Shown here one piece after another: positions 1 through 64,000 of a stretch of DNA of 64,000 nucleotides (position 1 is the stretch's first letter; every line of letters begins with the position of its first letter). The stretch is from contig JAAEQR010000206.1 of the NCBI GenBank assembly GCA_024231215.1, positions 3,112 through 67,111 of the forward strand, given 5' to 3'. A program made the translations under genes and the position numbers. Below the pieces are notes generated by a model. The model had not been told where the DNA came from. It worked only from the letters and a program-made list of their open reading frames with translations, and made no database searches. This DNA is from PVC group bacterium. GTDB taxonomy: Bacteria; Omnitrophota; Gorgyraeia; B26-G9.

Positions 1-10
1 GAGGAATTAA

Positions 11-376
11 ATGAAATATTATGAAAAGTTAATAAAAGATTATGAAGAGTGGGAAAAAAGCGAGCCAAAAGAGGAGGCATATTTTAAAGCCTTTTTTTGT
101 TTTAAAGAGAAGGGAATATTATGCGTTTGGGAGTGTGATGTTGAGGTGCTTTTAATAGAAAGTAAAATAATAAAATTACAAAAATGGCTAGAAAAACCTA
201 CTGGCGAGCTTAAAATACATGGCAAAACGAAAGGTAACTGGTTAAGCCTAGAAATAGACAAAGCTGACAAAAAATATGTTAGCGGTTATATAGAGGATGG
301 GTGGGAAGAGCACAGTATTGCGGCTAACCGTACAAATTTAATAAAATGGCTTAAAAGGATGATGAGTGAGGTATGA
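11..376 (+). CDS. hypothetical protein (121 aa) at upstream edge of glycan locus segment
   Basis: Intact ORF on the same strand as the neighbouring genes. Its stop overlaps the next start (ATGA at 373-376). No motif recognised. Confidence 0.45.
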   Translation: MKYYEKLIKDYEEWEKSEPKEEAYFKAFFCFKEKGILCVWECDVEVLLIESKIIKLQKWLEKPTGELKIHGKTKGNWLSLEIDKADKKYVSGYIEDGWEEHSIAANRTNLIKWLKRMMSEV

Positions 377-894
377 AAAAATCTGAATTGAAATTTTTAA
401 AACATTCTATGATGTATGTGCCTAATTATGGAACTGTTGTGGAAATTGGCTCTTGGATGGGTAGAAGTTCTGAGCAATTGGTACGAGGAATAGACAAATA
501 TTGTCCTGAAGCAGATCTACGTTGTATTGATCCGTTTGATGCCGAATATTTCAAAAAAACACCCGGGTTGCAAAAGAAGACTAAAAAGAATGGTGTCACA
601 GATATTTACGGGTGTTTTAAAAAGCGAATGCGGCCATATAGCTACTCGCATATGAGAATGACATCTGTAGAAGCTGCAAAAAAAATTGTTGATGACGTTC
701 ATTTTGTATTTATAGATGGTAACCATGATTATGAATATGTTAAACAAGACATAGAGCTTTGGGGTGACAAATTAGAAGAAAATTGTGTAATGTGTGGACA
801 TGACTATCACAAACCTGGGGTAAAAAAAGCTGTTGATGAATTGTGTGAAAATGTAAGATTTCCAGCGGAAAGCATGTGGATGGTGGTAAAATGA
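373..894 (+). CDS. class I SAM-dependent O-methyltransferase, TylF/MycF-like (sugar O-methyltransferase family)
   Basis: Motif I-like VVEIGSWMGRSS (SAM binding). FIDGNHDYEY and GHDY resemble the metal-binding D..D/H..Y segment of macrocin-O-methyltransferase-like enzymes. Called from memory of the family. Confidence 0.5.
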   Translation: MKKSELKFLKHSMMYVPNYGTVVEIGSWMGRSSEQLVRGIDKYCPEADLRCIDPFDAEYFKKTPGLQKKTKKNGVTDIYGCFKKRMRPYSYSHMRMTSVEAAKKIVDDVHFVFIDGNHDYEYVKQDIELWGDKLEENCVMCGHDYHKPGVKKAVDELCENVRFPAESMWMVVK

Positions 895-1556
895 AAAAAA
901 CGATTATATTAACAACGGTTAATGATAATTTGTATTACCAAAATAATATGAAAGTTTTTCTTCAATCATTAAAGGAAAATGCTGCTGGAGAATTTGTAAG
1001 AATATATGTGGTTAATAATGAAAAAATTGAATGTGAATTAAAAAAAATAAACAAAAACATAGAAATCAAACATATAAATGAAAAGTTGAATCGTTCTCAA
1101 ATAATTATCAGAAACGCTTTATATTGCCATGAAGCATTAAAAGAAGGATATGAAAAAGTAGCTTGGATAGATAGTGATGTTATAATAAGGGCAAAATTAG
1201 GAGATTTTTGGGATGTTAAGCCCTGTGAATTAAAAGTGATTTACAGAAGAAAGAAAAAAGATCATATTAAGTTTCAGAGTGGTGTTTTTGTTATTGGGAA
1301 CTCATCAGAAATGAGAAAATATATTTGGAAATGGGCAAAAACGATTATTGATCTTAAAAAGGCCAAGTGGTATGATGGTCAGGAGTTAATGTGTGAATTG
1401 GTTTTAAAGTATAAAATAAAACAAATAGATATGCCTATTAAATATAATGATTCTAAGTTTAATGCCGATTCTGTAATTTGGCACTGCAAAAGTAGTCATT
1501 TTTCATATGAAAAGTATCAAAAGGAATATAGAAAATATCTTGAGGTAGTAAAATGA
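891..1556 (+). CDS. putative GT-A fold glycosyltransferase (DXD-type)
   Basis: N-terminal hydrophobic beta strand (IILTTVND) and an AWIDSDVII DXD-like motif. Start overlaps the previous stop (ATGA). The start at M891 is preferred over the 876 ORF start. Confidence 0.35.
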   Translation: MKKTIILTTVNDNLYYQNNMKVFLQSLKENAAGEFVRIYVVNNEKIECELKKINKNIEIKHINEKLNRSQIIIRNALYCHEALKEGYEKVAWIDSDVIIRAKLGDFWDVKPCELKVIYRRKKKDHIKFQSGVFVIGNSSEMRKYIWKWAKTIIDLKKAKWYDGQELMCELVLKYKIKQIDMPIKYNDSKFNADSVIWHCKSSHFSYEKYQKEYRKYLEVVK

Positions 1557-2179
1557 ATATATTTATAGATTGCGGAGCTTATAACGGTGATTCCATAAGA
1601 AAATTCCGTGAAAAGATAGATTATGAAAACAATAAAGATTCTTGGAGGTTTTACGCCTTCGAACCAAATCCTTATGTTGACATAGAATTGGAAAATGTTA
1701 TCATTATCAAGAAAGCTGTTTGGACAGAAGATTGTAAAAAGAAATTGTATTTCAGCAAAAGAAGCAAAAAAGATAATGTGACTACTCTGATGGAAAATAA
1801 AACCACACCACATTTGAATTTTAAAGATTATGCTGAGGTGGAATGTGTTGATTTGTCTTCGTGGCTATATAGAAATATAGACCTGGATGACCATGTAGTA
1901 TTGAAAATGGACATTGAGGGAGCTGAATATAATGTTTTGGCATGGATGGGCTACACTGATGTGTTGGCGTTGATTAATGAATTGTATTGTGAGTTTCACG
2001 TTAAAAAGTTAAAGATGGACCCACAAATACATTTAGATCTTATAAGAAGTCTCAAGGGAGAAACCTTAACATTGCACGGTGATCTAATCCCTTCAGTGAA
2101 ACATCCGGAATTTGCAGACATTGAGGCATATGTCAAATTAGGCGAAAGGCTTCTTAGAAAGTATAGGAGAGAAGCATGA
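1553..2179 (+). CDS. FkbM-family methyltransferase
   Basis: N-terminus FIDCGAYNGDSIRKF...FAFEPNP matches the FkbM domain signature (DxGAxxG ... xFEPxP). ATGA overlap with the upstream gene. Confidence 0.55.
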   Translation: MNIFIDCGAYNGDSIRKFREKIDYENNKDSWRFYAFEPNPYVDIELENVIIIKKAVWTEDCKKKLYFSKRSKKDNVTTLMENKTTPHLNFKDYAEVECVDLSSWLYRNIDLDDHVVLKMDIEGAEYNVLAWMGYTDVLALINELYCEFHVKKLKMDPQIHLDLIRSLKGETLTLHGDLIPSVKHPEFADIEAYVKLGERLLRKYRREA

Positions 2180-2667
2180 AAGGTAGACAGGCTTACCTTT
2201 TCGCTGGAGATACAAGGGTTGTGAAAACATACAAAAGTAATTACGTGAAGAACAAGCTGTCATCCGTAGAAAAAGAGATTGAGGTGTGGGGTGCTTTTAA
2301 TAGCAGACATTGCCCGGTTATTTATGATGTGTTTAACAATGGCTATATAATGGAAAAATACAACTATGCTTTAGGTGGCACCAAAGACATAAATATGGAT
2401 AGGGTTAAACAAACGCCTCTTGATTTAATCAAAGAATTAAACAGCATAGAAAGAGACTTAAAAAAATACAAGATAATCCACAGAGACATTAACCCCGGAA
2501 ACTTATTGTATTCTTCGAAGGAAAAATGTCTAAAGTTAATAGATTTCTACTGGGCTGTTTTTGAGGGTGAGAAATTGATAGATATACCAAAACTAAATAA
2601 ATACTATGGAAATGATAAAGAGGCTTTTGAAAAGTTAAGGAAACAGGTAAAATGGGCAAAGTCATAA
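2176..2667 (+). CDS. small protein-kinase-fold protein (Kdo/LPS-kinase or choline-kinase-like, putative sugar/alcohol kinase)
   Basis: Catalytic-loop motif IIHRDINPGNLL (HRDxxxxN) followed by LIDFYWA (DFG-like). Candidate beta3 lysine in VVKTYK. Only 163 aa, so it may be truncated or minimal. Confidence 0.4.
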   Translation: MKGRQAYLFAGDTRVVKTYKSNYVKNKLSSVEKEIEVWGAFNSRHCPVIYDVFNNGYIMEKYNYALGGTKDINMDRVKQTPLDLIKELNSIERDLKKYKIIHRDINPGNLLYSSKEKCLKLIDFYWAVFEGEKLIDIPKLNKYYGNDKEAFEKLRKQVKWAKS

Positions 2668-3560
2668 AGATATTATCAGAAACAGAAACAGAGAACTATA
2701 ATATATTTCCGCAAAGGCTGACATTGGAAAAGTGTGGTACGTTTCATTTGCATTATAGAAGCATTCGGATGGAATTTAAAGAAGAGGAATTTGTGGAATT
2801 TTGCAAATTAATCAAGAAAGGGTATTCTAACTGGAAAAATGGTGATGGAGTACCCGGTGACAAAGGGCATGTGTTTTTGAGCACTAAGCTTGTACCACCT
2901 GATGTTGTTGATAAAAACAAGTTAAAGGTTGAGTTATGTAACAATCAATACAAAAAACATGAAAAGGATATTTTTGGCAAGGATTCAAATTTCTTTAAAG
3001 ACAAAAGCTATATCCATGTTCACCACAGAAATATAAGACAAGAGTATTCATTGGCTGAGTTTAGAAAAATAATGGAATGTTATTCACGGGTGATATTGCC
3101 GTCGTCGGGATTGATAGAAATGTTTAAAAGTATACGATGCTTGGAGTATGTAGTTATAAGAAACTATGAAAATCTTCCTGAAAGTGTAGAATTTGGCCCT
3201 CACAGTGACTTGGATTTGCTTTTTGCTGATAAAGAAAATGTAAAAGAGTTTATAAGAATAACGAGTGCAGTGGCTACAAAAAAAGAGGGCTATAGAGTTC
3301 AGCACAAAGTTATGGTTGGGGATAATTTTATTTTGTGTGATTTGAGGGTTGTTGGTGATGATTATTTTCCCTATGAACTTGCAAGTTCGATGATAAATAA
3401 TCGAGTATGGTATAGACATTTTACTGTCCCAAGCGAGCAAGATCACTACGCAGGCTTATTATATCATGCACTTATTCACAAAAAAAGAGTATCAGAGGAT
3501 TATATGAAAAGATTGGGGCTGAAACGGCCTAAAGATAAGTCTGTGGGGTTTCATGTATAA
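2652..3560 (+). CDS. hypothetical protein; possible minimal nucleotidyltransferase fold
   Basis: FGPHSDLDLLF resembles the Pol-beta superfamily hG[GS]...DhD motif. Later GDDYFP. Weak. Overlaps the end of the kinase-like ORF by 16 nt. Confidence 0.35.
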   Translation: MGKVIKILSETETENYNIFPQRLTLEKCGTFHLHYRSIRMEFKEEEFVEFCKLIKKGYSNWKNGDGVPGDKGHVFLSTKLVPPDVVDKNKLKVELCNNQYKKHEKDIFGKDSNFFKDKSYIHVHHRNIRQEYSLAEFRKIMECYSRVILPSSGLIEMFKSIRCLEYVVIRNYENLPESVEFGPHSDLDLLFADKENVKEFIRITSAVATKKEGYRVQHKVMVGDNFILCDLRVVGDDYFPYELASSMINNRVWYRHFTVPSEQDHYAGLLYHALIHKKRVSEDYMKRLGLKRPKDKSVGFHV

Positions 3561-4923
3561 AGTAGGATTAATGGCAATTAGAGACTTCCCGTTGTGGAAA
3601 CAATGTTTGAAATCATTAGCATCACATGTTGATGAGCTGTATTTAAGATTCGACATGAGGACTGGTGATAAAAATATATTGCCGGAAATAGAGAGCTGTT
3701 GTGATGGCAAGCTAAAAAAGCTGATTAAAAGTGACATTGTTTGGGATAACCACAACTGGAAAGAGGAGTTACTAAGGATTTTAGATAGTGTACACCCGCG
3801 TGTTGTTTTGTTTCCTGATGAAGATGAAGAGTTTGACAGCGGAATAGAAAAAGACATTAAAAACTTTATGGATAGTGATTGCAAAGAAATGATATTTGAT
3901 TTTAAGACTATTCTACCAAAGGGTATAACAAAAGCCCCTTCTGAGGATGGGCGTGTATATCCTTTTACAAAACATGTAAAAGTTTTTAAGTGGAGGCCTG
4001 GATTAACATACATACCATACAAAAACAGAGGTAGGCTATTCACCTATTTGGATAATCCACAATATGAGGCAAAGTCAAAAATAACCCATTACCATTTTTA
4101 TACAATGGAACTTTACAACAAATGGAAAGACAGGCTACGCAACCGGTTTAAGCTGGAAGAAAATAAAAGGTTGTGCAACGGTCGAAAAACAATAGTTTAT
4201 ATTCTTGGCTCTACACGTAGTGGTAGTACAATGCTGGATTTGATGATTAGTTCCAATTCTGAATGTACAAGCTTGGGCGAGCTTTGCTTGTTACATAAAA
4301 GAGATTGTGGTTTTTGTGGAGCTAAATGCAAATATTGGAAAGAATACAAAAAGAAATTTAACGGCAATTACTATGAGACTGCATTTAAAGTGTTTAAAAA
4401 AGACATCCTTGTGGATTCCTCTAAGAAGTGGAAGTGGTTAAAAGAAAGGGCTGATAGTGAAAGCTATGAGTACAAAGTCATACATCTGGTTCGGAATGGT
4501 TTAGACAGGCTGAAGTTTAGAAAAGGAAAAAATGGGCACATAAAGCCTTATGTGGTGCAAGCCTGGGTTAACACTCACAGGAAGTGCGAGAAGGTACGAA
4601 AAAGGTATGGTGGGATATTGGTTAAGTATGAGGAAATCAACCAAGAAACTAATAGGATATATGAATATCTTGGTGTGAAATGGCAGGATAGAAAAGTGAA
4701 ATTTTGGGAGCACGAACACCACGGATTGCTAGGAAGCAAGACAGCCTATTCTTTAGTAAAAAAATGGCATAACAAAGAAAACGGTTGGTACAATATTTAT
4801 GCAGATGAACACGGATTTAATCTTAATCCACGCACTGGCCATGAATTTCTTAGCAAAGAAGATATTAAGGTGTTTAACAAATACGGTGGGCGTGAATTAA
4901 ATAAGGAGTTGGGGTATGAGTAA
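3553..4923 (+). CDS. two-domain protein with C-terminal sulfotransferase domain
   Basis: C-terminal half has a 5'-PSB-like loop IVYILGSTRSGSTMLD and a downstream 3'-PB-like HLVRNGLDR, as in PAPS-dependent sulfotransferases. The N-terminal 200 aa is unassigned and may be a glycosyltransferase-like domain. Confidence 0.5.
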   Translation: MYKVGLMAIRDFPLWKQCLKSLASHVDELYLRFDMRTGDKNILPEIESCCDGKLKKLIKSDIVWDNHNWKEELLRILDSVHPRVVLFPDEDEEFDSGIEKDIKNFMDSDCKEMIFDFKTILPKGITKAPSEDGRVYPFTKHVKVFKWRPGLTYIPYKNRGRLFTYLDNPQYEAKSKITHYHFYTMELYNKWKDRLRNRFKLEENKRLCNGRKTIVYILGSTRSGSTMLDLMISSNSECTSLGELCLLHKRDCGFCGAKCKYWKEYKKKFNGNYYETAFKVFKKDILVDSSKKWKWLKERADSESYEYKVIHLVRNGLDRLKFRKGKNGHIKPYVVQAWVNTHRKCEKVRKRYGGILVKYEEINQETNRIYEYLGVKWQDRKVKFWEHEHHGLLGSKTAYSLVKKWHNKENGWYNIYADEHGFNLNPRTGHEFLSKEDIKVFNKYGGRELNKELGYE

Positions 4924-5788
4924 AAAAGTACTTGTTACCGGAATCGCAGGCTTCCTGGGATCCCACATAGCAGAAAGATTAGTGGAGTTGGGATATGAGG
5001 TTGTAGGTGTAGATAATTTGTCTACTGGAAAACCAAAAAATATAAAGAAAATTTTTGATAAAATAGAATTCCATTGGATGAGCCTTGAACATTTTGATAT
5101 AGAAAACAAAGATATAGATATAATATGCCACCAAGCAGCGCTATGTAATGTCCCACATTCCATGAAAGACCCAGATGGATATTTTGAAAACAATGTAGCA
5201 GCAACACATAGAATGCTAATGGAAGCGCGTAAATACAATATCAAAAAAATAGTAATAGCTTCTTCAAGTGCTGCCGAAGAATGTATATCACCTTACGGAA
5301 TGTCTAAGAAGGTTACAGAAGATTATTCCAATCATTATAGAAACCTATATGATATGGATATAACAAACCTAAGATACTTTAATGTGTATGGCCCGAGGCA
5401 AAGCATGGACTCGCAACATTCTATGGTGATACCAATTTTTATCAATAAATTACTTAAAGGTGAAAGCCCAACTATTTATGGAGACGGAGAGCAAAGTCGG
5501 GATTTTATATATGTAGATGACGTGGTTGATGCTAATATTGCAGCAATTGAAGGCGATCATCAAGGCACTTGGGATGTGGGATCAGGGGAATCAACAAAAA
5601 TAATAGATTTATTTAACTGGATTAAAGCTTTAATTGGTGCTGAAGTTGATCCAATATTCACAAAAAAAAGGCCGGGAGATCCATTTGAAACGGAAGCGAT
5701 TGTGAGTGGTAGGTATTGGCAACCAAAAACAGACATGAGTGATGGACTTATAAAAACTATAGAATGGTGGAAGAATGAAAACGTGTAA
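4916..5788 (+). CDS. NAD-dependent sugar epimerase/dehydratase (short-chain dehydrogenase/reductase, SDR, family)
   Basis: Rossmann motif VLVTGIAGFLGSH (GxxGxxG), catalytic YGMSK (YxxxK), and length and architecture typical of UDP-sugar 4-epimerases. Confidence 0.8.
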   Translation: MSKKVLVTGIAGFLGSHIAERLVELGYEVVGVDNLSTGKPKNIKKIFDKIEFHWMSLEHFDIENKDIDIICHQAALCNVPHSMKDPDGYFENNVAATHRMLMEARKYNIKKIVIASSSAAEECISPYGMSKKVTEDYSNHYRNLYDMDITNLRYFNVYGPRQSMDSQHSMVIPIFINKLLKGESPTIYGDGEQSRDFIYVDDVVDANIAAIEGDHQGTWDVGSGESTKIIDLFNWIKALIGAEVDPIFTKKRPGDPFETEAIVSGRYWQPKTDMSDGLIKTIEWWKNENV

Positions 5789-5960
5789 AAATTGCACTTA
5801 TTGGGTTTCTAATAAAGACGAAAAAATGTTTTATCCAGAAACAGGTGATGGGCGATGCCATAGAAACGCTCCAATAGTAAGTAATGATGATCGTCACGAA
5901 TGGCCACCAACAATGGAAATGGATTGGTGTGGAGAATATAAAAAAAAGTTGGAAGAATGA
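5775..5960 (+). CDS. small Cys-rich protein (61 aa)
   Basis: CKNC...CHRNAP...WCGEY. Overlaps the epimerase stop. Member of a set of small Cys proteins scattered through the glycan locus. Confidence 0.4.
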   Translation: MKTCKNCTYWVSNKDEKMFYPETGDGRCHRNAPIVSNDDRHEWPPTMEMDWCGEYKKKLEE

Positions 5961-6104
5961 GTACGATTTACTCAAATGACATAGAAGTAATCTTAAAAGA
6001 TGGCAGCAGGCATAAAGGCACTATAGCCGCGATTAGATATATTGTTGACAAAGCTATTGATGAAAAGCTTGAGAAGATAATTAAAGAGTTGAGAGAGGCA
6101 AAGA

Positions 6105-7088
6105 ATGAGTAAAAATTGGCTCTTTTTAAGGGGTTATTTTGATCGCAACAACAAAAAATCACTAAAAAATGATTCTGACATGTGGGTACAATTGTTTTCC
6201 AAGTTAGTCCCGGATGGCATCACAATGCCAGATAGTGCAAACGGAGCAATATGCTATGTTGATTACAAGCAGACTATGCCGCAAATGTATGAGTATTTGC
6301 CAATAATTGGAAAAGAAAAAGCAAAGATGTTAGCAAAAGAATTTGACTACGTTTTCGCCAGAGGTGGCCACAAAGAATACGAGCCAATACTGAAGAAATG
6401 TAAAAACGCATACAAAATTTATTATGGTGCAGGAGCTCGCATAGTACCCGAAAAAGATTTAGGCTACAGTCTCATATTATGCGACTCTGAGGAACAGAAA
6501 AAGAAATGCAAGAAGAAATATCCACATATAAAAAGTTCTCTTTGGATAAAACCCGCAGCAAGACATTTCAAACCTGTTGAATGTGAAAAAGAATATGATG
6601 TATGTTACGTAGCTGATTGCCATAGTAAATTTCAGGAAAAGATTAAGCGCGTAAATTGGGTGTATAAGACAGCACCGAAAGACCTTAAAATACTTCATTT
6701 GGGGAAAAGTTCTATAAAACCGCCTAAGAATGTTACTGTTAAACGAGTGCAGAGGATTGATATGCCTAAGTGGTATTCTAAGTGTAAGGTGGGAATTGTT
6801 CCTTATAAGGGGTATGACAGTTGCCCTAGAGTAATTCCGGAGATGTTGGCTTGTGGGTTACCTTTGGTTGTTATGGATAGTGTTAATTTTTGGATAAAAA
6901 AGTATTTTTTCACATCCCCTTTCAAAGGTCGCAAAATAAACAAAAATGGGTTTTGGGAAATTGTTGGTGTTTATTTAAATCCTTACAAGCACAAAATAGA
7001 TTTTGTTGGCGAATTATCTGATTACTACCAAGAAAACCTCTCTCTCAAACCAGCAGCAGAACATTTAAGGAGTTTAATTAATGGATGA
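6105..7088 (+). CDS. putative GT-B fold glycosyltransferase (GT1/GT4-like)
   Basis: C-terminal VIPEMLACGLPLVVMDS resembles the conserved GT-B E..a.G.P motif. Size 327 aa. Confidence 0.45.
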   Translation: MSKNWLFLRGYFDRNNKKSLKNDSDMWVQLFSKLVPDGITMPDSANGAICYVDYKQTMPQMYEYLPIIGKEKAKMLAKEFDYVFARGGHKEYEPILKKCKNAYKIYYGAGARIVPEKDLGYSLILCDSEEQKKKCKKKYPHIKSSLWIKPAARHFKPVECEKEYDVCYVADCHSKFQEKIKRVNWVYKTAPKDLKILHLGKSSIKPPKNVTVKRVQRIDMPKWYSKCKVGIVPYKGYDSCPRVIPEMLACGLPLVVMDSVNFWIKKYFFTSPFKGRKINKNGFWEIVGVYLNPYKHKIDFVGELSDYYQENLSLKPAAEHLRSLING

Positions 7089-8310
7089 CAGAGCATTAGG
7101 ACAAATAATAACATTCTTTGAAGTGGTTAATGGCGCAAGTATGACAAGGACAAACAGGCCGCCTATGGGTGTATGGTTCTTAGAAAAAGAATCACTTATG
7201 GAATTTGTTATTAATAATAGAGTAATAACACCTATTAAAATAGGAATAACAGGCGCTCTTGATCCCAAAGCATTTGAAAAAATGTGTGAAAATTTCAGAG
7301 TGGGGTTTGAAGAAGGCAGAAAATGTAATTATATATTAAAAATAGAATCACAGACCGTATATGTTAATTTATACCAAGACAAAGGGTTTGGGAAGTTAAT
7401 AATAGCACCAAAAAGAATAATAGAAACAATAAACACAAGAAGAGACATGTCTATGTCAAGGTGGGGTACTTGGAAATATAAAATGGTTTATAATAAATGG
7501 TTTGAACTTTCTATACCATATAAATTTGGAACTGTTTTAGACATGCAGATACCTAACTGGATTACAAAGGTTAAGCATATTGAAAAAGAAAACTTAAACA
7601 AAAATGATAGTTTTTTTATTGGCAAGCGCGCTGAAAATGCTTTGGAATTAATGGCATTATTAAGAAGTTGTGCTACGGTGGCAGGGATTGAAAAGTATCT
7701 ATTTCTTGGATTTGGAACGTTGTTAGGTGTGGCTCGCGAAGGAGGTTTTATCCCCAATGATAGAGATTTAGACCATTGTGTGGCTGGTGAATATATAACA
7801 CCACACCAAGAAGAAAAGTTTCTTCAGGAAATAGCAAGGTCAAGAACTATTGACGGGAAAACTTATTCGAAAGGGCTGTATGAAGGAAGATGCAGAAAGC
7901 CAGTACGAAGGAGAGATGAGGGACAGCGGTTTTTGTGGACATCCTGTGGACACAAAAAAGTACACGGTCAAAAAGGGGTAAAATCATGCATATGGAAATT
8001 CTTTAAGCATGAAAAATATGATTGGCACTCAAAAGGCAGGCGCTGGATTAATACAAGAAAGTTTGATTATCAATTATATGATTATAATGGAGGTGAAGAT
8101 GCAATTGCAAAGGGAATACCAACAGGCTTGCTGGACCAGTTTAAAGAAATCAAATTTCATGGAGTCACAATAAACATACCCAAAAGAGTTGGTGCGTGTT
8201 TGGATGAATGGTATCCGGGTTGGGCACGACCAAAAAAAGGAGCAAGTGCAAAAAAGCATGTAATGGTTATTCCTGATTGGAAGAAGCCTAATGGGTGGAA
8301 GGTTTATTAG
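7081..8310 (+). CDS. LicD-family phosphotransferase-domain protein (CDP-alcohol phospho-group transferase)
   Basis: FLGFGTLLGVAREGGFIPNDRDLDHC matches the LicD/fukutin-like core (GTLLGAVRH.GFIPWDDDIDI). N-terminal about 180 aa unassigned. Confidence 0.5.
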   Translation: MDDRALGQIITFFEVVNGASMTRTNRPPMGVWFLEKESLMEFVINNRVITPIKIGITGALDPKAFEKMCENFRVGFEEGRKCNYILKIESQTVYVNLYQDKGFGKLIIAPKRIIETINTRRDMSMSRWGTWKYKMVYNKWFELSIPYKFGTVLDMQIPNWITKVKHIEKENLNKNDSFFIGKRAENALELMALLRSCATVAGIEKYLFLGFGTLLGVAREGGFIPNDRDLDHCVAGEYITPHQEEKFLQEIARSRTIDGKTYSKGLYEGRCRKPVRRRDEGQRFLWTSCGHKKVHGQKGVKSCIWKFFKHEKYDWHSKGRRWINTRKFDYQLYDYNGGEDAIAKGIPTGLLDQFKEIKFHGVTINIPKRVGACLDEWYPGWARPKKGASAKKHVMVIPDWKKPNGWKVY

Positions 8311-8327
8311 CACAAAACAAATAAAAG

Positions 8328-8356
8328 TTGACAAAATTAAGGAAATTATATATTAT
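8328..8356 (+). promoter_or_regulatory. sigma70-type promoter (TTGACA - 17 nt - TATTAT)
   Basis: Read directly: TTGACA at 8328-8333, 17-nt spacer, TATTAT at 8351-8356, in the gap after the last glycan-locus gene. Confidence 0.55.
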
Positions 8357-8362
8357 ATATGA

Positions 8363-8586
8363 ATAAGAGGACTATTCCAGATAAAACCGAAAGAGGGTTT
8401 CATTCATTAAAGCGGTTAAAGGAGAAAAGATTACCCGGTTCGATATGATTTCACACTAAAGGGCAAGGTGTTGTCGATCAAGTAGAGGTAAAATATAACT
8501 TAAAATAATTAACTAAAATAAACTGTTCACGTCAACGAAGGCGCTAGTTTGGGACTTAAGGTCTCAAGTTAGCGCCTTTTTTTATT
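8363..8586 (+). ncRNA. promoter-proximal leader transcript ending at an intrinsic terminator (lambda 6S/tR'-like arrangement), no ORF
   Basis: About 220 nt between the predicted transcription start and the terminator. It contains no ORF longer than 5 aa in the transcribed part. The next ATG (8588) follows the T-run directly. Confidence 0.3.
8539..8586 (+). terminator. rho-independent terminator
   Basis: GGCGCTAgtttgggacttaaggtctcaagtTAGCGCC stem followed by TTTTTTTATTT. Confidence 0.6.
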
Positions 8587-8587
8587 T

Positions 8588-8878
8588 ATGCCAAGACTAA
8601 TACGCTGCAGAAGCAAAATAAGACACAATACAAAATTTTCTCCTGAAGAAGATATTGGGGGAATGTTAATCGTTTTTGATGGTAATAGCATATACGCAAA
8701 ATGTAAGGGCTCAAACAATCACAACTGCAAGCGGTGGACAAAAATCGATGTGGATTTTCCAGGTATAAAAATAGACTTTGAAAAGGCAGCGTTAAAACAA
8801 ACTGCTATGCCAAAAAAATTCAGGTTTGAAATGGCCGGCAAAGATATTCAACATGCTCCTATTGTAATAGAGGATTAA
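8588..8878 (+). CDS. hypothetical small protein (96 aa), first gene after leader terminator
   Basis: ORF starting 2 nt after the terminator T-run. Basic, with scattered Cys/His (possible small zinc-binding regulator). No clear motif. Confidence 0.4.
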   Translation: MPRLIRCRSKIRHNTKFSPEEDIGGMLIVFDGNSIYAKCKGSNNHNCKRWTKIDVDFPGIKIDFEKAALKQTAMPKKFRFEMAGKDIQHAPIVIED

Positions 8879-8879
8879 T

Positions 8880-10934
8880 ATGCCAAACATAATGAGAGCA
8901 GATTTTAGAGCAATAAAATCATCTGATTTTCAACGTGTGCAACAAATCTTCAAAGAACGTGAGGACGCACGTATATACCACCAAAGCAGCATAGACAGAG
9001 GTTTGAGGGCGTGGCGGTATTATTTTGCCCTTTCCGGGTATCAGTGGCCTGAAAAAGAGCTTGCTGTCTTGAAGGATGAGGACAGGCTACCATATCAATA
9101 TGATGTTATCTCACCAAAAATTAACACTATGGCCGGTGCAATTATAACTGATATGCAGGAGCCTAATTGGGTTCCTATCGAAGGCGAAAAGACTACAACG
9201 ACTGAAGCGGTCATTGATTGCTTTAGCAGCGACAAAGAATTAACTAATTGGGATCCGGTTATGGTCCAATGTGTTCTTGGTGGGCTAATCCATGAGTCGT
9301 GGATACAAATGATTGAGACCACTGAGTATAACCCTAGTGGAAATATCGGCTTAGAATATATACGAGATGGCTCGTTGATTACTGATTCGTATTGGAAAAG
9401 TAATAGTGACAAACAACTTAAAAAAGCATGGAAAAGCCAGTATTTTACCGCTGAAGGCCTTGCACATAAATATGACAAAATGAGCGACAAGATAAGGCAG
9501 GCAATTGAGCAAGAAAAAAAAGGTGTTGACGGTGCGCCTACAGATGCTGTAGAACAAAGACAAAAGTTTGCCGGAAAAGTTGGAGCTGAATATGAAGTTA
9601 TAGAGGAAATGTGGCTTGAAATCATAAAAACAAAACGCTTGGTAGGCAGAAAAGAGGGTGAGTTTAAAAGGATTCCATTTCCTGTAACCGACAACCGCGA
9701 ATATTTGGAATTGTTTGCCGAACAAAACGGCATTGATTGGGAGACCGTAGACGCAGAGCCTTATAATGATATTGTATATCACGCAACTGCTATTTGTCCT
9801 TCATTAGATCCGCACATAATACTCAATGATGAAAAGCCGCGAATCCAAGTTAAGAGATTGCCTATATTTCTTTTTACCACAAAAAGGCATGATGGTAAAA
9901 ATAAAGGACTTGTAGAATCTATAATGGATTTGCAAACCACTCTAAACAAAAGAGTTAATTTAGAATCGGAGTTGATTGATAAAGCTAATGGGGGAATGAC
10001 GATATTAAATGAAGACCTTTTCGATGGTGATACCATAAAAGAAGCTGAACTTCAAAAAAACCTTAACAATCCAAAAAAATCAATGTTTGCTCGTTTTACA
10101 CCGGGGGTTCCGACCAGAGAAGAAATAACTCCAAAACAATACCCTTCACAGATTATGACACAAATTGAGTTAATGCTTAATACGTTGCTGCCTATTACAA
10201 GTGGCGTTTCTGATGCGTGGAGTTCTGAGAGTTCACAAGGTGAAAGCGGAGTCCTTTATGAGCGTAAAGTCCAAATGAATAAAATCGGGACTCTTATAAT
10301 GGACAAAGCTGTTAAGCAATTAATTAATAATCTTGGCGAGGCCTATTATTATCAATGGCAAATAACATACGCAAAACTACCGCGAGAAATAACAAAGCGC
10401 GGCGGAAAAGAGAAAATAATTTTAAACGAGAGTTTGCCGGATGGTTCCATAAAAAACTCTGTTGAGTATACGCCTCGATGCAGGGTAATAGTTACAGAAA
10501 ATTTGCAGTCTTCTACGCAACAATTAAGAAAAAGAACTATGGCAACTGAAATGCTACCACAAATTAACCCAGAAACAAACCAGCTTACATTTCAAAAGTT
10601 TTTGGGGATGTTGGTAAAAAATGTTGATGGATTGTCTGATGAAGAAAAAGATGAGTTTGAAGAGACTTTGAAACTTGAAGAAGCGGTTGCCATGACATCT
10701 AATATCAATTTAATATCACAAAATATAGCTGCAACGAGTGGCGCGAGAGTAGCAAATGAACAAAGTCAAATGATGTTGGCTAAGATGGGCAATGAGCCAG
10801 GGGCCGGACAGGTTCAAGAGCAGATTACGCCTCCAGGTGAGCAGGTTCAGGATGTGGTTACGCCACCACCTATACAGCAGCCACAAGAAGCAGCGGCGGC
10901 GACAAGCCCAGATACAGAAGAGGTAACAATTTAA
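8880..10934 (+). CDS. putative portal protein (positional inference)
   Basis: 684 aa. It directly precedes the scaffold-like and capsid-like genes. Q/P-rich C-terminal tail. No motif verified. Confidence 0.35.
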   Translation: MPNIMRADFRAIKSSDFQRVQQIFKEREDARIYHQSSIDRGLRAWRYYFALSGYQWPEKELAVLKDEDRLPYQYDVISPKINTMAGAIITDMQEPNWVPIEGEKTTTTEAVIDCFSSDKELTNWDPVMVQCVLGGLIHESWIQMIETTEYNPSGNIGLEYIRDGSLITDSYWKSNSDKQLKKAWKSQYFTAEGLAHKYDKMSDKIRQAIEQEKKGVDGAPTDAVEQRQKFAGKVGAEYEVIEEMWLEIIKTKRLVGRKEGEFKRIPFPVTDNREYLELFAEQNGIDWETVDAEPYNDIVYHATAICPSLDPHIILNDEKPRIQVKRLPIFLFTTKRHDGKNKGLVESIMDLQTTLNKRVNLESELIDKANGGMTILNEDLFDGDTIKEAELQKNLNNPKKSMFARFTPGVPTREEITPKQYPSQIMTQIELMLNTLLPITSGVSDAWSSESSQGESGVLYERKVQMNKIGTLIMDKAVKQLINNLGEAYYYQWQITYAKLPREITKRGGKEKIILNESLPDGSIKNSVEYTPRCRVIVTENLQSSTQQLRKRTMATEMLPQINPETNQLTFQKFLGMLVKNVDGLSDEEKDEFEETLKLEEAVAMTSNINLISQNIAATSGARVANEQSQMMLAKMGNEPGAGQVQEQITPPGEQVQDVVTPPPIQQPQEAAAATSPDTEEVTI

Positions 10935-10947
10935 AAAGGATAGAAAT

Positions 10948-11292
10948 ATGAAAAAAGTAGATTTGTTTGAGAAATTGACCAAAAAACAGATGGTTGAATA
11001 TTACAAGGGCCTTCCTAAGCTTAGTGCGAACACAAAAGATAGTGGCGGCGAAGAGCTGAAAAAGCTAAAAGCAGAGAATGAAAAGCTTAAAGCCGACTAT
11101 GCACGATTAACGAATATGTATAATGAGTTGGGGTCTCAGGCAGATGACAAAGAAGTTGAATCTGTTAAAGAGGTTGGGAGTTTACGATTAAGTGATATTC
11201 ACGACGAAGATAAGTTAGTTGAAGAATTAAAAAAAGCTTGTGGAACAATTACAAAACTAAGAAAAAAATTGAAAAAAAGAAAAATTAAATAA
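10948..11292 (+). CDS. coiled-coil protein (114 aa), head-assembly region
   Basis: Heptad-rich, K/E-rich sequence between the putative portal and the scaffold-like gene. Confidence 0.4.
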   Translation: MKKVDLFEKLTKKQMVEYYKGLPKLSANTKDSGGEELKKLKAENEKLKADYARLTNMYNELGSQADDKEVESVKEVGSLRLSDIHDEDKLVEELKKACGTITKLRKKLKKRKIK

Positions 11293-11414
11293 ATCTGAAG
11301 TGGAGTTGGAAGAATAATCATACACCCCCGGCATTGACCGGAGATTGTTTGGAAGACAACACCCCCACAAAGAAAATTTAAACGAGGCTATAGAAAGCCG
11401 GAAAGAAGGAAAGA

Positions 11415-12764
11415 ATGGAATTTGGAAGCGAAGAAGAGAGATTGGTAGCTATTGACGAAATTGACTCAAGCAATCCAGAGGAAGAGGGGAAGCTTGATGA
11501 AATTATGAATGCAGATATTGTTGAGAAGAGAGCGGAAGAGGAAGCGGACGATCAAACCCCCGCACAATCTGAAGCTGAAACTCCAGCAGAGGAAACGCCA
11601 CCAGCAGAGGAAACGCCTGCGGCGGAAACTCCAGCAGAAGAAGCGCCGGTTGATCCCAAAACTTACACAATTTCAGAAGGTGATTTGCCTGAAGGTTATA
11701 ATACGCCTGGAAAAGCTTTCAAGACTTTGGGAGAACAGAAAGATCTTATTTCAAAGCAAGGCGAGAGAATTCAAAAGGACATAGAAAAGTATAGTACTCT
11801 TGAGGAAGAAAACAAAAGGCTTAGAGAACAAATAAATAAGCCTGTTGAAACACCGCAAGAACAAACGGGTTCGATTGATTCTAACAAAATAGTTGAAATA
11901 AGTGGCAAACTCAAAAAGGCCAGGGAGGAAGACCCATATTCTGTTGATGCTTTAAATCTGCAATTGGAACTTGAAAATGCACAGTTCCGGTATACGCAGC
12001 GAGTGGAGCAGGATGGCAGGAAGCAGTTTGATGAGTATAAAAATCTTCAAGAGCAAACAAAACAACAAGAAGAAAGAAATGCAGCAGTAGAAAGGGAATA
12101 TAAAGACATATCTGAATTTGCAAATGAGTACAAAAATGAGTTTGAGTTGTCGAGGCCAGCGAAAGAAGTAGACCGAGACTACCAGAATTGGGCGGAAAGT
12201 GTGGCAGCGCAATATTACAAAAAAAATACTAAGGATTGGAATGAAATAGGAGTGGCTTTGAAAAATTTAGAATTAGGCTCCCCCACCTTAGTAAATAATT
12301 GTAAGTCTGCCAATGTTCCAACCGAAGCGCCTACTCAGGATGTAGCTAATTATATCAAAATATGTGAGGTAATGGCTTACAGAGAAGGTGTTAGGACAAA
12401 CCAAGATGGTTCAACTTATCGATTAACAAGATATGATCCTGTATTAGGGAAAGATATACCTGATAGATTCCCAAATCTTAAAGCTGCGTTCGAAGATAGA
12501 AGGGTGAGGGGCGGCTATTATAAACAACAGGCTGCTGAAAAATTTGATGAAGGAGTTAAGGCACAGCGAGCGGCATCACAAAAAAGAGATACTAATGTAC
12601 TTAGTAACGATTCAGATGCAAAAGCTGGCGGTGCACGAACTTTGGCGCAAATTGATCAAGATATAAGAAATATATCTCCCACACCCGAAAACGAAGAAAA
12701 ATTAGATCAGCTTTTAGAAGAGGCAAGATCTTTTACTAAGAGCGCTCAAGGAAGCGTCAAATAA
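11415..12764 (+). CDS. putative scaffolding protein
   Basis: Highly acidic, low-complexity N-terminus (EETPAEETP repeats) and long coiled coils. It sits immediately upstream of the capsid-like gene. Confidence 0.4.
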   Translation: MEFGSEEERLVAIDEIDSSNPEEEGKLDEIMNADIVEKRAEEEADDQTPAQSEAETPAEETPPAEETPAAETPAEEAPVDPKTYTISEGDLPEGYNTPGKAFKTLGEQKDLISKQGERIQKDIEKYSTLEEENKRLREQINKPVETPQEQTGSIDSNKIVEISGKLKKAREEDPYSVDALNLQLELENAQFRYTQRVEQDGRKQFDEYKNLQEQTKQQEERNAAVEREYKDISEFANEYKNEFELSRPAKEVDRDYQNWAESVAAQYYKKNTKDWNEIGVALKNLELGSPTLVNNCKSANVPTEAPTQDVANYIKICEVMAYREGVRTNQDGSTYRLTRYDPVLGKDIPDRFPNLKAAFEDRRVRGGYYKQQAAEKFDEGVKAQRAASQKRDTNVLSNDSDAKAGGARTLAQIDQDIRNISPTPENEEKLDQLLEEARSFTKSAQGSVK

Positions 12765-12782
12765 TTATTAATTGAGGATATT

Positions 12783-14024
12783 ATGGGAGTATTAAATACA
12801 CCCCCGCAGTTAGCAAACGCTAGTTTGATTGCGGGATTTGATAAGAAATTGCAGATGAAATCTTCTCTACTGGATATATATGAGAATTCTTCTGGTATGT
12901 ATGTTATGGAGAATAAGAAAATACCAAATGCAATAAGAATGATGGTTGACCAGAAAGTGGCAGATAAAAATAATATAACCATTACCTTTACAGGTGAATT
13001 GCAAGGGTTAGGTATATATGACCTAACCAGGGCACGAGGGTTGGAAAGGTATCCGATAACAAAGTCTGTTACAGTATATAGAAATATTGTCAGGAAAGTT
13101 GTTGGTGAGCCTGGGTATGGCCCTGATGAGCTTGACGCAAAACCTTATGGTCTGTATGAACAGTGGATAGACCAGTTAGGTGAATGGAACAGGCAGCATC
13201 ACGGCTTAAGTCTTAGACAGTGTGTTTTGGAGCAATATGGCGAGTCTTTGCAATATGGAAGAACGGCAGCTTTTTGCCCACGCAATTGGACACCTAATAT
13301 TTTGGTTGCAGGCCGCTCGCTGAGAAATATGCAAGTACCTTACCAAACTAATAGGGCTACCTATACAACTAATATTGTTAATGCTATTTTTGCAAGTGGC
13401 GCAAACAGCCTAACTCCATTAGTTACTCAAACTCTAAATATGCCAAACCTATCCAACGCACAAAACGCATGTTTGGGTATGCGAATAGAGAAACTTTCAA
13501 TTCCTGGCTTTAGTGCCGGTGGTTGGATTTTAACTATGAGTGAGCTGCAGGCGACCTATTTAACTGATCCGGTTTGGAGCACTCGGAATTTAGGAAGTCA
13601 GTACATGCAGTTTAACGACTTAAATGAAAAAGTTCAGAACTGGTATGGCGTAATGGGCCGATACAAGGATTTTCTCTTGGTTCAAGATATTCTTCAGCCT
13701 ACGTTGATCATATCTGGAACTTCTGCTCCCTGGGGTATGACGGCAGGTTATATGTATCCTGGCACTGATGACGACAGGGAGAGAGACGATGATGACACCA
13801 GAGATACGGCAAATATCTTAGGAAAAGCAGCCGTTATTGATTGGAACCCTCAGAAACTGCATCACATTAGTGATGACGACGATTATAAAATTACTCTGGG
13901 TCACGGAACGTCTCTTGTAGAGGGTGTTTCGCAGCCTATTTACGATGATGAGGCGCCGCGTTTTGGTTCTCATGAGCAATACACGTCTGCTGTAATGATT
14001 TGTGGATTGCCGGATTATGTTTGA
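12783..14024 (+). CDS. putative major capsid protein
   Basis: 413 aa ORF following the scaffold-like gene, with a strong SD (GAGGATATTATG). Acidic insertion DDDRERDDDDTRD. Positional inference only. Confidence 0.4.
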   Translation: MGVLNTPPQLANASLIAGFDKKLQMKSSLLDIYENSSGMYVMENKKIPNAIRMMVDQKVADKNNITITFTGELQGLGIYDLTRARGLERYPITKSVTVYRNIVRKVVGEPGYGPDELDAKPYGLYEQWIDQLGEWNRQHHGLSLRQCVLEQYGESLQYGRTAAFCPRNWTPNILVAGRSLRNMQVPYQTNRATYTTNIVNAIFASGANSLTPLVTQTLNMPNLSNAQNACLGMRIEKLSIPGFSAGGWILTMSELQATYLTDPVWSTRNLGSQYMQFNDLNEKVQNWYGVMGRYKDFLLVQDILQPTLIISGTSAPWGMTAGYMYPGTDDDRERDDDDTRDTANILGKAAVIDWNPQKLHHISDDDDYKITLGHGTSLVEGVSQPIYDDEAPRFGSHEQYTSAVMICGLPDYV

Positions 14025-14081
14025 TGTTTTGTTGGGGAGGGCTCGCCTCCCCTTTATTAACCTAAAAGGAAGGTATTAAAA

Positions 14082-14777
14082 ATGAGTGTTAGCTATGGAA
14101 ATGAAGCAGATGCAAAGTTTGAGAAAAGACAAAAAACTGCAATAAGAAGGAAAAGGAAGCATGTTAAATTGATTTTAGCGCCACATCAATCAGCAATGAA
14201 AAGGATAGCAGGCATTGAGTCTTTAAATGCTTTTGAGCGCTATGATAGAAAATCCAGCCAAAACACATGGGAATTTACAGAGACGGGGGCGGGACAAATC
14301 AGATGGGAAATAGACGAAAACGAAGAATATTCGACTTGGATACTATATAGTGAAAACAATAAAATGTTCCTTGCATCTCATTATTTGGCCAATATGTGGA
14401 TAATTGACGATCCTGTGATAGATAGGGAAATAAAAAAGCTTCATGAAAAAATGGCAAAAGGGATTAAGATAAAACAGGAATGTAGCTCAAGTTTGTTAGC
14501 TGAAATCAATGAGTTGACCGACGAATTAAAAGACAATGTCTCCGATAGAGAGGCGGCCCGAATACGCGCAAAGCTTTTGAGGCTAACAACCGAATTTCAA
14601 AAAGAGTGCGAGGGTGATGTCGTCGCCAAACCCTCAGATAGGTTGGGGTTTTTAAAGAGGCAGCTTAAAAGAGGTGGTTTATCCGAAACAAAAAGAACGG
14701 AATATGAGAGAGAGCTATCTCAACTAATTAATAAAAACGACAAAAAACCAGAAGAAAGCATTGTAACGGTAGAATGA
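14082..14777 (+). CDS. hypothetical virion/assembly protein (231 aa)
   Basis: SD-like AAAGGAAGG upstream. Lies within the structural module. Confidence 0.45.
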   Translation: MSVSYGNEADAKFEKRQKTAIRRKRKHVKLILAPHQSAMKRIAGIESLNAFERYDRKSSQNTWEFTETGAGQIRWEIDENEEYSTWILYSENNKMFLASHYLANMWIIDDPVIDREIKKLHEKMAKGIKIKQECSSSLLAEINELTDELKDNVSDREAARIRAKLLRLTTEFQKECEGDVVAKPSDRLGFLKRQLKRGGLSETKRTEYERELSQLINKNDKKPEESIVTVE

Positions 14778-15478
14778 ATACATATGAGTTTTTGAATTTA
14801 TTAGAGCTTAATACAGATGCAAATGGAATGCCTCGTGATGGGGATAATTCGTTGTTGTTTTTTACTAATCAGGCAATATCTTTATTAGGCCATTCACCAA
14901 CACAACAAAATATAGTTTTTGACGAAAATACTGGCCGCCTTCCTTTGTTAGCTACAAGGGAAGGCGTGTTTAGGTATGAAGCTCCAAATAATTATTGGAG
15001 AATAGAAGGGGTGCTGGTTGAATTTGGGGTACAGTGGAGCTTAGACAGTAGCGCTTTACCGACAACTGATTATGGAATATACACAAGAACCGGTGATGAA
15101 AACAAGGTAAAATATGTTACTATAGCTGGTGTAAAATATATAAGAATTCCATATATACGCTCACATAATGCAGGTGACAATAGTAATGCTTATATTGTTT
15201 TTACTATTGATCCGGGAACGACAGAAGAGATATACAGGTGGTTGGCTTACGAAATACCAACGGATGTATTATCAGATTCTATTCCATTGCCTATTGCACC
15301 GCCATATGATATGAGATTTCTGTTTCCTGCGACATTAGAATTGATACGAGGTTCTAAGTCTGGTGATATTTCAAAAGCTATAGAATATATAACAGAAAGA
15401 TTAAGTGTAAAATATAATAGAGAATTAAATAAAGGAGAACAGGGCGAGGACTCTGACACAGTTGATAGAGGGTTTTAA
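14774..15478 (+). CDS. hypothetical structural protein (234 aa), possible tail tubular/adaptor
   Basis: ATGA overlap with the upstream gene. Its position after the capsid gene matches podovirus tail tubular A. Inference only. Confidence 0.4.
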   Translation: MNTYEFLNLLELNTDANGMPRDGDNSLLFFTNQAISLLGHSPTQQNIVFDENTGRLPLLATREGVFRYEAPNNYWRIEGVLVEFGVQWSLDSSALPTTDYGIYTRTGDENKVKYVTIAGVKYIRIPYIRSHNAGDNSNAYIVFTIDPGTTEEIYRWLAYEIPTDVLSDSIPLPIAPPYDMRFLFPATLELIRGSKSGDISKAIEYITERLSVKYNRELNKGEQGEDSDTVDRGF

Positions 15479-17634
15479 TGCGGAAATTGTTGTGTCCCAC
15501 TACAGACCAGACAGACAAAGTCGCCCAGGATGATAGGGTTGAGTATTTTGCTCATGGTATAATTAAAGATGCGCCAGCATCTAAAATACCAAAAGGCGCG
15601 CTGTCAGATGGTTTTAATATTAGTACTTATCCCTCAGAAATAATAGGTCGCACTGGATCAGAGTTATATACCACAGAAGAAATTCCAGCAATACCAAGCT
15701 ATACAGGAATAACAGCTTACAAAATCGGCAATAGAATTATTGCAATGACTCCAATCTTTTTGCGGTTGCATGTGTCTAATTACTTTGTCTGGCCTGTTGA
15801 TGAAGATAATTTCGAACATGATGAAATAATACAATATGTTTCCACAACTGAAGTAGTTACGAAATTGTCTGGTGACAGAGAATTAACTCCATTTTGTTAC
15901 ATTAGAGGAAAAAACAATCAATTTGGGTTTCACAAGCAACGAAAAAAATGGGTGCGACAATTTTGGCGGAAATATTATTATTCTGACATAGATATGGATG
16001 ATTTTGAAGAGTCTATAATAATATCAAGAGATGTTCCAGCTAATTCCAAAAGTCATTATCAAGATTTAGATGATAATGCAGCGGCTTCATTTAATAGCAA
16101 TGGAATATTTAAGATTAGTTTCAAAGAAAGCCCATCCATAGCATATAAAATTAATTGCCCTGTGCCAAACACACCTATAGCACCAAAGCCAAAAACAGGA
16201 AACAGTGAGCACTCTTATAGGTATTGGTATTCAGCGGCTATATTAAGCGGAAACGACGTATTAAGGTCAAGGCTGGATAAAATAAAGATAGAAAGTGAAA
16301 CCGGAACCAATGATGAGGACCTGGAAACAACTGATGCAGGATTAGATGAGTTATGGACAAATAATGTCATTTCAACCTCTAACCCCAATGTTGTTGGTCC
16401 GCTATGGGTGCCTATTGTGCCTAATACTGATCCCCAGGAATACCAGTGGCATTATTCACACTATCCAATTTATCGTACTTTAGATATTCAAGGACGTTTA
16501 GAAGATCCTTATTACCGGGAATACAATGACCCAAATAGAGCGGTTTGGGCGCATGATTTAAGAATATCGGGGGCCTTTTATGCATATAAAACAAGAGGGT
16601 TAATAATAGCTGAGGTTGGTTTTTTTGAGATTGCTGATGTAGGTAGTACAATAGAAGACGAAGAAGGCAATAGAGATGAAATACTTGAATACATTAGCTC
16701 AAGAGTAGTAAGATATATGGATGTGGGGGAATACGACTACTTAGAAGAATCGCCTTTAATGGCGTACGCTATTGGAAATGGTAGGGTTATAAGGGCAAGC
16801 CAATCCGGTAATTTGGTTACACGTACAAATGGTGATACTTTTACAAGTGCAGACGTAAGAAAAACCCTTCAATGGGCTAATGGCTATAGAAATTATATAG
16901 TTGAAATAATTTCTGGAAATGTGGTTAGAGTTAGTGATGAAGTAGATAAAGAAACACAAGGCGTGACACTTGACCCACGTTATAGATATTTTAATGATAC
17001 AGTTACAGACGATCAGTTAAAATCAAGATTGCCGTACCCTACCCTTCTTTTAAATCATAGATTTTGGCAGCCTCTGCCTAATTGTAATATAGGCGTTGTC
17101 TCAGACGGGTTTATGACGGTAGCAATTCGAAACCAAAACATATATTATTATAGCCAGATATCCCAGGGTCTGGAATATACGGTAGGGTTTTACCATCCAA
17201 CAATTCAACTATCACGAACAATAAAAGATGATATTCAACTGTTATGGGTTTTCCCAAATAATATAGTTGTATGGACATCAAACAAAACATATGCTATTCA
17301 AACTAATCAAGCGGACATAGTAGCGGTTCCTCACATAGGTGAAGCGGTGGCGACATTGCCAGGGGCACAAACTCTTGACGGAGACAAAGGGTGTTTCGAT
17401 TGGGGGAGTGTGCAAGACATTGGTAATGGTGAAGTTGTGTTGTTGACTTCAGAACCTGGATTAGTTGGAATAAGAATATTTAATGGTGTAACTTATGGTA
17501 ATAACAGAGCTTATATAGATGAGTTGGGAATGGGTAGATTGTCGAGATTATTAAACAGCATTCAGCATGCAACCACTGCTATATATAACGCTCATGACGG
17601 ATATTTGGTATGGGGGTATAGAGAAGATGATTGA
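15478..17634 (+). CDS. large structural protein (718 aa), possible tail tubular B/nozzle
   Basis: Stop/start overlap (TAATG) with the upstream gene. Size and position are consistent with a podovirus tail tube protein. Not motif-verified. Confidence 0.4.
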   Translation: MRKLLCPTTDQTDKVAQDDRVEYFAHGIIKDAPASKIPKGALSDGFNISTYPSEIIGRTGSELYTTEEIPAIPSYTGITAYKIGNRIIAMTPIFLRLHVSNYFVWPVDEDNFEHDEIIQYVSTTEVVTKLSGDRELTPFCYIRGKNNQFGFHKQRKKWVRQFWRKYYYSDIDMDDFEESIIISRDVPANSKSHYQDLDDNAAASFNSNGIFKISFKESPSIAYKINCPVPNTPIAPKPKTGNSEHSYRYWYSAAILSGNDVLRSRLDKIKIESETGTNDEDLETTDAGLDELWTNNVISTSNPNVVGPLWVPIVPNTDPQEYQWHYSHYPIYRTLDIQGRLEDPYYREYNDPNRAVWAHDLRISGAFYAYKTRGLIIAEVGFFEIADVGSTIEDEEGNRDEILEYISSRVVRYMDVGEYDYLEESPLMAYAIGNGRVIRASQSGNLVTRTNGDTFTSADVRKTLQWANGYRNYIVEIISGNVVRVSDEVDKETQGVTLDPRYRYFNDTVTDDQLKSRLPYPTLLLNHRFWQPLPNCNIGVVSDGFMTVAIRNQNIYYYSQISQGLEYTVGFYHPTIQLSRTIKDDIQLLWVFPNNIVVWTSNKTYAIQTNQADIVAVPHIGEAVATLPGAQTLDGDKGCFDWGSVQDIGNGEVVLLTSEPGLVGIRIFNGVTYGNNRAYIDELGMGRLSRLLNSIQHATTAIYNAHDGYLVWGYREDD

Positions 17635-17809
17635 CATTGAAATGTTTTTAGGAAATGCAACGGCAACACCTAGAGAGGGTGGTGCACCATTGGAAGTGCA
17701 GTTTGCGCCTGGAAACCCATATGATGTTATAATTGAAAAGACCAATGGTACTGAGTATATGATAGTAGAAAAAAGTGATTCAGATTATATAATAGTAGAA
17801 GGAAGGTAG
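17627..17809 (+). CDS. small protein (60 aa)
   Basis: ATGATTGA overlap with the upstream gene. Start at M17627 is preferred over the 17567 ORF start. Confidence 0.35.
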   Translation: MIDIEMFLGNATATPREGGAPLEVQFAPGNPYDVIIEKTNGTEYMIVEKSDSDYIIVEGR

Positions 17810-17812
17810 TGT

Positions 17813-19513
17813 ATGTCAGCAAATGAAATTGATATTCCTGTTGTTAGAAGGCATTTTTCAAACAGGGCAACTGGAGAAGCAGAAATTGAAGCAGGAATAA
17901 ACGGGACCGTATATAGGCAACAATGGATATATGCTGAAGATGACGATTATTTAGACATATTACGTTCCAATGGAAGCTGGAGAAGGATAGCGCCACATGC
18001 AGTATTAAGACCCGGCGGAACTGTTAGCGAGGTGCTTATTGCTGACGTGAATGATAATATAGGAATAAACACAACGCCAGATACTGAATGGGACCCTACA
18101 GCAAATGTAATACAGTTTGAGGAAGGCACCGGGGCTTATGCTGGTTCAGTAACTTCTATTAATGGCTCCATGTACTTGTGTCACAATTTGAGATATGACG
18201 ACACAGATAACAGATGGGAGCGGGGAGGCAATTCATGGGCTAACATGGTAATGATGACGGCTTCTAACGTCCAATTGTATGCGTTTGCAACTGGTGCTGC
18301 CGATAGTTTAGCAGACACAGCGGCCACTTCAACTAATGCACTAACTGTTTCTTCGGGTATTGGTACGTTTGTTAATCATAACGAAGGCGACCATAATTTC
18401 TCAGTTAATTACAACGGAGGAGGGGGAACACCTGCGTTTTATGTTGATGGTGGTACAGCTAATATAGGTATTAGAGATTTTCCAGATGCTGAATGGGACC
18501 CAAGCGCTTATGTAATACAATTTGGTGAAGGTGCCGGGACATATGGCGGGTCATTGGTTAGTATAAACGGCTCCATGTATTTGTCCCAAAACCTACGATA
18601 CGATGACACAGATAACCGGTGGGAGCGGGGAGGCAATTCATGGGCTAACATGGTAATGATGACGGCTTCTAATATACAACTGTATGCGTTTGCAACTGGT
18701 GCTGCCGACAGTGCGGCGGACACAGCGGCTGTTACAACAAATTCATTAACCGTTTCTTCTGCTGTCGGTACGTTAATAAATAGCAATGCAGGAGACCATG
18801 ATTTCTCAGTTAATTATAGTGGTGGCTCTGTGCCTTCTATTTTTGTAGAGGGTAGCACCGGGCTTGTTGGTAGTTTGACAGTAACACCATTTCTAGCCGT
18901 GGGTGGTGCTACCGGTGATTTTTATAGTGCTGGTGTCACATATGGAATGCATCTAAAAAGTGATACTGATGTTGGTGATCAGATTTATATGATTTTGGAG
19001 GGTGTTGGAGATGCTGCAAACGGAGCATCTGGTTTAAACGGGTGCCACTTGGTTTTTGCTACAAGAAATGGTGCCGCAAACCTGAAAATGTGTGAGTGGG
19101 TGTCAGGCGGTGGTTTGAGTATTTTCAGAGCATTAAATGATGATACGACAGTAAAGACGGCTGACATACTTGTTCTTGACTATGATGCTGGAAACGTAGG
19201 AATCGGAACACAAACCATTCAAGCGGCCTGTGTAAATAATTTAGCAATAAAAGAAGGGACGGCACCCGGCGGGGCTACTGCTGACCAAGGTTATATATGG
19301 GCACAGGATGACGGCGGAACCGCTGAAGTGTATGTGCAAGATGGAGCTGGAAACCAGCTTAAAATTAGTCCCCATAGTCAAGTAGGCGAGTGGGAATTTC
19401 AATGCAAAAACGTAAAAACAGGAAGAGTATTAAATATACAAATGGAACAACTGGTTAAATTTTTAGACAAGAAATTTGGAACGAAGTTTTTAACTGAATC
19501 ACAACCTTTATAA
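17813..19513 (+). CDS. tail fiber-like protein with internal 136-aa tandem duplication
   Basis: Two near-identical segments (DTEWDP...SVNYNGG and DAEWDP...SVNYSGG). Gly/Ala/Thr-rich beta-rich composition typical of fibers. Confidence 0.5.
   Translation: MSANEIDIPVVRRHFSNRATGEAEIEAGINGTVYRQQWIYAEDDDYLDILRSNGSWRRIAPHAVLRPGGTVSEVLIADVNDNIGINTTPDTEWDPTANVIQFEEGTGAYAGSVTSINGSMYLCHNLRYDDTDNRWERGGNSWANMVMMTASNVQLYAFATGAADSLADTAATSTNALTVSSGIGTFVNHNEGDHNFSVNYNGGGGTPAFYVDGGTANIGIRDFPDAEWDPSAYVIQFGEGAGTYGGSLVSINGSMYLSQNLRYDDTDNRWERGGNSWANMVMMTASNIQLYAFATGAADSAADTAAVTTNSLTVSSAVGTLINSNAGDHDFSVNYSGGSVPSIFVEGSTGLVGSLTVTPFLAVGGATGDFYSAGVTYGMHLKSDTDVGDQIYMILEGVGDAANGASGLNGCHLVFATRNGAANLKMCEWVSGGGLSIFRALNDDTTVKTADILVLDYDAGNVGIGTQTIQAACVNNLAIKEGTAPGGATADQGYIWAQDDGGTAEVYVQDGAGNQLKISPHSQVGEWEFQCKNVKTGRVLNIQMEQLVKFLDKKFGTKFLTESQPL
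18077..18835 (+). repeat. in-frame tandem duplication (2 x about 405 bp) inside the fiber-like gene
   Basis: About 85% amino-acid identity between the two copies. Both include the identical run RYDDTDNRWERGGNSWANMVMMTASN. Confidence 0.6.
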
Positions 19514-19531
19514 ACCCAATAGGAGGGAATA

Positions 19532-19750
19532 ATGAAAGACTCTAAGAGCAACAAAGCAAGTTTTGCAAAAAGCAAAGTAGCAGGTCAAAAGCCAGTAACA
19601 CCAGCGCAAAAAGGTACGATTGATTTATCGACAATTACGGATATAGACAAAATCAAGTCTATGATATTAGACATACTTGATCAAGTAAAATTGCTACAGC
19701 AACAAGAACAAATGCTTAGAAATAGGGCTGTACAATTGATGGGAAAATAA
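19532..19750 (+). CDS. small coiled-coil protein (72 aa)
   Basis: SD GGAGGGAATAATG. Possible fiber assembly/chaperone by position. Confidence 0.4.
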   Translation: MKDSKSNKASFAKSKVAGQKPVTPAQKGTIDLSTITDIDKIKSMILDILDQVKLLQQQEQMLRNRAVQLMGK

Positions 19751-21172
19751 ATGGATTTTAAATGTCATTGGTATTTTGGGGATGGAGAAGAAAGTACTGA
19801 GTATTCGCCTGTACATGTATATAAAATGGCAGGCGAGTACGATGTGTTACTTATTAGAACATTTACCAATGACCTTGTGGCGAGAAGTACATTTGTAATT
19901 TATGTGTATGCGTGGCAAGTGGGCTTAAGTCCCACTTATACTAATAAATGCATAAGGGATGCAATAAAGCTTATGCAGGGTACAAGTATGTGTGAATGGG
20001 GCAACCGGCATTGGTTATGGCCTGAAGCGCAAGTGGGTGCATGTAACGGATACAGAAAAAACAATGAAGTAGTATCTATTGTATTAGACACTTATTCGGG
20101 AAAGCATTACAGAATAGGCCAGCGAGACCAGTGGCAAGACAGGTTGGACAACCTAGGATATACAAAAGGTGGATTTGAAATACCTTGCAGATGGAAGATG
20201 CATGAATATACTGCACCACCTGGAGAGTATCAGGACGTAAGACAGGTTGAGGCTCATGCTTATTTAAGGCCGTTTTGGGAAGAAGACCGAGAAAAAGAAG
20301 GGCATAATCCAGAAACAGGGTATAGAGTTGATTTTAAGCTAACAGCGAGGATGTATAAAGACGGCAACTTGGATATGGAAACAGAAACAAAAGATGTGCC
20401 TATGTTAGCTGATATAACCTACCCAAAAGAAATTGTAGGACCCAGGATTCAAGCTGAGTTTGAAACAAGCACATCAAGTTTTAGGTGTGTAGGTGTTCAA
20501 CAGCAGATTGAAAGCAGGGACAAAAAAAGAGGGCCATTATTAAACACTAAAAATGAAACAATATGGGCAAGAGAGTTTTCAAGACTTAATTTTTGGTTGT
20601 CGAGAAATAGTGTAAATCCATTAATTAACAGAGCAAATGCAATAGAGGTTGCTGGCTCATTTAATAGTTTGATAACGGGTGCTGATAGTGTCTCTGATTC
20701 TGCGTTATTGTTTGGGGCTAATGATGGGCTGTCTATAAACTTTGATGCAATTAACAACAACCATGTGTTGAGTTGGTGGAGTAGTCGAATTACTGTTGAT
20801 TCTGTTGTTTGGAATTTTGGCACTGGACATACCATATCCTTAGTTTTTGGTAACGGATATGAGTTGGTTTTGAACAATGGCAGTGAATCAACTACAATTC
20901 CACTAGAGTATGACGGCAGAGATTGGATTTTAATAGCTATAAAAATGTATAGTGATAGCGTAAGGGTTTACGCAAACAAAGAAGATTATGGAATAAAAAA
21001 TATAAATTTTAGAAACTACAGTGGCTTAACAAGAATAATGAATAATACAGCAGGTGGGTTATTTGATGTGAGAAGAACCTCAAGAGATGTATCAAAAGAG
21101 GCATTGAATTACTACTATGATTGTGTTGCAAGAGATAATGGTGTAACCGGTTTTTTACCGACTATGAGATAA
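19751..21172 (+). CDS. structural protein (473 aa), unassigned
   Basis: Directly abuts the upstream stop (TAAATG). Confidence 0.45.
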   Translation: MDFKCHWYFGDGEESTEYSPVHVYKMAGEYDVLLIRTFTNDLVARSTFVIYVYAWQVGLSPTYTNKCIRDAIKLMQGTSMCEWGNRHWLWPEAQVGACNGYRKNNEVVSIVLDTYSGKHYRIGQRDQWQDRLDNLGYTKGGFEIPCRWKMHEYTAPPGEYQDVRQVEAHAYLRPFWEEDREKEGHNPETGYRVDFKLTARMYKDGNLDMETETKDVPMLADITYPKEIVGPRIQAEFETSTSSFRCVGVQQQIESRDKKRGPLLNTKNETIWAREFSRLNFWLSRNSVNPLINRANAIEVAGSFNSLITGADSVSDSALLFGANDGLSINFDAINNNHVLSWWSSRITVDSVVWNFGTGHTISLVFGNGYELVLNNGSESTTIPLEYDGRDWILIAIKMYSDSVRVYANKEDYGIKNINFRNYSGLTRIMNNTAGGLFDVRRTSRDVSKEALNYYYDCVARDNGVTGFLPTMR

Positions 21173-21173
21173 T

Positions 21174-24100
21174 ATGTATAGATCAGAATTACAAGTACAA
21201 AACACGCCCAGGCTACCTGATCCTAATATGATCGAGAGGCAAGGTGATTTATACAAAACTATTCGAGAAATTGCTACAGCTACCAAACAATTGTGGCGCT
21301 CAAAAACTAATATTGATAATAGGCTAAAAGTACTTGAAGAAGTCGGTAAGCGGCACTGGTTTCACAATATTGAAATTTACAACGACAACAAAAGCCTTAT
21401 TCTTCCGGTAACATTTCAGCAAGACGGCGATGGTGATACCGGTATGTGTATGACGGTTAAGGATACACTATCTTTTGGGCTTGGCATAGACCAAAGCAAT
21501 GAAGTGTTTAAGATTTCCCCTGAGTGTCCGCTAACAGATGATTATTATTTTGCGATGAATTCGAATGGTCAAATAAGAGTAAATGAAGGTGTTTACATAG
21601 ATGATTTTTCAGATGATGATACCTTTGCAGATTTAAGCGCAACGGCATTAGTGACCGAAAGAGCTATTGGGGCTTATGTGGCAGCGGTTACTTATTGGGA
21701 TAGGAATGCGGTTTTAGGCTATCTTTATCCGAGAACAATAACGGACAGTGTAGGGATTGGAACTATACAAGAGCCAGAATCGATGTTGCAGGTTGTAGGT
21801 GACATTACGCAGCCAACCGGCCAGAGCATTATTAGGCAAGTGCTACCGGGAAGTAAGCAAGTTTTTGCCGGAAACAATGGGTTTGGTCAGGGGCTTTTGG
21901 CGAGAAATATATGGATGACACCTGTAACAGATTCTTATACTTGTGGAAACGACACATTGTCCGGCGGTTGTTTTGATGGTGAACATATTTGGATGGCCCC
22001 TTCTGATTCTGTCAATATTTTAAGGGTAAACCCGGCAGATGGATCTATAACAGAATATGTACACGGAAAAGGTGTCTTAGCATTTAATGGCGCTGTTTGG
22101 GATGGCACCTATGTTTGGTTTGTCCCTTTTAACTCTGATGACATTATAAGGTTAGACCCAAACAATCCCGCCGCATTTGATAGCTACGCACACGGAAAAG
22201 GAAACGCAGCTTTTTTTGGAGGCACGTTTGATGGTACACATGTATGGATGGCACCTGTAGACTCTACCGATATTATAAGAGTTACTCCAGCAACTGGAGC
22301 AATTACTTCGTATGCACACACTTATGGGGGCGATGCTTTTAGGGGCGCGGTATGGGATGGCGTTATGATTTGGCTTATCCCAAATGATTCAGCAGATATT
22401 GTTGGGTTTGAACCTGCAACACCAGCCAACAGGACTGAATATGCACATGGTTATGGTGCTAATAGTGTATTTGCTGGAGGTGTTTTTGATGGAGTTGATT
22501 TATGGTTAATTCCTCGTGAATCAGATTATATAGTGCAGTTTGATGTGACGAATGTAGCTGTTTTGAATGCGTATGCACATGGCTATGGTGCAAATGCCTT
22601 TTCCGGCGGATGTTTTGACGGTGAACATATTTGGTTGTCGCCACACACTGCAACTGATTATGTTAAGGTTAATCCATTAAATGGTGATATAACAGGCTAT
22701 GCACATGGAAAGGGAGCGGTTGCTTTTTATGGCGCTATTTGGGACGGCACATATGTTTGGTTTGTACCTTATCAATCTGCAGATATTGTAAGGCTAAGGC
22801 CACAGGAATTTGGAAGGGACTCAATTTACACAGGCGATACTCTTAATGTGGGTGGAACCGGATACTTTGCAACTGATTTAGGAGTGGGGACTATAGCACC
22901 TGTTTCATTGCTTGAAATCTGGGATGACGATGCACACCCGATATTAAGCATAACCGCAGACCATGCAAACGCATATGACCCACAGATACAGTTTCGCACG
23001 GATACTCCAGACACGGTTAAATTTTCTATAGGTGTTGATGCTGCTGATGATAGCCTTAAGATATTCTCCGGTACTGGAATTGGCGGCACAGATGAGGTTG
23101 TGATTGACACAGTTGGAAGATTATCTGTAACAACACAGACAGCGGGTTATCCTCCTATAAAAGCGGTTCGGGAAACATCTGATGTTACTGGGGCACGAGG
23201 ACTTGTGCAATTTATGAATCGAACAGACCAAAATATGATTGATGGTTATGGTGCTAGAATTGACTTCGGGATTGAGGATAATACCTCTGGTGAGTTTAAT
23301 ATTGGACACATAGGAGTAGCAAGGGAGGGGCATGACCGTTCGGGAAAAATGATAATTTGGTCAGAAAATGCAGGTGTTGAAAATGTTGGTTGGTGTTTAA
23401 CGCCAGTTAATTACGCGGGTATCAACACGGCGAACCCTGTGTCTATACTTGAGTTGTGGCATGACAGCGAGCACCCGATATTAAGTATAACGGCTGACCA
23501 TGCATCAAACTTCGATCCACAGATACAGTTTCGCACTGATACGCCTGACACAGTCAAATTTTCAATGGGAGTTGATGCAGCCAATGACTTTTTTAAGATT
23601 TACTCTGGTACTGGTGTTGGTGGAACCACCGAATTCGTTATTGATACAACTGGACAATTAGCATTAGGAATAGGAGTTCCAACAACTAATTTTCACATAT
23701 ACGAAAGCAATGTAGAAACTGAGCCAGCATTTAGAATAGAGCAGGGCGGTGCAGGAGATGCAAGTATTGAATTTGACACTCCTGGAGATGAAGCCGCTTT
23801 AAAATATGTAATAGGAATAGATGATAGCGCAGAAGTTTTTAAGATATCCGCAAATGTGGATGCTTTAGGTGCTGAGACTTCATTTTGTATGGACATTGCG
23901 GGGCGTGTGGGGTTAGGAGTGATTCCTTCTGCTGATGTGTTAGAGGTAAATGGAAATATCGCACATATAGCAGACAATCAATACAATTACTTTGGTGCTG
24001 ATAATGATGCGCGCATTACTTATGATGGCACTGACTTGATTATTGACCCGGATATAGTTGGTAGTGGAATAGTTAGGATAGGTGCTACAGGTGACAATAG

Positions 24101-25259
24101 ATTACACGCTAGGTTTCTTGGTTTAGGTACAGTGCCTGCAACATATGTTTTTGTAAGAATATTAGATGCCGCGGTAGTTACAAACGCCTCCGTTTTTGGT
24201 GTTCGCTCAACCATAACAAAGACAGCGGGGGCAACAAATGCAGGTGATAAAATGTATGGGTACGATAACCAAATAATATTAAACCAAGCTGGCGGAGTTG
24301 TTGGCTCTATATATGGAGCGCGAAATTTTCCTCAATTACTAGATGGAACAACCAATAATATGTGGGGTGCCGATTACCAATTGACAGTAAACGGAACTGT
24401 TAATACATCAATATTTGGTGTGCGAGCTTTTCTCAACATAAATGCCCCGGCAACGGTAAATGATTGCTACGCTTTATATGCTTATGCAGATAATGATGCA
24501 GGCACGAGAAACGGAACCACATATATGGTATACCTAAATGAAAATAGCAATGTAGATTATGGGATATACCAAAGTGGCACAGCAATAAATTTTTTTGGTG
24601 GTGCAATACAAATTGATTCAGACACAAACGGTCTTATTCTGGGCGCATCACAAGATGTCAGCGCCGTGTTTAATGGCACTGACATGGTTCTTGATTATGA
24701 TTTACTCAATGCCGGAACTACTGATTTTAGAATACAAGAAGATGGTGTTGACATGTTTGTTATCACCACAGGCGGAGTAGTGTCCACCAATACCAATATT
24801 AATTGCGGTGGCATGGTTCGCATGAATAACATTTGGCATGCATACGGAGGTTTTGAGGATGAGGCTGAAACAATTGCTTGTGGTGTTGGTGATTGGAATC
24901 ATATTACTAATGGTGCAAATGATTTATGGAATTTAGATGAAGCCGATAATATAACGGAGGTAGCAGATGTATTTACACTTGTGGACACCGGTGATTACAA
25001 TGGCGTATTATCTTTAAGTATATCAGCCTTAAATGGTAAAGATTTTCATGTAAGGGTTTACAACAATACACAGGCAAGGGTTGAAGGTAGACCGATTGGG
25101 ATATCTACAACAGGCGCAAACAATGAAATGAATATATGTGTACCTATTTATATAGAGGGTACGGCTGGAGATGCTATACAGTTTGAGATAATGAGCGCGG
25201 ATGGCACTGATCCGGTAGTAGATGACGCAATATTTTGGTTGGCTTATTTACATGACTAA
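21174..25259 (+). CDS. giant tail spike/fiber protein (1361 aa) with beta-propeller-like repeats
   Basis: About 9 consecutive ~48-aa repeats (pattern YAHG.G..AF.G..WDG..VW..P..S.DI.R). A separate ~180-aa tandem duplication (ILSITADH...QIQFRTDTPDTVKFS). Gly/Thr/Asn-rich C-terminus. Confidence 0.5.
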   Translation: MYRSELQVQNTPRLPDPNMIERQGDLYKTIREIATATKQLWRSKTNIDNRLKVLEEVGKRHWFHNIEIYNDNKSLILPVTFQQDGDGDTGMCMTVKDTLSFGLGIDQSNEVFKISPECPLTDDYYFAMNSNGQIRVNEGVYIDDFSDDDTFADLSATALVTERAIGAYVAAVTYWDRNAVLGYLYPRTITDSVGIGTIQEPESMLQVVGDITQPTGQSIIRQVLPGSKQVFAGNNGFGQGLLARNIWMTPVTDSYTCGNDTLSGGCFDGEHIWMAPSDSVNILRVNPADGSITEYVHGKGVLAFNGAVWDGTYVWFVPFNSDDIIRLDPNNPAAFDSYAHGKGNAAFFGGTFDGTHVWMAPVDSTDIIRVTPATGAITSYAHTYGGDAFRGAVWDGVMIWLIPNDSADIVGFEPATPANRTEYAHGYGANSVFAGGVFDGVDLWLIPRESDYIVQFDVTNVAVLNAYAHGYGANAFSGGCFDGEHIWLSPHTATDYVKVNPLNGDITGYAHGKGAVAFYGAIWDGTYVWFVPYQSADIVRLRPQEFGRDSIYTGDTLNVGGTGYFATDLGVGTIAPVSLLEIWDDDAHPILSITADHANAYDPQIQFRTDTPDTVKFSIGVDAADDSLKIFSGTGIGGTDEVVIDTVGRLSVTTQTAGYPPIKAVRETSDVTGARGLVQFMNRTDQNMIDGYGARIDFGIEDNTSGEFNIGHIGVAREGHDRSGKMIIWSENAGVENVGWCLTPVNYAGINTANPVSILELWHDSEHPILSITADHASNFDPQIQFRTDTPDTVKFSMGVDAANDFFKIYSGTGVGGTTEFVIDTTGQLALGIGVPTTNFHIYESNVETEPAFRIEQGGAGDASIEFDTPGDEAALKYVIGIDDSAEVFKISANVDALGAETSFCMDIAGRVGLGVIPSADVLEVNGNIAHIADNQYNYFGADNDARITYDGTDLIIDPDIVGSGIVRIGATGDNRLHARFLGLGTVPATYVFVRILDAAVVTNASVFGVRSTITKTAGATNAGDKMYGYDNQIILNQAGGVVGSIYGARNFPQLLDGTTNNMWGADYQLTVNGTVNTSIFGVRAFLNINAPATVNDCYALYAYADNDAGTRNGTTYMVYLNENSNVDYGIYQSGTAINFFGGAIQIDSDTNGLILGASQDVSAVFNGTDMVLDYDLLNAGTTDFRIQEDGVDMFVITTGGVVSTNTNINCGGMVRMNNIWHAYGGFEDEAETIACGVGDWNHITNGANDLWNLDEADNITEVADVFTLVDTGDYNGVLSLSISALNGKDFHVRVYNNTQARVEGRPIGISTTGANNEMNICVPIYIEGTAGDAIQFEIMSADGTDPVVDDAIFWLAYLHD

Positions 25260-25268
25260 AGGAATAAA

Positions 25269-25577
25269 ATGTCAAAAAGATATGATTTGGACAGAATAGA
25301 TAAATTGTTTGGTAGAATAATATTTAATCATGATGAAATTGATGAAGATGGAAATGTAGTATACTATATAATTAGAGTGGTGTTTTTCGGCCACGCGGTT
25401 AATGGAGGAGCTAAAAAAGATGGCGTTGCGGGGATAAATGATGGTTCACCAAGTACCGTAAAATTCACAGGCAAACAAATATACCAAAGGCTAAAACAAA
25501 TTATGCCGCTGTCAGTTGCAAACTTATTAAAAGAATTGTATTTGGATTTAATTGATGATGATATAAGCGAAGAATAA
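25269..25577 (+). CDS. hypothetical protein (102 aa)
   Basis: SD AAGGAATAAAATG. Confidence 0.4.
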   Translation: MSKRYDLDRIDKLFGRIIFNHDEIDEDGNVVYYIIRVVFFGHAVNGGAKKDGVAGINDGSPSTVKFTGKQIYQRLKQIMPLSVANLLKELYLDLIDDDISEE

Positions 25578-25597
25578 TTACAAAAAGGAGGCATTAA

Positions 25598-25912
25598 ATG
25601 CCATCAGCAAGAAGAAGTGTAAGGATTACAGATGATTGGATGGGAGCTAATAAAACAGGGACATTTAATGTCGCGCCCCTTCCAAAGGGTGGTAGGGTTT
25701 CTCATAACAAAGAAAATTTCATACCGCAATTTGTATTAATTAGCAGGGCAACAGGTGGGGGAAATTACGCAGAAATAGATGGTGTGTTGTTTGGTGAAAA
25801 CGAAACAGATTACAGGGTGTACAGGCTTGCGGTAGGTGTAATACACGAAATTGGTTTTAGAGCAATTAGAATACAAAATACAAGCGGAAGAGAAATAACG
25901 ATATTCGAATAA
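25598..25912 (+). CDS. hypothetical protein (104 aa)
   Basis: SD AAAGGAGGCATTAAATG. Confidence 0.45.
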   Translation: MPSARRSVRITDDWMGANKTGTFNVAPLPKGGRVSHNKENFIPQFVLISRATGGGNYAEIDGVLFGENETDYRVYRLAVGVIHEIGFRAIRIQNTSGREITIFE

Positions 25913-25925
25913 AGGACGATAAAAA

Positions 25926-28628
25926 ATGGCTAATTTTGACTGGCTAAAAGAGAAGAAAAGACAGGCAAAACAACAAAAATTGCAGCAGCAACCACAACAT
26001 AGTTTTGGTGCACCGGTTGGGGCACGCTATGGTAATGATACCGGTTATGGAAATGATGGTAGATTACAAACAAATATGCCTGTTATGATGGTTCGGACAC
26101 AGCAAGGGCCTAGAATGATTCATGAGGGTGAGCAGTTTAGGCCCGGTGCTAATGGTGGCGTGAATGTTATACCTCAACAGCAGTTATTGGCAGAGGAAAG
26201 ACAACACAATATACCAGGGTTTCAGACCGGTGGAAATTTTATTCCTCCAGGAGGTGGGCGTGACACCTTTGATCTTAATAAGCAACAAAAAACGCCATTG
26301 ATAGGGCGCCCTGATGATGTTAATCAGAATAAAACGCAGTTGATTGGAAGGCCGGATGACATTACAAGGCCAACACAACCACCCGTAGTTGGTGGCCCAT
26401 CACAAAGAGTGAATCAAGCAATTAGGCCAAATTTAGTACAGCCAAATATTCAGAACATAACAGGCCCAGGGCAAAAAACGCAACCAGGAATTACAGCACC
26501 TAATATTATTGACCCAATGACCGGGCAAACAATTAAAAAGGCGGGACAGGCCAGCTTTGGAACAACAACGCCTCCAGGGGCAAGAAGAGCGGAGTTTCAA
26601 TCCGTGCAACCGGAAGCAAGAAAAACAGAATTCCAATCTGTACAACCTGAGGCAAGGAAAGGCGAATTTGAATTCACTCCATTTGTTCCACCAGGAGCAC
26701 GGAGAGGCGAGTTTGAATCTACTCCATTTGTGCCACCAGAAGAGCAGCCTGAGCAGGTGTCTCCTGTAACTCCTACACCAGACGAAAGCCAGTTCAGCGA
26801 TTCAGTAAAATTTGCTTTAGCAGAATTAAGAAGGTTGTATGAAGGGGGAAGCCCCGCACAAAGAGCAGCATATGAGAAAAGAATAAATGATTTGAAGGCT
26901 ACACAAGCAACGGGCAGAAGAGTGGCCGCACAACAAGCCGCACAAGCGGGAATAGGCGGTGTTGAAGCATATACAAGAGAATTAGTAGCTGCAAGAGATG
27001 CGGGGTCACAATTAGCTGAGGCAACCGCCCAAATGGGTATTGCTGATATGCAGGTAAGAGAAAACGCATTACAGACTATGGCACAAATTGGATTGCAAGG
27101 GCAACAAATAGAACAGGCCGCTGACCAATGGCAGCAGCAATTTGATTTTGCAAAACAAAAATACGGTGATGTAGAAGGCCAGAGAATATTTGCTGATATA
27201 AATGCTGGTATGACATTTGACCAAATACAAGCAAAATATCCGAATGTGACACAAGAAGATTATGAGAGCATGCAGAATGCTACACCAAATAGCCAATGGG
27301 AAAGAGCTTTCGGGCTTTCCAAAGAGCAATGGGAAAAACAATTCGGCCTCTCTAAGGAACAGTGGGAAAAGCAATTTGGTTTTGGAAAAGAACAATTTGA
27401 GAAAACCCTTGAACTTCAAAGGGATAAGTTTGGCCTTAGCAAAGAGCAGTGGGAGGAAGCTAAGAAAAACTATGACTTTGATAAAAAGCTTAGTGCAATC
27501 AATACTCTTATGGCTCAGGGTGGTAAAGAGAATATTAAAGAGGCGTCTAAGCTGTTTAAGGACATGTTTGGCCAGGACATTGACTTCAGCAATGCAATAA
27601 ACGAAGGGAATGTACAGAATTTCAATGATGGCATGGCGCAAATGAGTAGCTATCTTGCCTCCGGTATGGACTGGAAGACAGCTAAGAAGGCTATGGAGCA
27701 AGATGGTACATTTGAAAAGCTTGGTATGTTGAAATCCGACATCAAGAAAATGTACCAGGGTATGGAATTACAATCTAATCCTATTTACCAAGCAGATAAA
27801 ATGTATCAGGACCTTGTTGATAATGGCTTTATGACCGAGAAAGAAAAAGAAGGCGCTATGGATGTAATAATGTTTATGACGAACAATCCAGAAGGTTTAG
27901 ATGTTGGTGATAAATATGTTGTTAAGGATGAAAACGGAAAAGTCCAGGGTGTTTTTGAAACTGAAGATGAAGCCAATGCACTGACAAAAAAGAACAAAAA
28001 ATGGGGTACGGAGTTCATGGAAGGCTATATTCAGTTAGCTGATCCGGGGACTGGTACTACTGGTGATACAGGGACTACCGGGGGTGGTCAAGTAGATGAA
28101 AACCAGCAATATGCAGCCTTTGAAGGCGAGTTGCCTGACCCGGATCTAATCGGGGTAGTAACACAAGCCGCATGGGTTGCAGCAGGTAAGCCCAAAACTT
28201 GGAAAGAATTTCAGAGCGCTAATATTTTGGGTAACATAGATAGCCTTCTAGATAAAGATGGAAATGTAATCACAAAAGAAAGCATTGATAAAGTTTTTGA
28301 TGCTATTCAGATGCAAAACACCCAGGCAATAAATAACTTTAAAATGGATAGTAAATTTGAAAGCACTATAGAAGATATTGAAGTTAACAACGAAAGAATA
28401 GAAGGTGATGAAGCAAAAAAAATACGAAAAAAACTTCAAAAAAACGTAGGGAAAATATTTCATTTTCCAGGAAACGAATACAATCCAGAGGGTGACTATG
28501 TAATAAAAGATGTTGTCAAAAGAGTTGTAAAAAAACAAGGTGGCGGCACATACACCTATACAATTGTTGAGGCAATGAATGTAGACACGAGAAAGATTGA
28601 AAAAATAGGCTTACCAGTAGAATATTAA
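25926..28628 (+). CDS. large virion protein (900 aa) with 11-residue periodic repeats; tape-measure-like or internal/ejection protein
   Basis: Q/P/G-rich N-terminus with GRPDD repeats. Central FGLSKEQWEKQ x4 (11-aa period with aromatic residues, as in tail-length tape-measure proteins). Mostly alpha-helical composition. Confidence 0.45.
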   Translation: MANFDWLKEKKRQAKQQKLQQQPQHSFGAPVGARYGNDTGYGNDGRLQTNMPVMMVRTQQGPRMIHEGEQFRPGANGGVNVIPQQQLLAEERQHNIPGFQTGGNFIPPGGGRDTFDLNKQQKTPLIGRPDDVNQNKTQLIGRPDDITRPTQPPVVGGPSQRVNQAIRPNLVQPNIQNITGPGQKTQPGITAPNIIDPMTGQTIKKAGQASFGTTTPPGARRAEFQSVQPEARKTEFQSVQPEARKGEFEFTPFVPPGARRGEFESTPFVPPEEQPEQVSPVTPTPDESQFSDSVKFALAELRRLYEGGSPAQRAAYEKRINDLKATQATGRRVAAQQAAQAGIGGVEAYTRELVAARDAGSQLAEATAQMGIADMQVRENALQTMAQIGLQGQQIEQAADQWQQQFDFAKQKYGDVEGQRIFADINAGMTFDQIQAKYPNVTQEDYESMQNATPNSQWERAFGLSKEQWEKQFGLSKEQWEKQFGFGKEQFEKTLELQRDKFGLSKEQWEEAKKNYDFDKKLSAINTLMAQGGKENIKEASKLFKDMFGQDIDFSNAINEGNVQNFNDGMAQMSSYLASGMDWKTAKKAMEQDGTFEKLGMLKSDIKKMYQGMELQSNPIYQADKMYQDLVDNGFMTEKEKEGAMDVIMFMTNNPEGLDVGDKYVVKDENGKVQGVFETEDEANALTKKNKKWGTEFMEGYIQLADPGTGTTGDTGTTGGGQVDENQQYAAFEGELPDPDLIGVVTQAAWVAAGKPKTWKEFQSANILGNIDSLLDKDGNVITKESIDKVFDAIQMQNTQAINNFKMDSKFESTIEDIEVNNERIEGDEAKKIRKKLQKNVGKIFHFPGNEYNPEGDYVIKDVVKRVVKKQGGGTYTYTIVEAMNVDTRKIEKIGLPVEY

Positions 28629-28638
28629 GGAGGTTTGA

Positions 28639-29010
28639 ATGGGTACAATAATAGCTGCAATAATAGCAGGGGCGGTAATGATTGGTACCACAGTTGCAGG
28701 CGCAAAGGCACAAAAGGATTTGACTGAAGATGCAAACCAGAAGTCCTTGAGAATGTGGGAGCAACAAAGGGCGGATGAAAAAAAGATTAGAGAAGAAAAG
28801 GCTAGTTTGGCGAGATGGGACAAAAGGTTTGGGCAACAGCAATTTAGCTTTCAAAAAGAAGAGGCTAAAAAGAATCGCGCTGAACGAAAAGAAGCATCAG
28901 ATTATCAAAAAAGACAGCAGCAATTTGCTACGAGTTTAGGTATATTAAACTCAAATCAGCAAGCAAAGAACACATTTTTCAATATTTGGAATAGAAGGGC
29001 AGGGAAATAA
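28639..29010 (+). CDS. small membrane-anchored Q/K/E-rich protein (123 aa)
   Basis: N-terminal hydrophobic segment IIAAIIAGAVMIGTTVAGA followed by a charged helical region. Confidence 0.4.
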   Translation: MGTIIAAIIAGAVMIGTTVAGAKAQKDLTEDANQKSLRMWEQQRADEKKIREEKASLARWDKRFGQQQFSFQKEEAKKNRAERKEASDYQKRQQQFATSLGILNSNQQAKNTFFNIWNRRAGK

Positions 29011-30356
29011 TGCCACAAATACCAACGTTGCGAGTGCCTGATATAGGCGGCGCAATACAAAGAAGTGGGCAAATAGCAGGCAATGTCATTAGTTCGATAC
29101 CGGGACTGAAACAACAGGCCGATGAACAAGAAAGGCAAAGGTCTTTGTTTGAGCAGGCAGCAAATGCGGCAAAACAGGACTGGCGACAAATGGAAACAGC
29201 TTACAAAGGAATTAAGGAGACCCTAACAGAACAATTGCAGCCATTGGTAGACCAAGGTTTAATGTCTGAGGAGGAAAGAGAGACAAGCTTAAAAAGGTTT
29301 CGGATGCCGTTAAGCGCTGACCAGAAAGACCCTGTTAAATATATGACCGAGTTAAATAGTGTAGTAAAAGAAATATCAGCAGATGCAAGTAGCCGAATAG
29401 AAAAAGGAAAACAGCAAAAGTCTCAGGGTCAGGCGAGTGAGTTTGTGGAAAGCAGAATTGCGGGAAGCCGAAGGAGGCCGGTTGTGGAACCAGTCGGCCC
29501 AGAGCAAGAAACCGGGAGGGGTTTTACTGAGCAAGATATACAATCTACGGGGTTTATGCGACCAGCAGTACCACCGGCACAATTCCAAGAGGATCTCACA
29601 GGAGGCACCCCAGAAGAGTTTACCCCTGGGCAACAAAAAATGGTAGCAGAAAGCCCGAAAACCCTTTCTTTGCCTACAAGGCTTGAAGACCAAAAAAGAA
29701 AAATGGAAGAAAGAAAACAAACAGATTTAGAGCGACATAGAAGAGTGATGGAGGGCAAAGGATATAGTGCCGACACAATGAAACAAAGCACTGCAAAATT
29801 TAAGATATTATTGGATGGCCGCGAAGACTCATCCGGCAAAGAAATACAATTGACTGACAAAAAACGGTCGGCGTTATCATTGTTAAACCGTGTACAAAAA
29901 GGCGAACAACTAAAGGAGCAAGAAATAGCTAAGGCAGAATTCTACGGAATAGACACACAATCTGCTTTAGAAGGTGGCCAAGAACTTGCGGTACAACTTA
30001 AAAATGTTATAAAGAAAATAGATGCGCAAATAAAAGCGCAGAACAAAATAAGCAAAGACATAGAAAATACTATTGTTGAAATTGCCGATGATCCAAACAT
30101 TGATTTACCTAACGCATTAATTCAAGGCCAGAAAACCGTATTTCCTGATCAACCGGAAAGGCAATTGTCTAGGCCTCCGGCTTTGGGTGGTACTGCTCAA
30201 ATAGGAAAAGGAGTTGCACCAGCGGTTGAAGCGCCAGGAGCAGCGACTGCACCAACAAGAGAAGAAATTATAAAAATATTAGAAGAAAAGGGTTTGAGTG
30301 CGCAGGAAATAAACGAGTATCTTTTTTATCGAGGCATGAAAGGCGGGGTAAGATAA
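29010..30356 (+). CDS. virion-associated protein (448 aa), unassigned
   Basis: ATGA-type overlap (TAATG) with the upstream gene. Charged and Q-rich. Confidence 0.45.
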   Translation: MPQIPTLRVPDIGGAIQRSGQIAGNVISSIPGLKQQADEQERQRSLFEQAANAAKQDWRQMETAYKGIKETLTEQLQPLVDQGLMSEEERETSLKRFRMPLSADQKDPVKYMTELNSVVKEISADASSRIEKGKQQKSQGQASEFVESRIAGSRRRPVVEPVGPEQETGRGFTEQDIQSTGFMRPAVPPAQFQEDLTGGTPEEFTPGQQKMVAESPKTLSLPTRLEDQKRKMEERKQTDLERHRRVMEGKGYSADTMKQSTAKFKILLDGREDSSGKEIQLTDKKRSALSLLNRVQKGEQLKEQEIAKAEFYGIDTQSALEGGQELAVQLKNVIKKIDAQIKAQNKISKDIENTIVEIADDPNIDLPNALIQGQKTVFPDQPERQLSRPPALGGTAQIGKGVAPAVEAPGAATAPTREEIIKILEEKGLSAQEINEYLFYRGMKGGVR

Positions 30357-33300
30357 ATGCCTACTATGCAAGAAAAGTTTGCAGATATTGATGCATTGTT
30401 TGGTTTTGAGCCGCCAAAAACGACTAGTAAATTTGAGGAACTTGACAATTTCCTTGGGTTGCCACCAGTTGAGCAAGCGCCATCAAAAGTTATTGAGCCA
30501 GAAAAAGTAAGACGCTTTAAGGAATTTGATCATGAATTTGGGTTAGAGCCTGTTAAGGAACCTGATGCAATTGATACGCTACCTGTACCACAAGTACAAG
30601 CCCCACAATTTCAACCAGAAGTCTCCACGACAACAGCGGTGGATGTTGGAGGCCCACAAGGTGAGTTGTTGCCAGAATTTGCACCCGCAAGGGCGTTGGG
30701 CAAAGGCGTTACTTTGGAGCCTGGAAAAACAACAGAAGAAATACCGACACGGGCACCTATTCCAAGCACACCGCTGGCTGGAACTGCTGTAGGCGTAGCT
30801 GAAAGCATTCCATTTATAGGTCCCGAAGGTGCGGACGTAGAACAAATAAAGGAAGAGCAGGCTGGGTCAGTAGTTGCAGGCCAAATATTAGGTACAACAG
30901 CACAGGCACTAGCTGGTGGAGCTGGCGTTGCAAAGGTGCTTGCAAAAACAGCCGTTAAAAAGTCTCCTATACTTATGAGTGCACTTTCAAGAGTAATTCC
31001 AGCAACAACGTTAAGAGGCGCACAATCTGTTGACGAAATATCAAAAGGCAAAACAGAGGTTAAGGATGCATTGATGAATACCATTGTTGAATCGGGTGGT
31101 GGTGCAGCATTTTCAATGATTCCTGAAATTATAATGCCTCCAGGTGTAGCACAATTAATAGCCCAACCATTAGCAGATGTTATTTACCAAGCCGGTGTTG
31201 ATAAGCTTAAAGGCGAAAAGGGCGTACTTACAAAGGAATGGTTTGTGCGTCAAATTCCAACCATAGCAGCAAGTTTTGCCTTTGCTATAAAAGATGTTGC
31301 GGGTGGCAAGGAATTCATTAAACAGCAAAAGGCTATGAGAGAAGAATTAGGTATCAAAGCAAAAGAAATAGAAGTGCCACCAACAGACTTTTTACCAAAG
31401 CCACCCGAAAAACCAATCGAGGTCGAGAAGCCACCAGAGAAGCCCGTAGAGGCAATAAAAGTTGAGCCTACCCCAGAGGTCACTAAGGTAGAAACAGCGC
31501 CTAAAAAGCTTGTCCCTGAGCCAGTTGAGGCAACGGTAGAGGAGTCGCCTGTTGTGTCGACTAAGAAAGCTGGAACGTTGGAGGTGGAGGCCAAGAAGTA
31601 TAAAAGTGCTGAAGATTTTGTAAAGAGTAAAGATTTGCTATACAAAGGGTTGCCTAAAAAGGATTGGCGCACAGGGAAAGAAATTGTTGAAATAGATGCG
31701 ACTAAGGCCGGTAAAAAAATGGCTGGTTTTTTTACCACCAATCAAAAGGTTGCTCAAAAATTTGCAGATACTATAGTTAAAAAAGGCTTTGGGAAGGTGG
31801 TGGAGGCCAATGTTGATATTAAAAACCCTTTTGTTGTTGACGCAAAGGGTGAAAAAGCCAACAAATTTATGTCTGATGCGTTAGACCCGAAAAACAACAA
31901 CAAAGCAATTGTGAATGCAATTGAATCCAAAAAATATGACGGTGTAATAATAAAAAATACAGCAGATGAAGGAGATATTATTATACCACAAAAAGCCTCC
32001 CAAATCAAAACAAAAGAACAACTAACAGAAATATGGAACGAAGCAAAAAAGCCCAAACTAACACCGGAGGAAAAAGGATTTGTCGAAAAAGTTAGCCCGG
32101 AAGTTACAGTTAAAAAAGAAGTCAAAAAGCCTGAGATTAAGAAGCCTGAGAAAGTTAAACCTGTTGTTGAGAAAGAAATCAAAAAACCAGAGGTAAAACC
32201 AATAGAGAAGGATAAGCCAGAGCAATTTGAAACACCACAAAGGGAGGGGTTGTTAGAAAGTGAAAAAGGTGCCGTGAGATTAGATTTAGAAACAAGGGGC
32301 AATGTAGTTTCTGGAATGAAAAAGTTTCTCAAAAGAGAGTTTACGACAAAGGGCGACTTGCCCGAAGAAGTGTTTAGGGAAAAAATAAAAAAAGATGCGT
32401 GGGTAAATGCTGAAATAAAGGATATAGAAAATACAGTAAAAAGGTTTAGGTCAGAGGCAAAAAAAGGATATAAAACAAAAAAGCTCACAGATAAACAAAG
32501 TTTTGAAATAGATGCCGTGTTAAAAGGGAATGAAGATATATCAAAATTGCCTGAAAATGTGCGACCTTTAGTTAAAACAATGAGAAATCACATTGATGCG
32601 TTATCACAAAAAATGATTGATGAGGGTTTAGTCGAAGGAGATTTGAAGGCAAAAGTATTGGAAAATATGGGTTTCTACGCAACAAGATCATATAGGGTTC
32701 ATGATGATCCAAAATGGGCAGAGAAAGTGCTACCGGCGGTAAGAAACCGAGCAAAAGCATTTATCAGACAAGAAGCTAGTGATTTTTATAATAGAAAAGT
32801 TGAGGTTACAAACGATGTTATTGCCAATTTGCAGAGTGTTAAAACACAAATCGAAGCCAAGCTAAAAAACCCGTTGTCTGTTGAGCAGAAATTGAACTTT
32901 GAAGAAAAAATAAATGAGTTAGACACAAAAATAGATGAGCTTTTAACACAAAAAGAGGACATTGGTTTTGATGTTGAGGGTGAAATAAATGACGCCGCAA
33001 AATCTATTCTTGATATCAGGTTTGGCGAACAACGGATTTCTGAGACTGATAGAGAATTTGGGTTTTATCAAGAAAAGATTGATCGTTTAAATAAAAAAAT
33101 AGACGATTTGGCCGCTGGAAAAAGAACCAAAAAAATTGATGAGACTATAAAAGAACATGAAAACAAGATTGCTCAATTTGAAGAAAAGATTCAAAGGCCA
33201 TTGACCGGAACACAAATAGACAGTTACCAAAAAAAATTAGAAAAAATAAATAGTAGAATTGATAAGCTTGTTGAGAAAATTCCTGAATTTCAAAGAAAGT

Positions 33301-35279
33301 CTCAACCAACCGAAGGTGAATTGCGTGGTCAAATAAATGAGCTTCTATATAAAAAAGAAGCGCCTGTCAGCGTCCTTGCAAGTGGTGGCAAGTTGGGTTC
33401 AAAAAACTTAAGCATACTTAAGCGCAAGAAGGATATACCAGTAGAAATAAGATCTCTTTGGGGTGAATATAAAGATGCTGATGTTAATTACGCAAAAAGT
33501 GTTTCAAAGATGGCTAACTTGATAGCTAGTAATAGATTTTTAAATGAAGTAAAAACCAAAGGAAAAAATAAGTTCTTTTTTGATAACCCTGTGGTTGAAG
33601 GTGGTAAAAGTTATGATGTAAAAATATCAGCAGACAAATCCCCTACAATGGCACCTTTGAATGGTTTATACACAACCAAAGAAATAGAAGAAGCATTTGA
33701 CAGCATAAACAAAAGAGATGTACCGGGTACTTTATACAGGCTTTATTTGAAAGTAAATTCTGCTGCTAAATATGCAAAAACAATCGGGTCGCCAATGACA
33801 CACGTAAGAAATGTTACTGGAAACGTTGGTTTTGCTATAGCTAACGGGCATTTCAATTTAAAAGAAGCCCCTAATGCGATTAAAACTACATTTCAAGACC
33901 TAAGAGGGAAATCCGTAGGCGAAACAAAAAAATATATAAGGGAGCTAACAGAACTCGGTGTAATTAGTGATGGCGCAAGGGCCGGTGAGATAAGAGATAT
34001 AATTAAAGATGCTACACAGGGCGACTTAGATGTTTTAATTGGAACAGGCCCTAAGCATGCTTATAAAAAAGCATTAAAAGCAATAGAAAAGCTTTATGGG
34101 GCTGAAGATGATGTGTGGAAAATTTTTGCTTATGAGAATGAATTAAAACGATATAAAAAAGCGCTGCCAGATATGCCAGAAAAAGAACTAAAACAAAAAG
34201 CGGCAAATATTGTGAGGGATACCTATCCTACATATTCAATGATACCGAGTGCAATAAAAAAATTGCGTAGATTTCCACTGGTTGGCACATTTGTTTCTTT
34301 TCCTGCGGAAGTAGTAAGAACAGCAAATAATACCATAAAATTAATGGCTTCTGAATTAAAAAGCTCTAATCCAGAAATAAGAAAAATAGGCGCACAAAGA
34401 CTTGTAGGTTTGACTTTGGCGGCTACAATTACGGCGGGGCTCGGTGCTGCAAGTAGATTTAGAACAGGGACTACTAAAGAAAAAGAGGACGCAGCCAGGG
34501 AATTTATGGCCCCCTGGACTAAGAATAGTCAAATAATTTGGGCGAGTAGTATAGAAAATGGCAAAGCAAATTATGTTGATTTGGGCTATTCTGACCCTCA
34601 TTCTTATTTGAGAAAACCTTTGCTTGCTTTTTTAAATGGGGAAGATTGGAAAGAAAAAGCTTTTGAGGCTGGCGCTGAATTGCTTTCTCCGTTTCTTGGT
34701 GAAGACATGCTCGCGCAAAAGCTTTTGAATATAAAAAGAAACAAAACCCCTGATGGGCAAAATGTGTATAACCCACAAGATAAATTAACAAACCAAACAA
34801 TAGATAAGCTCAACCATTTAATAGAGGGTATGGAGCCTGGAGCAATAGCATCTTTAAGGCGAATTTATAAATCAACAAAAGACGTAGAGGGACAATATGG
34901 TTCTGGGTATGACACCAAAACAGAAGTTGCTGCTATGGGCACTGGTATTAGAATAAATGTTTTAGACACAAAAAGATCACTACGCTTCAAGGGGTGGAAG
35001 TTTTCTAGGGACATAAGAGATGCTTCTCGGTTGGCAAGAAAAAGAGGTGTTGAACTATCGTTTGAGCAAAAAAAGAAAATATATGACAGGTTTGAAAAGA
35101 CGGTACAGTCAGCAAGGATAGTAGGACTAACAGACAGGGAGATATTCAAATCATTAAGAGATTCAGGAATGTCAGAAACCAATGCTATCGCTTTTTTAAA
35201 AAACAGCTATGAAAGTATTTTGAAAATAGGCGAAAAAAAAGCAAAGTTGAAAGAAAAGCTACCGAAAGGAATAAAATAA
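30357..35279 (+). CDS. giant virion protein (1640 aa); internal/ejection or tape-measure-like
   Basis: Pro/Glu/Lys-rich spacer (PEKPIEVEKPPEKPVE), extended coiled coils and a hydrophobic Gly/Ala segment (GLTLAATITAGLGAAS). Largest ORF in the window. Confidence 0.5.
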   Translation: MPTMQEKFADIDALFGFEPPKTTSKFEELDNFLGLPPVEQAPSKVIEPEKVRRFKEFDHEFGLEPVKEPDAIDTLPVPQVQAPQFQPEVSTTTAVDVGGPQGELLPEFAPARALGKGVTLEPGKTTEEIPTRAPIPSTPLAGTAVGVAESIPFIGPEGADVEQIKEEQAGSVVAGQILGTTAQALAGGAGVAKVLAKTAVKKSPILMSALSRVIPATTLRGAQSVDEISKGKTEVKDALMNTIVESGGGAAFSMIPEIIMPPGVAQLIAQPLADVIYQAGVDKLKGEKGVLTKEWFVRQIPTIAASFAFAIKDVAGGKEFIKQQKAMREELGIKAKEIEVPPTDFLPKPPEKPIEVEKPPEKPVEAIKVEPTPEVTKVETAPKKLVPEPVEATVEESPVVSTKKAGTLEVEAKKYKSAEDFVKSKDLLYKGLPKKDWRTGKEIVEIDATKAGKKMAGFFTTNQKVAQKFADTIVKKGFGKVVEANVDIKNPFVVDAKGEKANKFMSDALDPKNNNKAIVNAIESKKYDGVIIKNTADEGDIIIPQKASQIKTKEQLTEIWNEAKKPKLTPEEKGFVEKVSPEVTVKKEVKKPEIKKPEKVKPVVEKEIKKPEVKPIEKDKPEQFETPQREGLLESEKGAVRLDLETRGNVVSGMKKFLKREFTTKGDLPEEVFREKIKKDAWVNAEIKDIENTVKRFRSEAKKGYKTKKLTDKQSFEIDAVLKGNEDISKLPENVRPLVKTMRNHIDALSQKMIDEGLVEGDLKAKVLENMGFYATRSYRVHDDPKWAEKVLPAVRNRAKAFIRQEASDFYNRKVEVTNDVIANLQSVKTQIEAKLKNPLSVEQKLNFEEKINELDTKIDELLTQKEDIGFDVEGEINDAAKSILDIRFGEQRISETDREFGFYQEKIDRLNKKIDDLAAGKRTKKIDETIKEHENKIAQFEEKIQRPLTGTQIDSYQKKLEKINSRIDKLVEKIPEFQRKSQPTEGELRGQINELLYKKEAPVSVLASGGKLGSKNLSILKRKKDIPVEIRSLWGEYKDADVNYAKSVSKMANLIASNRFLNEVKTKGKNKFFFDNPVVEGGKSYDVKISADKSPTMAPLNGLYTTKEIEEAFDSINKRDVPGTLYRLYLKVNSAAKYAKTIGSPMTHVRNVTGNVGFAIANGHFNLKEAPNAIKTTFQDLRGKSVGETKKYIRELTELGVISDGARAGEIRDIIKDATQGDLDVLIGTGPKHAYKKALKAIEKLYGAEDDVWKIFAYENELKRYKKALPDMPEKELKQKAANIVRDTYPTYSMIPSAIKKLRRFPLVGTFVSFPAEVVRTANNTIKLMASELKSSNPEIRKIGAQRLVGLTLAATITAGLGAASRFRTGTTKEKEDAAREFMAPWTKNSQIIWASSIENGKANYVDLGYSDPHSYLRKPLLAFLNGEDWKEKAFEAGAELLSPFLGEDMLAQKLLNIKRNKTPDGQNVYNPQDKLTNQTIDKLNHLIEGMEPGAIASLRRIYKSTKDVEGQYGSGYDTKTEVAAMGTGIRINVLDTKRSLRFKGWKFSRDIRDASRLARKRGVELSFEQKKKIYDRFEKTVQSARIVGLTDREIFKSLRDSGMSETNAIAFLKNSYESILKIGEKKAKLKEKLPKGIK

Positions 35280-35564
35280 ATGCCAACAAAAGACCTATGT
35301 GAAGCCCACCATCAAAAATTATTGGGAATAGACAAGAAAATAGATGTTCAAATAGCCAAATTTGATGAAATAAACACTATACTTTGCGGTGGGCCTGATA
35401 AAGAAGGTAGGTTTCAAGTAGGATTTCTTTCTAAGTTAAAATGGGTTGAAAAAAAACAGGCCATTATTACAGGTGTATTCATATCCGTAATAACAGCCGT
35501 TGTAATTGCTGGTATTTTGTATGTTCCTACACTAATTAAAGCCGCTGAGATTGTTGGGAAGTAA
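35280..35564 (+). CDS. small protein with C-terminal transmembrane helix (holin-like candidate, weak)
   Basis: 94 aa. C-terminal ITGVFISVITAVVIAGILYV transmembrane segment. Last gene of the + strand block. Confidence 0.35.
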   Translation: MPTKDLCEAHHQKLLGIDKKIDVQIAKFDEINTILCGGPDKEGRFQVGFLSKLKWVEKKQAIITGVFISVITAVVIAGILYVPTLIKAAEIVGK

Positions 35565-35571
35565 TTTAATT

Positions 35572-35742
35572 TTCAAAAAAACTACATTCCTCGGCAAGTT
35601 TCTGAGCCTCGATTGCGATTTCATCTTCTTCACGGACTGAATAACCTTTTGCGTTAAGAAGGACATTTGTGTGCTGGTGTAACAGACCCGCCTTGTCGCA
35701 TGGCTTATAATGAATACAATCTTTACAATTAGCTCCTTCCAT
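35572..35742 (-). CDS. small Cys-containing protein (56 aa), not in ORF track (under 60 aa)
   Basis: Strong SD CCAGGAGGAATAAATG. MEGANCKDCIHYKPCDK... Reading frame checked by hand. Confidence 0.35.
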
Positions 35743-35925
35743 TTATTCCTCCTGGTTAATTAATTTAAGGGACCATAATTGCGCTTGCTCCAAATTGGTA
35801 AGAACAAGTGCTTTTGCCCTAATGTTACAATTAGGGGAATTAAAATTTTTTAACTCCTGTATTATCTTATCGATAGATCTGTTAGTGTCGTTAACCGGAA
35901 ATGTTATTTCTTCTCCCATATCCAA
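35743..35925 (-). CDS. small hypothetical protein (60 aa)
   Basis: SD GGAGGTTGGATATG. Abuts the downstream small gene. Confidence 0.4.
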   Translation of the reverse strand: MDMGEEITFPVNDTNRSIDKIIQELKNFNSPNCNIRAKALVLTNLEQAQLWSLKLINQEE

Positions 35926-35996
35926 CCTCCTATAGTAAAATTAATAACCAAACCACTCCTATTAGAGAGGCAATTAATGTTATATATATTATTGTT

Positions 35997-37583
35997 TTAT
36001 CGTGCATTGATTTCATATAATTCGCTGTTGTGTATAAAACATGTTTTGTGTAGTTCTACAAGTCTGCAATCGTTGTATATTGGTGTGTTTTCAAATACTT
36101 TTGCATCACCTCTTAAATCAGCAAATAGCTCCAGCTTGCAATCCTCTGAATTAAAAACAACCACATCATTTTTTTTCACTAACATGTTAACACTTAAAAA
36201 ATCGACATTTTCTATTATGGAACATTCGTATTGAGTATAGTTGTTTTTTAAATTAGCTATTAAGCAATTTGTTTTTGTGTCTTTTTTGTAAACCACAAAC
36301 AGCCATTTTCCCTGTCTATTAGCATCAACAATTATAGTGTTGTCCAATTCATGAATTTTTATATTAGAGCACTTGTCAAGTTCATATGGAATTGTAGCGG
36401 TGTATTTGCCAAAAATATCTTGTAGTATCACTCCTTGATATATTTTAGAACTGTTATAAGCTACTGTTGAAATGCATTTTTGTACTGGTATTATTTTGCA
36501 AAACTTTTCATATGTGGTTTGTAAAATTCCGATTTTTGCTATACTGTATATTGCGTTATTAAAAGAAGTGCCTTTTTCTTGTAAAACATCATCTAAAAAA
36601 AACATTAAATGTGTGGTGCCGGTATTAGGAAGATATAGTCTGTCGTTTTTATAAATAGATTTTTGTGTTAACACGTATCTATTACCATTTCTATATACTG
36701 CGTCCAAAATATTAGAATCATATTTAAATATTAATGTCGCCTTGATATCTGATTTATCGTCAACAAATAGTTTTCTTGTGACTTGTATATTCTCAGCACC
36801 CTCAGATTTTGGCGGAACATCTCTTTCTTTATTTACAAAAACCCTTTTAAAATAATCTAAATGGTTTTTCGGAATTGTGTTAAAGTCAATGTTCTTTGGC
36901 ACAGTGACAGTTTTGTCAAAAATAGATACATTTTTATTCATTCTATCTTCGAAGCCCAATGCATGTTTTCCCTTATATGGGTGTAGCCCAATATAAAGTT
37001 GAAAAGATATCAACGACCAAGAAAACCAATCCGATTGTTTTTTAAATGTGCCTAAAGGGTATAACCTGTCTCTGTATTGGTGCATTATGGCGTTGCATTT
37101 GAACGATTTGGTTTGAAAAGAATCTGTATCTATGTAATAAACTGTATTTGGAAATGTAATTAAAAAATTCATTTCATTGTAATCACCCACGATTATATTT
37201 TTTTCATGGATTTTAATTAATGTGTCTCGCATGCTATCCACAACGTCAGATATATTTTTAATGCTAAGATTGTTTCGTGTCTTGTACGATTTTGTAAACA
37301 GTTTACACAGGTATTCATAATTATCTATATAGCTTAACGTAAATCCTATTCGTTCGCTTTTCTCACTGTAAACACTTTCTTGAGGTATGACAATGTTTTT
37401 AATGGAGGCCAGATCCCGGAGTTCATATATTTTTTGTTCTGGGATCAACGTTGTTTTGTCGTGGTAAATTTTAAAAATAGTATTATCTTTTAAGAAGATG
37501 CTGCCCTGGCCTCCTTTGGCTTTGTAATCAGATTCTTTTAGGTATATTTTTTTACCACTTACAACAACGTTCTGAGACTTCAT
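35997..37583 (-). CDS. eukaryotic-like protein kinase fold protein (putative Ser/Thr kinase) with C-terminal extension
   Basis: Gly-rich loop KGGQGSIF. Catalytic-loop-like NIIVGDYNEMNFLI (compare HGDLHPGNIL). DFG-like YYIDTDSF. Subdomain IX-like WSLISFQLYIGLHPYKG (compare D.WSLG..LYEL..G..PF). Confidence 0.45.
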   Translation of the reverse strand: MKSQNVVVSGKKIYLKESDYKAKGGQGSIFLKDNTIFKIYHDKTTLIPEQKIYELRDLASIKNIVIPQESVYSEKSERIGFTLSYIDNYEYLCKLFTKSYKTRNNLSIKNISDVVDSMRDTLIKIHEKNIIVGDYNEMNFLITFPNTVYYIDTDSFQTKSFKCNAIMHQYRDRLYPLGTFKKQSDWFSWSLISFQLYIGLHPYKGKHALGFEDRMNKNVSIFDKTVTVPKNIDFNTIPKNHLDYFKRVFVNKERDVPPKSEGAENIQVTRKLFVDDKSDIKATLIFKYDSNILDAVYRNGNRYVLTQKSIYKNDRLYLPNTGTTHLMFFLDDVLQEKGTSFNNAIYSIAKIGILQTTYEKFCKIIPVQKCISTVAYNSSKIYQGVILQDIFGKYTATIPYELDKCSNIKIHELDNTIIVDANRQGKWLFVVYKKDTKTNCLIANLKNNYTQYECSIIENVDFLSVNMLVKKNDVVVFNSEDCKLELFADLRGDAKVFENTPIYNDCRLVELHKTCFIHNSELYEINAR

Positions 37584-37606
37584 TATAAACTCCGGGGAAA
37601 AGAGGG

Positions 37607-38323
37607 TTAAATATTCAACGATGCTGCTTGACCAGTACCTAAAACCATACTGGTAGAACTTACAGCATTCTCAATAAAATCAGATAATTTATCTATATCA
37701 TCAATTTTAAGATAGTGATTAAAACTGGCTTTACGATGAAACTCGTTTAGATAGTTAGAGCATTCGCCAGCATTAACACCGATTAAGATACTCATTGTGG
37801 ATTCTAAATCTTTAGATCGTCTTATTTCATCCATTGCATTTTTTATACTCTTTAAATCTGCTGTATTAGATGAGTTTTCATCTCCATCCGTTAAAACGAA
37901 ATAGATGGTATTAAGACAATCAATATTACCCGAAGCCATCAAATTCACCGCATAATCTTTTGTTGTTTCAATAGAATCCTGGGTTGCATCATGGAGAGGA
38001 GTTCCTCCATTAGGATCGAGTTCGTATTTTGTTGTATCTACTGATCCAATTGGAGTAAATCCGTGAATTTCTCGAATGCCTTTATAGCTATCAAAAGTAG
38101 CAACACGCAAAAGCAAGTTTTCACTTTTGGGGTGGCGTTGAAGGTTGTTAATAATCTTTTTAATACCTTCCTCCATTTCATCTTTAAACTCAAAAACAGA
38201 GCCAGTGGTATCAACCAGGATATTCACAATTGTATATTCCATTGCACCTAATTCATCCATAGGTACTGCGGAATAATTAAATTGATTTGGTGTTTCAAAC
38301 GTGTCAAAATTTTGTGCTTCCAT
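37607..38323 (-). CDS. von Willebrand factor A (vWA) domain protein
   Basis: Metal ion-dependent adhesion site (MIDAS)-like ILVDTTGS (DxTxS), GGTPLHDAT and VLTDGDEN motifs in vWA order and spacing. Confidence 0.55.
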   Translation of the reverse strand: MEAQNFDTFETPNQFNYSAVPMDELGAMEYTIVNILVDTTGSVFEFKDEMEEGIKKIINNLQRHPKSENLLLRVATFDSYKGIREIHGFTPIGSVDTTKYELDPNGGTPLHDATQDSIETTKDYAVNLMASGNIDCLNTIYFVLTDGDENSSNTADLKSIKNAMDEIRRSKDLESTMSILIGVNAGECSNYLNEFHRKASFNHYLKIDDIDKLSDFIENAVSSTSMVLGTGQAASLNI

Positions 38324-38331
38324 AGTTACTC

Positions 38332-39129
38332 CTATTTAAAATATTCAGTTGTTTTAGATATTTGCATACCTTTTGCAGTCATTTCATTCACAAAATCATC
38401 TCCCAAGTTTTCAAGCCCTGGTGCATTAACACAAGAACAAGCATCTTCAAGAAGCACAAACTTTTTCACTTCATCTTCAGAAAATTCATTTGCAATATCT
38501 CTTATTGTATTGGCAACACAAAAGTCTAATGCTTCGCCAGTAACAAGAATATCTTGCCCTGTTTTCAACATGTTAATAACCTGAGTGTTTAACATTGTTG
38601 TTGGGTCACCTGGGTATTCCACGTCTGCACGAACAGCGCTATAGTGTTCTGTATACACACAACTACCCTTTGGGACATAATTAAGCTTCTTAAATGTGGT
38701 TTCCCAAATCAAAAAAGCTTCTCTCAATTCTGGAACAATGGTAAAGCCCATATCAGCAATAAGACAATGGGGCGGCCATATACACAACACATAGCGACAA
38801 TTGTCTTTAAGTGATTTGACATAATCCAAAGACCATTGTTGCATGTTTGGATTGTATGCTTTCCATGTTCCATTTTCAACATCATCTACATTTATCACAG
38901 TAAACGGTGATGGGTGTTGGTTTTTGCTATCTTTCCACCACACAGGGTGCGCAATATGCACAGGGTGGTGACTATCTAATGTCGCGTGAATAGCTGAAAT
39001 TTGTGGTATGTTTTCACGTACCATTTTAGACAGCCGCGACATATCTTTGTCGGCACCTTGCACAAACAGTGCTCCGTTTGGGTCACAAAAATCGTATTGA
39101 CCATCAATGGTTAATAATTGAACAGCCAT
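38332..39129 (-). CDS. pncA: nicotinamidase/isochorismatase-family hydrolase (PncA-like)
   Basis: LLTIDGQYDFCDPNGALFV (compare E. coli PncA LLLVDLQNDFCAGGALAV). DSHHPVHIAHP (metal-binding His cluster). IWPPHCL (compare FWPDHCV). Catalytic-Cys motif VTGEALDFCVANT (compare VMGLATDYCVKFT). Confidence 0.7.
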   Translation of the reverse strand: MAVQLLTIDGQYDFCDPNGALFVQGADKDMSRLSKMVRENIPQISAIHATLDSHHPVHIAHPVWWKDSKNQHPSPFTVINVDDVENGTWKAYNPNMQQWSLDYVKSLKDNCRYVLCIWPPHCLIADMGFTIVPELREAFLIWETTFKKLNYVPKGSCVYTEHYSAVRADVEYPGDPTTMLNTQVINMLKTGQDILVTGEALDFCVANTIRDIANEFSEDEVKKFVLLEDACSCVNAPGLENLGDDFVNEMTAKGMQISKTTEYFK

Positions 39130-39511
39130 AGAACCTCCTTTAAAAAAACGTTCGGCCCCGGAAATCGGCTAAGAAAACCTAAGTAAGCTAAACTACGGTA
39201 TAGGCTACTGTAGTATAGTTACCGAACGTGTATATCTATTTGAATAAGCCGATTTTTTCATATTAATTAATTTAATTCATTTTTTATAAAAGTCAACAGT
39301 TATTTTTTTTCTCAAATAATAAAACTAAATTAATAAAAGAGAGCCCCTCGTATTGCACAACACAACTCTACTATATCGGCTTAGTGGGTATCTTGATAAA
39401 CAAGTACAACAAAGGGTATTATTATTAATGCCGATTTTTTTGGCAGTGTGGTAAGGCCTGCTTCCCCCACATCTTTTTTTCCACCCGTAAGGATCTGCCA
39501 TAGAGTAACCC

Positions 39512-40258
39512 TTAATTTTGTTTATGTTTACAACCACAAAAGACTCTCTTTGTTTCCACTAATAAAACTAAATTATAAATAAAAAACGTTGCTATTATAC
39601 CCAGGTATGGAGTCATTTCAACAGGGACACCGAGTAGCCACCAATCACAAAACATACCGGATTCTCTAAGGTATATCCATTGTTGATGTTTCCCCACTGC
39701 CCAATGGTCCCATATAAATTCCATTGGTATAATTATTATTGCCATACGTGTAAAATGTGCTGTATCAAATTTATCAAAATTAATTACAAACATTATTATT
39801 GCTGGTATTCCATAACAAATTGCTATTGATTTTCCACAATTACCAAACGCGACTAAGCCATACACCACAGACAATATTAACAATGGCAACAGTACTAATT
39901 TTAGCCAGTCAGCTTTAAAATCAATCCACTTTTTAAGGGGGTCCCAAAAATATAGAGTAATAAAAAAACTGCCTGTAATAGGATAAAAAAACCAATCCTC
40001 TATGTGAATTCCGAAGATCACAATACCTGTAACTGCATCTTCTGGAAATATCCAGGCTGGAAAGTTGCCGGCTTTGGTTAGATACCAATTCCAGCCCCAA
40101 CCTAAAGGCGTCCCTATTGCCATACAAATCCAATACACACGCCAATTTATTTTATTTCTGAAAAATATTATTACATTCACAACTGCAATTACAGCTAATG
40201 TGATAGGATATCCAGCCCTTCCTAATTTTGATTTAGGTTTTGGTGTTTTTGTGTTCAT
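39512..40258 (-). CDS. polytopic integral membrane protein (248 aa, Trp-rich)
   Basis: At least 6 hydrophobic helices and many Trp/Phe. Basic N-terminus. No catalytic motif recognised. Confidence 0.5.
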   Translation of the reverse strand: MNTKTPKPKSKLGRAGYPITLAVIAVVNVIIFFRNKINWRVYWICMAIGTPLGWGWNWYLTKAGNFPAWIFPEDAVTGIVIFGIHIEDWFFYPITGSFFITLYFWDPLKKWIDFKADWLKLVLLPLLILSVVYGLVAFGNCGKSIAICYGIPAIIMFVINFDKFDTAHFTRMAIIIIPMEFIWDHWAVGKHQQWIYLRESGMFCDWWLLGVPVEMTPYLGIIATFFIYNLVLLVETKRVFCGCKHKQN

Positions 40259-40758
40259 TTTCCCTTCTCAATCATTGTTTTTATTTCTTTTTGGTATGCT
40301 TCAATTAATTTATTAGTGGATGAATTATACGTTCCCCATATACCCAAAAACAGACTAATTGCAATTATAACAAGCGTAATTATTACCTTAAACAGGTCAC
40401 CACTTTTATTTTTAACAAAATCAAAAACCACTTTTCCTATTCCATCTATTGTTTTTCCTATTTTTTCATGGTGTTCATCATTTTCTTTTCGATTTTCTTT
40501 GAGGTTGCTTTCTATTCCTTCTATTGATTTTTCAATGTAATCAATTTTTAGCCCATGGAGAGATGTTACTTTTTCTGTTTCTGTTTGTTTATCCTCATTT
40601 ACCTCTGTTCGTGTTTTTAATTTATCGATAGCCTCAAATATTTTTTGATGTTCTACCAATTCTGATACTTTTTCAATCGTATAATTTGCTTTTATGCTTA
40701 CATCTTCTACTTGATCTGTCAAAATATCTACTTTTTTTTCTATGTTTTCTTTAGCCAT
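40255..40758 (-). CDS. coiled-coil protein with C-terminal transmembrane anchor (167 aa)
   Basis: Heptad-rich N-terminus, then a transmembrane segment IITLVIIAISLFLGIWG near the C-terminus. ATGA overlap with the downstream gene. Confidence 0.45.
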   Translation of the reverse strand: MAKENIEKKVDILTDQVEDVSIKANYTIEKVSELVEHQKIFEAIDKLKTRTEVNEDKQTETEKVTSLHGLKIDYIEKSIEGIESNLKENRKENDEHHEKIGKTIDGIGKVVFDFVKNKSGDLFKVIITLVIIAISLFLGIWGTYNSSTNKLIEAYQKEIKTMIEKGK

Positions 40759-40908
40759 AATAATAATTTATATCAGAATGTGTTTTTTTTCAACCTTACA
40801 TTAAATTCAACAACGTTAGGGCAAATGGTGCTGTTACGCTTTACCAATGGCATCCATTTGATCTGTTGTGTATTGTAAAAATTATTTCCATATTCTTTAG
40901 TGAGCGAT

Positions 40909-41100
40909 TTAAATACAACCACCACAATGCCAGTGTTCTCCACATGATGGACAACTTCCACATCCACAATATTGGCAAACTTCACACTCTTCTTCACATT
41001 GACTATCAACAACATTATCTTCTGTTATCACTGTGCCACACCCACATTTAAGAGGTAATTCGCATGGCCCACATGGATAATTTTCAGCAACATTTTTCAT
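40909..41100 (-). CDS. very Cys-rich small protein (63 aa, about 17 Cys), metallothionein-like/zinc-binding
   Basis: CGPCELPLKCGCG...CEEECEVCQYCGCGSCPSCGEHWHCGGC. SD GGAGGAAATTATG. Confidence 0.45.
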   Translation of the reverse strand: MKNVAENYPCGPCELPLKCGCGTVITEDNVVDSQCEEECEVCQYCGCGSCPSCGEHWHCGGCI

Positions 41101-41173
41101 AATTTCCTCCAGCGAACGGTTTATAATTTAAGAATAATTTTTATTGTACACAACTATATAAAGGGTCGACAAA

Positions 41174-41605
41174 TTAAACAAAATCTAATATTCTTTGTAC
41201 TTCGTCCTTCAACTCTTCTTCTGTACTTGCTGGCAAAAAATGATTTATGATAACATCAATAGCTTTGGAGTACAATTCCTCAAATTCAATATCATCCATT
41301 TTGTTAAATGCGATTGATTTTACCATATATATTTCTTTGCCTTTTATGGTTGTATGGATATTATAATATCCACAACGAAGAGTAATTTCACGTCTTAGCG
41401 CTTCCTTTGAATCATACTTTTCTTGGTTTGGAAACACAACTTGATTTATAAGGACAAAAAATTTTCTGTGTTTAATTTGGTCTCTGGGTTTCCATATTTC
41501 TGCTGTATATGTTTGGCCATGCTTGTATTTTTTCATAATATTGTACGACTCTTCATCGGCTGCTTCAAATTTTCCAAACACTTTTTTAACGTAAAATCTG
41601 GCCAC
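41174..41605 (-). CDS. hypothetical protein (143 aa)
   Basis: Intact ORF in the operon context. No motif. Confidence 0.45.
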   Translation of the reverse strand: MARFYVKKVFGKFEAADEESYNIMKKYKHGQTYTAEIWKPRDQIKHRKFFVLINQVVFPNQEKYDSKEALRREITLRCGYYNIHTTIKGKEIYMVKSIAFNKMDDIEFEELYSKAIDVIINHFLPASTEEELKDEVQRILDFV

Positions 41606-41623
41606 ACTTATTATCCTTTATAA

Positions 41624-42175
41624 TTAGTTGGATTCATTTTTCATAACTTCTTGGTCTATGTGATCGTCAACCCGTTGCATAATTTTGCGCTCTCTCTCAT
41701 ACATTCTTTGCTTTTGATTGTACACAATAGCTTCTTTTAATCCCCATATTCGTTTTGCACATACCCTATTGGCCTCATACACTTCATCTTGTGACCATTG
41801 ATATCGTGATTTTATCACTGCCTCCCTTATTTTTCTTACTTTTAGTGTGCCTGGATAATACATAGACTCACACACAACAAGTATTCCCGCTTTTTCTGGA
41901 ATATAGCCTATGTGTTTTTCCAAATAATGCGGAATAGCAAAATATAGTTTTTTAATTTTTGGGCTGTCATGGGTATGATATTTTTCACTATCTCTTTTCA
42001 GGTCTTGAAGGCTTACTTTAATTTCTACTTCATACGCATACCTACTCCCTGTTATAATTAGTAAGTCCAATTCATAATTAAACATACTCCAAAAAATATT
42101 AGGAACAATAGTGTTTCTTCTTATCCCAAAATACTTAGCTATTTCACACTCCATTTCAAGCGTTGTTATTTTCAT
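41624..42175 (-). CDS. possible PD-(D/E)xK-fold nuclease (183 aa)
   Basis: ELDLLIITGSRYAYEVEIK fits a D...ExK core. Weak. Confidence 0.3.
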   Translation of the reverse strand: MKITTLEMECEIAKYFGIRRNTIVPNIFWSMFNYELDLLIITGSRYAYEVEIKVSLQDLKRDSEKYHTHDSPKIKKLYFAIPHYLEKHIGYIPEKAGILVVCESMYYPGTLKVRKIREAVIKSRYQWSQDEVYEANRVCAKRIWGLKEAIVYNQKQRMYERERKIMQRVDDHIDQEVMKNESN

Positions 42176-42293
42176 TTTTTTTACTCTTCCTCAAATACAA
42201 ACCTTTTTTCTATCATATCACACACCTGATTTTTGGCTATTTTTGTTAGTGATACAATACAATCAGATGAAATTTCTCCACTAAATAATTTAT

Positions 42294-42608
42294 TTAATCT
42301 CTGACATTTTTTTCAATTTCTTTTTCATAATCAAATTGTCGCTCAATTTCTTTTTTATAAATTCCAGGTTCTATTGTTTGTTTGCCATGCTCTTGATGAT
42401 CAATTTCTAAATTTTTTAACACGTTTAGATATATATTCTCATCAGACACAAAAACTTCTAAATTTTTTGTGTCATTAATAACATGAGTATGTGTTCCCTC
42501 GCCTTTTTCAACGACATATTTGTTTTTAATACGAATTTTTTTAGAATTAATCGGCAATTTTTCTACTTTTTTCAACAAAACATCTCCGTGTTGATTGGTA
42601 ATCATCAT
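42294..42608 (-). CDS. hypothetical protein (104 aa)
   Basis: Intact ORF, SD-like GGAGATAATG. Confidence 0.45.
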   Translation of the reverse strand: MMITNQHGDVLLKKVEKLPINSKKIRIKNKYVVEKGEGTHTHVINDTKNLEVFVSDENIYLNVLKNLEIDHQEHGKQTIEPGIYKKEIERQFDYEKEIEKNVRD

Positions 42609-42614
42609 TATCTC

Positions 42615-43874
42615 CTATGTTAATTGTTTGGGTAATTTATTTATTAAAGTTTTTTCATTTTCATCAGAAATTTTCCCTAGATCGTTTCTTTCAATAATTT
42701 TGAGTTTCCACAATCGCGCCTGAGCTGCTGTTGGTGTTTCTGGTGGGACTGGTTGTGCATAATAATACCCAGAAATAGAAGCATGTTCATAATACAAATA
42801 CAATCTATCCATATCGTTTGCCTTTAGATTTAACAACTCATACCCACGCCCTGTGTTCGGGTCAGTCCATTTGTTTATACATTTAGCGTTTAATTTTTTT
42901 AATACAATATCTGCACCTATTTTATTTATTATTTCTCGCTGTACATCTACATTTTTTTCAGATAATATTAAGTTTGGATCTAATTTATCACCTGGGGTTT
43001 CAACTATATTTTGAGGCACATTAACACCGTTTAACATATACAGCCCATATCCGTCACTATAACGTAGCGCCATTTTATTTTCGTGATTAAGTTGGCCACG
43101 ATTATTTATATATATATATTGAGGCCGCTCACAAACAAATACAATATTTTCAAAATTATAACACCACCCACATGATTTTGATAAAACATACCAATCATTA
43201 ATTATTTCAAAATTATAATCAGTGTTTAATAGTTTATATTTTTGATAAAATAAATAGTATCCAATCCAACTAATATCATGCTGACCATATGACCACGTTT
43301 GGGTTATATCTGTATTATCCCAGATATTATCCCAGATATTAGCCCCGATATTATCCCCGATATTATCCCTGATATTAGCCCTGATATTATCCCAGATATT
43401 AGCCCTGATATTATCCCCGATATTATCCCCGATATTATCCCTGATATTAGCCCTGATATTATCCCAGATATTATCCCAGATATTAGCCCTGATATTATCC
43501 CCGATATAATCCCTGATATTAGCCCTGATATTATCCCAGATATTATCCCCGATATTATCCCTGATATTAGCCCCGATATTATCCCAGATATTAGCCCTGA
43601 TATTAGCCCCGATATTATCCCCGATATTATCCCTGATATTATCCCTGATATTATCCCTGATATTATCCTTGATATTAATAATTATATTTGCTTGTAATGG
43701 ACTTTGGCAATACCAATATTTAGGATTTTTATATCCTAAAATATTATAAAATTTATTCCAAATTTTTTCTACATTTTTTTTATCAGTTTTTTCTGTTGAG
43801 CGTCCTATTTCTAAACAGTGTTTTTGCCACTCGTTTATTTTGTTCTCCAAATTGTCTACATGTGTTATTTTCAT
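42615..43874 (-). CDS. tetrapeptide tandem-repeat protein: [W/G/R]-[D/A]-N-I x about 30, flanked by unique N- and C-terminal domains
   Basis: Read directly: about 120 aa of a strict 4-residue period (…RDNIRDNIGDNIGANIRANIWDNI…). 65-aa unique N-terminus and about 230-aa unique C-terminus. The reading frame is continuous with the flanks. Confidence 0.5.
   Translation of the reverse strand: MKITHVDNLENKINEWQKHCLEIGRSTEKTDKKNVEKIWNKFYNILGYKNPKYWYCQSPLQANIIINIKDNIRDNIRDNIRDNIGDNIGANIRANIWDNIGANIRDNIGDNIWDNIRANIRDYIGDNIRANIWDNIWDNIRANIRDNIGDNIGDNIRANIWDNIRANIRDNIGDNIGANIWDNIWDNTDITQTWSYGQHDISWIGYYLFYQKYKLLNTDYNFEIINDWYVLSKSCGWCYNFENIVFVCERPQYIYINNRGQLNHENKMALRYSDGYGLYMLNGVNVPQNIVETPGDKLDPNLILSEKNVDVQREIINKIGADIVLKKLNAKCINKWTDPNTGRGYELLNLKANDMDRLYLYYEHASISGYYYAQPVPPETPTAAQARLWKLKIIERNDLGKISDENEKTLINKLPKQLT
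43313..43676. repeat. 12-bp tandem repeat array (about 30 copies; GATATTAKCCCN on + strand) inside the CDS
   Basis: Units differ at essentially two nucleotide positions (NGG codon 1: T/G/A; GMT codon 2: A/C). This gives W/G/R and D/A alternatives. Confidence 0.75.
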
Positions 43875-44224
43875 TTTGTACCTCTAACGTTAAATTTTTT
43901 TGCTAATTCTCCAGCTATTTTTCTCACTTCTGCTTGTTCTTGGCCAGTAGGTTTTTTCCCCGGATCAAAAGTATTACACGTTTTTTTTGTGGCTTCAACG
44001 GCCTGTCTAAAATCATACATGTTCGGGAATTTATTGTATTTCGAGTCATGGTTTAGCTTTAGCCAATTACAAGCATTATCTAATTTTTCATATGAATATT
44101 TTTCCACATATGGCCAGAGTATTGTATCAGCAAATAATTTATCTGTTCTGGCATTGGGAGAATTAAGAAGGTTTAATTCAACAACTAATTGTTTTATTCT
44201 TTTATCAAATTGTGTTTTGTTCAT
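43871..44224 (-). CDS. hypothetical protein (117 aa)
   Basis: ATGA overlap with the repeat-protein gene. Confidence 0.45.
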   Translation of the reverse strand: MNKTQFDKRIKQLVVELNLLNSPNARTDKLFADTILWPYVEKYSYEKLDNACNWLKLNHDSKYNKFPNMYDFRQAVEATKKTCNTFDPGKKPTGQEQAEVRKIAGELAKKFNVRGTK

Positions 44225-44415
44225 GTAGCTTTCCTTTCTAAACAGTCCAAGAGATAGTTTGCAAGTTCGTGCTGTTCTTCTAATTCTCGCTTGTACCTTT
44301 CCTCCTGTCTCCCATATTTAATAATCCCAGGGAATAAGAAAAGGAATCCATGTAAATTTCGAATCCCATATGGTTTATTGTCGTTGTAAATTATTTTCAA
44401 ATCATTCATTATCAA
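44221..44415 (-). CDS. small hypothetical protein (64 aa)
   Basis: Overlapping start/stop on both sides (operon packing). Confidence 0.35.
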
Positions 44416-45119
44416 TCATCCCATACTGTTTTTTGTTGAAGTTGGTTGCAATCTTTTTTCAACCACTTGCCAGCAGTTAAAAATAGGCTTATATAGTTAG
44501 TATTTTTACGATAGTTTTCAATCCTATCTAAAACATCATCAATCTGTTCTTTTGAATAAGCTTTGTTTAGTTTTTCAAATTCACAATTGGTTATTTTCAA
44601 ATGACGGAATTTTCTATATACGTTATTGCTAGTAACTATCTTACTAGGTATATCATTATCATAGTTATATTCATATTCATATTCATTTTCATAGAAAGTT
44701 TTGTCAAACTTTTCAAAAACTTTATATAAAGTTTTCCTAAACTTTGGATAAGTGTCTAAAAAACAATGCCATAGAGTGGTACGGAAATCATATACGTCTC
44801 TAAGTATTGATTTCTCTATGAGATCTGGTCTCCCAATCCTTTGACCGTTATACCTGTAGAAGTTTTTAACAAACACATAACTACCATCTTTATCATAAAA
44901 AATATTAGGGTGTATACTTAATAGTGTCTTTTTCACTTTATCAGATTTCCAGTTAAGGACAAAGCCTATTTTTTTAAATGATATTTTGTAGATACCAGAC
45001 TCAGTACATTTACTATTTGTTATGAGATAAAAGAAGAGTGTTTTTTGTGCATCAGTGTATTTTAAAAACTTATCTTCATCATCCCAGATTGCTATATATA
45101 CAGGTCTATATCTTGCCAT
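44412..45119 (-). CDS. hypothetical protein (235 aa)
   Basis: Intact ORF with ATGA overlaps. Tyr/Asn-rich. Function unknown. A replication-associated role is possible by position only. Confidence 0.45.
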
Positions 45120-45534
45120 TACATTCCTTTATTGCTTTATGTATTGCCTCTATACAAAAATCATACTTTGTGACAAAAAACATTATTTCGTCTTTGAAAG
45201 ATTTTTTGTCTGCATAAAAATGCAAGTTTTCGCTTATATAAACTAGCTCTCTTGATAAAAATCCGTTGCCTCTCATATCACTACTAAAAATAGATAGGTT
45301 TTCATACAATCCATTGTGTTCGTCTTTGTGGCATTTATCACAAAGTGTTATTATTTGGTAGTTGTAATATTCCCAAGGATACAATTCCTCATAGTAAACA
45401 GTATGGTGGGCATGTAGTTGATCATCTTTAGATTTACACAATCTGCAAGTAAATTCATCTCGCTCCAATATCTCAAGCCGTTTCTTTTGCCATTTAGGAT
45501 CTTTGAAACTATTAAAGTATTCTTTCTTGGTCAT
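45106..45534 (-). CDS. HNH endonuclease
   Basis: CRLC...[11 protein letters not shown]...CDKCHKDEH: HNH motif with paired Cys zinc knuckles. Confidence 0.6.
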
Positions 45535-45562
45535 TTTATTTACCTTTAGCGGTTATCACCCA

Positions 45563-45853
45563 TTATCCGTAATATCCTAATCCTGTGTGTTGTCGAGGGT
45601 TTTTAAATATTTTTTTAATTAATTCTATATTACATTTTTTCCTATGTAACTGAGTTTTACCTTTTTTAGGATGATTTATTACTGTTGAAATAGTTAGTGT
45701 AGACATGTAGACATTTATCCGTACACCATTTTTTTGATAGCTCACCATAAAATTAGGTTTATTTTCAAATGTTTTTTTGTAACCATTTTCAGAAGCAATT
45801 TTGTTAACCGCTGTTTTATTTTCTTTTATTTCGGTTTGGTCTGGTTTGGACAT
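45563..45853 (-). CDS. hypothetical basic protein (96 aa)
   Basis: Intact ORF. Lys-rich. Confidence 0.4.
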   Translation of the reverse strand: MSKPDQTEIKENKTAVNKIASENGYKKTFENKPNFMVSYQKNGVRINVYMSTLTISTVINHPKKGKTQLHRKKCNIELIKKIFKNPRQHTGLGYYG

Positions 45854-45880
45854 TATTAATCCTGTTTATTTGGTATTAAT

Positions 45881-45953
45881 TTCATTCAAATAAAGAAGGG
45901 ACTCAATACAGCCCGAAAGCAAGGGACTAACTTGCTACTGTATCAAGCCCTTC
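45881..45953 (-). terminator. rho-independent terminator on - strand (long hairpin + U-run)
   Basis: On the - strand: GAAGGG ... (inner GCAAGT..CTTGC hairpin) ... CCCTTC followed by TTTATTTGAA. Arms at 45895-45900 and 45948-45953. Confidence 0.45.
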
Positions 45954-46063
45954 ATAATTTTCTTATTCATTGATTTAGTCCTTTTGTAGTTGAGACTATT
46001 TCGGTTTATCTCTATTCCCCTATAATATAACACAATTATAATTAATTTACAATGGTTTTAAAT

Positions 46064-46444
46064 TTAAAAAGGCAAATCATCCATTGTTCCAAAATCCGAA
46101 CGTTTTTTATCTATTTTTGAGGTACTATAAGAAATTTCAGTATTCACAGCAACTTCAAATTCATTTTCGCAGTCCTCACATTCCAATTTACCGGATGAAT
46201 AATCCCAGGAATCGGCAAATTCATAGCCGCAATAAGGGCAAATAATTTCACCTGTAAATTGTGTTTCACCGCCAAACTTTTCAATTCTTTTTTCTACTCT
46301 ATTTTTGTGGCAACTATAACACAATAAACCCTCTATATAGTAACATAAATTTTCTTTTGTTTTACAATCGGCGCAAAAATAGTGTTTCTCGCACCTATCC
46401 AAATGTTCAGGGTCTTTTTTGGCGCATATTTCACATTTAAACAT
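46064..46444 (-). CDS. Cys-rich zinc-ribbon protein (126 aa)
   Basis: Multiple CxxC pairs (CEIC, CADC, CYSC, CPYC, CEDC). Confidence 0.45.
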   Translation of the reverse strand: MFKCEICAKKDPEHLDRCEKHYFCADCKTKENLCYYIEGLLCYSCHKNRVEKRIEKFGGETQFTGEIICPYCGYEFADSWDYSSGKLECEDCENEFEVAVNTEISYSTSKIDKKRSDFGTMDDLPF

Positions 46445-46462
46445 AATTATTGCCTCTCTGTG

Positions 46463-46672
46463 TTAACTAATTATACATTCATTGGCGTACGCAGGTGTTA
46501 TACAAATGCTATCTTTGTTTCCCAACAAATCAATTTTGTTTATTCGGACGCTATCGTCAACGTCAAGTGTAATTGTCAATTGTTTATTTCCAACTTGTAT
46601 GACAATACGTTCTAATGGGTTATTAATATTTTTATCAGAATTTAGCCTTGTTAAAAACATTTGTGATTTCAC
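46463..46672 (-). CDS. small hypothetical protein (69 aa)
   Basis: ATGA overlap with the upstream VRR-NUC gene. Confidence 0.35.
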   Translation of the reverse strand: MKSQMFLTRLNSDKNINNPLERIVIQVGNKQLTITLDVDDSVRINKIDLLGNKDSICITPAYANECIIS

Positions 46673-47151
46673 AATTCAATTCCTTTCTCTTCGCAGAGTT
46701 TTTTAATTTTCTCAGCAACTTCAATATATTCCTCAACTAATTTAATTACCGCATCAGGGTCTTTCATTTTATTCACAGCGACATCCCGCGCCCATAACTT
46801 TTGTTTTCCGTGCAATCGACCTTTTTTTGATTTTAATTCGAGCATGAGATTTAAATTAAATTTTTCACCTAATCTGATAAAACATGGGTTGTCTGGGCAC
46901 CCGGCAAGGCCGTTATTGTATTTGCCATTTCTGCCTCGTGCGCCTCCTGATAGTAATGCACACACTTTCGGGGCGTTTAGCGTTAACCATTTCCACACAC
47001 CATCCGGAATGTGGAAGTTTTTTATTTTTCTAACAGACAACAAATCATCCACAAGCTTCTGTAAATCTGCCTCAGTAATATCAACTTTGCCGATATTATT
47101 TTCACCCTTATAATATCTTCCGCATTGCTTTTTTTTAGATATTGGGTTCAT
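46669..47151 (-). CDS. VRR-NUC domain nuclease
   Basis: PDGVW ... LMLELKSKKGRLHGKQKLW matches the VRR-NUC PD-(D/E)xK core (D...ELK..KG.LS..Q). Confidence 0.5.
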   Translation of the reverse strand: MNPISKKKQCGRYYKGENNIGKVDITEADLQKLVDDLLSVRKIKNFHIPDGVWKWLTLNAPKVCALLSGGARGRNGKYNNGLAGCPDNPCFIRLGEKFNLNLMLELKSKKGRLHGKQKLWARDVAVNKMKDPDAVIKLVEEYIEVAEKIKKLCEEKGIEL

Positions 47152-47505
47152 TTAATTAATCCTTTGGTAATTAGATATGGAGAGCAGCCCAAGTAGTCCG
47201 GTTGCGTAAGCGGACTGACAGTTTATTACTCCCTTGTAGCCGGGCTGGCCTTGTCGAGGGCTAGGCGATTATTTTTTTCATCCTGAACCACTCCCCATTT
47301 TTTCATTTTTGCCTCTTTTTTATTCTTAATGCCTTTCGTGCTTTTGCAATTTCTTGAGCATCGAATTTTTTACTGTTGTAATTATTGCCACAATAATAAT
47401 ATTTTTTTGAATTACCTGACAATAGCGCTGCTGCCATTAGGCCGGCATAATGTTGTATTTTCATAATTTAACACCCTCAATAGTTAATTGTTATGTGTTT
47501 AATTG

Positions 47506-48108
47506 TTAACTCCTATACTTTTCAACAATATTATTTAGCTCATCAATAAATAATTCAATTTCTATTCTAAGCAAACGAATAAAGGCATCATTTCTCTCCC
47601 ACCTTACAATTAAAGGCTTAAAACCTCTACAGTAGCTCACCAAATCCCACCATTGGCGACCGGTAACCAATAGACACCCCTGTACCTGCTGGAAATGTTC
47701 GGACTCCGACCACCCATTTTCGAGCCTGTCGAGGTGAACATGTGGAGCTGCATTTTTCGTTTCAAACCCGCCATGCTCACCGACAAGCCCATCAGGAGAA
47801 CAACCAAAAGTTTTATTTTTGTCGAAGAAGCAAAATCCGACTTGTTCAACTTTGACTTCATTAATAAACTCATACATTTTTCTGGATTCATCTTCACGCT
47901 CGTGCCCAAGCTCCATATTTGCATTTGTGTATCCATTTGCCTTTTCACCGGTAACTATTTCACCAGCCAACTCATACAAGTATTTTTTTCGTTGAGATGA
48001 TCTTTTTCCGGTAGACGTAACAATCTTTTTGAAGTTAGAAGCTGTCGGCTTGCCCAATCTGGCTTGATACCATTCATCACTATTCTGTTCACAATCAATT
48101 ATTATCAT
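47506..48108 (-). CDS. YqaJ-type viral recombinase exonuclease (lambda-exonuclease-like)
   Basis: N-terminus QNSDEWYQARLGKPTASNF matches the YqaJ signature (Q.S.EWL..R.GkiTASe). Confidence 0.6.
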   Translation of the reverse strand: MIIIDCEQNSDEWYQARLGKPTASNFKKIVTSTGKRSSQRKKYLYELAGEIVTGEKANGYTNANMELGHEREDESRKMYEFINEVKVEQVGFCFFDKNKTFGCSPDGLVGEHGGFETKNAAPHVHLDRLENGWSESEHFQQVQGCLLVTGRQWWDLVSYCRGFKPLIVRWERNDAFIRLLRIEIELFIDELNNIVEKYRS

Positions 48109-48892
48109 TGGTTTTCTCCTTTTTTGTCTCCTTTTTTATTTTTTTTATGGTTTCATTGGCATTCAAAGCGATTATTGCAATATTATGCATTTTTTTTGGA
48201 ATTGATTCGATATTTGCTACACCAAGACAATTTAAAAATTTTTCAACATTGGCTTCAGTGTGTGCAATCATATCAAGGATTTGATGTTTTTGCTCGTCAT
48301 CTATATATTCTTCCATCTCACCACTAGACCCGTCATCATCTTGGTCGTGTGTTGCTAACCCGGTTAGTGACAACAATGTATATCGTTGTAGATAGGTATT
48401 TGTTGAACCTATTGCCTGTAAATTGTTTTTCCGCCCTGAGTTATCTGCACCGGCAGAAAGCGAAGTACTTTCGCTGTAGCCCATTGAATGCGTTATGGTG
48501 CATGTTACTGTAATATTGCCGTCTTTCTGGTCTGTTTGCCATGCCGCCGATAGTCCATGTGTAGCTAATGCGCTATTGATTGTATTGGTGACATTACCAA
48601 GGCTTGCATGGGTGTATCCAGTAGCGCTCCCATCTTTATTGTTATATCCAACTTTTTTATCTTTTACAATTTTGGGTGGATCGCTTTTAAAATTTGCCAT
48701 AGCTTGAGTATAAGCTTTTTTAGCTTGCATATCATCCCACTTAGCTTGTAATTCAAGCATTTTTTCCATTTTTCCAAGATCAATATCTTTTGACATGGCC
48801 ATTTGCAATACTGCTATGGGCGAGCCATTGGACTCTATTGCTTCGATTTGTGTTTCTGCCGGAGTCTCTGCTAATTCAAATTTATTCTCCAT
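48095..48892 (-). CDS. putative single-strand annealing protein (ERF/RecT-like) partnered with the exonuclease
   Basis: Adjacent to and overlapping the YqaJ gene (classic exo + SSAP pair). GSTNTYLQRYTL segment. Family not resolved by eye. Confidence 0.4.
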   Translation of the reverse strand: MENKFELAETPAETQIEAIESNGSPIAVLQMAMSKDIDLGKMEKMLELQAKWDDMQAKKAYTQAMANFKSDPPKIVKDKKVGYNNKDGSATGYTHASLGNVTNTINSALATHGLSAAWQTDQKDGNITVTCTITHSMGYSESTSLSAGADNSGRKNNLQAIGSTNTYLQRYTLLSLTGLATHDQDDDGSSGEMEEYIDDEQKHQILDMIAHTEANVEKFLNCLGVANIESIPKKMHNIAIIALNANETIKKIKKETKKEKTNDNN

Positions 48893-49094
48893 GATAATTT
48901 TCCTCTCTATCTGCTTGATTTTCTATTTGGATAGCTTCTTTTATTTCATTCATTAGTTTAATTCCTTTTCGTAAGTTGCTCAAAACATTAAGGTTATCGG
49001 TGGCCATCTTTCTTGGGCAACATCGTCCTATTGCATTTGTAATATCCTCAACTGTTTCACTATTCCAGTTCTTAATCTGTAAGTTCATGGACAT
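48882..49094 (-). CDS. small hypothetical protein (70 aa)
   Basis: Overlapping start/stop with neighbours. Confidence 0.35.
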   Translation of the reverse strand: MSMNLQIKNWNSETVEDITNAIGRCCPRKMATDNLNVLSNLRKGIKLMNEIKEAIQIENQADREENYHGE

Positions 49095-49272
49095 CTCCTA
49101 TGTTTGGTGGTAATTCTTTTATTGGTCTAAAATGTTCCTCGATTACATCGCCTTCACCACATTTACAATAGTATAGCGCGGTTTCTTTGTCTTTTACCTC
49201 TTTGATTAGATATTTAAATAATCCAGGTATGGTAAAACGTACATCAACAATATAATTATTTAATACTATCAT
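49072..49272 (-). CDS. small hypothetical protein (66 aa)
   Basis: SD GGAGGAATAAATG. Confidence 0.4.
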   Translation of the reverse strand: MIVLNNYIVDVRFTIPGLFKYLIKEVKDKETALYYCKCGEGDVIEEHFRPIKELPPNIGDVHELTD

Positions 49273-49432
49273 TTATTCCTCCTCGTCAAGGATTTCATTA
49301 AAATTATCATATATTCTATGTGTTATACCAATGATATCCCCGGAATCAAAATTATGATTGGAAAAATATTTTGTGAGGATGTTGTCATTAATATAAGTGT
49401 ATAGTTTCATTTGTGTGTCATTGCTAAGGCTA

Positions 49433-49684
49433 TCAAATGGTTTCATTTTTGGTTTCCTTTTCTATGGATATTCTAATCTTGCCATTATCATACGTTATTA
49501 AACTATTACTACTTCTATGGTATTCGTCTATGTCGAGATAGTCAAGCGCGTCTTGTTCAGCTATCAAGCTATAAGGAGTACCGTACTTATTGTAATCAAT
49601 CGTCCAAAACCCTAATTTATATAGTTTTTTTATAGCTCTTTTCTTGGCTAATTTTAGCAAATCATCTGGTGTAAGTTTTTTCAT
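49433..49684 (-). CDS. small protein, paralog A (83 aa)
   Basis: Shares KLGFW.IDYNKYGTPYSL ... KIRISIE with the adjacent 91-aa ORF. Confidence 0.45.
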   Translation of the reverse strand: MKKLTPDDLLKLAKKRAIKKLYKLGFWTIDYNKYGTPYSLIAEQDALDYLDIDEYHRSSNSLITYDNGKIRISIEKETKNETI

Positions 49685-49697
49685 ATTGTTTTTTCCT

Positions 49698-49973
49698 TTA
49701 ATTAAGAGCGATTACAATTTGTATTTTATTATTTTTATATATTAGTCGTACAGTGTCTTTGTCTGTTTTTTCTTCACCATTATAAAAAGTATAGTAATCT
49801 ACAAGCTTTTCTTTGTCTTTTATGTTTCTGTGTGCTTGATGGCCGCCAAGAAGGCTGATTCTGGGTGTTTCGCTTTGATAGTATTGATATTTCCAGAAAC
49901 CTATTTTGTTTACTATGGCATCAATGTCATATTTTTCGGCTAATTCACATATTTCTGATAGTGTGTATTTCAT
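49698..49973 (-). CDS. small protein, paralog B (91 aa)
   Basis: KIGFWKYQYYQSETPRISL ... KIQIVIA. Tandem paralog of the 49433-49684 gene. Confidence 0.45.
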   Translation of the reverse strand: MKYTLSEICELAEKYDIDAIVNKIGFWKYQYYQSETPRISLLGGHQAHRNIKDKEKLVDYYTFYNGEEKTDKDTVRLIYKNNKIQIVIALN

Positions 49974-50191
49974 ATTTCCTCCACAATAATATGAGTAGAA
50001 TTATCTGGTGTGTTATACCAGAAAATAACCTTTTTCCCTTTGTTTTTTTGTAGTGCTATAACGGTAAAGCTATGATTCATGTCGACATTAGACAGTAACT
50101 GTATACCTCTAGGTTCTCCAAGTTTTCTGTTTTTGTTGGCTTTTTTAACTGCTTTGTGAATCATTCTTACTTTTTGGGCGTATGATATCAT
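49970..50191 (-). CDS. small hypothetical protein (73 aa)
   Basis: ATGA overlap with the downstream gene. Confidence 0.4.
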   Translation of the reverse strand: MISYAQKVRMIHKAVKKANKNRKLGEPRGIQLLSNVDMNHSFTVIALQKNKGKKVIFWYNTPDNSTHIIVEEI

Positions 50192-50390
50192 GATTATCCT
50201 CCTGAAAAATAGATGGTGTATTGTTCAGTTTTTCCAGTAACAGGTTGATTGCATCGTCCACAACCTCAGTCCGGTATGGTGGTTTTTTGAGATATTTTTT
50301 TTCATAGATTCTTCGGATAATCTCAATTTTTGTTTTCGTAACACGCCATACTCTTACATTTGGTAGATTTTTGCTGTTTTTATATTCCAT
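50145..50390 (-). CDS. small hypothetical protein (81 aa)
   Basis: Intact ORF. Overlaps the downstream ORF out of frame. Confidence 0.35.
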   Translation of the reverse strand: MEYKNSKNLPNVRVWRVTKTKIEIIRRIYEKKYLKKPPYRTEVVDDAINLLLEKLNNTPSIFQEDNHDIIRPKSKNDSQSS

Positions 50391-50468
50391 TAGTTTTCCT
50401 TATGATTCCCCCACCCCAACCAAAACAAAAAGGATTGGTGAGGCGGAGGATATGAATTTATTTAGTGA

Positions 50469-50699
50469 TTATTGCACTCTGCAAGCTGGTGTAAGCTTAT
50501 AGCTGTTGAATCCGTTGAGAAAACTGTTTAATTGATCCCTGTTGTTTTTTATCAAGCCTGCTTTGATGGCTTTGGAAGCTGCCTCCCAACAAGAAAAAAC
50601 TAAAGGGTTATTAAGTTTATATTCCTCTCCCCTGGCGTAACACTTGTTAAGCTTGCGTTGCTGTTGTATTGTTGGCTTGTTTTCGTATAGTGTCATCAT
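50469..50699 (-). CDS. small basic protein (about 76 aa; start at MMTLYE preferred)
   Basis: The conserved leader AAAACAAAAAGGAGAAGAATC precedes ATGATG at 50699. The longer ORF start at 50807 lacks an SD. Confidence 0.4.
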   Translation of the reverse strand: MMTLYENKPTIQQQRKLNKCYARGEEYKLNNPLVFSCWEAASKAIKAGLIKNNRDQLNSFLNGFNSYKLTPACRVQ

Positions 50700-50734
50700 G
50701 ATTCTTCTCCTTTTTGTTTTGTTTAGATTATATT

Positions 50735-51208
50735 TTAGCACCCGCAATAATCGTCTTGCGCTCTGCTCTGTTTTTCTTCTAATGTTTCGCCACCATTGTC
50801 CAGCCAATGTGTGGTGTGGCTACATTCCCAACAAGTGTATGTTGGATGTAGCCGCGCAAATACAATGTCCAATTCAATAGATTCAATTATTAGTATCGTG
50901 TTGCAGTCTTTTTGTGATGGTTTTTTTGTGAAAATATAAGTGGTACAATTTATTCCATCAATATCATATCGTATCCACTTTTCCAGGCAATACCGTTTTT
51001 TTCCATCAATTACATATTCGTATAGCGTTTCATTTTCTGCGGCATTGTGCCGAACCTCTTTAACATTGATTTCTTCTCCTATTTTTTTCACAACATCGGC
51101 AAAAAACAGCTCTTCACCGCTGTTACACCCCATATAGCCAATATTATTTTTAATTTTTGAAAGATATTTTTTTGTTCTTTCGTCTGTTTTTGTGTCATTT
51201 TTCCACAT
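50735..51208 (-). CDS. hypothetical protein (157 aa)
   Basis: Preceded by the conserved leader ...CAAAAACAAAAAAGGAAAACGATCATG. Confidence 0.45.
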   Translation of the reverse strand: MWKNDTKTDERTKKYLSKIKNNIGYMGCNSGEELFFADVVKKIGEEINVKEVRHNAAENETLYEYVIDGKKRYCLEKWIRYDIDGINCTTYIFTKKPSQKDCNTILIIESIELDIVFARLHPTYTCWECSHTTHWLDNGGETLEEKQSRAQDDYCGC

Positions 51209-51263
51209 GATCGTTTTCCTTTTTTGTTTTTGGTTTGTTGTTTTAATCTAACAATGATTTATA

Positions 51264-51626
51264 TTAGATAACATTTTTTTTAGATTGTCTATTTTCTTCT
51301 ATGTCATCTAATAATTGTTCTGTCACAGACGGAATATCATTAAATTCTACGTGGATATTATTATTGATGTAAATTTCTTCCGCTTCTGTCAATTCCATAT
51401 TATATTTTCTATTTTCAGCATTTTCATACTCTTCTAAATATGTTTCCCACCAATCATAGTTTTCTTGGTCTGACACATATATTTGTTCTTCGTCGTCCCA
51501 TACAAATTGTCCGTCTGAGGTGGCGAGAGTACCACCAATTAAGTCATCACTCCATTCCGTGCCTGTCTCAGGATTAATAATTATCAACTCTTCTGCTTTT
51601 CCGGTCTCTTTGATTTTTACTTTCAT
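51264..51626 (-). CDS. acidic hypothetical protein (120 aa)
   Basis: Preceded by the conserved leader CCCAAAACAAAAAGGAGAAGGATTATG. Very acidic (D/E-rich), a feature often seen in DNA-mimic proteins, but unproven here. Confidence 0.45.
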   Translation of the reverse strand: MKVKIKETGKAEELIIINPETGTEWSDDLIGGTLATSDGQFVWDDEEQIYVSDQENYDWWETYLEEYENAENRKYNMELTEAEEIYINNNIHVEFNDIPSVTEQLLDDIEENRQSKKNVI

Positions 51627-51652
51627 AATCCTTCTCCTTTTTGTTTTGGGTA

Positions 51653-51991
51653 TTAAAATCGTGTATTTTCAAGAATGGCTCCACTGAGGTTAGCTCCCCT
51701 GAGGTTAGCTCCACTGAGGTTAGCTCCACTGAGATCGGCTCCACTGAGGTTAGCTCCCCTGAGATCGGCTCTGACGAAATTAACTCTACTGAGATCGGCT
51801 CTACTGAGATCGGTATTAAAAAGCCGCGCGTCACTGAGATTGGCTCCACTGAGATCGACATTACTGAGGTTAGTTCCTGCAAGGTCAGCATCACTAAGGT
51901 TAGTTTTGTGTTGTACCACAAAATCAGCATATGATATGTTTTCATCAGTTTCCGCAATCACATTGTCTGTATTCCAAATTTGATGTTCCAT
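51653..51991 (-). CDS. pentapeptide-repeat protein (16 x A[D/N]LSG)
   Basis: Read directly: [25 protein letters not shown] ... [10 protein letters not shown]. First gene of the - strand block. Preceded by the conserved leader. Confidence 0.6.
51681..51905. repeat. 15-bp tandem repeat array (CTGAGGTTAGCTCCA-type) encoding the pentapeptide repeats
   Basis: Periodic nucleotide repeat visible on both strands. It generates multiple overlapping ghost ORFs in the track. Confidence 0.7.
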
Positions 51992-52027
51992 AATATTACT
52001 CCTTTTTGTTTTGGTTTGTTTTGGTTA

Positions 52028-52036
52028 TGCTATAAT
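52028..52036 (+). promoter_or_regulatory. extended -10 element TGcTATAAT (candidate rightward promoter of the terminase/late block)
   Basis: Read directly. No good -35, as is usual for extended -10 promoters. The AT-palindromic context could also serve the leftward direction. Confidence 0.35.
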
Positions 52037-52050
52037 ATATCGCAACTATC

Positions 52051-52082
52051 ATGCCACACAAATGATGCATTATTGTGGCATA
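52051..52082. promoter_or_regulatory. 32-bp inverted repeat ATGCCACA-n16-TGTGGCAT (operator candidate)
   Basis: Perfect 8-bp arms flanking caaatgatgcattat. It lies between the divergent first genes. Confidence 0.45.
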
Positions 52083-52090
52083 TTTGATAG

Positions 52091-52175
52091 GCAATAATTG
52101 CCTGTGTAAAGAATTCCGACGCCTAAAAATAGACTATGTTATAAATCAATGAGTTAACGTGTAAAGAATTCCGAC
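52091..52175. promoter_or_regulatory. direct repeats GTGTAAAGAATTCCGAC x2 (55-bp spacing) plus GGCAATaATTGCC palindrome
   Basis: Copies at 52104-52120 and 52159-52175 are identical over 17 bp and each contains the palindrome GAATTC. Confidence 0.45.
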
Positions 52176-52366
52176 AACGATTAAGGAAAAGTTTACACCA
52201 TCTTTTAAGTATTTGATTTAAAAGAAAATAAATAAAACTATAGACAAAACACATACATTGAAGTATATTAATATAGAGATGTGTTATTTTTTATGATGTG
52301 AAAAAAATATGGGGAAGGGGTGGAATAATCAACCACCCCTTATTATAATGTAGAGTAGGAGTTTCG

Positions 52367-52636
52367 ATGGGTAAGAGATGGCATGCGTGGGACAAACAGC
52401 CCTTGTTTCAGGTCAAAACGCCTGATGGCCATGAATATAATATACACTCTAATGGCGAAGTAGAGGGGTTTCCTGCCGGTCGAGATATCTGCAATTGTAT
52501 CCCAATGTATCGTTTAGAAATAATTAGGGAGTATGGCCACAATTCATTAGGGTTGGTTAAGTTGTCTCGTTTATTAAAGGAAATATTTAAGCGTTTGCGT
52601 TGGATGATCCGGCGCAGCTTTAATAATAAAGAATAA
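52367..52636 (+). CDS. hypothetical protein (89 aa), first gene of rightward block
   Basis: SD GTAGGAGTTTCGATG. Confidence 0.4.
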   Translation: MGKRWHAWDKQPLFQVKTPDGHEYNIHSNGEVEGFPAGRDICNCIPMYRLEIIREYGHNSLGLVKLSRLLKEIFKRLRWMIRRSFNNKE

Positions 52637-52662
52637 AATACATTATATAAGCTAACAGAAAG

Positions 52663-53244
52663 TTGATTAATGTGGCTACAAGAAAGAAAATATCCTCAAG
52701 AAAACTAACCCAAATGGAGCTTGCGTTCTGCTATGAATATGTAGCAAACAAGTTCAACGGGAAGCAGGCCGCAATAGCCGCTGGATACAGTGTAAAGACA
52801 GCAGAAGTACAAGCATCGGACTTATTAAGTAGACCTAAGCTGAAACTCAAGGTAAAGCAGCTCACAGATAAGTATCTAAAAAAGGTAGAATATACCGGCG
52901 AATCCATTCTAAACGAATTAGCAATATTAGGGTTTTCTGATATGAATGATATGTTAAACGAGGATGAAAATGGTGATTTAACATTGAAATCATTAAAAGA
53001 TATGGGATATAACACACGGTGCATCCAACAATTGGAAATAACTAATACAACGCGATCATTTAAGGACTCCACAGAGACCCAAACAGACCAAAAAATCAAA
53101 TTTAAGCTGTATGATAAGAGAGCAACATTAGAATTAATAGGAAAAAACCTACAGCTATTCACGGATAGAATACACCACACAGGTGAAGTGAACAACACAG
53201 TACAAGTATACATTCCTGATAATGGCCGAAATAACAAGGATTAA
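52663..53244 (+). CDS. terminase small subunit
   Basis: Immediately upstream of and overlapping the large terminase. N-terminal HTH-like segment KLTQMELAFCYEYVANKFNGKQAAIAAGYS, typical of small terminase subunits. Confidence 0.5.
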   Translation: MINVATRKKISSRKLTQMELAFCYEYVANKFNGKQAAIAAGYSVKTAEVQASDLLSRPKLKLKVKQLTDKYLKKVEYTGESILNELAILGFSDMNDMLNEDENGDLTLKSLKDMGYNTRCIQQLEITNTTRSFKDSTETQTDQKIKFKLYDKRATLELIGKNLQLFTDRIHHTGEVNNTVQVYIPDNGRNNKD

Positions 53245-55180
53245 ACCGCAGGCCGGCCCTCAAGAAAAGTTTTTATCATCCAATGCAGATATAGTAATAT
53301 TTGGTGGTGCAGCATACGGCGGAAAGTCATTTGGGTTGTTGCTGGAATCAATTAGATATATACAAGATCCACGATATAATGGAGTAATATTTCGAAGGGA
53401 ATCACCACAAATAACATCCGGTGGAGGATTATGGGATACGGCGGGGCAGATATATCCTCATGTGGGCGGAATAGCGAACGAGGGGAAATTAAAATACACA
53501 TTTCCTACAGGGGCATACAATAAATTCACTCATTTACAATATGAAAAAGATAAGCTTAATCACCAGGGTGCACAATATGTTTTTATAGGATTTGACGAAT
53601 TAACTCATTTTTCAGAAACACAATTTTGGTATCTGCTCACACGTAACCGCCCACCATCAGGATGTAATATCAGGCCATATTGTCGATGTACAACGAATCC
53701 GGAGGCTGATAGTTGGGTAAGAGAGCTAATAATATGGTGGATTGATGAAAACACAGGGTATGCTATACCTGATAGGTCTGGAATTGTACGATATTTTACG
53801 CGAATTGACGAAGAAATCATATGGGTGGATAAGGATTGGACAGATGAAAGCGGAAATAAGGCAAGGTCTATTACATTTATACCTTCATTTTTAGAAGATA
53901 ATCCATTGGGTATAGCTGCTGACCCTATGTATCAGAGCAACTTACAAGCACAAGATAAAGTAACACGTGAACGGCTATTGAAGGGAAATTGGAATATAAC
54001 ATATAAGGGTGGAATGATGAATCCAGGCTGGTTTAAGATCCTAGAAAATTTCCCGCCTATGAAATATGTACGGTATTGGGATAGGGCCGCGACTGAGCCC
54101 AAAGACGAAAATGATGACCCAGATTGGACGGTGGGGGCTAAGTGTGGGATGCATGGAGGGGAGTTATATATAGAGGATATAGTCCGTTTCCGTGATACTC
54201 CAGCCCAAAATGAGGAAAAAATATTAAATTGTGCGGATAATGACGGCTATGATGTGTCTATTGGGTATGAAATAGAACCTGGAAGCGCTGGCGTTGAAGT
54301 CGCCGAACATTATCAAACTAAGATATTGAAAGGTTATACGGTAATATTAGACAGGCCAAAAGGTAATAAAGTGGAGCGGTGTAAGCCCTGGGCGGCACTT
54401 GCGGAACATGCACATGTATACATCAAAAAAGCCGCTTGGAATAGGCAATTTCTTGCTGAAATAGGCAGTTTTCCACTTGAAAAAAAAGACCAAGTAGACG
54501 CGGTGTCCGGTGGATATAAGATGCTGACAAGAGATAAGTATATTTTTCCAGCATTTAAATTGTCGGATACAAAAAAAATAACAATAGAATGGGAACCCAA
54601 GAAAAGTAAGGCCCATATGCACCATTACGGAGCAATGGTACAACTGCCGGACATGAGCCTGTGGATGCTGGAGGTGTTGTATCATGCAATTGATAACAAA
54701 ATGTATGTATATGGGTGCTGGAAAACCAATAATCCGGCTCCTGCGCTGGTTGTGCCTGTGATAATTAGCAGAATGCATCTCAAAGAGTTCATGATTAAGC
54801 GCTTGTTGGTCTCAGATCACATAATGCATGCCATAGCGCCAAAAAAAGCACCGTATTATTTTTACCGCAAGGAATTTATCAAGAAAAAATGTAGGCCGAA
54901 ATTAAGTGAAAGTATATTATACGATGAATCAGGCTCAATTGTGATGGCTACTGAAATGTTTATGAGGCAGCAAATAATATTTAGCCATGAAGCTAAACCA
55001 GCAGCACAGCAGGTGTCGGGCTGGACAATTGACAAGGGGAAGCCGTCTAAGGAGAACAGTGCGTATTGCGAAGGCCTGCTAATGATTATATCAGAGCTGA
55101 AAAGGATGAGAATAATACAGAAAAAGCCACCCAAACCAAGGGATTATAAAATAGTTAGAACAGTTGCAAGAAATTTTTAA
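53222..55180 (+). CDS. terL: terminase large subunit
   Basis: Walker A-like ADIVIFGGAAYGGKSF near the N-terminus. Walker B-like FIGFDELTHF. 652 aa with a C-terminal nuclease-sized domain. Confidence 0.75.
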   Translation: MAEITRIKPQAGPQEKFLSSNADIVIFGGAAYGGKSFGLLLESIRYIQDPRYNGVIFRRESPQITSGGGLWDTAGQIYPHVGGIANEGKLKYTFPTGAYNKFTHLQYEKDKLNHQGAQYVFIGFDELTHFSETQFWYLLTRNRPPSGCNIRPYCRCTTNPEADSWVRELIIWWIDENTGYAIPDRSGIVRYFTRIDEEIIWVDKDWTDESGNKARSITFIPSFLEDNPLGIAADPMYQSNLQAQDKVTRERLLKGNWNITYKGGMMNPGWFKILENFPPMKYVRYWDRAATEPKDENDDPDWTVGAKCGMHGGELYIEDIVRFRDTPAQNEEKILNCADNDGYDVSIGYEIEPGSAGVEVAEHYQTKILKGYTVILDRPKGNKVERCKPWAALAEHAHVYIKKAAWNRQFLAEIGSFPLEKKDQVDAVSGGYKMLTRDKYIFPAFKLSDTKKITIEWEPKKSKAHMHHYGAMVQLPDMSLWMLEVLYHAIDNKMYVYGCWKTNNPAPALVVPVIISRMHLKEFMIKRLLVSDHIMHAIAPKKAPYYFYRKEFIKKKCRPKLSESILYDESGSIVMATEMFMRQQIIFSHEAKPAAQQVSGWTIDKGKPSKENSAYCEGLLMIISELKRMRIIQKKPPKPRDYKIVRTVARNF

Positions 55181-55296
55181 CAAACAAATAGACAAAACAT
55201 ATATTAAGGATTATATTACTATTATGACCACAAAACGCGAATCTAAGCTTTCAATTTTTGGCTATTTTTGGTATTAGAAATTTGGGGTATCCCACA

Positions 55297-55330
55297 GGGG
55301 AGGTTATTCGCGTTTCCTCCCCACTTTTAT
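55297..55330 (+). terminator. stem-loop GGGGAGG-n12-CCTCCCC followed by ACTTTTAT (weak terminator/attenuator)
   Basis: Perfect 7-bp GC-rich stem after the large terminase. The T-run is short, so partial termination at most. Confidence 0.3.
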
Positions 55331-55343
55331 AAGGAGATGTGAC

Positions 55344-55547
55344 ATGTATTTTGTGTATTACGGTGGCTCCGGAGAGGTAAGCGCATTGATAAATTTCGAG
55401 ACAATGTCAGGGGCTACTAATTACATCGAGGGAAAAATAGAGCAGGGACACTATTTGTCCGACTTTGTTGTGATATGTGGAAGAAGAAAAAAACTGAGAA
55501 TGGAGCCAGTTATAATTAAAACGGGAATAGAGATAGTAGATGAATAA
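55344..55547 (+). CDS. small hypothetical protein (67 aa)
   Basis: SD TAAGGAGATGTGACATG. Confidence 0.35.
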   Translation: MYFVYYGGSGEVSALINFETMSGATNYIEGKIEQGHYLSDFVVICGRRKKLRMEPVIIKTGIEIVDE

Positions 55548-55902
55548 ATCACCAGCAATAAAAGTAAAGCCCAATATATGGGATAGCAAAGAGTTTGAGA
55601 AGCCCTACCACGGGGCAAGGAGAAATAGAGGGATGCCTAGCGCGATGGAGCCAATACAGGAATATACAGAGCAGGGCCGCAAGAATTTCGACAAGTGTTT
55701 CAAGCAGGAAGACAAGGTAAACAATTGCGGTAAAGTGAAAAAATGTAAGAAAAATTGCGAATATCGCAGCATGAGAACTGAGAGCGAGTGTGCGTGGTAT
55801 ATTGATATTGACAAGTGCGATACGAAGAAAGTAAAGAAGCCTAAACTACTAAAGGTAGATTACAGGCCGCCACTAACGGGAATGGGAATATATGATAAAT
55901 AA
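55540..55902 (+). CDS. Cys-containing basic protein (120 aa)
   Basis: Intact ORF, ATGA overlap. CGKVKKCKKNCEYRS ... C..C. Confidence 0.4.
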   Translation: MNKSPAIKVKPNIWDSKEFEKPYHGARRNRGMPSAMEPIQEYTEQGRKNFDKCFKQEDKVNNCGKVKKCKKNCEYRSMRTESECAWYIDIDKCDTKKVKKPKLLKVDYRPPLTGMGIYDK

Positions 55903-56269
55903 GAAAGATATAAATGTATTAATCAGAGATCCACTACCAGGAAGATCTTTTCGCTGGCCTATTACATATAAGGAGAAAGAGATTGGAACGATATTATTTA
56001 ATTGTTGGCCCAAAGAGTCGGATTCAAAAATAATTACTGGGGTGAGGAAAGAAGCTAAGATGATGTGTACATTGGAACATATTGAGGTGTTTGAAGAGTA
56101 TAAGCGGCAGGGAGCTGCATACAGGGCTCTTGTGTTGTGGCTTCCCGGCTTTGATCGAGTTGACACACGGGCGAACTCATGGGCAGCCATGAAGCTAATT
56201 GTAAAAGCTGGTTTTCGCACAGGAAATAGTGTGGATTATATATGGGAGAGAGAAAAAAAAGATGATTGA
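55892..56269 (+). CDS. possible GNAT-type acyltransferase (weak)
   Basis: VFEEYKRQGAAYRALVLWL resembles GNAT motif A. Low certainty. Confidence 0.3.
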   Translation: MINKKDINVLIRDPLPGRSFRWPITYKEKEIGTILFNCWPKESDSKIITGVRKEAKMMCTLEHIEVFEEYKRQGAAYRALVLWLPGFDRVDTRANSWAAMKLIVKAGFRTGNSVDYIWEREKKDD

Positions 56270-56501
56270 TGAGCGTATATATAAAAATGCGTATAAGCCC
56301 TATGATATCGTGACCAACGAAATCGGAGACGTGGGAGTTATAACAGAGACCAGTGTGGATGAATAAACCTGTTGGTGGTAGAAAAAATCCCGCATATTTT
56401 TGTGTTCGTGATTCAGAAAATTATTATTCATCCGGCATGGGCTGGACAATACCTGTTGACACAGAAGGTCTCATTGTTGTTACATTAAGAGAGGTGAAGA
56501 A

Positions 56502-56795
56502 GTGAAAAGTAGTACCATAACAATAGTAGAAACCGCTGATTATCCGGAAAGCTATGTGGAATTTGTCGCGTGGGTTACTAAGTGGGTTCGGAAAATACCA
56601 GAGGAGTATTTAAATAAGGCAGAAATATCATTTAACCAAACAGCCTGGGATGGTGTAGCAGTTGAAATATATTACAAAAACATGGAGATTGAAGAAGCAA
56701 ATAGGCTAATAAAGAAGTTTGAAGTAGAGGAAAAAGAGATAGCTGAATATCTTAGGCTACGTGAAAAATACAAGTACCATAGGAATTTAGAGTGA
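56502..56795 (+). CDS. hypothetical protein (97 aa)
   Basis: SD GAGAGGTGAAGAAGTG, with GTG or ATG start uncertain. Overlaps the next gene. Confidence 0.35.
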   Translation: MKSSTITIVETADYPESYVEFVAWVTKWVRKIPEEYLNKAEISFNQTAWDGVAVEIYYKNMEIEEANRLIKKFEVEEKEIAEYLRLREKYKYHRNLE

Positions 56796-57658
56796 AAACA
56801 GCAATAACAACATTAGTAAGCTCAGATAAGTTTCAACATTATCTACCACTATATATATATGTAGTACGCAAGGAGTATCCTGAGTATTTTCTAAAGACAT
56901 TTATCACGGGAAAAATTAATCCATTAGTTGCCAAGGCGCTTGATTATCTAAGGAGCCAGGGGGTGCGGTTTGATGAGCCCATAGAGGTATTTAAGGATAT
57001 TAAGCTAATTGATTCCACTGCTAACAGCTTAAGGTTCTTGACAAGTGAGAGATATTTTGAGGGCATGGATAATGTAATATATACCGATGCTGATTTGTTA
57101 TTGTTTCGAAATAGCCCCACATTAGAACAATGGCATATCAAAAGAATGAAAAAAATGAAAACATGTTATGCAGGACATCACGGGCCTTGGAGGAAAAAGT
57201 ATAGGCCGGAAATATCTAAGGCAGGTTGGAGGGGCAATTTTGAGCGGGTTTCAGCAGGATTTGTCATGGTTACACAGCAATGGTTTAAGAAGACGAGAAA
57301 AGCCAGGAAATCCTTTTTGAATAAAGCTAAGAAGGGTAAATTAGGAGGGTTCAGGGAATTTGATGAGGTTATGTTGGGGTGCATTGTGAAAAGCTCTGGC
57401 CTTCCTATGCCTCCATTTAGGTTTTGTAAGAAGCAACGGGGAATCCATCTGGGAGATTTTAAAAAGCAGATGAGTCGTAGATTTACAAGAAAAAAGAAAA
57501 TGAAAAAATGTGTAGCACCTCAACCAGTATTACAATTTCAGGCCTTGGAAAAGGACCCTATTTGGGTTGGGGTGCTAAGGATAATGGAAAAATGCCCATA
57601 TCTAATGGAAATAATAGATAATGCAAGAAAACGTTTAAGGCGGAGGTTGAAGTATTGA
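56792..57658 (+). CDS. putative GT-A-like glycosyltransferase/nucleotide-sugar transferase (288 aa)
   Basis: VIYTDADLLLF DXD-like motif. Very basic C-terminal tail. Weak. Confidence 0.3.
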   Translation: MKTAITTLVSSDKFQHYLPLYIYVVRKEYPEYFLKTFITGKINPLVAKALDYLRSQGVRFDEPIEVFKDIKLIDSTANSLRFLTSERYFEGMDNVIYTDADLLLFRNSPTLEQWHIKRMKKMKTCYAGHHGPWRKKYRPEISKAGWRGNFERVSAGFVMVTQQWFKKTRKARKSFLNKAKKGKLGGFREFDEVMLGCIVKSSGLPMPPFRFCKKQRGIHLGDFKKQMSRRFTRKKKMKKCVAPQPVLQFQALEKDPIWVGVLRIMEKCPYLMEIIDNARKRLRRRLKY

Positions 57659-57984
57659 TGTTTAGTTTCATGAGCAAAAAAAAGGCTAAAGAAGAGATAA
57701 AATCTCTGGTGAAAGACTGGGGTGACATCAGAGGTAAAGAGATAAAAAAATGGTTGAAAGACGAGCTTGAACTTTTATTTGGGTGGGGTGAAAGTGGCGA
57801 CTATTACGATTGGGACAACGACGGTGATTCAAAAATAAAAAGAATAATGTTTAATATATTTGATGAAAAGTTGGAAAAGGCACTTAAAAAAGCTGTTGAA
57901 AAACATATTAACGGTGAAGAGTTTGTTGATAAAATTATTGAACGTATTAACAGAAAGCAGTTGGGAAGGAAGAGATGGGAATAA
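57655..57984 (+). CDS. hypothetical protein (109 aa)
   Basis: ATGA overlap. K/E-rich. Confidence 0.4.
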   Translation: MMFSFMSKKKAKEEIKSLVKDWGDIRGKEIKKWLKDELELLFGWGESGDYYDWDNDGDSKIKRIMFNIFDEKLEKALKKAVEKHINGEEFVDKIIERINRKQLGRKRWE

Positions 57985-58256
57985 AAAGCGAAACTGAATG
58001 CCCTAAGTGTAGGGCAACGTATCATAACATAAAGCATATAAGAAAAGCAAACAAAGTAATGATTGTATGTTCCGATTGTGCCTATGAGTGGAGTGTATCT
58101 GCGCTGGACAAAAAAGTTATAACAGAGGAAGCGGCTATAAAAATAATAAGCAAAAGCGATTTAGCAGAAATGAAAGCAATTGTGTCGGAAAATATGGTGG
58201 AAAAAATTGTAGATGTAATGCTGAATAAGATTATCGGTTTGGTAGACGACGAATGA
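57975..58256 (+). CDS. small zinc-ribbon protein (93 aa)
   Basis: CPKC...(19 aa)...CSDC motif. Confidence 0.4.
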   Translation: MGIKSETECPKCRATYHNIKHIRKANKVMIVCSDCAYEWSVSALDKKVITEEAAIKIISKSDLAEMKAIVSENMVEKIVDVMLNKIIGLVDDE

Positions 58257-58639
58257 TACAACAAAAACCAAAAACAGCCAAGGGGTACTACTACTATCAT
58301 AGATTGATGTGGAGTAGGCTGGTTAAGGAGATGGAAAAGGGGAAAGTTCTTGACACTGGCTTAAAATACAGTGTATGGAATAGTTTGTTTGATTTTGATG
58401 GCGAGGAGTGCAATCACTGCTTTGCTTGCATGTGGAAAGATGATGATGTGACGGTTCGGGAGTATGTGTACTATATCGCCGAAGATGGCGATTGTGAAGA
58501 TGAGTGTTTGTTGCATTATACGCCAGAAGATGGAAAGTGCTTAGGTGGATTATACGAAGCAGCAACCGGAGTAAGTCAATACAGAATAGAAGCGGCTAAG
58601 GAAATACGTGATTTACCTATGAAGGATAAGTGGAAATGA
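58253..58639 (+). CDS. Cys-rich hypothetical protein (128 aa)
   Basis: CNHCFAC...CEDEC. ATGA overlap. Confidence 0.4.
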   Translation: MIQQKPKTAKGYYYYHRLMWSRLVKEMEKGKVLDTGLKYSVWNSLFDFDGEECNHCFACMWKDDDVTVREYVYYIAEDGDCEDECLLHYTPEDGKCLGGLYEAATGVSQYRIEAAKEIRDLPMKDKWK

Positions 58640-59367
58640 AATTCCAATTAATAATAAGAGGACGCAACTGCACAAAGTACGTTAAAAAATGTCTTGATTC
58701 GGTGTTAGCACAGACACATAAGGATTGGAAAGCAACTGTATGCCTCGATGCTCCTACGGATAATAGTTATGAAAAAGCTATAAAATATACGAAGGATAAA
58801 AGAATATCTGTATATCGCAACAAAAAACGGCTTGGTGTAGCACACAACATGGTAGAGACTATAATGTTAGCAGCACCTGACGACACCGATATATTAGCTA
58901 TAGTAGACGCGGACGATGAAATACCAAAAAATGCTTTACATATGGTAAATAAAGAATATGAAAAGAACCCTCTATTGAGATTGACGTATGGCTCTTTCTG
59001 GCGGTTGGACAAGAAGAGACGTACGAAGACGAGTAGAAGATATAAGAGCAATGTTAGTGTTAGAAAACAGGATTGGCATGGGAGCCATTTAAAGACGTTT
59101 CGCTATGATCTATACAAACGTATTCCACACAGGTATTTTAAACATGACAACAACAATAAGTGGTTTATGGCGGCGTCGGATTTGGCTCTCATGTTTCCTC
59201 TGTTTGATTTGTTAGGTGTTGATCGGTATAAAACACACACGAAATACGTAAAAGAAATAACGTATAAATGGAATAGAACATCGGATAAAACGCGAGGGCA
59301 TGAACAATACAGGAACAAGCAATTGATTAAGAAAAAGAAACCATTGAAGAGGTTGGAGCATGTGTAG
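58630..59367 (+). CDS. family-2-like glycosyltransferase (GT-A)
   Basis: N-terminal LIIRGRN...CLDSVLAQTHKDWKATVCLDAPTDNS ... AHNM resembles the GT2 core (S..Q.....e.i.vDD.S.D ... N.G). Confidence 0.5.
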   Translation: MEMKFQLIIRGRNCTKYVKKCLDSVLAQTHKDWKATVCLDAPTDNSYEKAIKYTKDKRISVYRNKKRLGVAHNMVETIMLAAPDDTDILAIVDADDEIPKNALHMVNKEYEKNPLLRLTYGSFWRLDKKRRTKTSRRYKSNVSVRKQDWHGSHLKTFRYDLYKRIPHRYFKHDNNNKWFMAASDLALMFPLFDLLGVDRYKTHTKYVKEITYKWNRTSDKTRGHEQYRNKQLIKKKKPLKRLEHV

Positions 59368-59662
59368 CAGTTGCGATCAAAAAGAAAAGTGTGACAAGAA
59401 AAATAAGACAGAACTACCGAACAAATACATTAAGGATGTTGTGGGTGTGTTTGCCGATTGGCTGAAAAAGGAAGCGCCCAATATGATTAAGAAAGGTGAG
59501 CTGAATAGGAGATGTTATTCTATCAATAGAAGCTTTAAAACAAAAAGGCAGGCCATGTTTTACAATCCACTGAAAAGAGATGCAGAAAAATTTAAAGGCG
59601 TGTCAGTGCATATGCTAGTGGAATTTGATTTTGAAAAGATTCCAAAGATGGAGGATGAGTGA
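59360..59662 (+). CDS. small Cys-containing protein (100 aa)
   Basis: MCSSCDQKEKCDKK N-terminus. Overlaps neighbours. Confidence 0.4.
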   Translation: MCSSCDQKEKCDKKNKTELPNKYIKDVVGVFADWLKKEAPNMIKKGELNRRCYSINRSFKTKRQAMFYNPLKRDAEKFKGVSVHMLVEFDFEKIPKMEDE

Positions 59663-60045
59663 GTACAATATTATTTTCAGGGAGATTTGACAGGCCGCAT
59701 ATAGGGCATATGATTACTATTGGCAGGTTGGGACAGCAATATGATAAGGTAATTATTGTGGTGTTGGATTACCCAGAGCAGAAGTATCCAATAGATGAGC
59801 GGGTAAATACTTTGCGTAATGCTCTGTACCTAATGAGAATGAGAGGATCATATCAAATTGTGGTCTCAAAACACCATTTTGGTGAAATAGAGACAAAACA
59901 ATTAAAAGAAGAAATCCCCTGGTTTGATGTGTATGGCAGTGGCAATAGAGAGGTTTTGGAGAATATGAAACAAAATATATATCCAACACAAAGAGTAGAA
60001 CACATACCCCGATACCCCGGATATTCAGCGAGTGAGGAAGGGTGA
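59659..60045 (+). CDS. cytidylyltransferase-family nucleotidyltransferase (TagD/LicC-like, HxGH motif)
   Basis: ILFSGRFDRPHIGHM matches the (T/H)xGH signature of the cytidylyltransferase superfamily (GtFDllHaGH). 128 aa. Confidence 0.55.
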   Translation: MSTILFSGRFDRPHIGHMITIGRLGQQYDKVIIVVLDYPEQKYPIDERVNTLRNALYLMRMRGSYQIVVSKHHFGEIETKQLKEEIPWFDVYGSGNREVLENMKQNIYPTQRVEHIPRYPGYSASEEG

Positions 60046-60821
60046 AAACACTATTGGTATTATCGGTAGGCGTAGAATTTGGGTGGCTGCTATGCACTTT
60101 TATTCCAGCTATACGTTACAAATCACGTGGATATAACAGGACAGTAATTGTATGCGACCCAGAACATAGATACTTATACCAGGATTTTGCAACGGATTTT
60201 GTGAATTATAATAAGAAGATAGAGGGTGTGGGCTACTATGGCTGGTCTCCGAAAAAGAAACTAAAAATGCCAAGAGGAATATCAAGAAAATATCCAGGGG
60301 CTAAAATAATAACACCAACAAAAAAAATATGCACTGATGCACCAATGGTGTATTATAAGTATGGAAAATATAATGACAAATTGCATTCAGATATAATTAT
60401 TCATGCACGGTCTGAGGCAAAATTCAACAGAGAGAAACGAAATTGGCCTATACACCATTATGTAAAACTAATTAAAAAGCTGAGGGCACACAGGGATTTA
60501 TCTGTGTGTTCGGTGGGGACGAAGGAAGGCGCGCACCATATACCGGGCACATTGGATTTGAGAGGAATCCCATTAGAGGCGTTGTGTAATAGAATGGCGA
60601 GTAGTTCAGTAGTTGTAGGTTGTAGCTCGGGGCCTCTTCATTTGGCGAGTTTGTGCGGATGCCCCCATGTGGTATGGACTGACAAGAAATATCAGGAAGC
60701 GATTAAGGGTACAAATAAGGATAGGTATAAAAAATTGTGGAACCCATTCGGTACACCGGTGAAAGTTATAGATGTGGGGTGGCAACCGAGCATTGAGGTT
60801 GTTTATGAGGTATTAAGATGA
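60042..60821 (+). CDS. putative GT-B glycosyltransferase (GT9 heptosyltransferase-like)
   Basis: ASSSVVVGCSSGPLHLASLCGCPHVVW resembles the GT9 motif (gnDSGpmHlAaA.g.P.v.l). Confidence 0.4.
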   Translation: MKTLLVLSVGVEFGWLLCTFIPAIRYKSRGYNRTVIVCDPEHRYLYQDFATDFVNYNKKIEGVGYYGWSPKKKLKMPRGISRKYPGAKIITPTKKICTDAPMVYYKYGKYNDKLHSDIIIHARSEAKFNREKRNWPIHHYVKLIKKLRAHRDLSVCSVGTKEGAHHIPGTLDLRGIPLEALCNRMASSSVVVGCSSGPLHLASLCGCPHVVWTDKKYQEAIKGTNKDRYKKLWNPFGTPVKVIDVGWQPSIEVVYEVLR

Positions 60822-60991
60822 AAGATGATATGAAAAAAACTACAGGGGTGTGTGATTCGTGTGGAGACAAGGAGTGCATAGAATGTGGTAGTAAATTACA
60901 CATAATAGAAATAAGTTTTTATAATGACGAAGAAGACAACGCCTGTTTGTGTAGAAGATGTTTAAGGAGTGCTTTGGAGATGTTGAAATGA
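60818..60991 (+). CDS. small Cys-rich protein (57 aa), paralog of the 61097-61297 gene; not in ORF track
   Basis: CDSCGDKECIECG...CLCRRCLRSALEMLK, compare ...CSICI...WICKDCLKKALEALK. Frame and stop verified by hand. Confidence 0.35.
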   Translation: MKDDMKKTTGVCDSCGDKECIECGSKLHIIEISFYNDEEDNACLCRRCLRSALEMLK

Positions 60992-61089
60992 AAATAACGT
61001 TCTGCGGAAATAATAGAAAATGGGGTGGTGTGGCGATCAAAGATATTTATGATTTCTTGTATTGTCAAGATTGTTTGAAAATTTTATAA
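60988..61089 (+). pseudogene. truncated duplicate of the N-terminus of the downstream glycosyltransferase (33 codons)
   Basis: MKITFCGNNRKWGGVAIKD..., compare MKITFFGNNKKWGGLANNG at 61294. The nucleotide similarity is visible directly. Confidence 0.5.
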
Positions 61090-61096
61090 GGGAATT

Positions 61097-61297
61097 ATGC
61101 CAAGAGAAGTAAACCAAAAAAACTATTATCAAGGCCCGGACAACGGTGCTATATATTATCAGGGTGAAAACGAATGTAGTATATGCATTACCCAAACAGA
61201 TGTAGTGGCATTAGAAAATGATATTATAGATGATAATGGTCATTTGATATGGATTTGCAAAGACTGCCTAAAGAAAGCGCTGGAGGCGTTAAAATGA
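61097..61297 (+). CDS. small Cys-rich protein (66 aa)
   Basis: CSICI...ICKDCLKK. Stop overlaps the glycosyltransferase start (ATGA). Confidence 0.4.
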   Translation: MPREVNQKNYYQGPDNGAIYYQGENECSICITQTDVVALENDIIDDNGHLIWICKDCLKKALEALK

Positions 61298-62265
61298 AAA
61301 TAACATTTTTTGGAAACAATAAAAAATGGGGTGGCTTGGCCAACAATGGGGGTAGTCGAACCATACTCCTAAGTGCTGAGACATTGCGTGAATTAGGACA
61401 CGGGGTGAATGTAGTAGCATGTAGTGATAAATTTACATGGTTTCCACATCCACCAATTAAGCATAAGGTATCAAGCAATACAGATGTTGTAATTGCTATA
61501 TCAATAAGTGATGTTAAAGATATAATGGATAAGTATCCGGGTAAAAAATTAGCGTATTGGGCTCGTCCGTGGGAGAGTTGGCATAGTTCAGAAAAGAAAT
61601 GCCTTAAATTGTTAAAAAGGTTTAGATTGTTTGGCGGGACAATAATGGTTAATAGTGGCTGGCAGAAAGATTATTTAGAAACTAAAAACATTACAAGCCA
61701 TTTGGTGTATTCAGGACAGGATATAGAATGGAAGATGGAGTCGGGTTACAATCAACCGTATGATAGGATGGTAATAGGCTGCCAATATTCAAGTAAACCA
61801 CGTAAGGGCTGGAAGGAATTTAAAAAGATAGCCAAGTTATTAGGTGATAAATATGAATATGTAGCCTTTGGGTCTGAGAAGTGTAAGAATAAATTTATAA
61901 GCAGATATCTTAGAAATCCAGCAAGGGAGAAATTGAATGAATTTTACCGATCAATGGACGTATTTTTCATAGGAAATCAACTTGAAGGTTTTCTAAATGT
62001 CGGCTCTGAAGCAGTAATCAACGGCGCTTTGTTAATATGTAATAGCAATCCAAGAAGTGGAGCACATGACTATTGCAATGAAGAAACAGCGCATATGTAT
62101 AATTATACTGGTGATGGTAAGCGCACAGGGCTATTAGGTTTTCAAATAATGCGAATAATGGACAATTTAGATTTTACAAAAGTAGCCAAATGCCAAAAAT
62201 TAATACGTGAGAAGATTGGTACGAGAAAAAAGAATATGGAGAGGATGATTGAGGTGTTGGAATAA
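61294..62265 (+). CDS. putative GT-B glycosyltransferase (GT4-like)
   Basis: Start at MKITFFGNN (61294) is preferred over the 61249 ORF start. Gly-rich N-terminal Rossmann-like segment GGLANNGGSRT. 324 aa. Confidence 0.45.
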   Translation: MKITFFGNNKKWGGLANNGGSRTILLSAETLRELGHGVNVVACSDKFTWFPHPPIKHKVSSNTDVVIAISISDVKDIMDKYPGKKLAYWARPWESWHSSEKKCLKLLKRFRLFGGTIMVNSGWQKDYLETKNITSHLVYSGQDIEWKMESGYNQPYDRMVIGCQYSSKPRKGWKEFKKIAKLLGDKYEYVAFGSEKCKNKFISRYLRNPAREKLNEFYRSMDVFFIGNQLEGFLNVGSEAVINGALLICNSNPRSGAHDYCNEETAHMYNYTGDGKRTGLLGFQIMRIMDNLDFTKVAKCQKLIREKIGTRKKNMERMIEVLE

Positions 62266-62636
62266 TGGCAATACTATGTTTTTTTTATATGGGAAATTGT
62301 GCGCATTGCAAAAAAAAGAATGTGGAATGTGTGTATTTAGAAGAAGATTATGAGGATAAAATTATCTATCTTTGCAAAGAGTGTTTTGGCGAGGCATTTA
62401 AAAAAACTAATTATGTTATAAAACAATGTGATCACGGTAACTGTTGCCTTCGACAGCCAGAGGACGAATGGTTTGTCAAAGAAGACTTAACTGAATGTAT
62501 ACATATAAGCAAAAATTTTGATTATTATTTATGCAAAAAGTGTGTAAAGGAAAAGGTTGAAAAAGTTAACAAACATAAATTTGATGGGAAAAGTCTGTCG
62601 CCAGCAGAATATGAGGGGCCTTGGGGAGGCTTTTAA
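62265..62636 (+). CDS. Cys-rich protein (123 aa) of the same small-protein family
   Basis: CAHCKKK...YLCKECFGEAFKK...CDHGNCC...YLCKKCVKEK repeats the (W/Y)(I/L)CK.C motif. Confidence 0.45.
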   Translation: MAILCFFYMGNCAHCKKKNVECVYLEEDYEDKIIYLCKECFGEAFKKTNYVIKQCDHGNCCLRQPEDEWFVKEDLTECIHISKNFDYYLCKKCVKEKVEKVNKHKFDGKSLSPAEYEGPWGGF

Positions 62637-62654
62637 TTTAATGGAGGATATTTT

Positions 62655-63272
62655 GTGATTAAACTAAGCGGACATTTAGTAAGGAAGCCAAGAGCGCAGA
62701 TAGCAGCACCTGTAGATGGGTGCCACAGAAACGGATCTGACGGTTTTTTGAAGGGGGCTCATGCTATGTACCTTAATGGTAAGCTTTTCATGCCACATGG
62801 GATGGTGTCTATATATTATTACACAAGTGGTGACAAAGGATTAAAAATATACGTATCTGCAAAACATGGATGGCATAGCAAAAAGAAGTATGTAAGAGCT
62901 GTTAGAAATCGAATGAAGAAATATCATGAGAAAGGTATTTGTCCTAAGCCATATAAAATAATATCGGTAGAGGTAGACTTTAATTATAAAAACAAAGCTG
63001 TCTATCACAAAAAGGTATGGGGTTTAGAGGTAGATCATTGTTTTTGGCCGGAAGATTTTGAGGATTACGCAAATGGCTACCCATTAACTTGGTGTGAGGG
63101 AAAGTATCCCGGCTACTCTCCAGAGGGATTCAAGAAGTTCAAGAAAAAATTAGATAAAATACTGTCACACGAGGATAAGAAAACACTAAGAAAGCTTGGT
63201 GACTCATACAAATGTGGAGATGTAATGTACTGTACTAAAAAACTAAAATGGGAATTTGTGGATTTGGGCTAA
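62655..63272 (+). CDS. hypothetical protein (205 aa)
   Basis: Intact ORF with SD-like GGAGGATATTTTGTG (GTG start possible). Confidence 0.4.
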   Translation: MIKLSGHLVRKPRAQIAAPVDGCHRNGSDGFLKGAHAMYLNGKLFMPHGMVSIYYYTSGDKGLKIYVSAKHGWHSKKKYVRAVRNRMKKYHEKGICPKPYKIISVEVDFNYKNKAVYHKKVWGLEVDHCFWPEDFEDYANGYPLTWCEGKYPGYSPEGFKKFKKKLDKILSHEDKKTLRKLGDSYKCGDVMYCTKKLKWEFVDLG

Positions 63273-63435
63273 TATATGAACAAAACCAAAGACGGGATAC
63301 AGCAACTCAAAATGTCTGAGTTGCAAGAAATTGCAAGAAGAAGCGGCGAAGAGAAGGAGGCAAGCATGATTATAGAGCTTAAAAAGGAGATGACGAAATT
63401 TGACAAGCTAATTTTAGAAGCGCAGAAAAATATTT

Positions 63436-64000
63436 ATGAGATACTCTAAAAAACATAAGAAGCTATTTGTTCACATACCACGTTGTGCAGGCAAATCAAT
63501 AGTTGTAATGATGAAATCTCATTACAAAGATGTAAGGCTTGTAAATAAGTCGTGGACTCATTCCAGACTTAAAGACGTGCGGAAGAATATCGATCTCTCT
63601 AAATACGAGAAAATAGCAGTGGTAAGAAATCCCTGGGAACGAATGGTAAGCTTATATTGTTTTCTTAGGCAGAGAAAAGCTTGGTTTGACACCAGAAAAG
63701 GGAAGAAAGTGTTAAATAAGAATATGCCTGAATTCACTGACTGGCTTATAAATTACGGAAAGAAATCACACAATATAAAAACATCTGACACCCCACAATT
63801 TGATTGGGTTTCATTGAATGGAAAGGTAGCGGTTGACCATCTCATAAGATATGAAAAGTTAGAAAAGGGTGTTAAAAAAGCATTTGGATTCTGTGATTTG
63901 GCGGAGTCACACACAACTTATCATTCACACTGGAAAACATACTATAATGAAAAAAGTGATAAATACATAAGAAGAATATTTAAGAAAGATATTGAGGTGT
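63436..64000 (+). CDS. sulfotransferase-family protein (partial, runs off window end)
   Basis: N-terminus LFVHIPRCAGKSI matches the Sulfotransfer_2/3 start (fvHIPKtgGTS, PAPS 5'-phosphate loop). Confidence 0.45.
   Translation, partial: MRYSKKHKKLFVHIPRCAGKSIVVMMKSHYKDVRLVNKSWTHSRLKDVRKNIDLSKYEKIAVVRNPWERMVSLYCFLRQRKAWFDTRKGKKVLNKNMPEFTDWLINYGKKSHNIKTSDTPQFDWVSLNGKVAVDHLIRYEKLEKGVKKAFGFCDLAESHTTYHSHWKTYYNEKSDKYIRRIFKKDIEV

Follow-up and report, generated by a model that had tools for sequence, protein, structure and literature searches.

The two ends of the analysed window, a stretch of 64,000 nucleotides belonging to an uncultivated tailed phage of about 72 kb, are with high probability parts of a single gene island that lies between the genes of the large terminase subunit (TerL) and the portal protein and was cut open by the window. 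We have little doubt that the function of this island is glycan assembly. Our explanation as a whole, one terL-portal island whose soluble, late enzymes build a decorated glycan, likeliest on virion proteins, is favoured here with some reserve.

Source contig and the genes flanking the island

The records of all looked-up window proteins place them on a contig of 71,941 bp, which leaves 7.9 kb outside the window, and their accession order follows the gene order from MCP4651124, the first window gene, to MCP4651210, the last. The preliminary description had taken the window for a whole genome, which these records refute, and its size for the glycan locus (about 16 kb, a quarter of the genome) needs revision because the window holds only 64,000 of the contig's bases. 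The glycan block visible in the window is 17.4 kb (55.2-64.0 kb plus 1-8.58 kb) and, should the contig be closed into a circle, the distance from TerL to portal is likely about 25.6 kb, or about 36% of the total length. We infer this closure solely from relatives and from the matching size, the relatives' contigs (70.7, 74.4 and 68.6 kb) being similar to the 71.9 kb of the source. In one relative, comparison of the contig start with a piece near its probable end as a test of circularity gave a diverged repeat of 84-97% identity, not an exact one. Among GenBank phages there were no homologs of the tested island core genes, the portal or the capsid-like gene.

All features described here are on the + strand. 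The island is anchored at its 5' side by TerL (53222..55180, 652 aa, phrog_979 E 2e-140), in which Terminase_6N covers residues 27-259 and Terminase_6C residues 285-429; past the nuclease domain the protein continues C-terminally for about 220 aa, an extension that is kept in relatives. Of the sizeable genes in the strand block leading into the island, the first encodes the small terminase subunit (TerS, 52663..53244, Pfam Terminase_2 E 1e-23). The island starts 164 nt past the TerL stop, and its 3' anchor is the portal protein gene (8880..10934, phrog_156 E 1e-23; P22_portal in precomputed Pfam), directly preceded by a small gene at 8588-8878. The 3' edge is a hairpin resembling an intrinsic terminator (8537..8579; a 20-bp stem and then a T-run, predicted -27.6 kcal/mol), situated 8 nt upstream of the ATG of that small gene and found by a terminator scan, although promoter and terminator scans taken overall performed at chance level. 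L027, L029 and a relative of 74 kb also have a hairpin at the equivalent site, its stem differing in sequence.

Gene content of the island

Next to the terminase, a small conserved ORF of 120 aa (55540..55902) has the same place after TerL in L007 (43% identity) and in the 74-kb relative. The following 125-aa ORF (55892..56269), previously called a possible GNAT, is not confirmed as such: it has a loose KxxGxA motif only, Pfam and NCBIfam gave no match and the PDB none of relevance, and its single-sequence AlphaFold (AF2) model is unusable (pLDDT 33). The gene at 56792..57658, overlooked earlier, encodes a GT8-like (LgtC-like) GT-A glycosyltransferase: a 37-sequence profile, with R81, D99, D101, E192 and H219 invariant, matches LgtC (1ss9/1g9r, E 4e-5) through the DxD motif, and phmmer finds 428 cluster representatives. 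It is a core island gene, being present in every island-bearing relative (L007, L001, the 74-kb relative and L056). A small zinc-ribbon protein (57975..58256; Zn_Ribbon_YjdM E 9e-6, 26.1 bits, below the Pfam cutoff of 30.8 bits) is one of several CxxC mini-ORFs dispersed across the island and has a homolog inside the island of the 74-kb relative.

Several of the assignments made from the letters alone held in the profile searches. The GT2-family glycosyltransferase (58630..59367) is firmly supported (Glycos_transf_2 E 2e-17, 64 bits where the cutoff is 23; 56% identity to its L007 homolog), with matches to EpsE, TuaG and PglI-type enzymes. For the proposed HxGH cytidylyltransferase (59659..60045, 128 aa, TagD-sized), the nucleotidyltransferase part stands (RPHIGH motif; CTP_transf_like E 6e-6, 26.9 bits where the cutoff is 21), while NCBIfam is ambiguous between cytidylyl- and adenylyltransferase; the product is probably a CDP-alcohol-forming cytidylyltransferase, and the island of the 74-kb relative has a homolog of 50% identity. 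The GT9-like GT-B gene (60042..60821, 52% identical to its L007 homolog) has weak yet consistent matches under the curated cutoffs (Pfam Glyco_transf_9 E 1.2e-3, NCBIfam heptosyltransferase I E 6e-3). The same can be said of the GT4-like GT-B gene (61249..62265), for which Pfam alone gave E 0.07 and a four-sequence family profile (A4) matched the GT-B C-domain of the mannosyltransferase WbaZ-1 (2f9f, E 1.4e-4). Its true start is likely 61294; the N-terminus in relatives aligns from MKITF, and the exact product from 61249 is absent in the protein collection. Upstream, a remnant of its 5' end has been duplicated (60988..61089; 53 nt 81% identical to 61294-61346). A conserved protein of 205 aa (62655..63272; 44-53% identical in L001, L003 and L007, 58 invariant columns), with no match in Pfam, NCBIfam or PDB, always adjoins the GT4-like gene in relatives, just upstream of a sulfotransferase or methyltransferase. 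The sulfotransferase reported at the window end (63436..64000) is confirmed as a carbohydrate-type PAPS enzyme (PF03567, Sulfotransfer_2, E 1.4e-8, 35.6 bits where the cutoff is 22; motifs HIPRCAGKS and VVRNPWERMVS); it does leave the window, by just 17 nt (about 5 codons and the stop), and is 100% identical to the 193-aa NCBI protein MCP4651210.1.

The window start was described as continuing on the same strand in the same gene style, and glycan-type domains were indeed found there. A class I SAM methyltransferase (373..894, Methyltransf_24 E 1.3e-14; island homologs of 56-63% identity in L003, L030 and L063) is followed by a conserved 226-aa protein with weak GT8 resemblance (876..1556, Glyco_transf_8 E 8e-3; homologs in L003 and L030), an FkbM-family methyltransferase (1553..2179, Methyltransf_21 E 5e-12, TIGR01444 E 7e-14; 74% identical to its L063 homolog) and a small phosphotransferase, weakly assigned as protein-kinase-fold or choline-kinase-like (2176..2667; Pkinase at E 1.4e-6 and Choline_kinase at E 3e-5 fall short of their cutoffs, and RIO1 at E 1e-4, 22.4 bits, barely attains its cutoff of 22 bits). 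A 456-aa protein (3553..4923) has a sulfotransferase domain in its C-terminal half (Sulfotransfer_3 E 5e-6), and its residues 212-456 are 57-62% identical to proteins of 236-248 aa in L003, L030 and L063. Further on are an NAD-dependent sugar-nucleotide epimerase/dehydratase (4916..5788, Pfam Epimerase E 2e-53; GalE-like E 2e-41, below the equivalog cutoff) and a GT-B group-1 (GT4-type) glycosyltransferase (6105..7088, Glyco_trans_1_4 E 8e-6, 26.6 bits, just below the Pfam cutoff of 27; homologs of 53-56% identity in L030 and L063). The last and best-conserved island gene encodes a LicD-like phosphotransferase of 409 aa (7081..8310; LicD motif at residues 208-231, E 1e-7; NCBIfam cholinephosphotransferase Mf1 E 5e-8), found with 44-60% identity directly 5' of the portal in L014/L027, L029, L030, L063 and the 74-kb relative.

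The visible island thus holds at least six glycosyltransferases (GT8-like, GT2, GT9-like, two GT4-type and the weak GT8-like), two SAM methyltransferases, two sulfotransferases, the epimerase/dehydratase and a phospho-alcohol set consisting of the LicD-like phosphotransferase, its HxGH cytidylyltransferase-like partner and the small kinase-like protein, with function assignable for only about half of the island ORFs. In the island of the 74-kb relative the HxGH and LicD-like genes have a GDPD glycerophosphodiesterase gene beside them, a hint at glycerol phosphate as the phospho-alcohol.

Gene order in related phages

That the two window ends form one locus had been proposed before, and comparison with related phages supports this through synteny, while changing the size and genome share of the locus. 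In IMGVR_UViG_3300030616_000250 (IMG/VR, 74,434 bp), TerL (6845-9037) and the portal (35664-37730) are separated by 26.6 kb with about 48 ORFs, almost all on the + strand, and this one co-directional island carries homologs of genes from both ends: those starting at 55540, 56792, 58630 and 59659 as well as 373, 4916, 7081 and 8588. A relative tiled from L010, L011 and L030 (L011/L030 overlap 100% identical over 3680 bp, L010/L011 99.7% over 8.5 kb) has an island of 20.9 kb in which TerL is followed first by the window-end homologs, then by a middle block of different glycan genes (about 10 kb) and finally by the window-start homologs, which lead up to the portal. Homologs of both ends also occur on the single 17-kb contig L003. 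Island size differs across the clade: it is 7.4 kb in the distant relative L056, and L042 is without an island and has a TerL-portal gap of 2.3 kb.

It is highly unlikely that the ends are instead separate loci, be it in a prophage or chimeric contig flanked by host polysaccharide genes or in two clusters with 7.9 kb of unrelated sequence between them. The contig does sit in a bacterial MAG, labelled 'PVC group bacterium', and the 7.9 kb outside the window includes the contig ends. In addition, a search for the methyltransferase encoded after the sulfotransferase in three relatives yielded no source-contig protein, so that the outside part does not simply repeat the middle block known from relatives. 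However, the relatives hold their homologs in a contig-internal island, the island edges lie close to the TerL stop and at the conserved hairpin, and the source contig agrees in size with genome-length contigs. The portal relatives are binned across unrelated phyla (PVC, Bacteroidales, Methanomicrobia and Paceibacterota), which is the pattern of mis-binned free phage contigs, and no integrase was found among the ORFs scanned.

Possible acceptors of the glycan

Under the single-island explanation, the genes would be transcribed co-directionally with terS-terL late in infection, with transcription presumably stopping at the hairpin terminator before the portal operon. Using nucleotide sugars, PAPS, SAM and CTP from the host, the enzymes could synthesise in the cytoplasm, with no lipid carrier and no exporter, a methylated and sulfated glycan with a phospho-alcohol group, probably glycerol phosphate. 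The likeliest acceptor would be the phage's own virion proteins, a target that we suggest tentatively. No protein-specific glycosyltransferase family was recognised in the island, which counts against it, as does the number of genes: about 40 is, to our knowledge, far more than in any phage virion-glycosylation system shown. On the other hand, modification genes near the portal have a precedent in Cluster O mycobacteriophages, where an O-methyltransferase, two glycosyltransferases and an N-acetylglucosaminyltransferase were proposed by the authors to modify the capsid (PMC4351075), those four genes lying between portal and protease. Capsid and tail-tube proteins of mycobacteriophages have since been shown to carry glycans (Freeman et al. 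2023, as described in PMC12619734).

Remodelling of the host envelope is possible but, in our judgement, rather unlikely. The soluble transferases would then act at the cytoplasmic membrane face on host lipid-linked intermediates, with LPS core, undecaprenyl-linked O-antigen or capsule units or teichoic-acid-like polymers as acceptors and host flippases or ABC transporters as exporters, and the phage might benefit, for example, by blocking superinfection or by keeping progeny from adhering to debris. Enzymes of the GT9-like (heptosyltransferase-type) and LgtC-like GT8 kinds are classically those of the LPS/LOS core and suit such a target equally, the EpsE, TuaG and PglI-type enzymes matched by the GT2 use lipid-linked acceptors, and LicD with a cytidylyltransferase is the classic phospho-alcohol module for teichoic acid or LOS. 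Large cyanomyoviruses, moreover, have as many as 22 genes for cell wall or LPS, read by the authors as host-surface modification (PMC12801897). Nevertheless, neither the 17.4 kb of visible island nor the 26.6 kb of the relative's contains an initiating phosphoglycosyl transferase, flippase, polymerase, ligase or transporter, and a 19-residue hydropathy scan of both detected no polytopic membrane proteins and no ORF with more than a single borderline hydrophobic stretch, such stretches occurring in seven ORFs altogether. The lack of an integrase among the ORFs scanned makes classical lysogenic serotype conversion unlikely, and the position of the island between packaging and assembly genes, co-directional with the terminase genes, points to late expression and thus to little gain in remodelling a cell that is soon to lyse.

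Glycan hypermodification of the phage DNA for restriction escape, as T4-like and other phages do on hydroxymethylated bases, appears extremely unlikely, even though the island adjoins packaging genes and the assembly of mono- to oligosaccharides on DNA is an established activity of phage glycosyltransferases (Pyle et al. 2024, as cited in PMC12619734). The window ORFs scanned included no dCMP/dUMP hydroxymethylase, thymidylate-synthase-like gene, DNA kinase or deazaguanine pathway, and the gene content is too variable for a function tied to the phage polymerase and packaging machinery. We also know of no precedent for sulfotransferases, LicD or sugar methyltransferases in DNA modification, which likewise counts against it.

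Returning to a decorated virion, the glycan would be strain-specific, since island genes are rapidly reshuffled between relatives. This turnover is shown even among near-identical genomes: in L007 and L008, otherwise 100% identical contigs, a sulfotransferase has been deleted between 9-bp direct repeats, L011/L030 differ from L008 by a 1.4-kb indel of two genes, and in L013 a GT1 gene is split without an indel.

A probable single glycan locus between the terminase and portal genes

The window is a tailed phage. Its small terminase gene (52663-53244, + strand, Terminase_2 E 1e-23) and large terminase gene (TerL, 53222-55180, + strand, phrog_979 E 2e-140, with Terminase_6N and 6C domains) lie at one end of the window and the portal gene (8880-10934, + strand) at the other, the latter being followed by a long run of large + strand genes that continues up to about 35.5 kb. 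The last gene of this structural block (30357-35279) encodes a 1640-aa protein with a 'polyvalent protein'-type ADP-ribosyltransferase domain (ART-PolyVal, E 5e-9), and this protein may be an ejected internal virion protein. A minus-strand block (35.6-52 kb) carries a YqaJ exonuclease, an ERF recombinase, an HNH protein and many genes to which Pfam assigned no function. No integrase was found among the minus-strand ORFs scanned in the window, where the YqaJ/ERF recombination pair is present instead, and no tRNA genes were found in the window. TerL and portal genes are usually neighbours, and as they lie here at opposite ends, the stretch between them through the window edges, with the portal as its 3' anchor, is the glycan locus (hereafter the island) that the preliminary description proposed to be split by the window origin.

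The size of the island depends on the source contig. The sulfotransferase at the window end is 100% identical to NCBI MCP4651210.1, recorded on a contig of 71,941 bp in a MAG labelled 'PVC group bacterium', and nine more window proteins are found on the same contig with accessions in ascending order (MCP4651124 for the first window gene, MCP4651190 for TerL and MCP4651207 for 62265-62636). The preliminary description took the window for a whole genome, which does not hold, as 7,941 of the 71,941 bases of the contig fall outside the 64,000 of the window. If the contig closes, the distance from the TerL stop to the portal start is 8,820 + 7,941 + 8,879 = 25.6 kb, or 36% of the contig, compared to 26.6 kb in a 74-kb relative. 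The earlier estimates, about 16 kb and one quarter of the genome, were too low. About 33 genes of the island are visible and about 45 are likely.

The relatives found in ENA, JGI, Logan and IMG/VR data with the sulfotransferase and the portal are a clade of uncultivated phages, in which the long contigs (68.6, 70.7 and 74.4 kb) are comparable to the 71.9 kb of the source. Gene order in related phages had been put forward as a check, and both gene sets of the window ends were indeed found in one TerL-portal island. The 74-kb relative (IMGVR_UViG_3300030616_000250, 74,434 bp, portal 48% identical, read from base 1 to 47,652) has TerL at 6845-9037 and the portal at 35664-37730, and the 26.6 kb between them are contig-internal and hold about 48 ORFs, nearly all on the + strand. 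They include homologs of the window-end genes 55540, 56792, 58630 and 59659 (genes are named by their start coordinates) as well as of the window-start genes 373, 4916, 7081 and 8588. In a second relative, tiled from three contigs (L011 and L030 identical over 3680 bp, L010 and L011 99.7% identical over 8.5 kb), the island of 20.9 kb begins with homologs of 55540, 56792, 58630, 60042, 61249 and 62655, continues over about 10 kb with other transferase and methyltransferase genes that have no window homolog, and ends with homologs of 1553, 876, 373, 3553, 4916, 6105, 7081 and 8588, followed by the portal. Both gene sets also occur together on a single 17-kb contig (L003). L063, L003 and the tiled relative share a block that encodes a GT1 protein (about 363 aa), a methyltransferase (about 178 aa), a Methyltransf_24 protein (about 214-238 aa) and a protein of about 196 aa, and homologs of this block are predicted for the 7.9 kb of the contig beyond the window. 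With this synteny in the relatives, the reading that the two window ends would form one locus between TerL and portal is well supported, and the earlier interpretation is right in substance, with a wrong premise about the window and numbers that were too low.

The ends of the 74-kb relative were compared as well. Its first 38 bases recur once elsewhere in the contig, and two pieces (L020 1-1214 and L021 9612-11879, the latter probably the contig end) share 84-97% identity for about 1.2 kb before the similarity is lost. Such a diverged repeat may stem from a wrap-around assembly of strain variants or from a duplication, and is no proof of circularity. The MAG labels of the portal relatives (PVC group, Bacteroidales, Methanomicrobia and Paceibacterota) come from four phyla or groups that are not related to each other, which makes them unreliable for the host. 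A host assignment from these mutually inconsistent labels was rejected, and the portal relatives look like phage contigs swept into bins.

Enzymes and boundaries of the island

The island starts 164 nt 3' of TerL, and most of the enzymes that had been named on the terminase side (55.9-64.0 kb) were recovered by profile searches. The GT2-like glycosyltransferase (58630-59367) has a GT2 match in Pfam with E 2e-17. The second sulfotransferase, from 63436 to the window end, is of the carbohydrate type with Sulfotransfer_2 above cutoff (PF03567, 35.6 bits vs 22), and the PAPS-sulfotransferase motifs 5'-PSB and 3'-PB are present as HIPRCAGKS and RNPWERMVS in this protein (P0001) and kept in P0002-P0008. 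It runs off the window end as described: the identical MCP4651210.1 is 193 aa long, so the window misses just five of its codons. In three relatives, a methyltransferase gene lies 3' of the sulfotransferase; a copy in the part of the contig outside the window was considered and rejected, as a profile search returned no such protein from the 71,941-bp contig. The proposed cytidylyltransferase is an HxGH nucleotidyltransferase (59659-60045, RPHIGH present, CTP_transf_like above cutoff), but NCBIfam is not decisive for a cytidylyl substrate, as the NMN-adenylyl, PPAT and generic cytidylyl models score about equally and all far below their equivalog cutoffs. For the GT9-like gene (60042-60821), two matches are consistent although both weak (Pfam E 1.2e-3, NCBIfam heptosyltransferase E 6e-3), and the GT4-like gene (61249-62265), for which Pfam alone gives E 0.07, has a family profile that matches the GT-B C-domain of WbaZ-1 with E 1.4e-4. 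PDB profile searches with the GT9-like family and with that of the 205-aa protein (62655-63272) gave no useful match. The possible GNAT (55892-56269) gained no support: no profile in Pfam, NCBIfam or PDB sequences matched it, the string KRQGAA is its sole resemblance to GNAT motif A, and its single-sequence structure model was unusable (pLDDT 33).

A sixth enzyme of this stretch, 56792-57658, had been missed. It is a member of a 428-cluster family absent from Pfam, and the family profile (A8, 37 sequences) matches LgtC (1ss9/1g9r, E 4e-5) over profile positions 12-158, including the DxD, with D99 and D101 invariant across the 37 sequences. Its single-sequence structure model was also unusable (pLDDT 32). 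Because the Pfam GT8 model gives no match to it, the protein would be a distant relative of GT8 rather than a curated member, probably an LgtC-like GT8 glycosyltransferase with a GT-A N-terminal nucleotide-binding region.

Smaller ORFs lie between the enzymes. The opening 53 nt of the GT4-like gene (61294-61346) recur with 81% identity at the start of a 33-codon ORF (60988-61089), which looks like the scar of a cassette recombination; the copy indicates that the GT4-like gene probably starts at 61294 and not at 61249. Small ORFs rich in cysteine (CxxC) were observed at 57975-58256, 58253-58639, 59360-59662, about 60830-60985, 62265-62636 and about 5850-5960, one of them with a zinc-ribbon match (E 9e-6) and one with a homolog in the island of the 74-kb relative.

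The window start was said to open mid-locus on the same strand with the same gene style, and its glycan-type genes are all closely packed on the + strand. They encode a Methyltransf_24 protein, an FkbM methyltransferase, a small kinase-like protein, a Sulfotransfer_3-domain protein, a NAD epimerase/dehydratase (E 2e-53), a GT-B group-1 transferase and a LicD-like protein. The latter (7081-8310) has the LicD-family motif GTLLG...D-x-D (Pfam LicD E 1e-7, 32.8 bits vs a cutoff of 22.6), the match being limited to the 24-residue motif region (208-231) of the 409-aa protein. Its FGTLLGIIREGGFI-SDRDLDH is invariant in three relatives, and a PDB profile search with the LicD-like family gave no useful match. 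A GDPD glycerophosphodiesterase gene in the island of the 74-kb relative hints at glycerol-3-phosphate and at a decoration with glycerol phosphate.

On the portal side, the island ends at a hairpin (8537-8579) with a 20-bp stem and a T-run, of which the position and structure are kept in three other lineages and the stem sequence differs. These boundaries would fit a single transcription unit of terminase and island genes that halts before the portal operon. Promoter and terminator scans were overall at chance level. A near-consensus promoter-like site, TTGACA-17-TATTAT (11 of 12 positions), precedes the hairpin by about 180 nt (region 8328-8579), and the two could bound a short transcript located between island and portal operon; Rfam had no family match in 8250-8650, a stretch that covers both. 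Between the end of the T-run and the ATG of 8588-8878 there are 8 nt, too few for an obvious ribosome-binding site.

Turnover of the island among relatives

The content of the island changes far more than its position. A distant relative (L042, portal 35% identical, TerL 43% identical over its full length) has 2.3 kb between TerL and portal and no glycan gene (L042 5636-9923), and in another one (L056 292-9962) a mini-island of 7.4 kb contains a GT8-like gene, a methyltransferase and a short LicD-like gene. From these two, the island appears to have grown at one fixed junction, at which the relatives have no island, 7 kb, 21 kb or 27 kb. In the 74-kb relative, window homologs were found for 9 of the about 48 island ORFs compared to 9 of the 12 downstream structural genes. 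Two genes make up the conserved core, a GT8-like one near TerL and a LicD-like one adjoining the portal, and they are usually accompanied by Methyltransf_24, the HxGH enzyme and the epimerase. The islands of the relatives also carry aminotransferase, acetyltransferase, oxidoreductase and formyltransferase genes.

Differences were detected even between nearly identical contigs. L007 and L008 are 100% identical on either side of a sulfotransferase gene (L007 6878-7516) that is lost in L008 (at about 5665) between two 9-bp direct repeats, AAAAACAAG, its first eight codons remaining. L011 and L030 have an extra two-gene insert of 1.4 kb compared to L008, and in L013 a GT1 gene is broken without an indel. 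Together with the range of island sizes, such gain and loss of genes between genomes otherwise 99-100% identical suggests that selection on the structure coated by the glycan is strong and fluctuates. The two-gene insert includes a 271-aa distant paralog (L030 2012-2827, 23% identity) of the 205-aa protein, so this family recurs within the island. An HNH/AP2-type endonuclease gene was observed beside the sulfotransferase inside the island of L003 (1455-2105), with a homolog at the island edge of L063 (225-830); it may be a homing endonuclease that adds to the mobility of the cassettes.

The probable product and comparable systems

In a hydropathy scan of the + strand ORFs of both the window island and the 26.6 kb of the 74-kb relative, no polytopic membrane protein was found; seven ORFs across both islands have a hydrophobic stretch, with a maximum of one per + strand ORF. 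Within these stretches, all membrane components of O-antigen and capsule pathways are thus missing, and glycan assembly would have to take place in the cytoplasm, with a soluble acceptor, or else on the inner side of the membrane. In the pathway that we propose, six transferases and the epimerase would build an oligo- or polysaccharide from host nucleotide sugars, two methyltransferases would O-methylate and two sulfotransferases sulfate it, and the LicD-like enzyme, supplied by the HxGH cytidylyltransferase-like enzyme, would add a phospho-alcohol decoration.

Virion proteins seem to us the most likely acceptor, an assignment we hold tentatively, as it is favoured by the position and direction of the genes, the solubility of the enzymes, the lack of lysogeny genes and the precedent in mycobacteriophages. 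Its main rival is the remodelling of host envelope precursors, which fits with the origin of several enzymes from LPS-type families and is in our view possible, if rather doubtful. The island resembles bacterial O-antigen and capsule loci in its GT2, GT4, GT8 and GT9 transferases, epimerase, methyl- and sulfotransferases, LicD module and hypervariable content among close relatives, but in the stretches scanned it has no initiating transferase, Wzx or ABC transporter, Wzy, chain-length regulator or ligase, and it sits within a phage packaging module. It also differs from the serotype-converting modules (gtrABC, Oac) that temperate phages carry, as there are no membrane GtrA/GtrB-type proteins and no integrase among the ORFs scanned. 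Glycosylation of the phage DNA is unlikely, because no dCMP/dUMP hydroxymethylase or other modified-base pathway was seen by Pfam among the 20 larger non-island ORFs. Taking the virion target further, it is conceivable, albeit improbable as a whole, that a clade of tailed phages of about 70 kb makes its own strain-specific coat with an island of about 25 kb and 45 genes, the soluble enzymes of which place sulfated, methylated and glycerol-phosphate glycans directly on virion proteins without membrane machinery, with cassettes swapped even within a population.

At its terL-portal junction, this new phage lineage has an unusually large and hypervariable island for glycan assembly independent of membranes, and a mid-sized phage here gives about a third of its genome to one compact, membrane-free glycan factory. 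To our knowledge, phage-encoded glycosylation is otherwise known on a small scale, with two to four genes in mycobacteriophages, or in large cyanomyoviruses. The Cluster O mycobacteriophages have a four-gene modification cassette (Corndog gp35-38) inside the packaging and head-assembly block and in the same direction (PMC4351075), and capsid and tail proteins of mycobacteriophages have been shown to be glycan acceptors, according to the account of Freeman et al. 2023 in PMC12619734. The cassettes encode soluble enzymes of the cytoplasm. Likewise, the glycosyltransferase and methyltransferase genes of the island encode soluble enzymes and lie on the same strand within the packaging and assembly block (TerL, island and portal are all on the + strand in the window, and are arranged in the same way in relatives). 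However, the Corndog and Che8-type cassettes have two to four genes compared to the about 33 visible and about 45 likely here, and lack sulfotransferases, a LicD module and sugar-nucleotide-modifying enzymes; the Corndog cassette lies between portal and protease and not between terL and portal.

The large cyanomyoviruses have genomes about three times larger, and their glycan genes are more scattered. The lytic P-SSM2, S-SCSM1 and S-SCSM2R encode a TagD-type cytidylyltransferase besides numerous glycosyltransferases and nucleotide-sugar epimerases, with up to 22 cell-wall/LPS genes (PMC12801897), whereas here at least six glycosyltransferases and LicD are visible in 17 kb of a 72-kb genome, in one compact island at a fixed position. 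In Megavirinae, virus-encoded and host-independent pathways make unusual bacterial-type sugars that virus-encoded transferases use for fibril glycans on the virion surface, and the gene clusters are clade-specific (PMC10117803). These clusters and the islands of the relatives have sugar-modifying genes of the same kind, a likeness that is a functional analogy only, and Megavirinae have eukaryotic hosts and genomes above 1 Mb, whereas the island is about a third of a 72-kb tailed phage. If the virion is the target, the island would be to phages what the fibril glycan systems are to giant viruses, and it would far exceed in size any other virion-glycosylation system known from a bacteriophage. 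It would also raise the questions of how a bacterial cytoplasm glycosylates proteins at such a scale and of what a sulfated coat does for a phage in sediment or soil, with adhesion, protection or evasion as possible roles.

No description of a comparable island was found in the full-text literature searched, which is not proof of its absence. Among 50,697 GenBank phage records, tblastn gave no match to the LicD-like, GT8-like and 205-aa core proteins; searches of GenBank phages with the portal and the capsid-like gene (tblastn) and with 55-64 kb (megablast) gave none either, and IMG/VR gave no match to a single-sequence TerL scan or to the profile of the 205-aa family. An exact 35-mer of the window end did not occur in IMG/VR, nor did peptide patterns of P0001 occur in GTDB representative genomes. 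Several enzyme families of the island are absent from curated libraries, among them the LgtC-like family with its 428 clusters, that of the 205-aa protein and that of the long LicD-like protein. Distant homologs of the sulfotransferase (22-27%) were found among GenBank phages in just two uncultured phages of 460-480 kb, and the closest TerL is that of Methanoculleus viruses (44%). Residues of about 430-652 of TerL (window 54510-55180) form an extension of about 220 aa C-terminal of the nuclease domain that has no Pfam match. The extension is kept in relatives (35% identity in L007, TerL lengths 663-762 aa) and is present also in L042, which has no glycan island.
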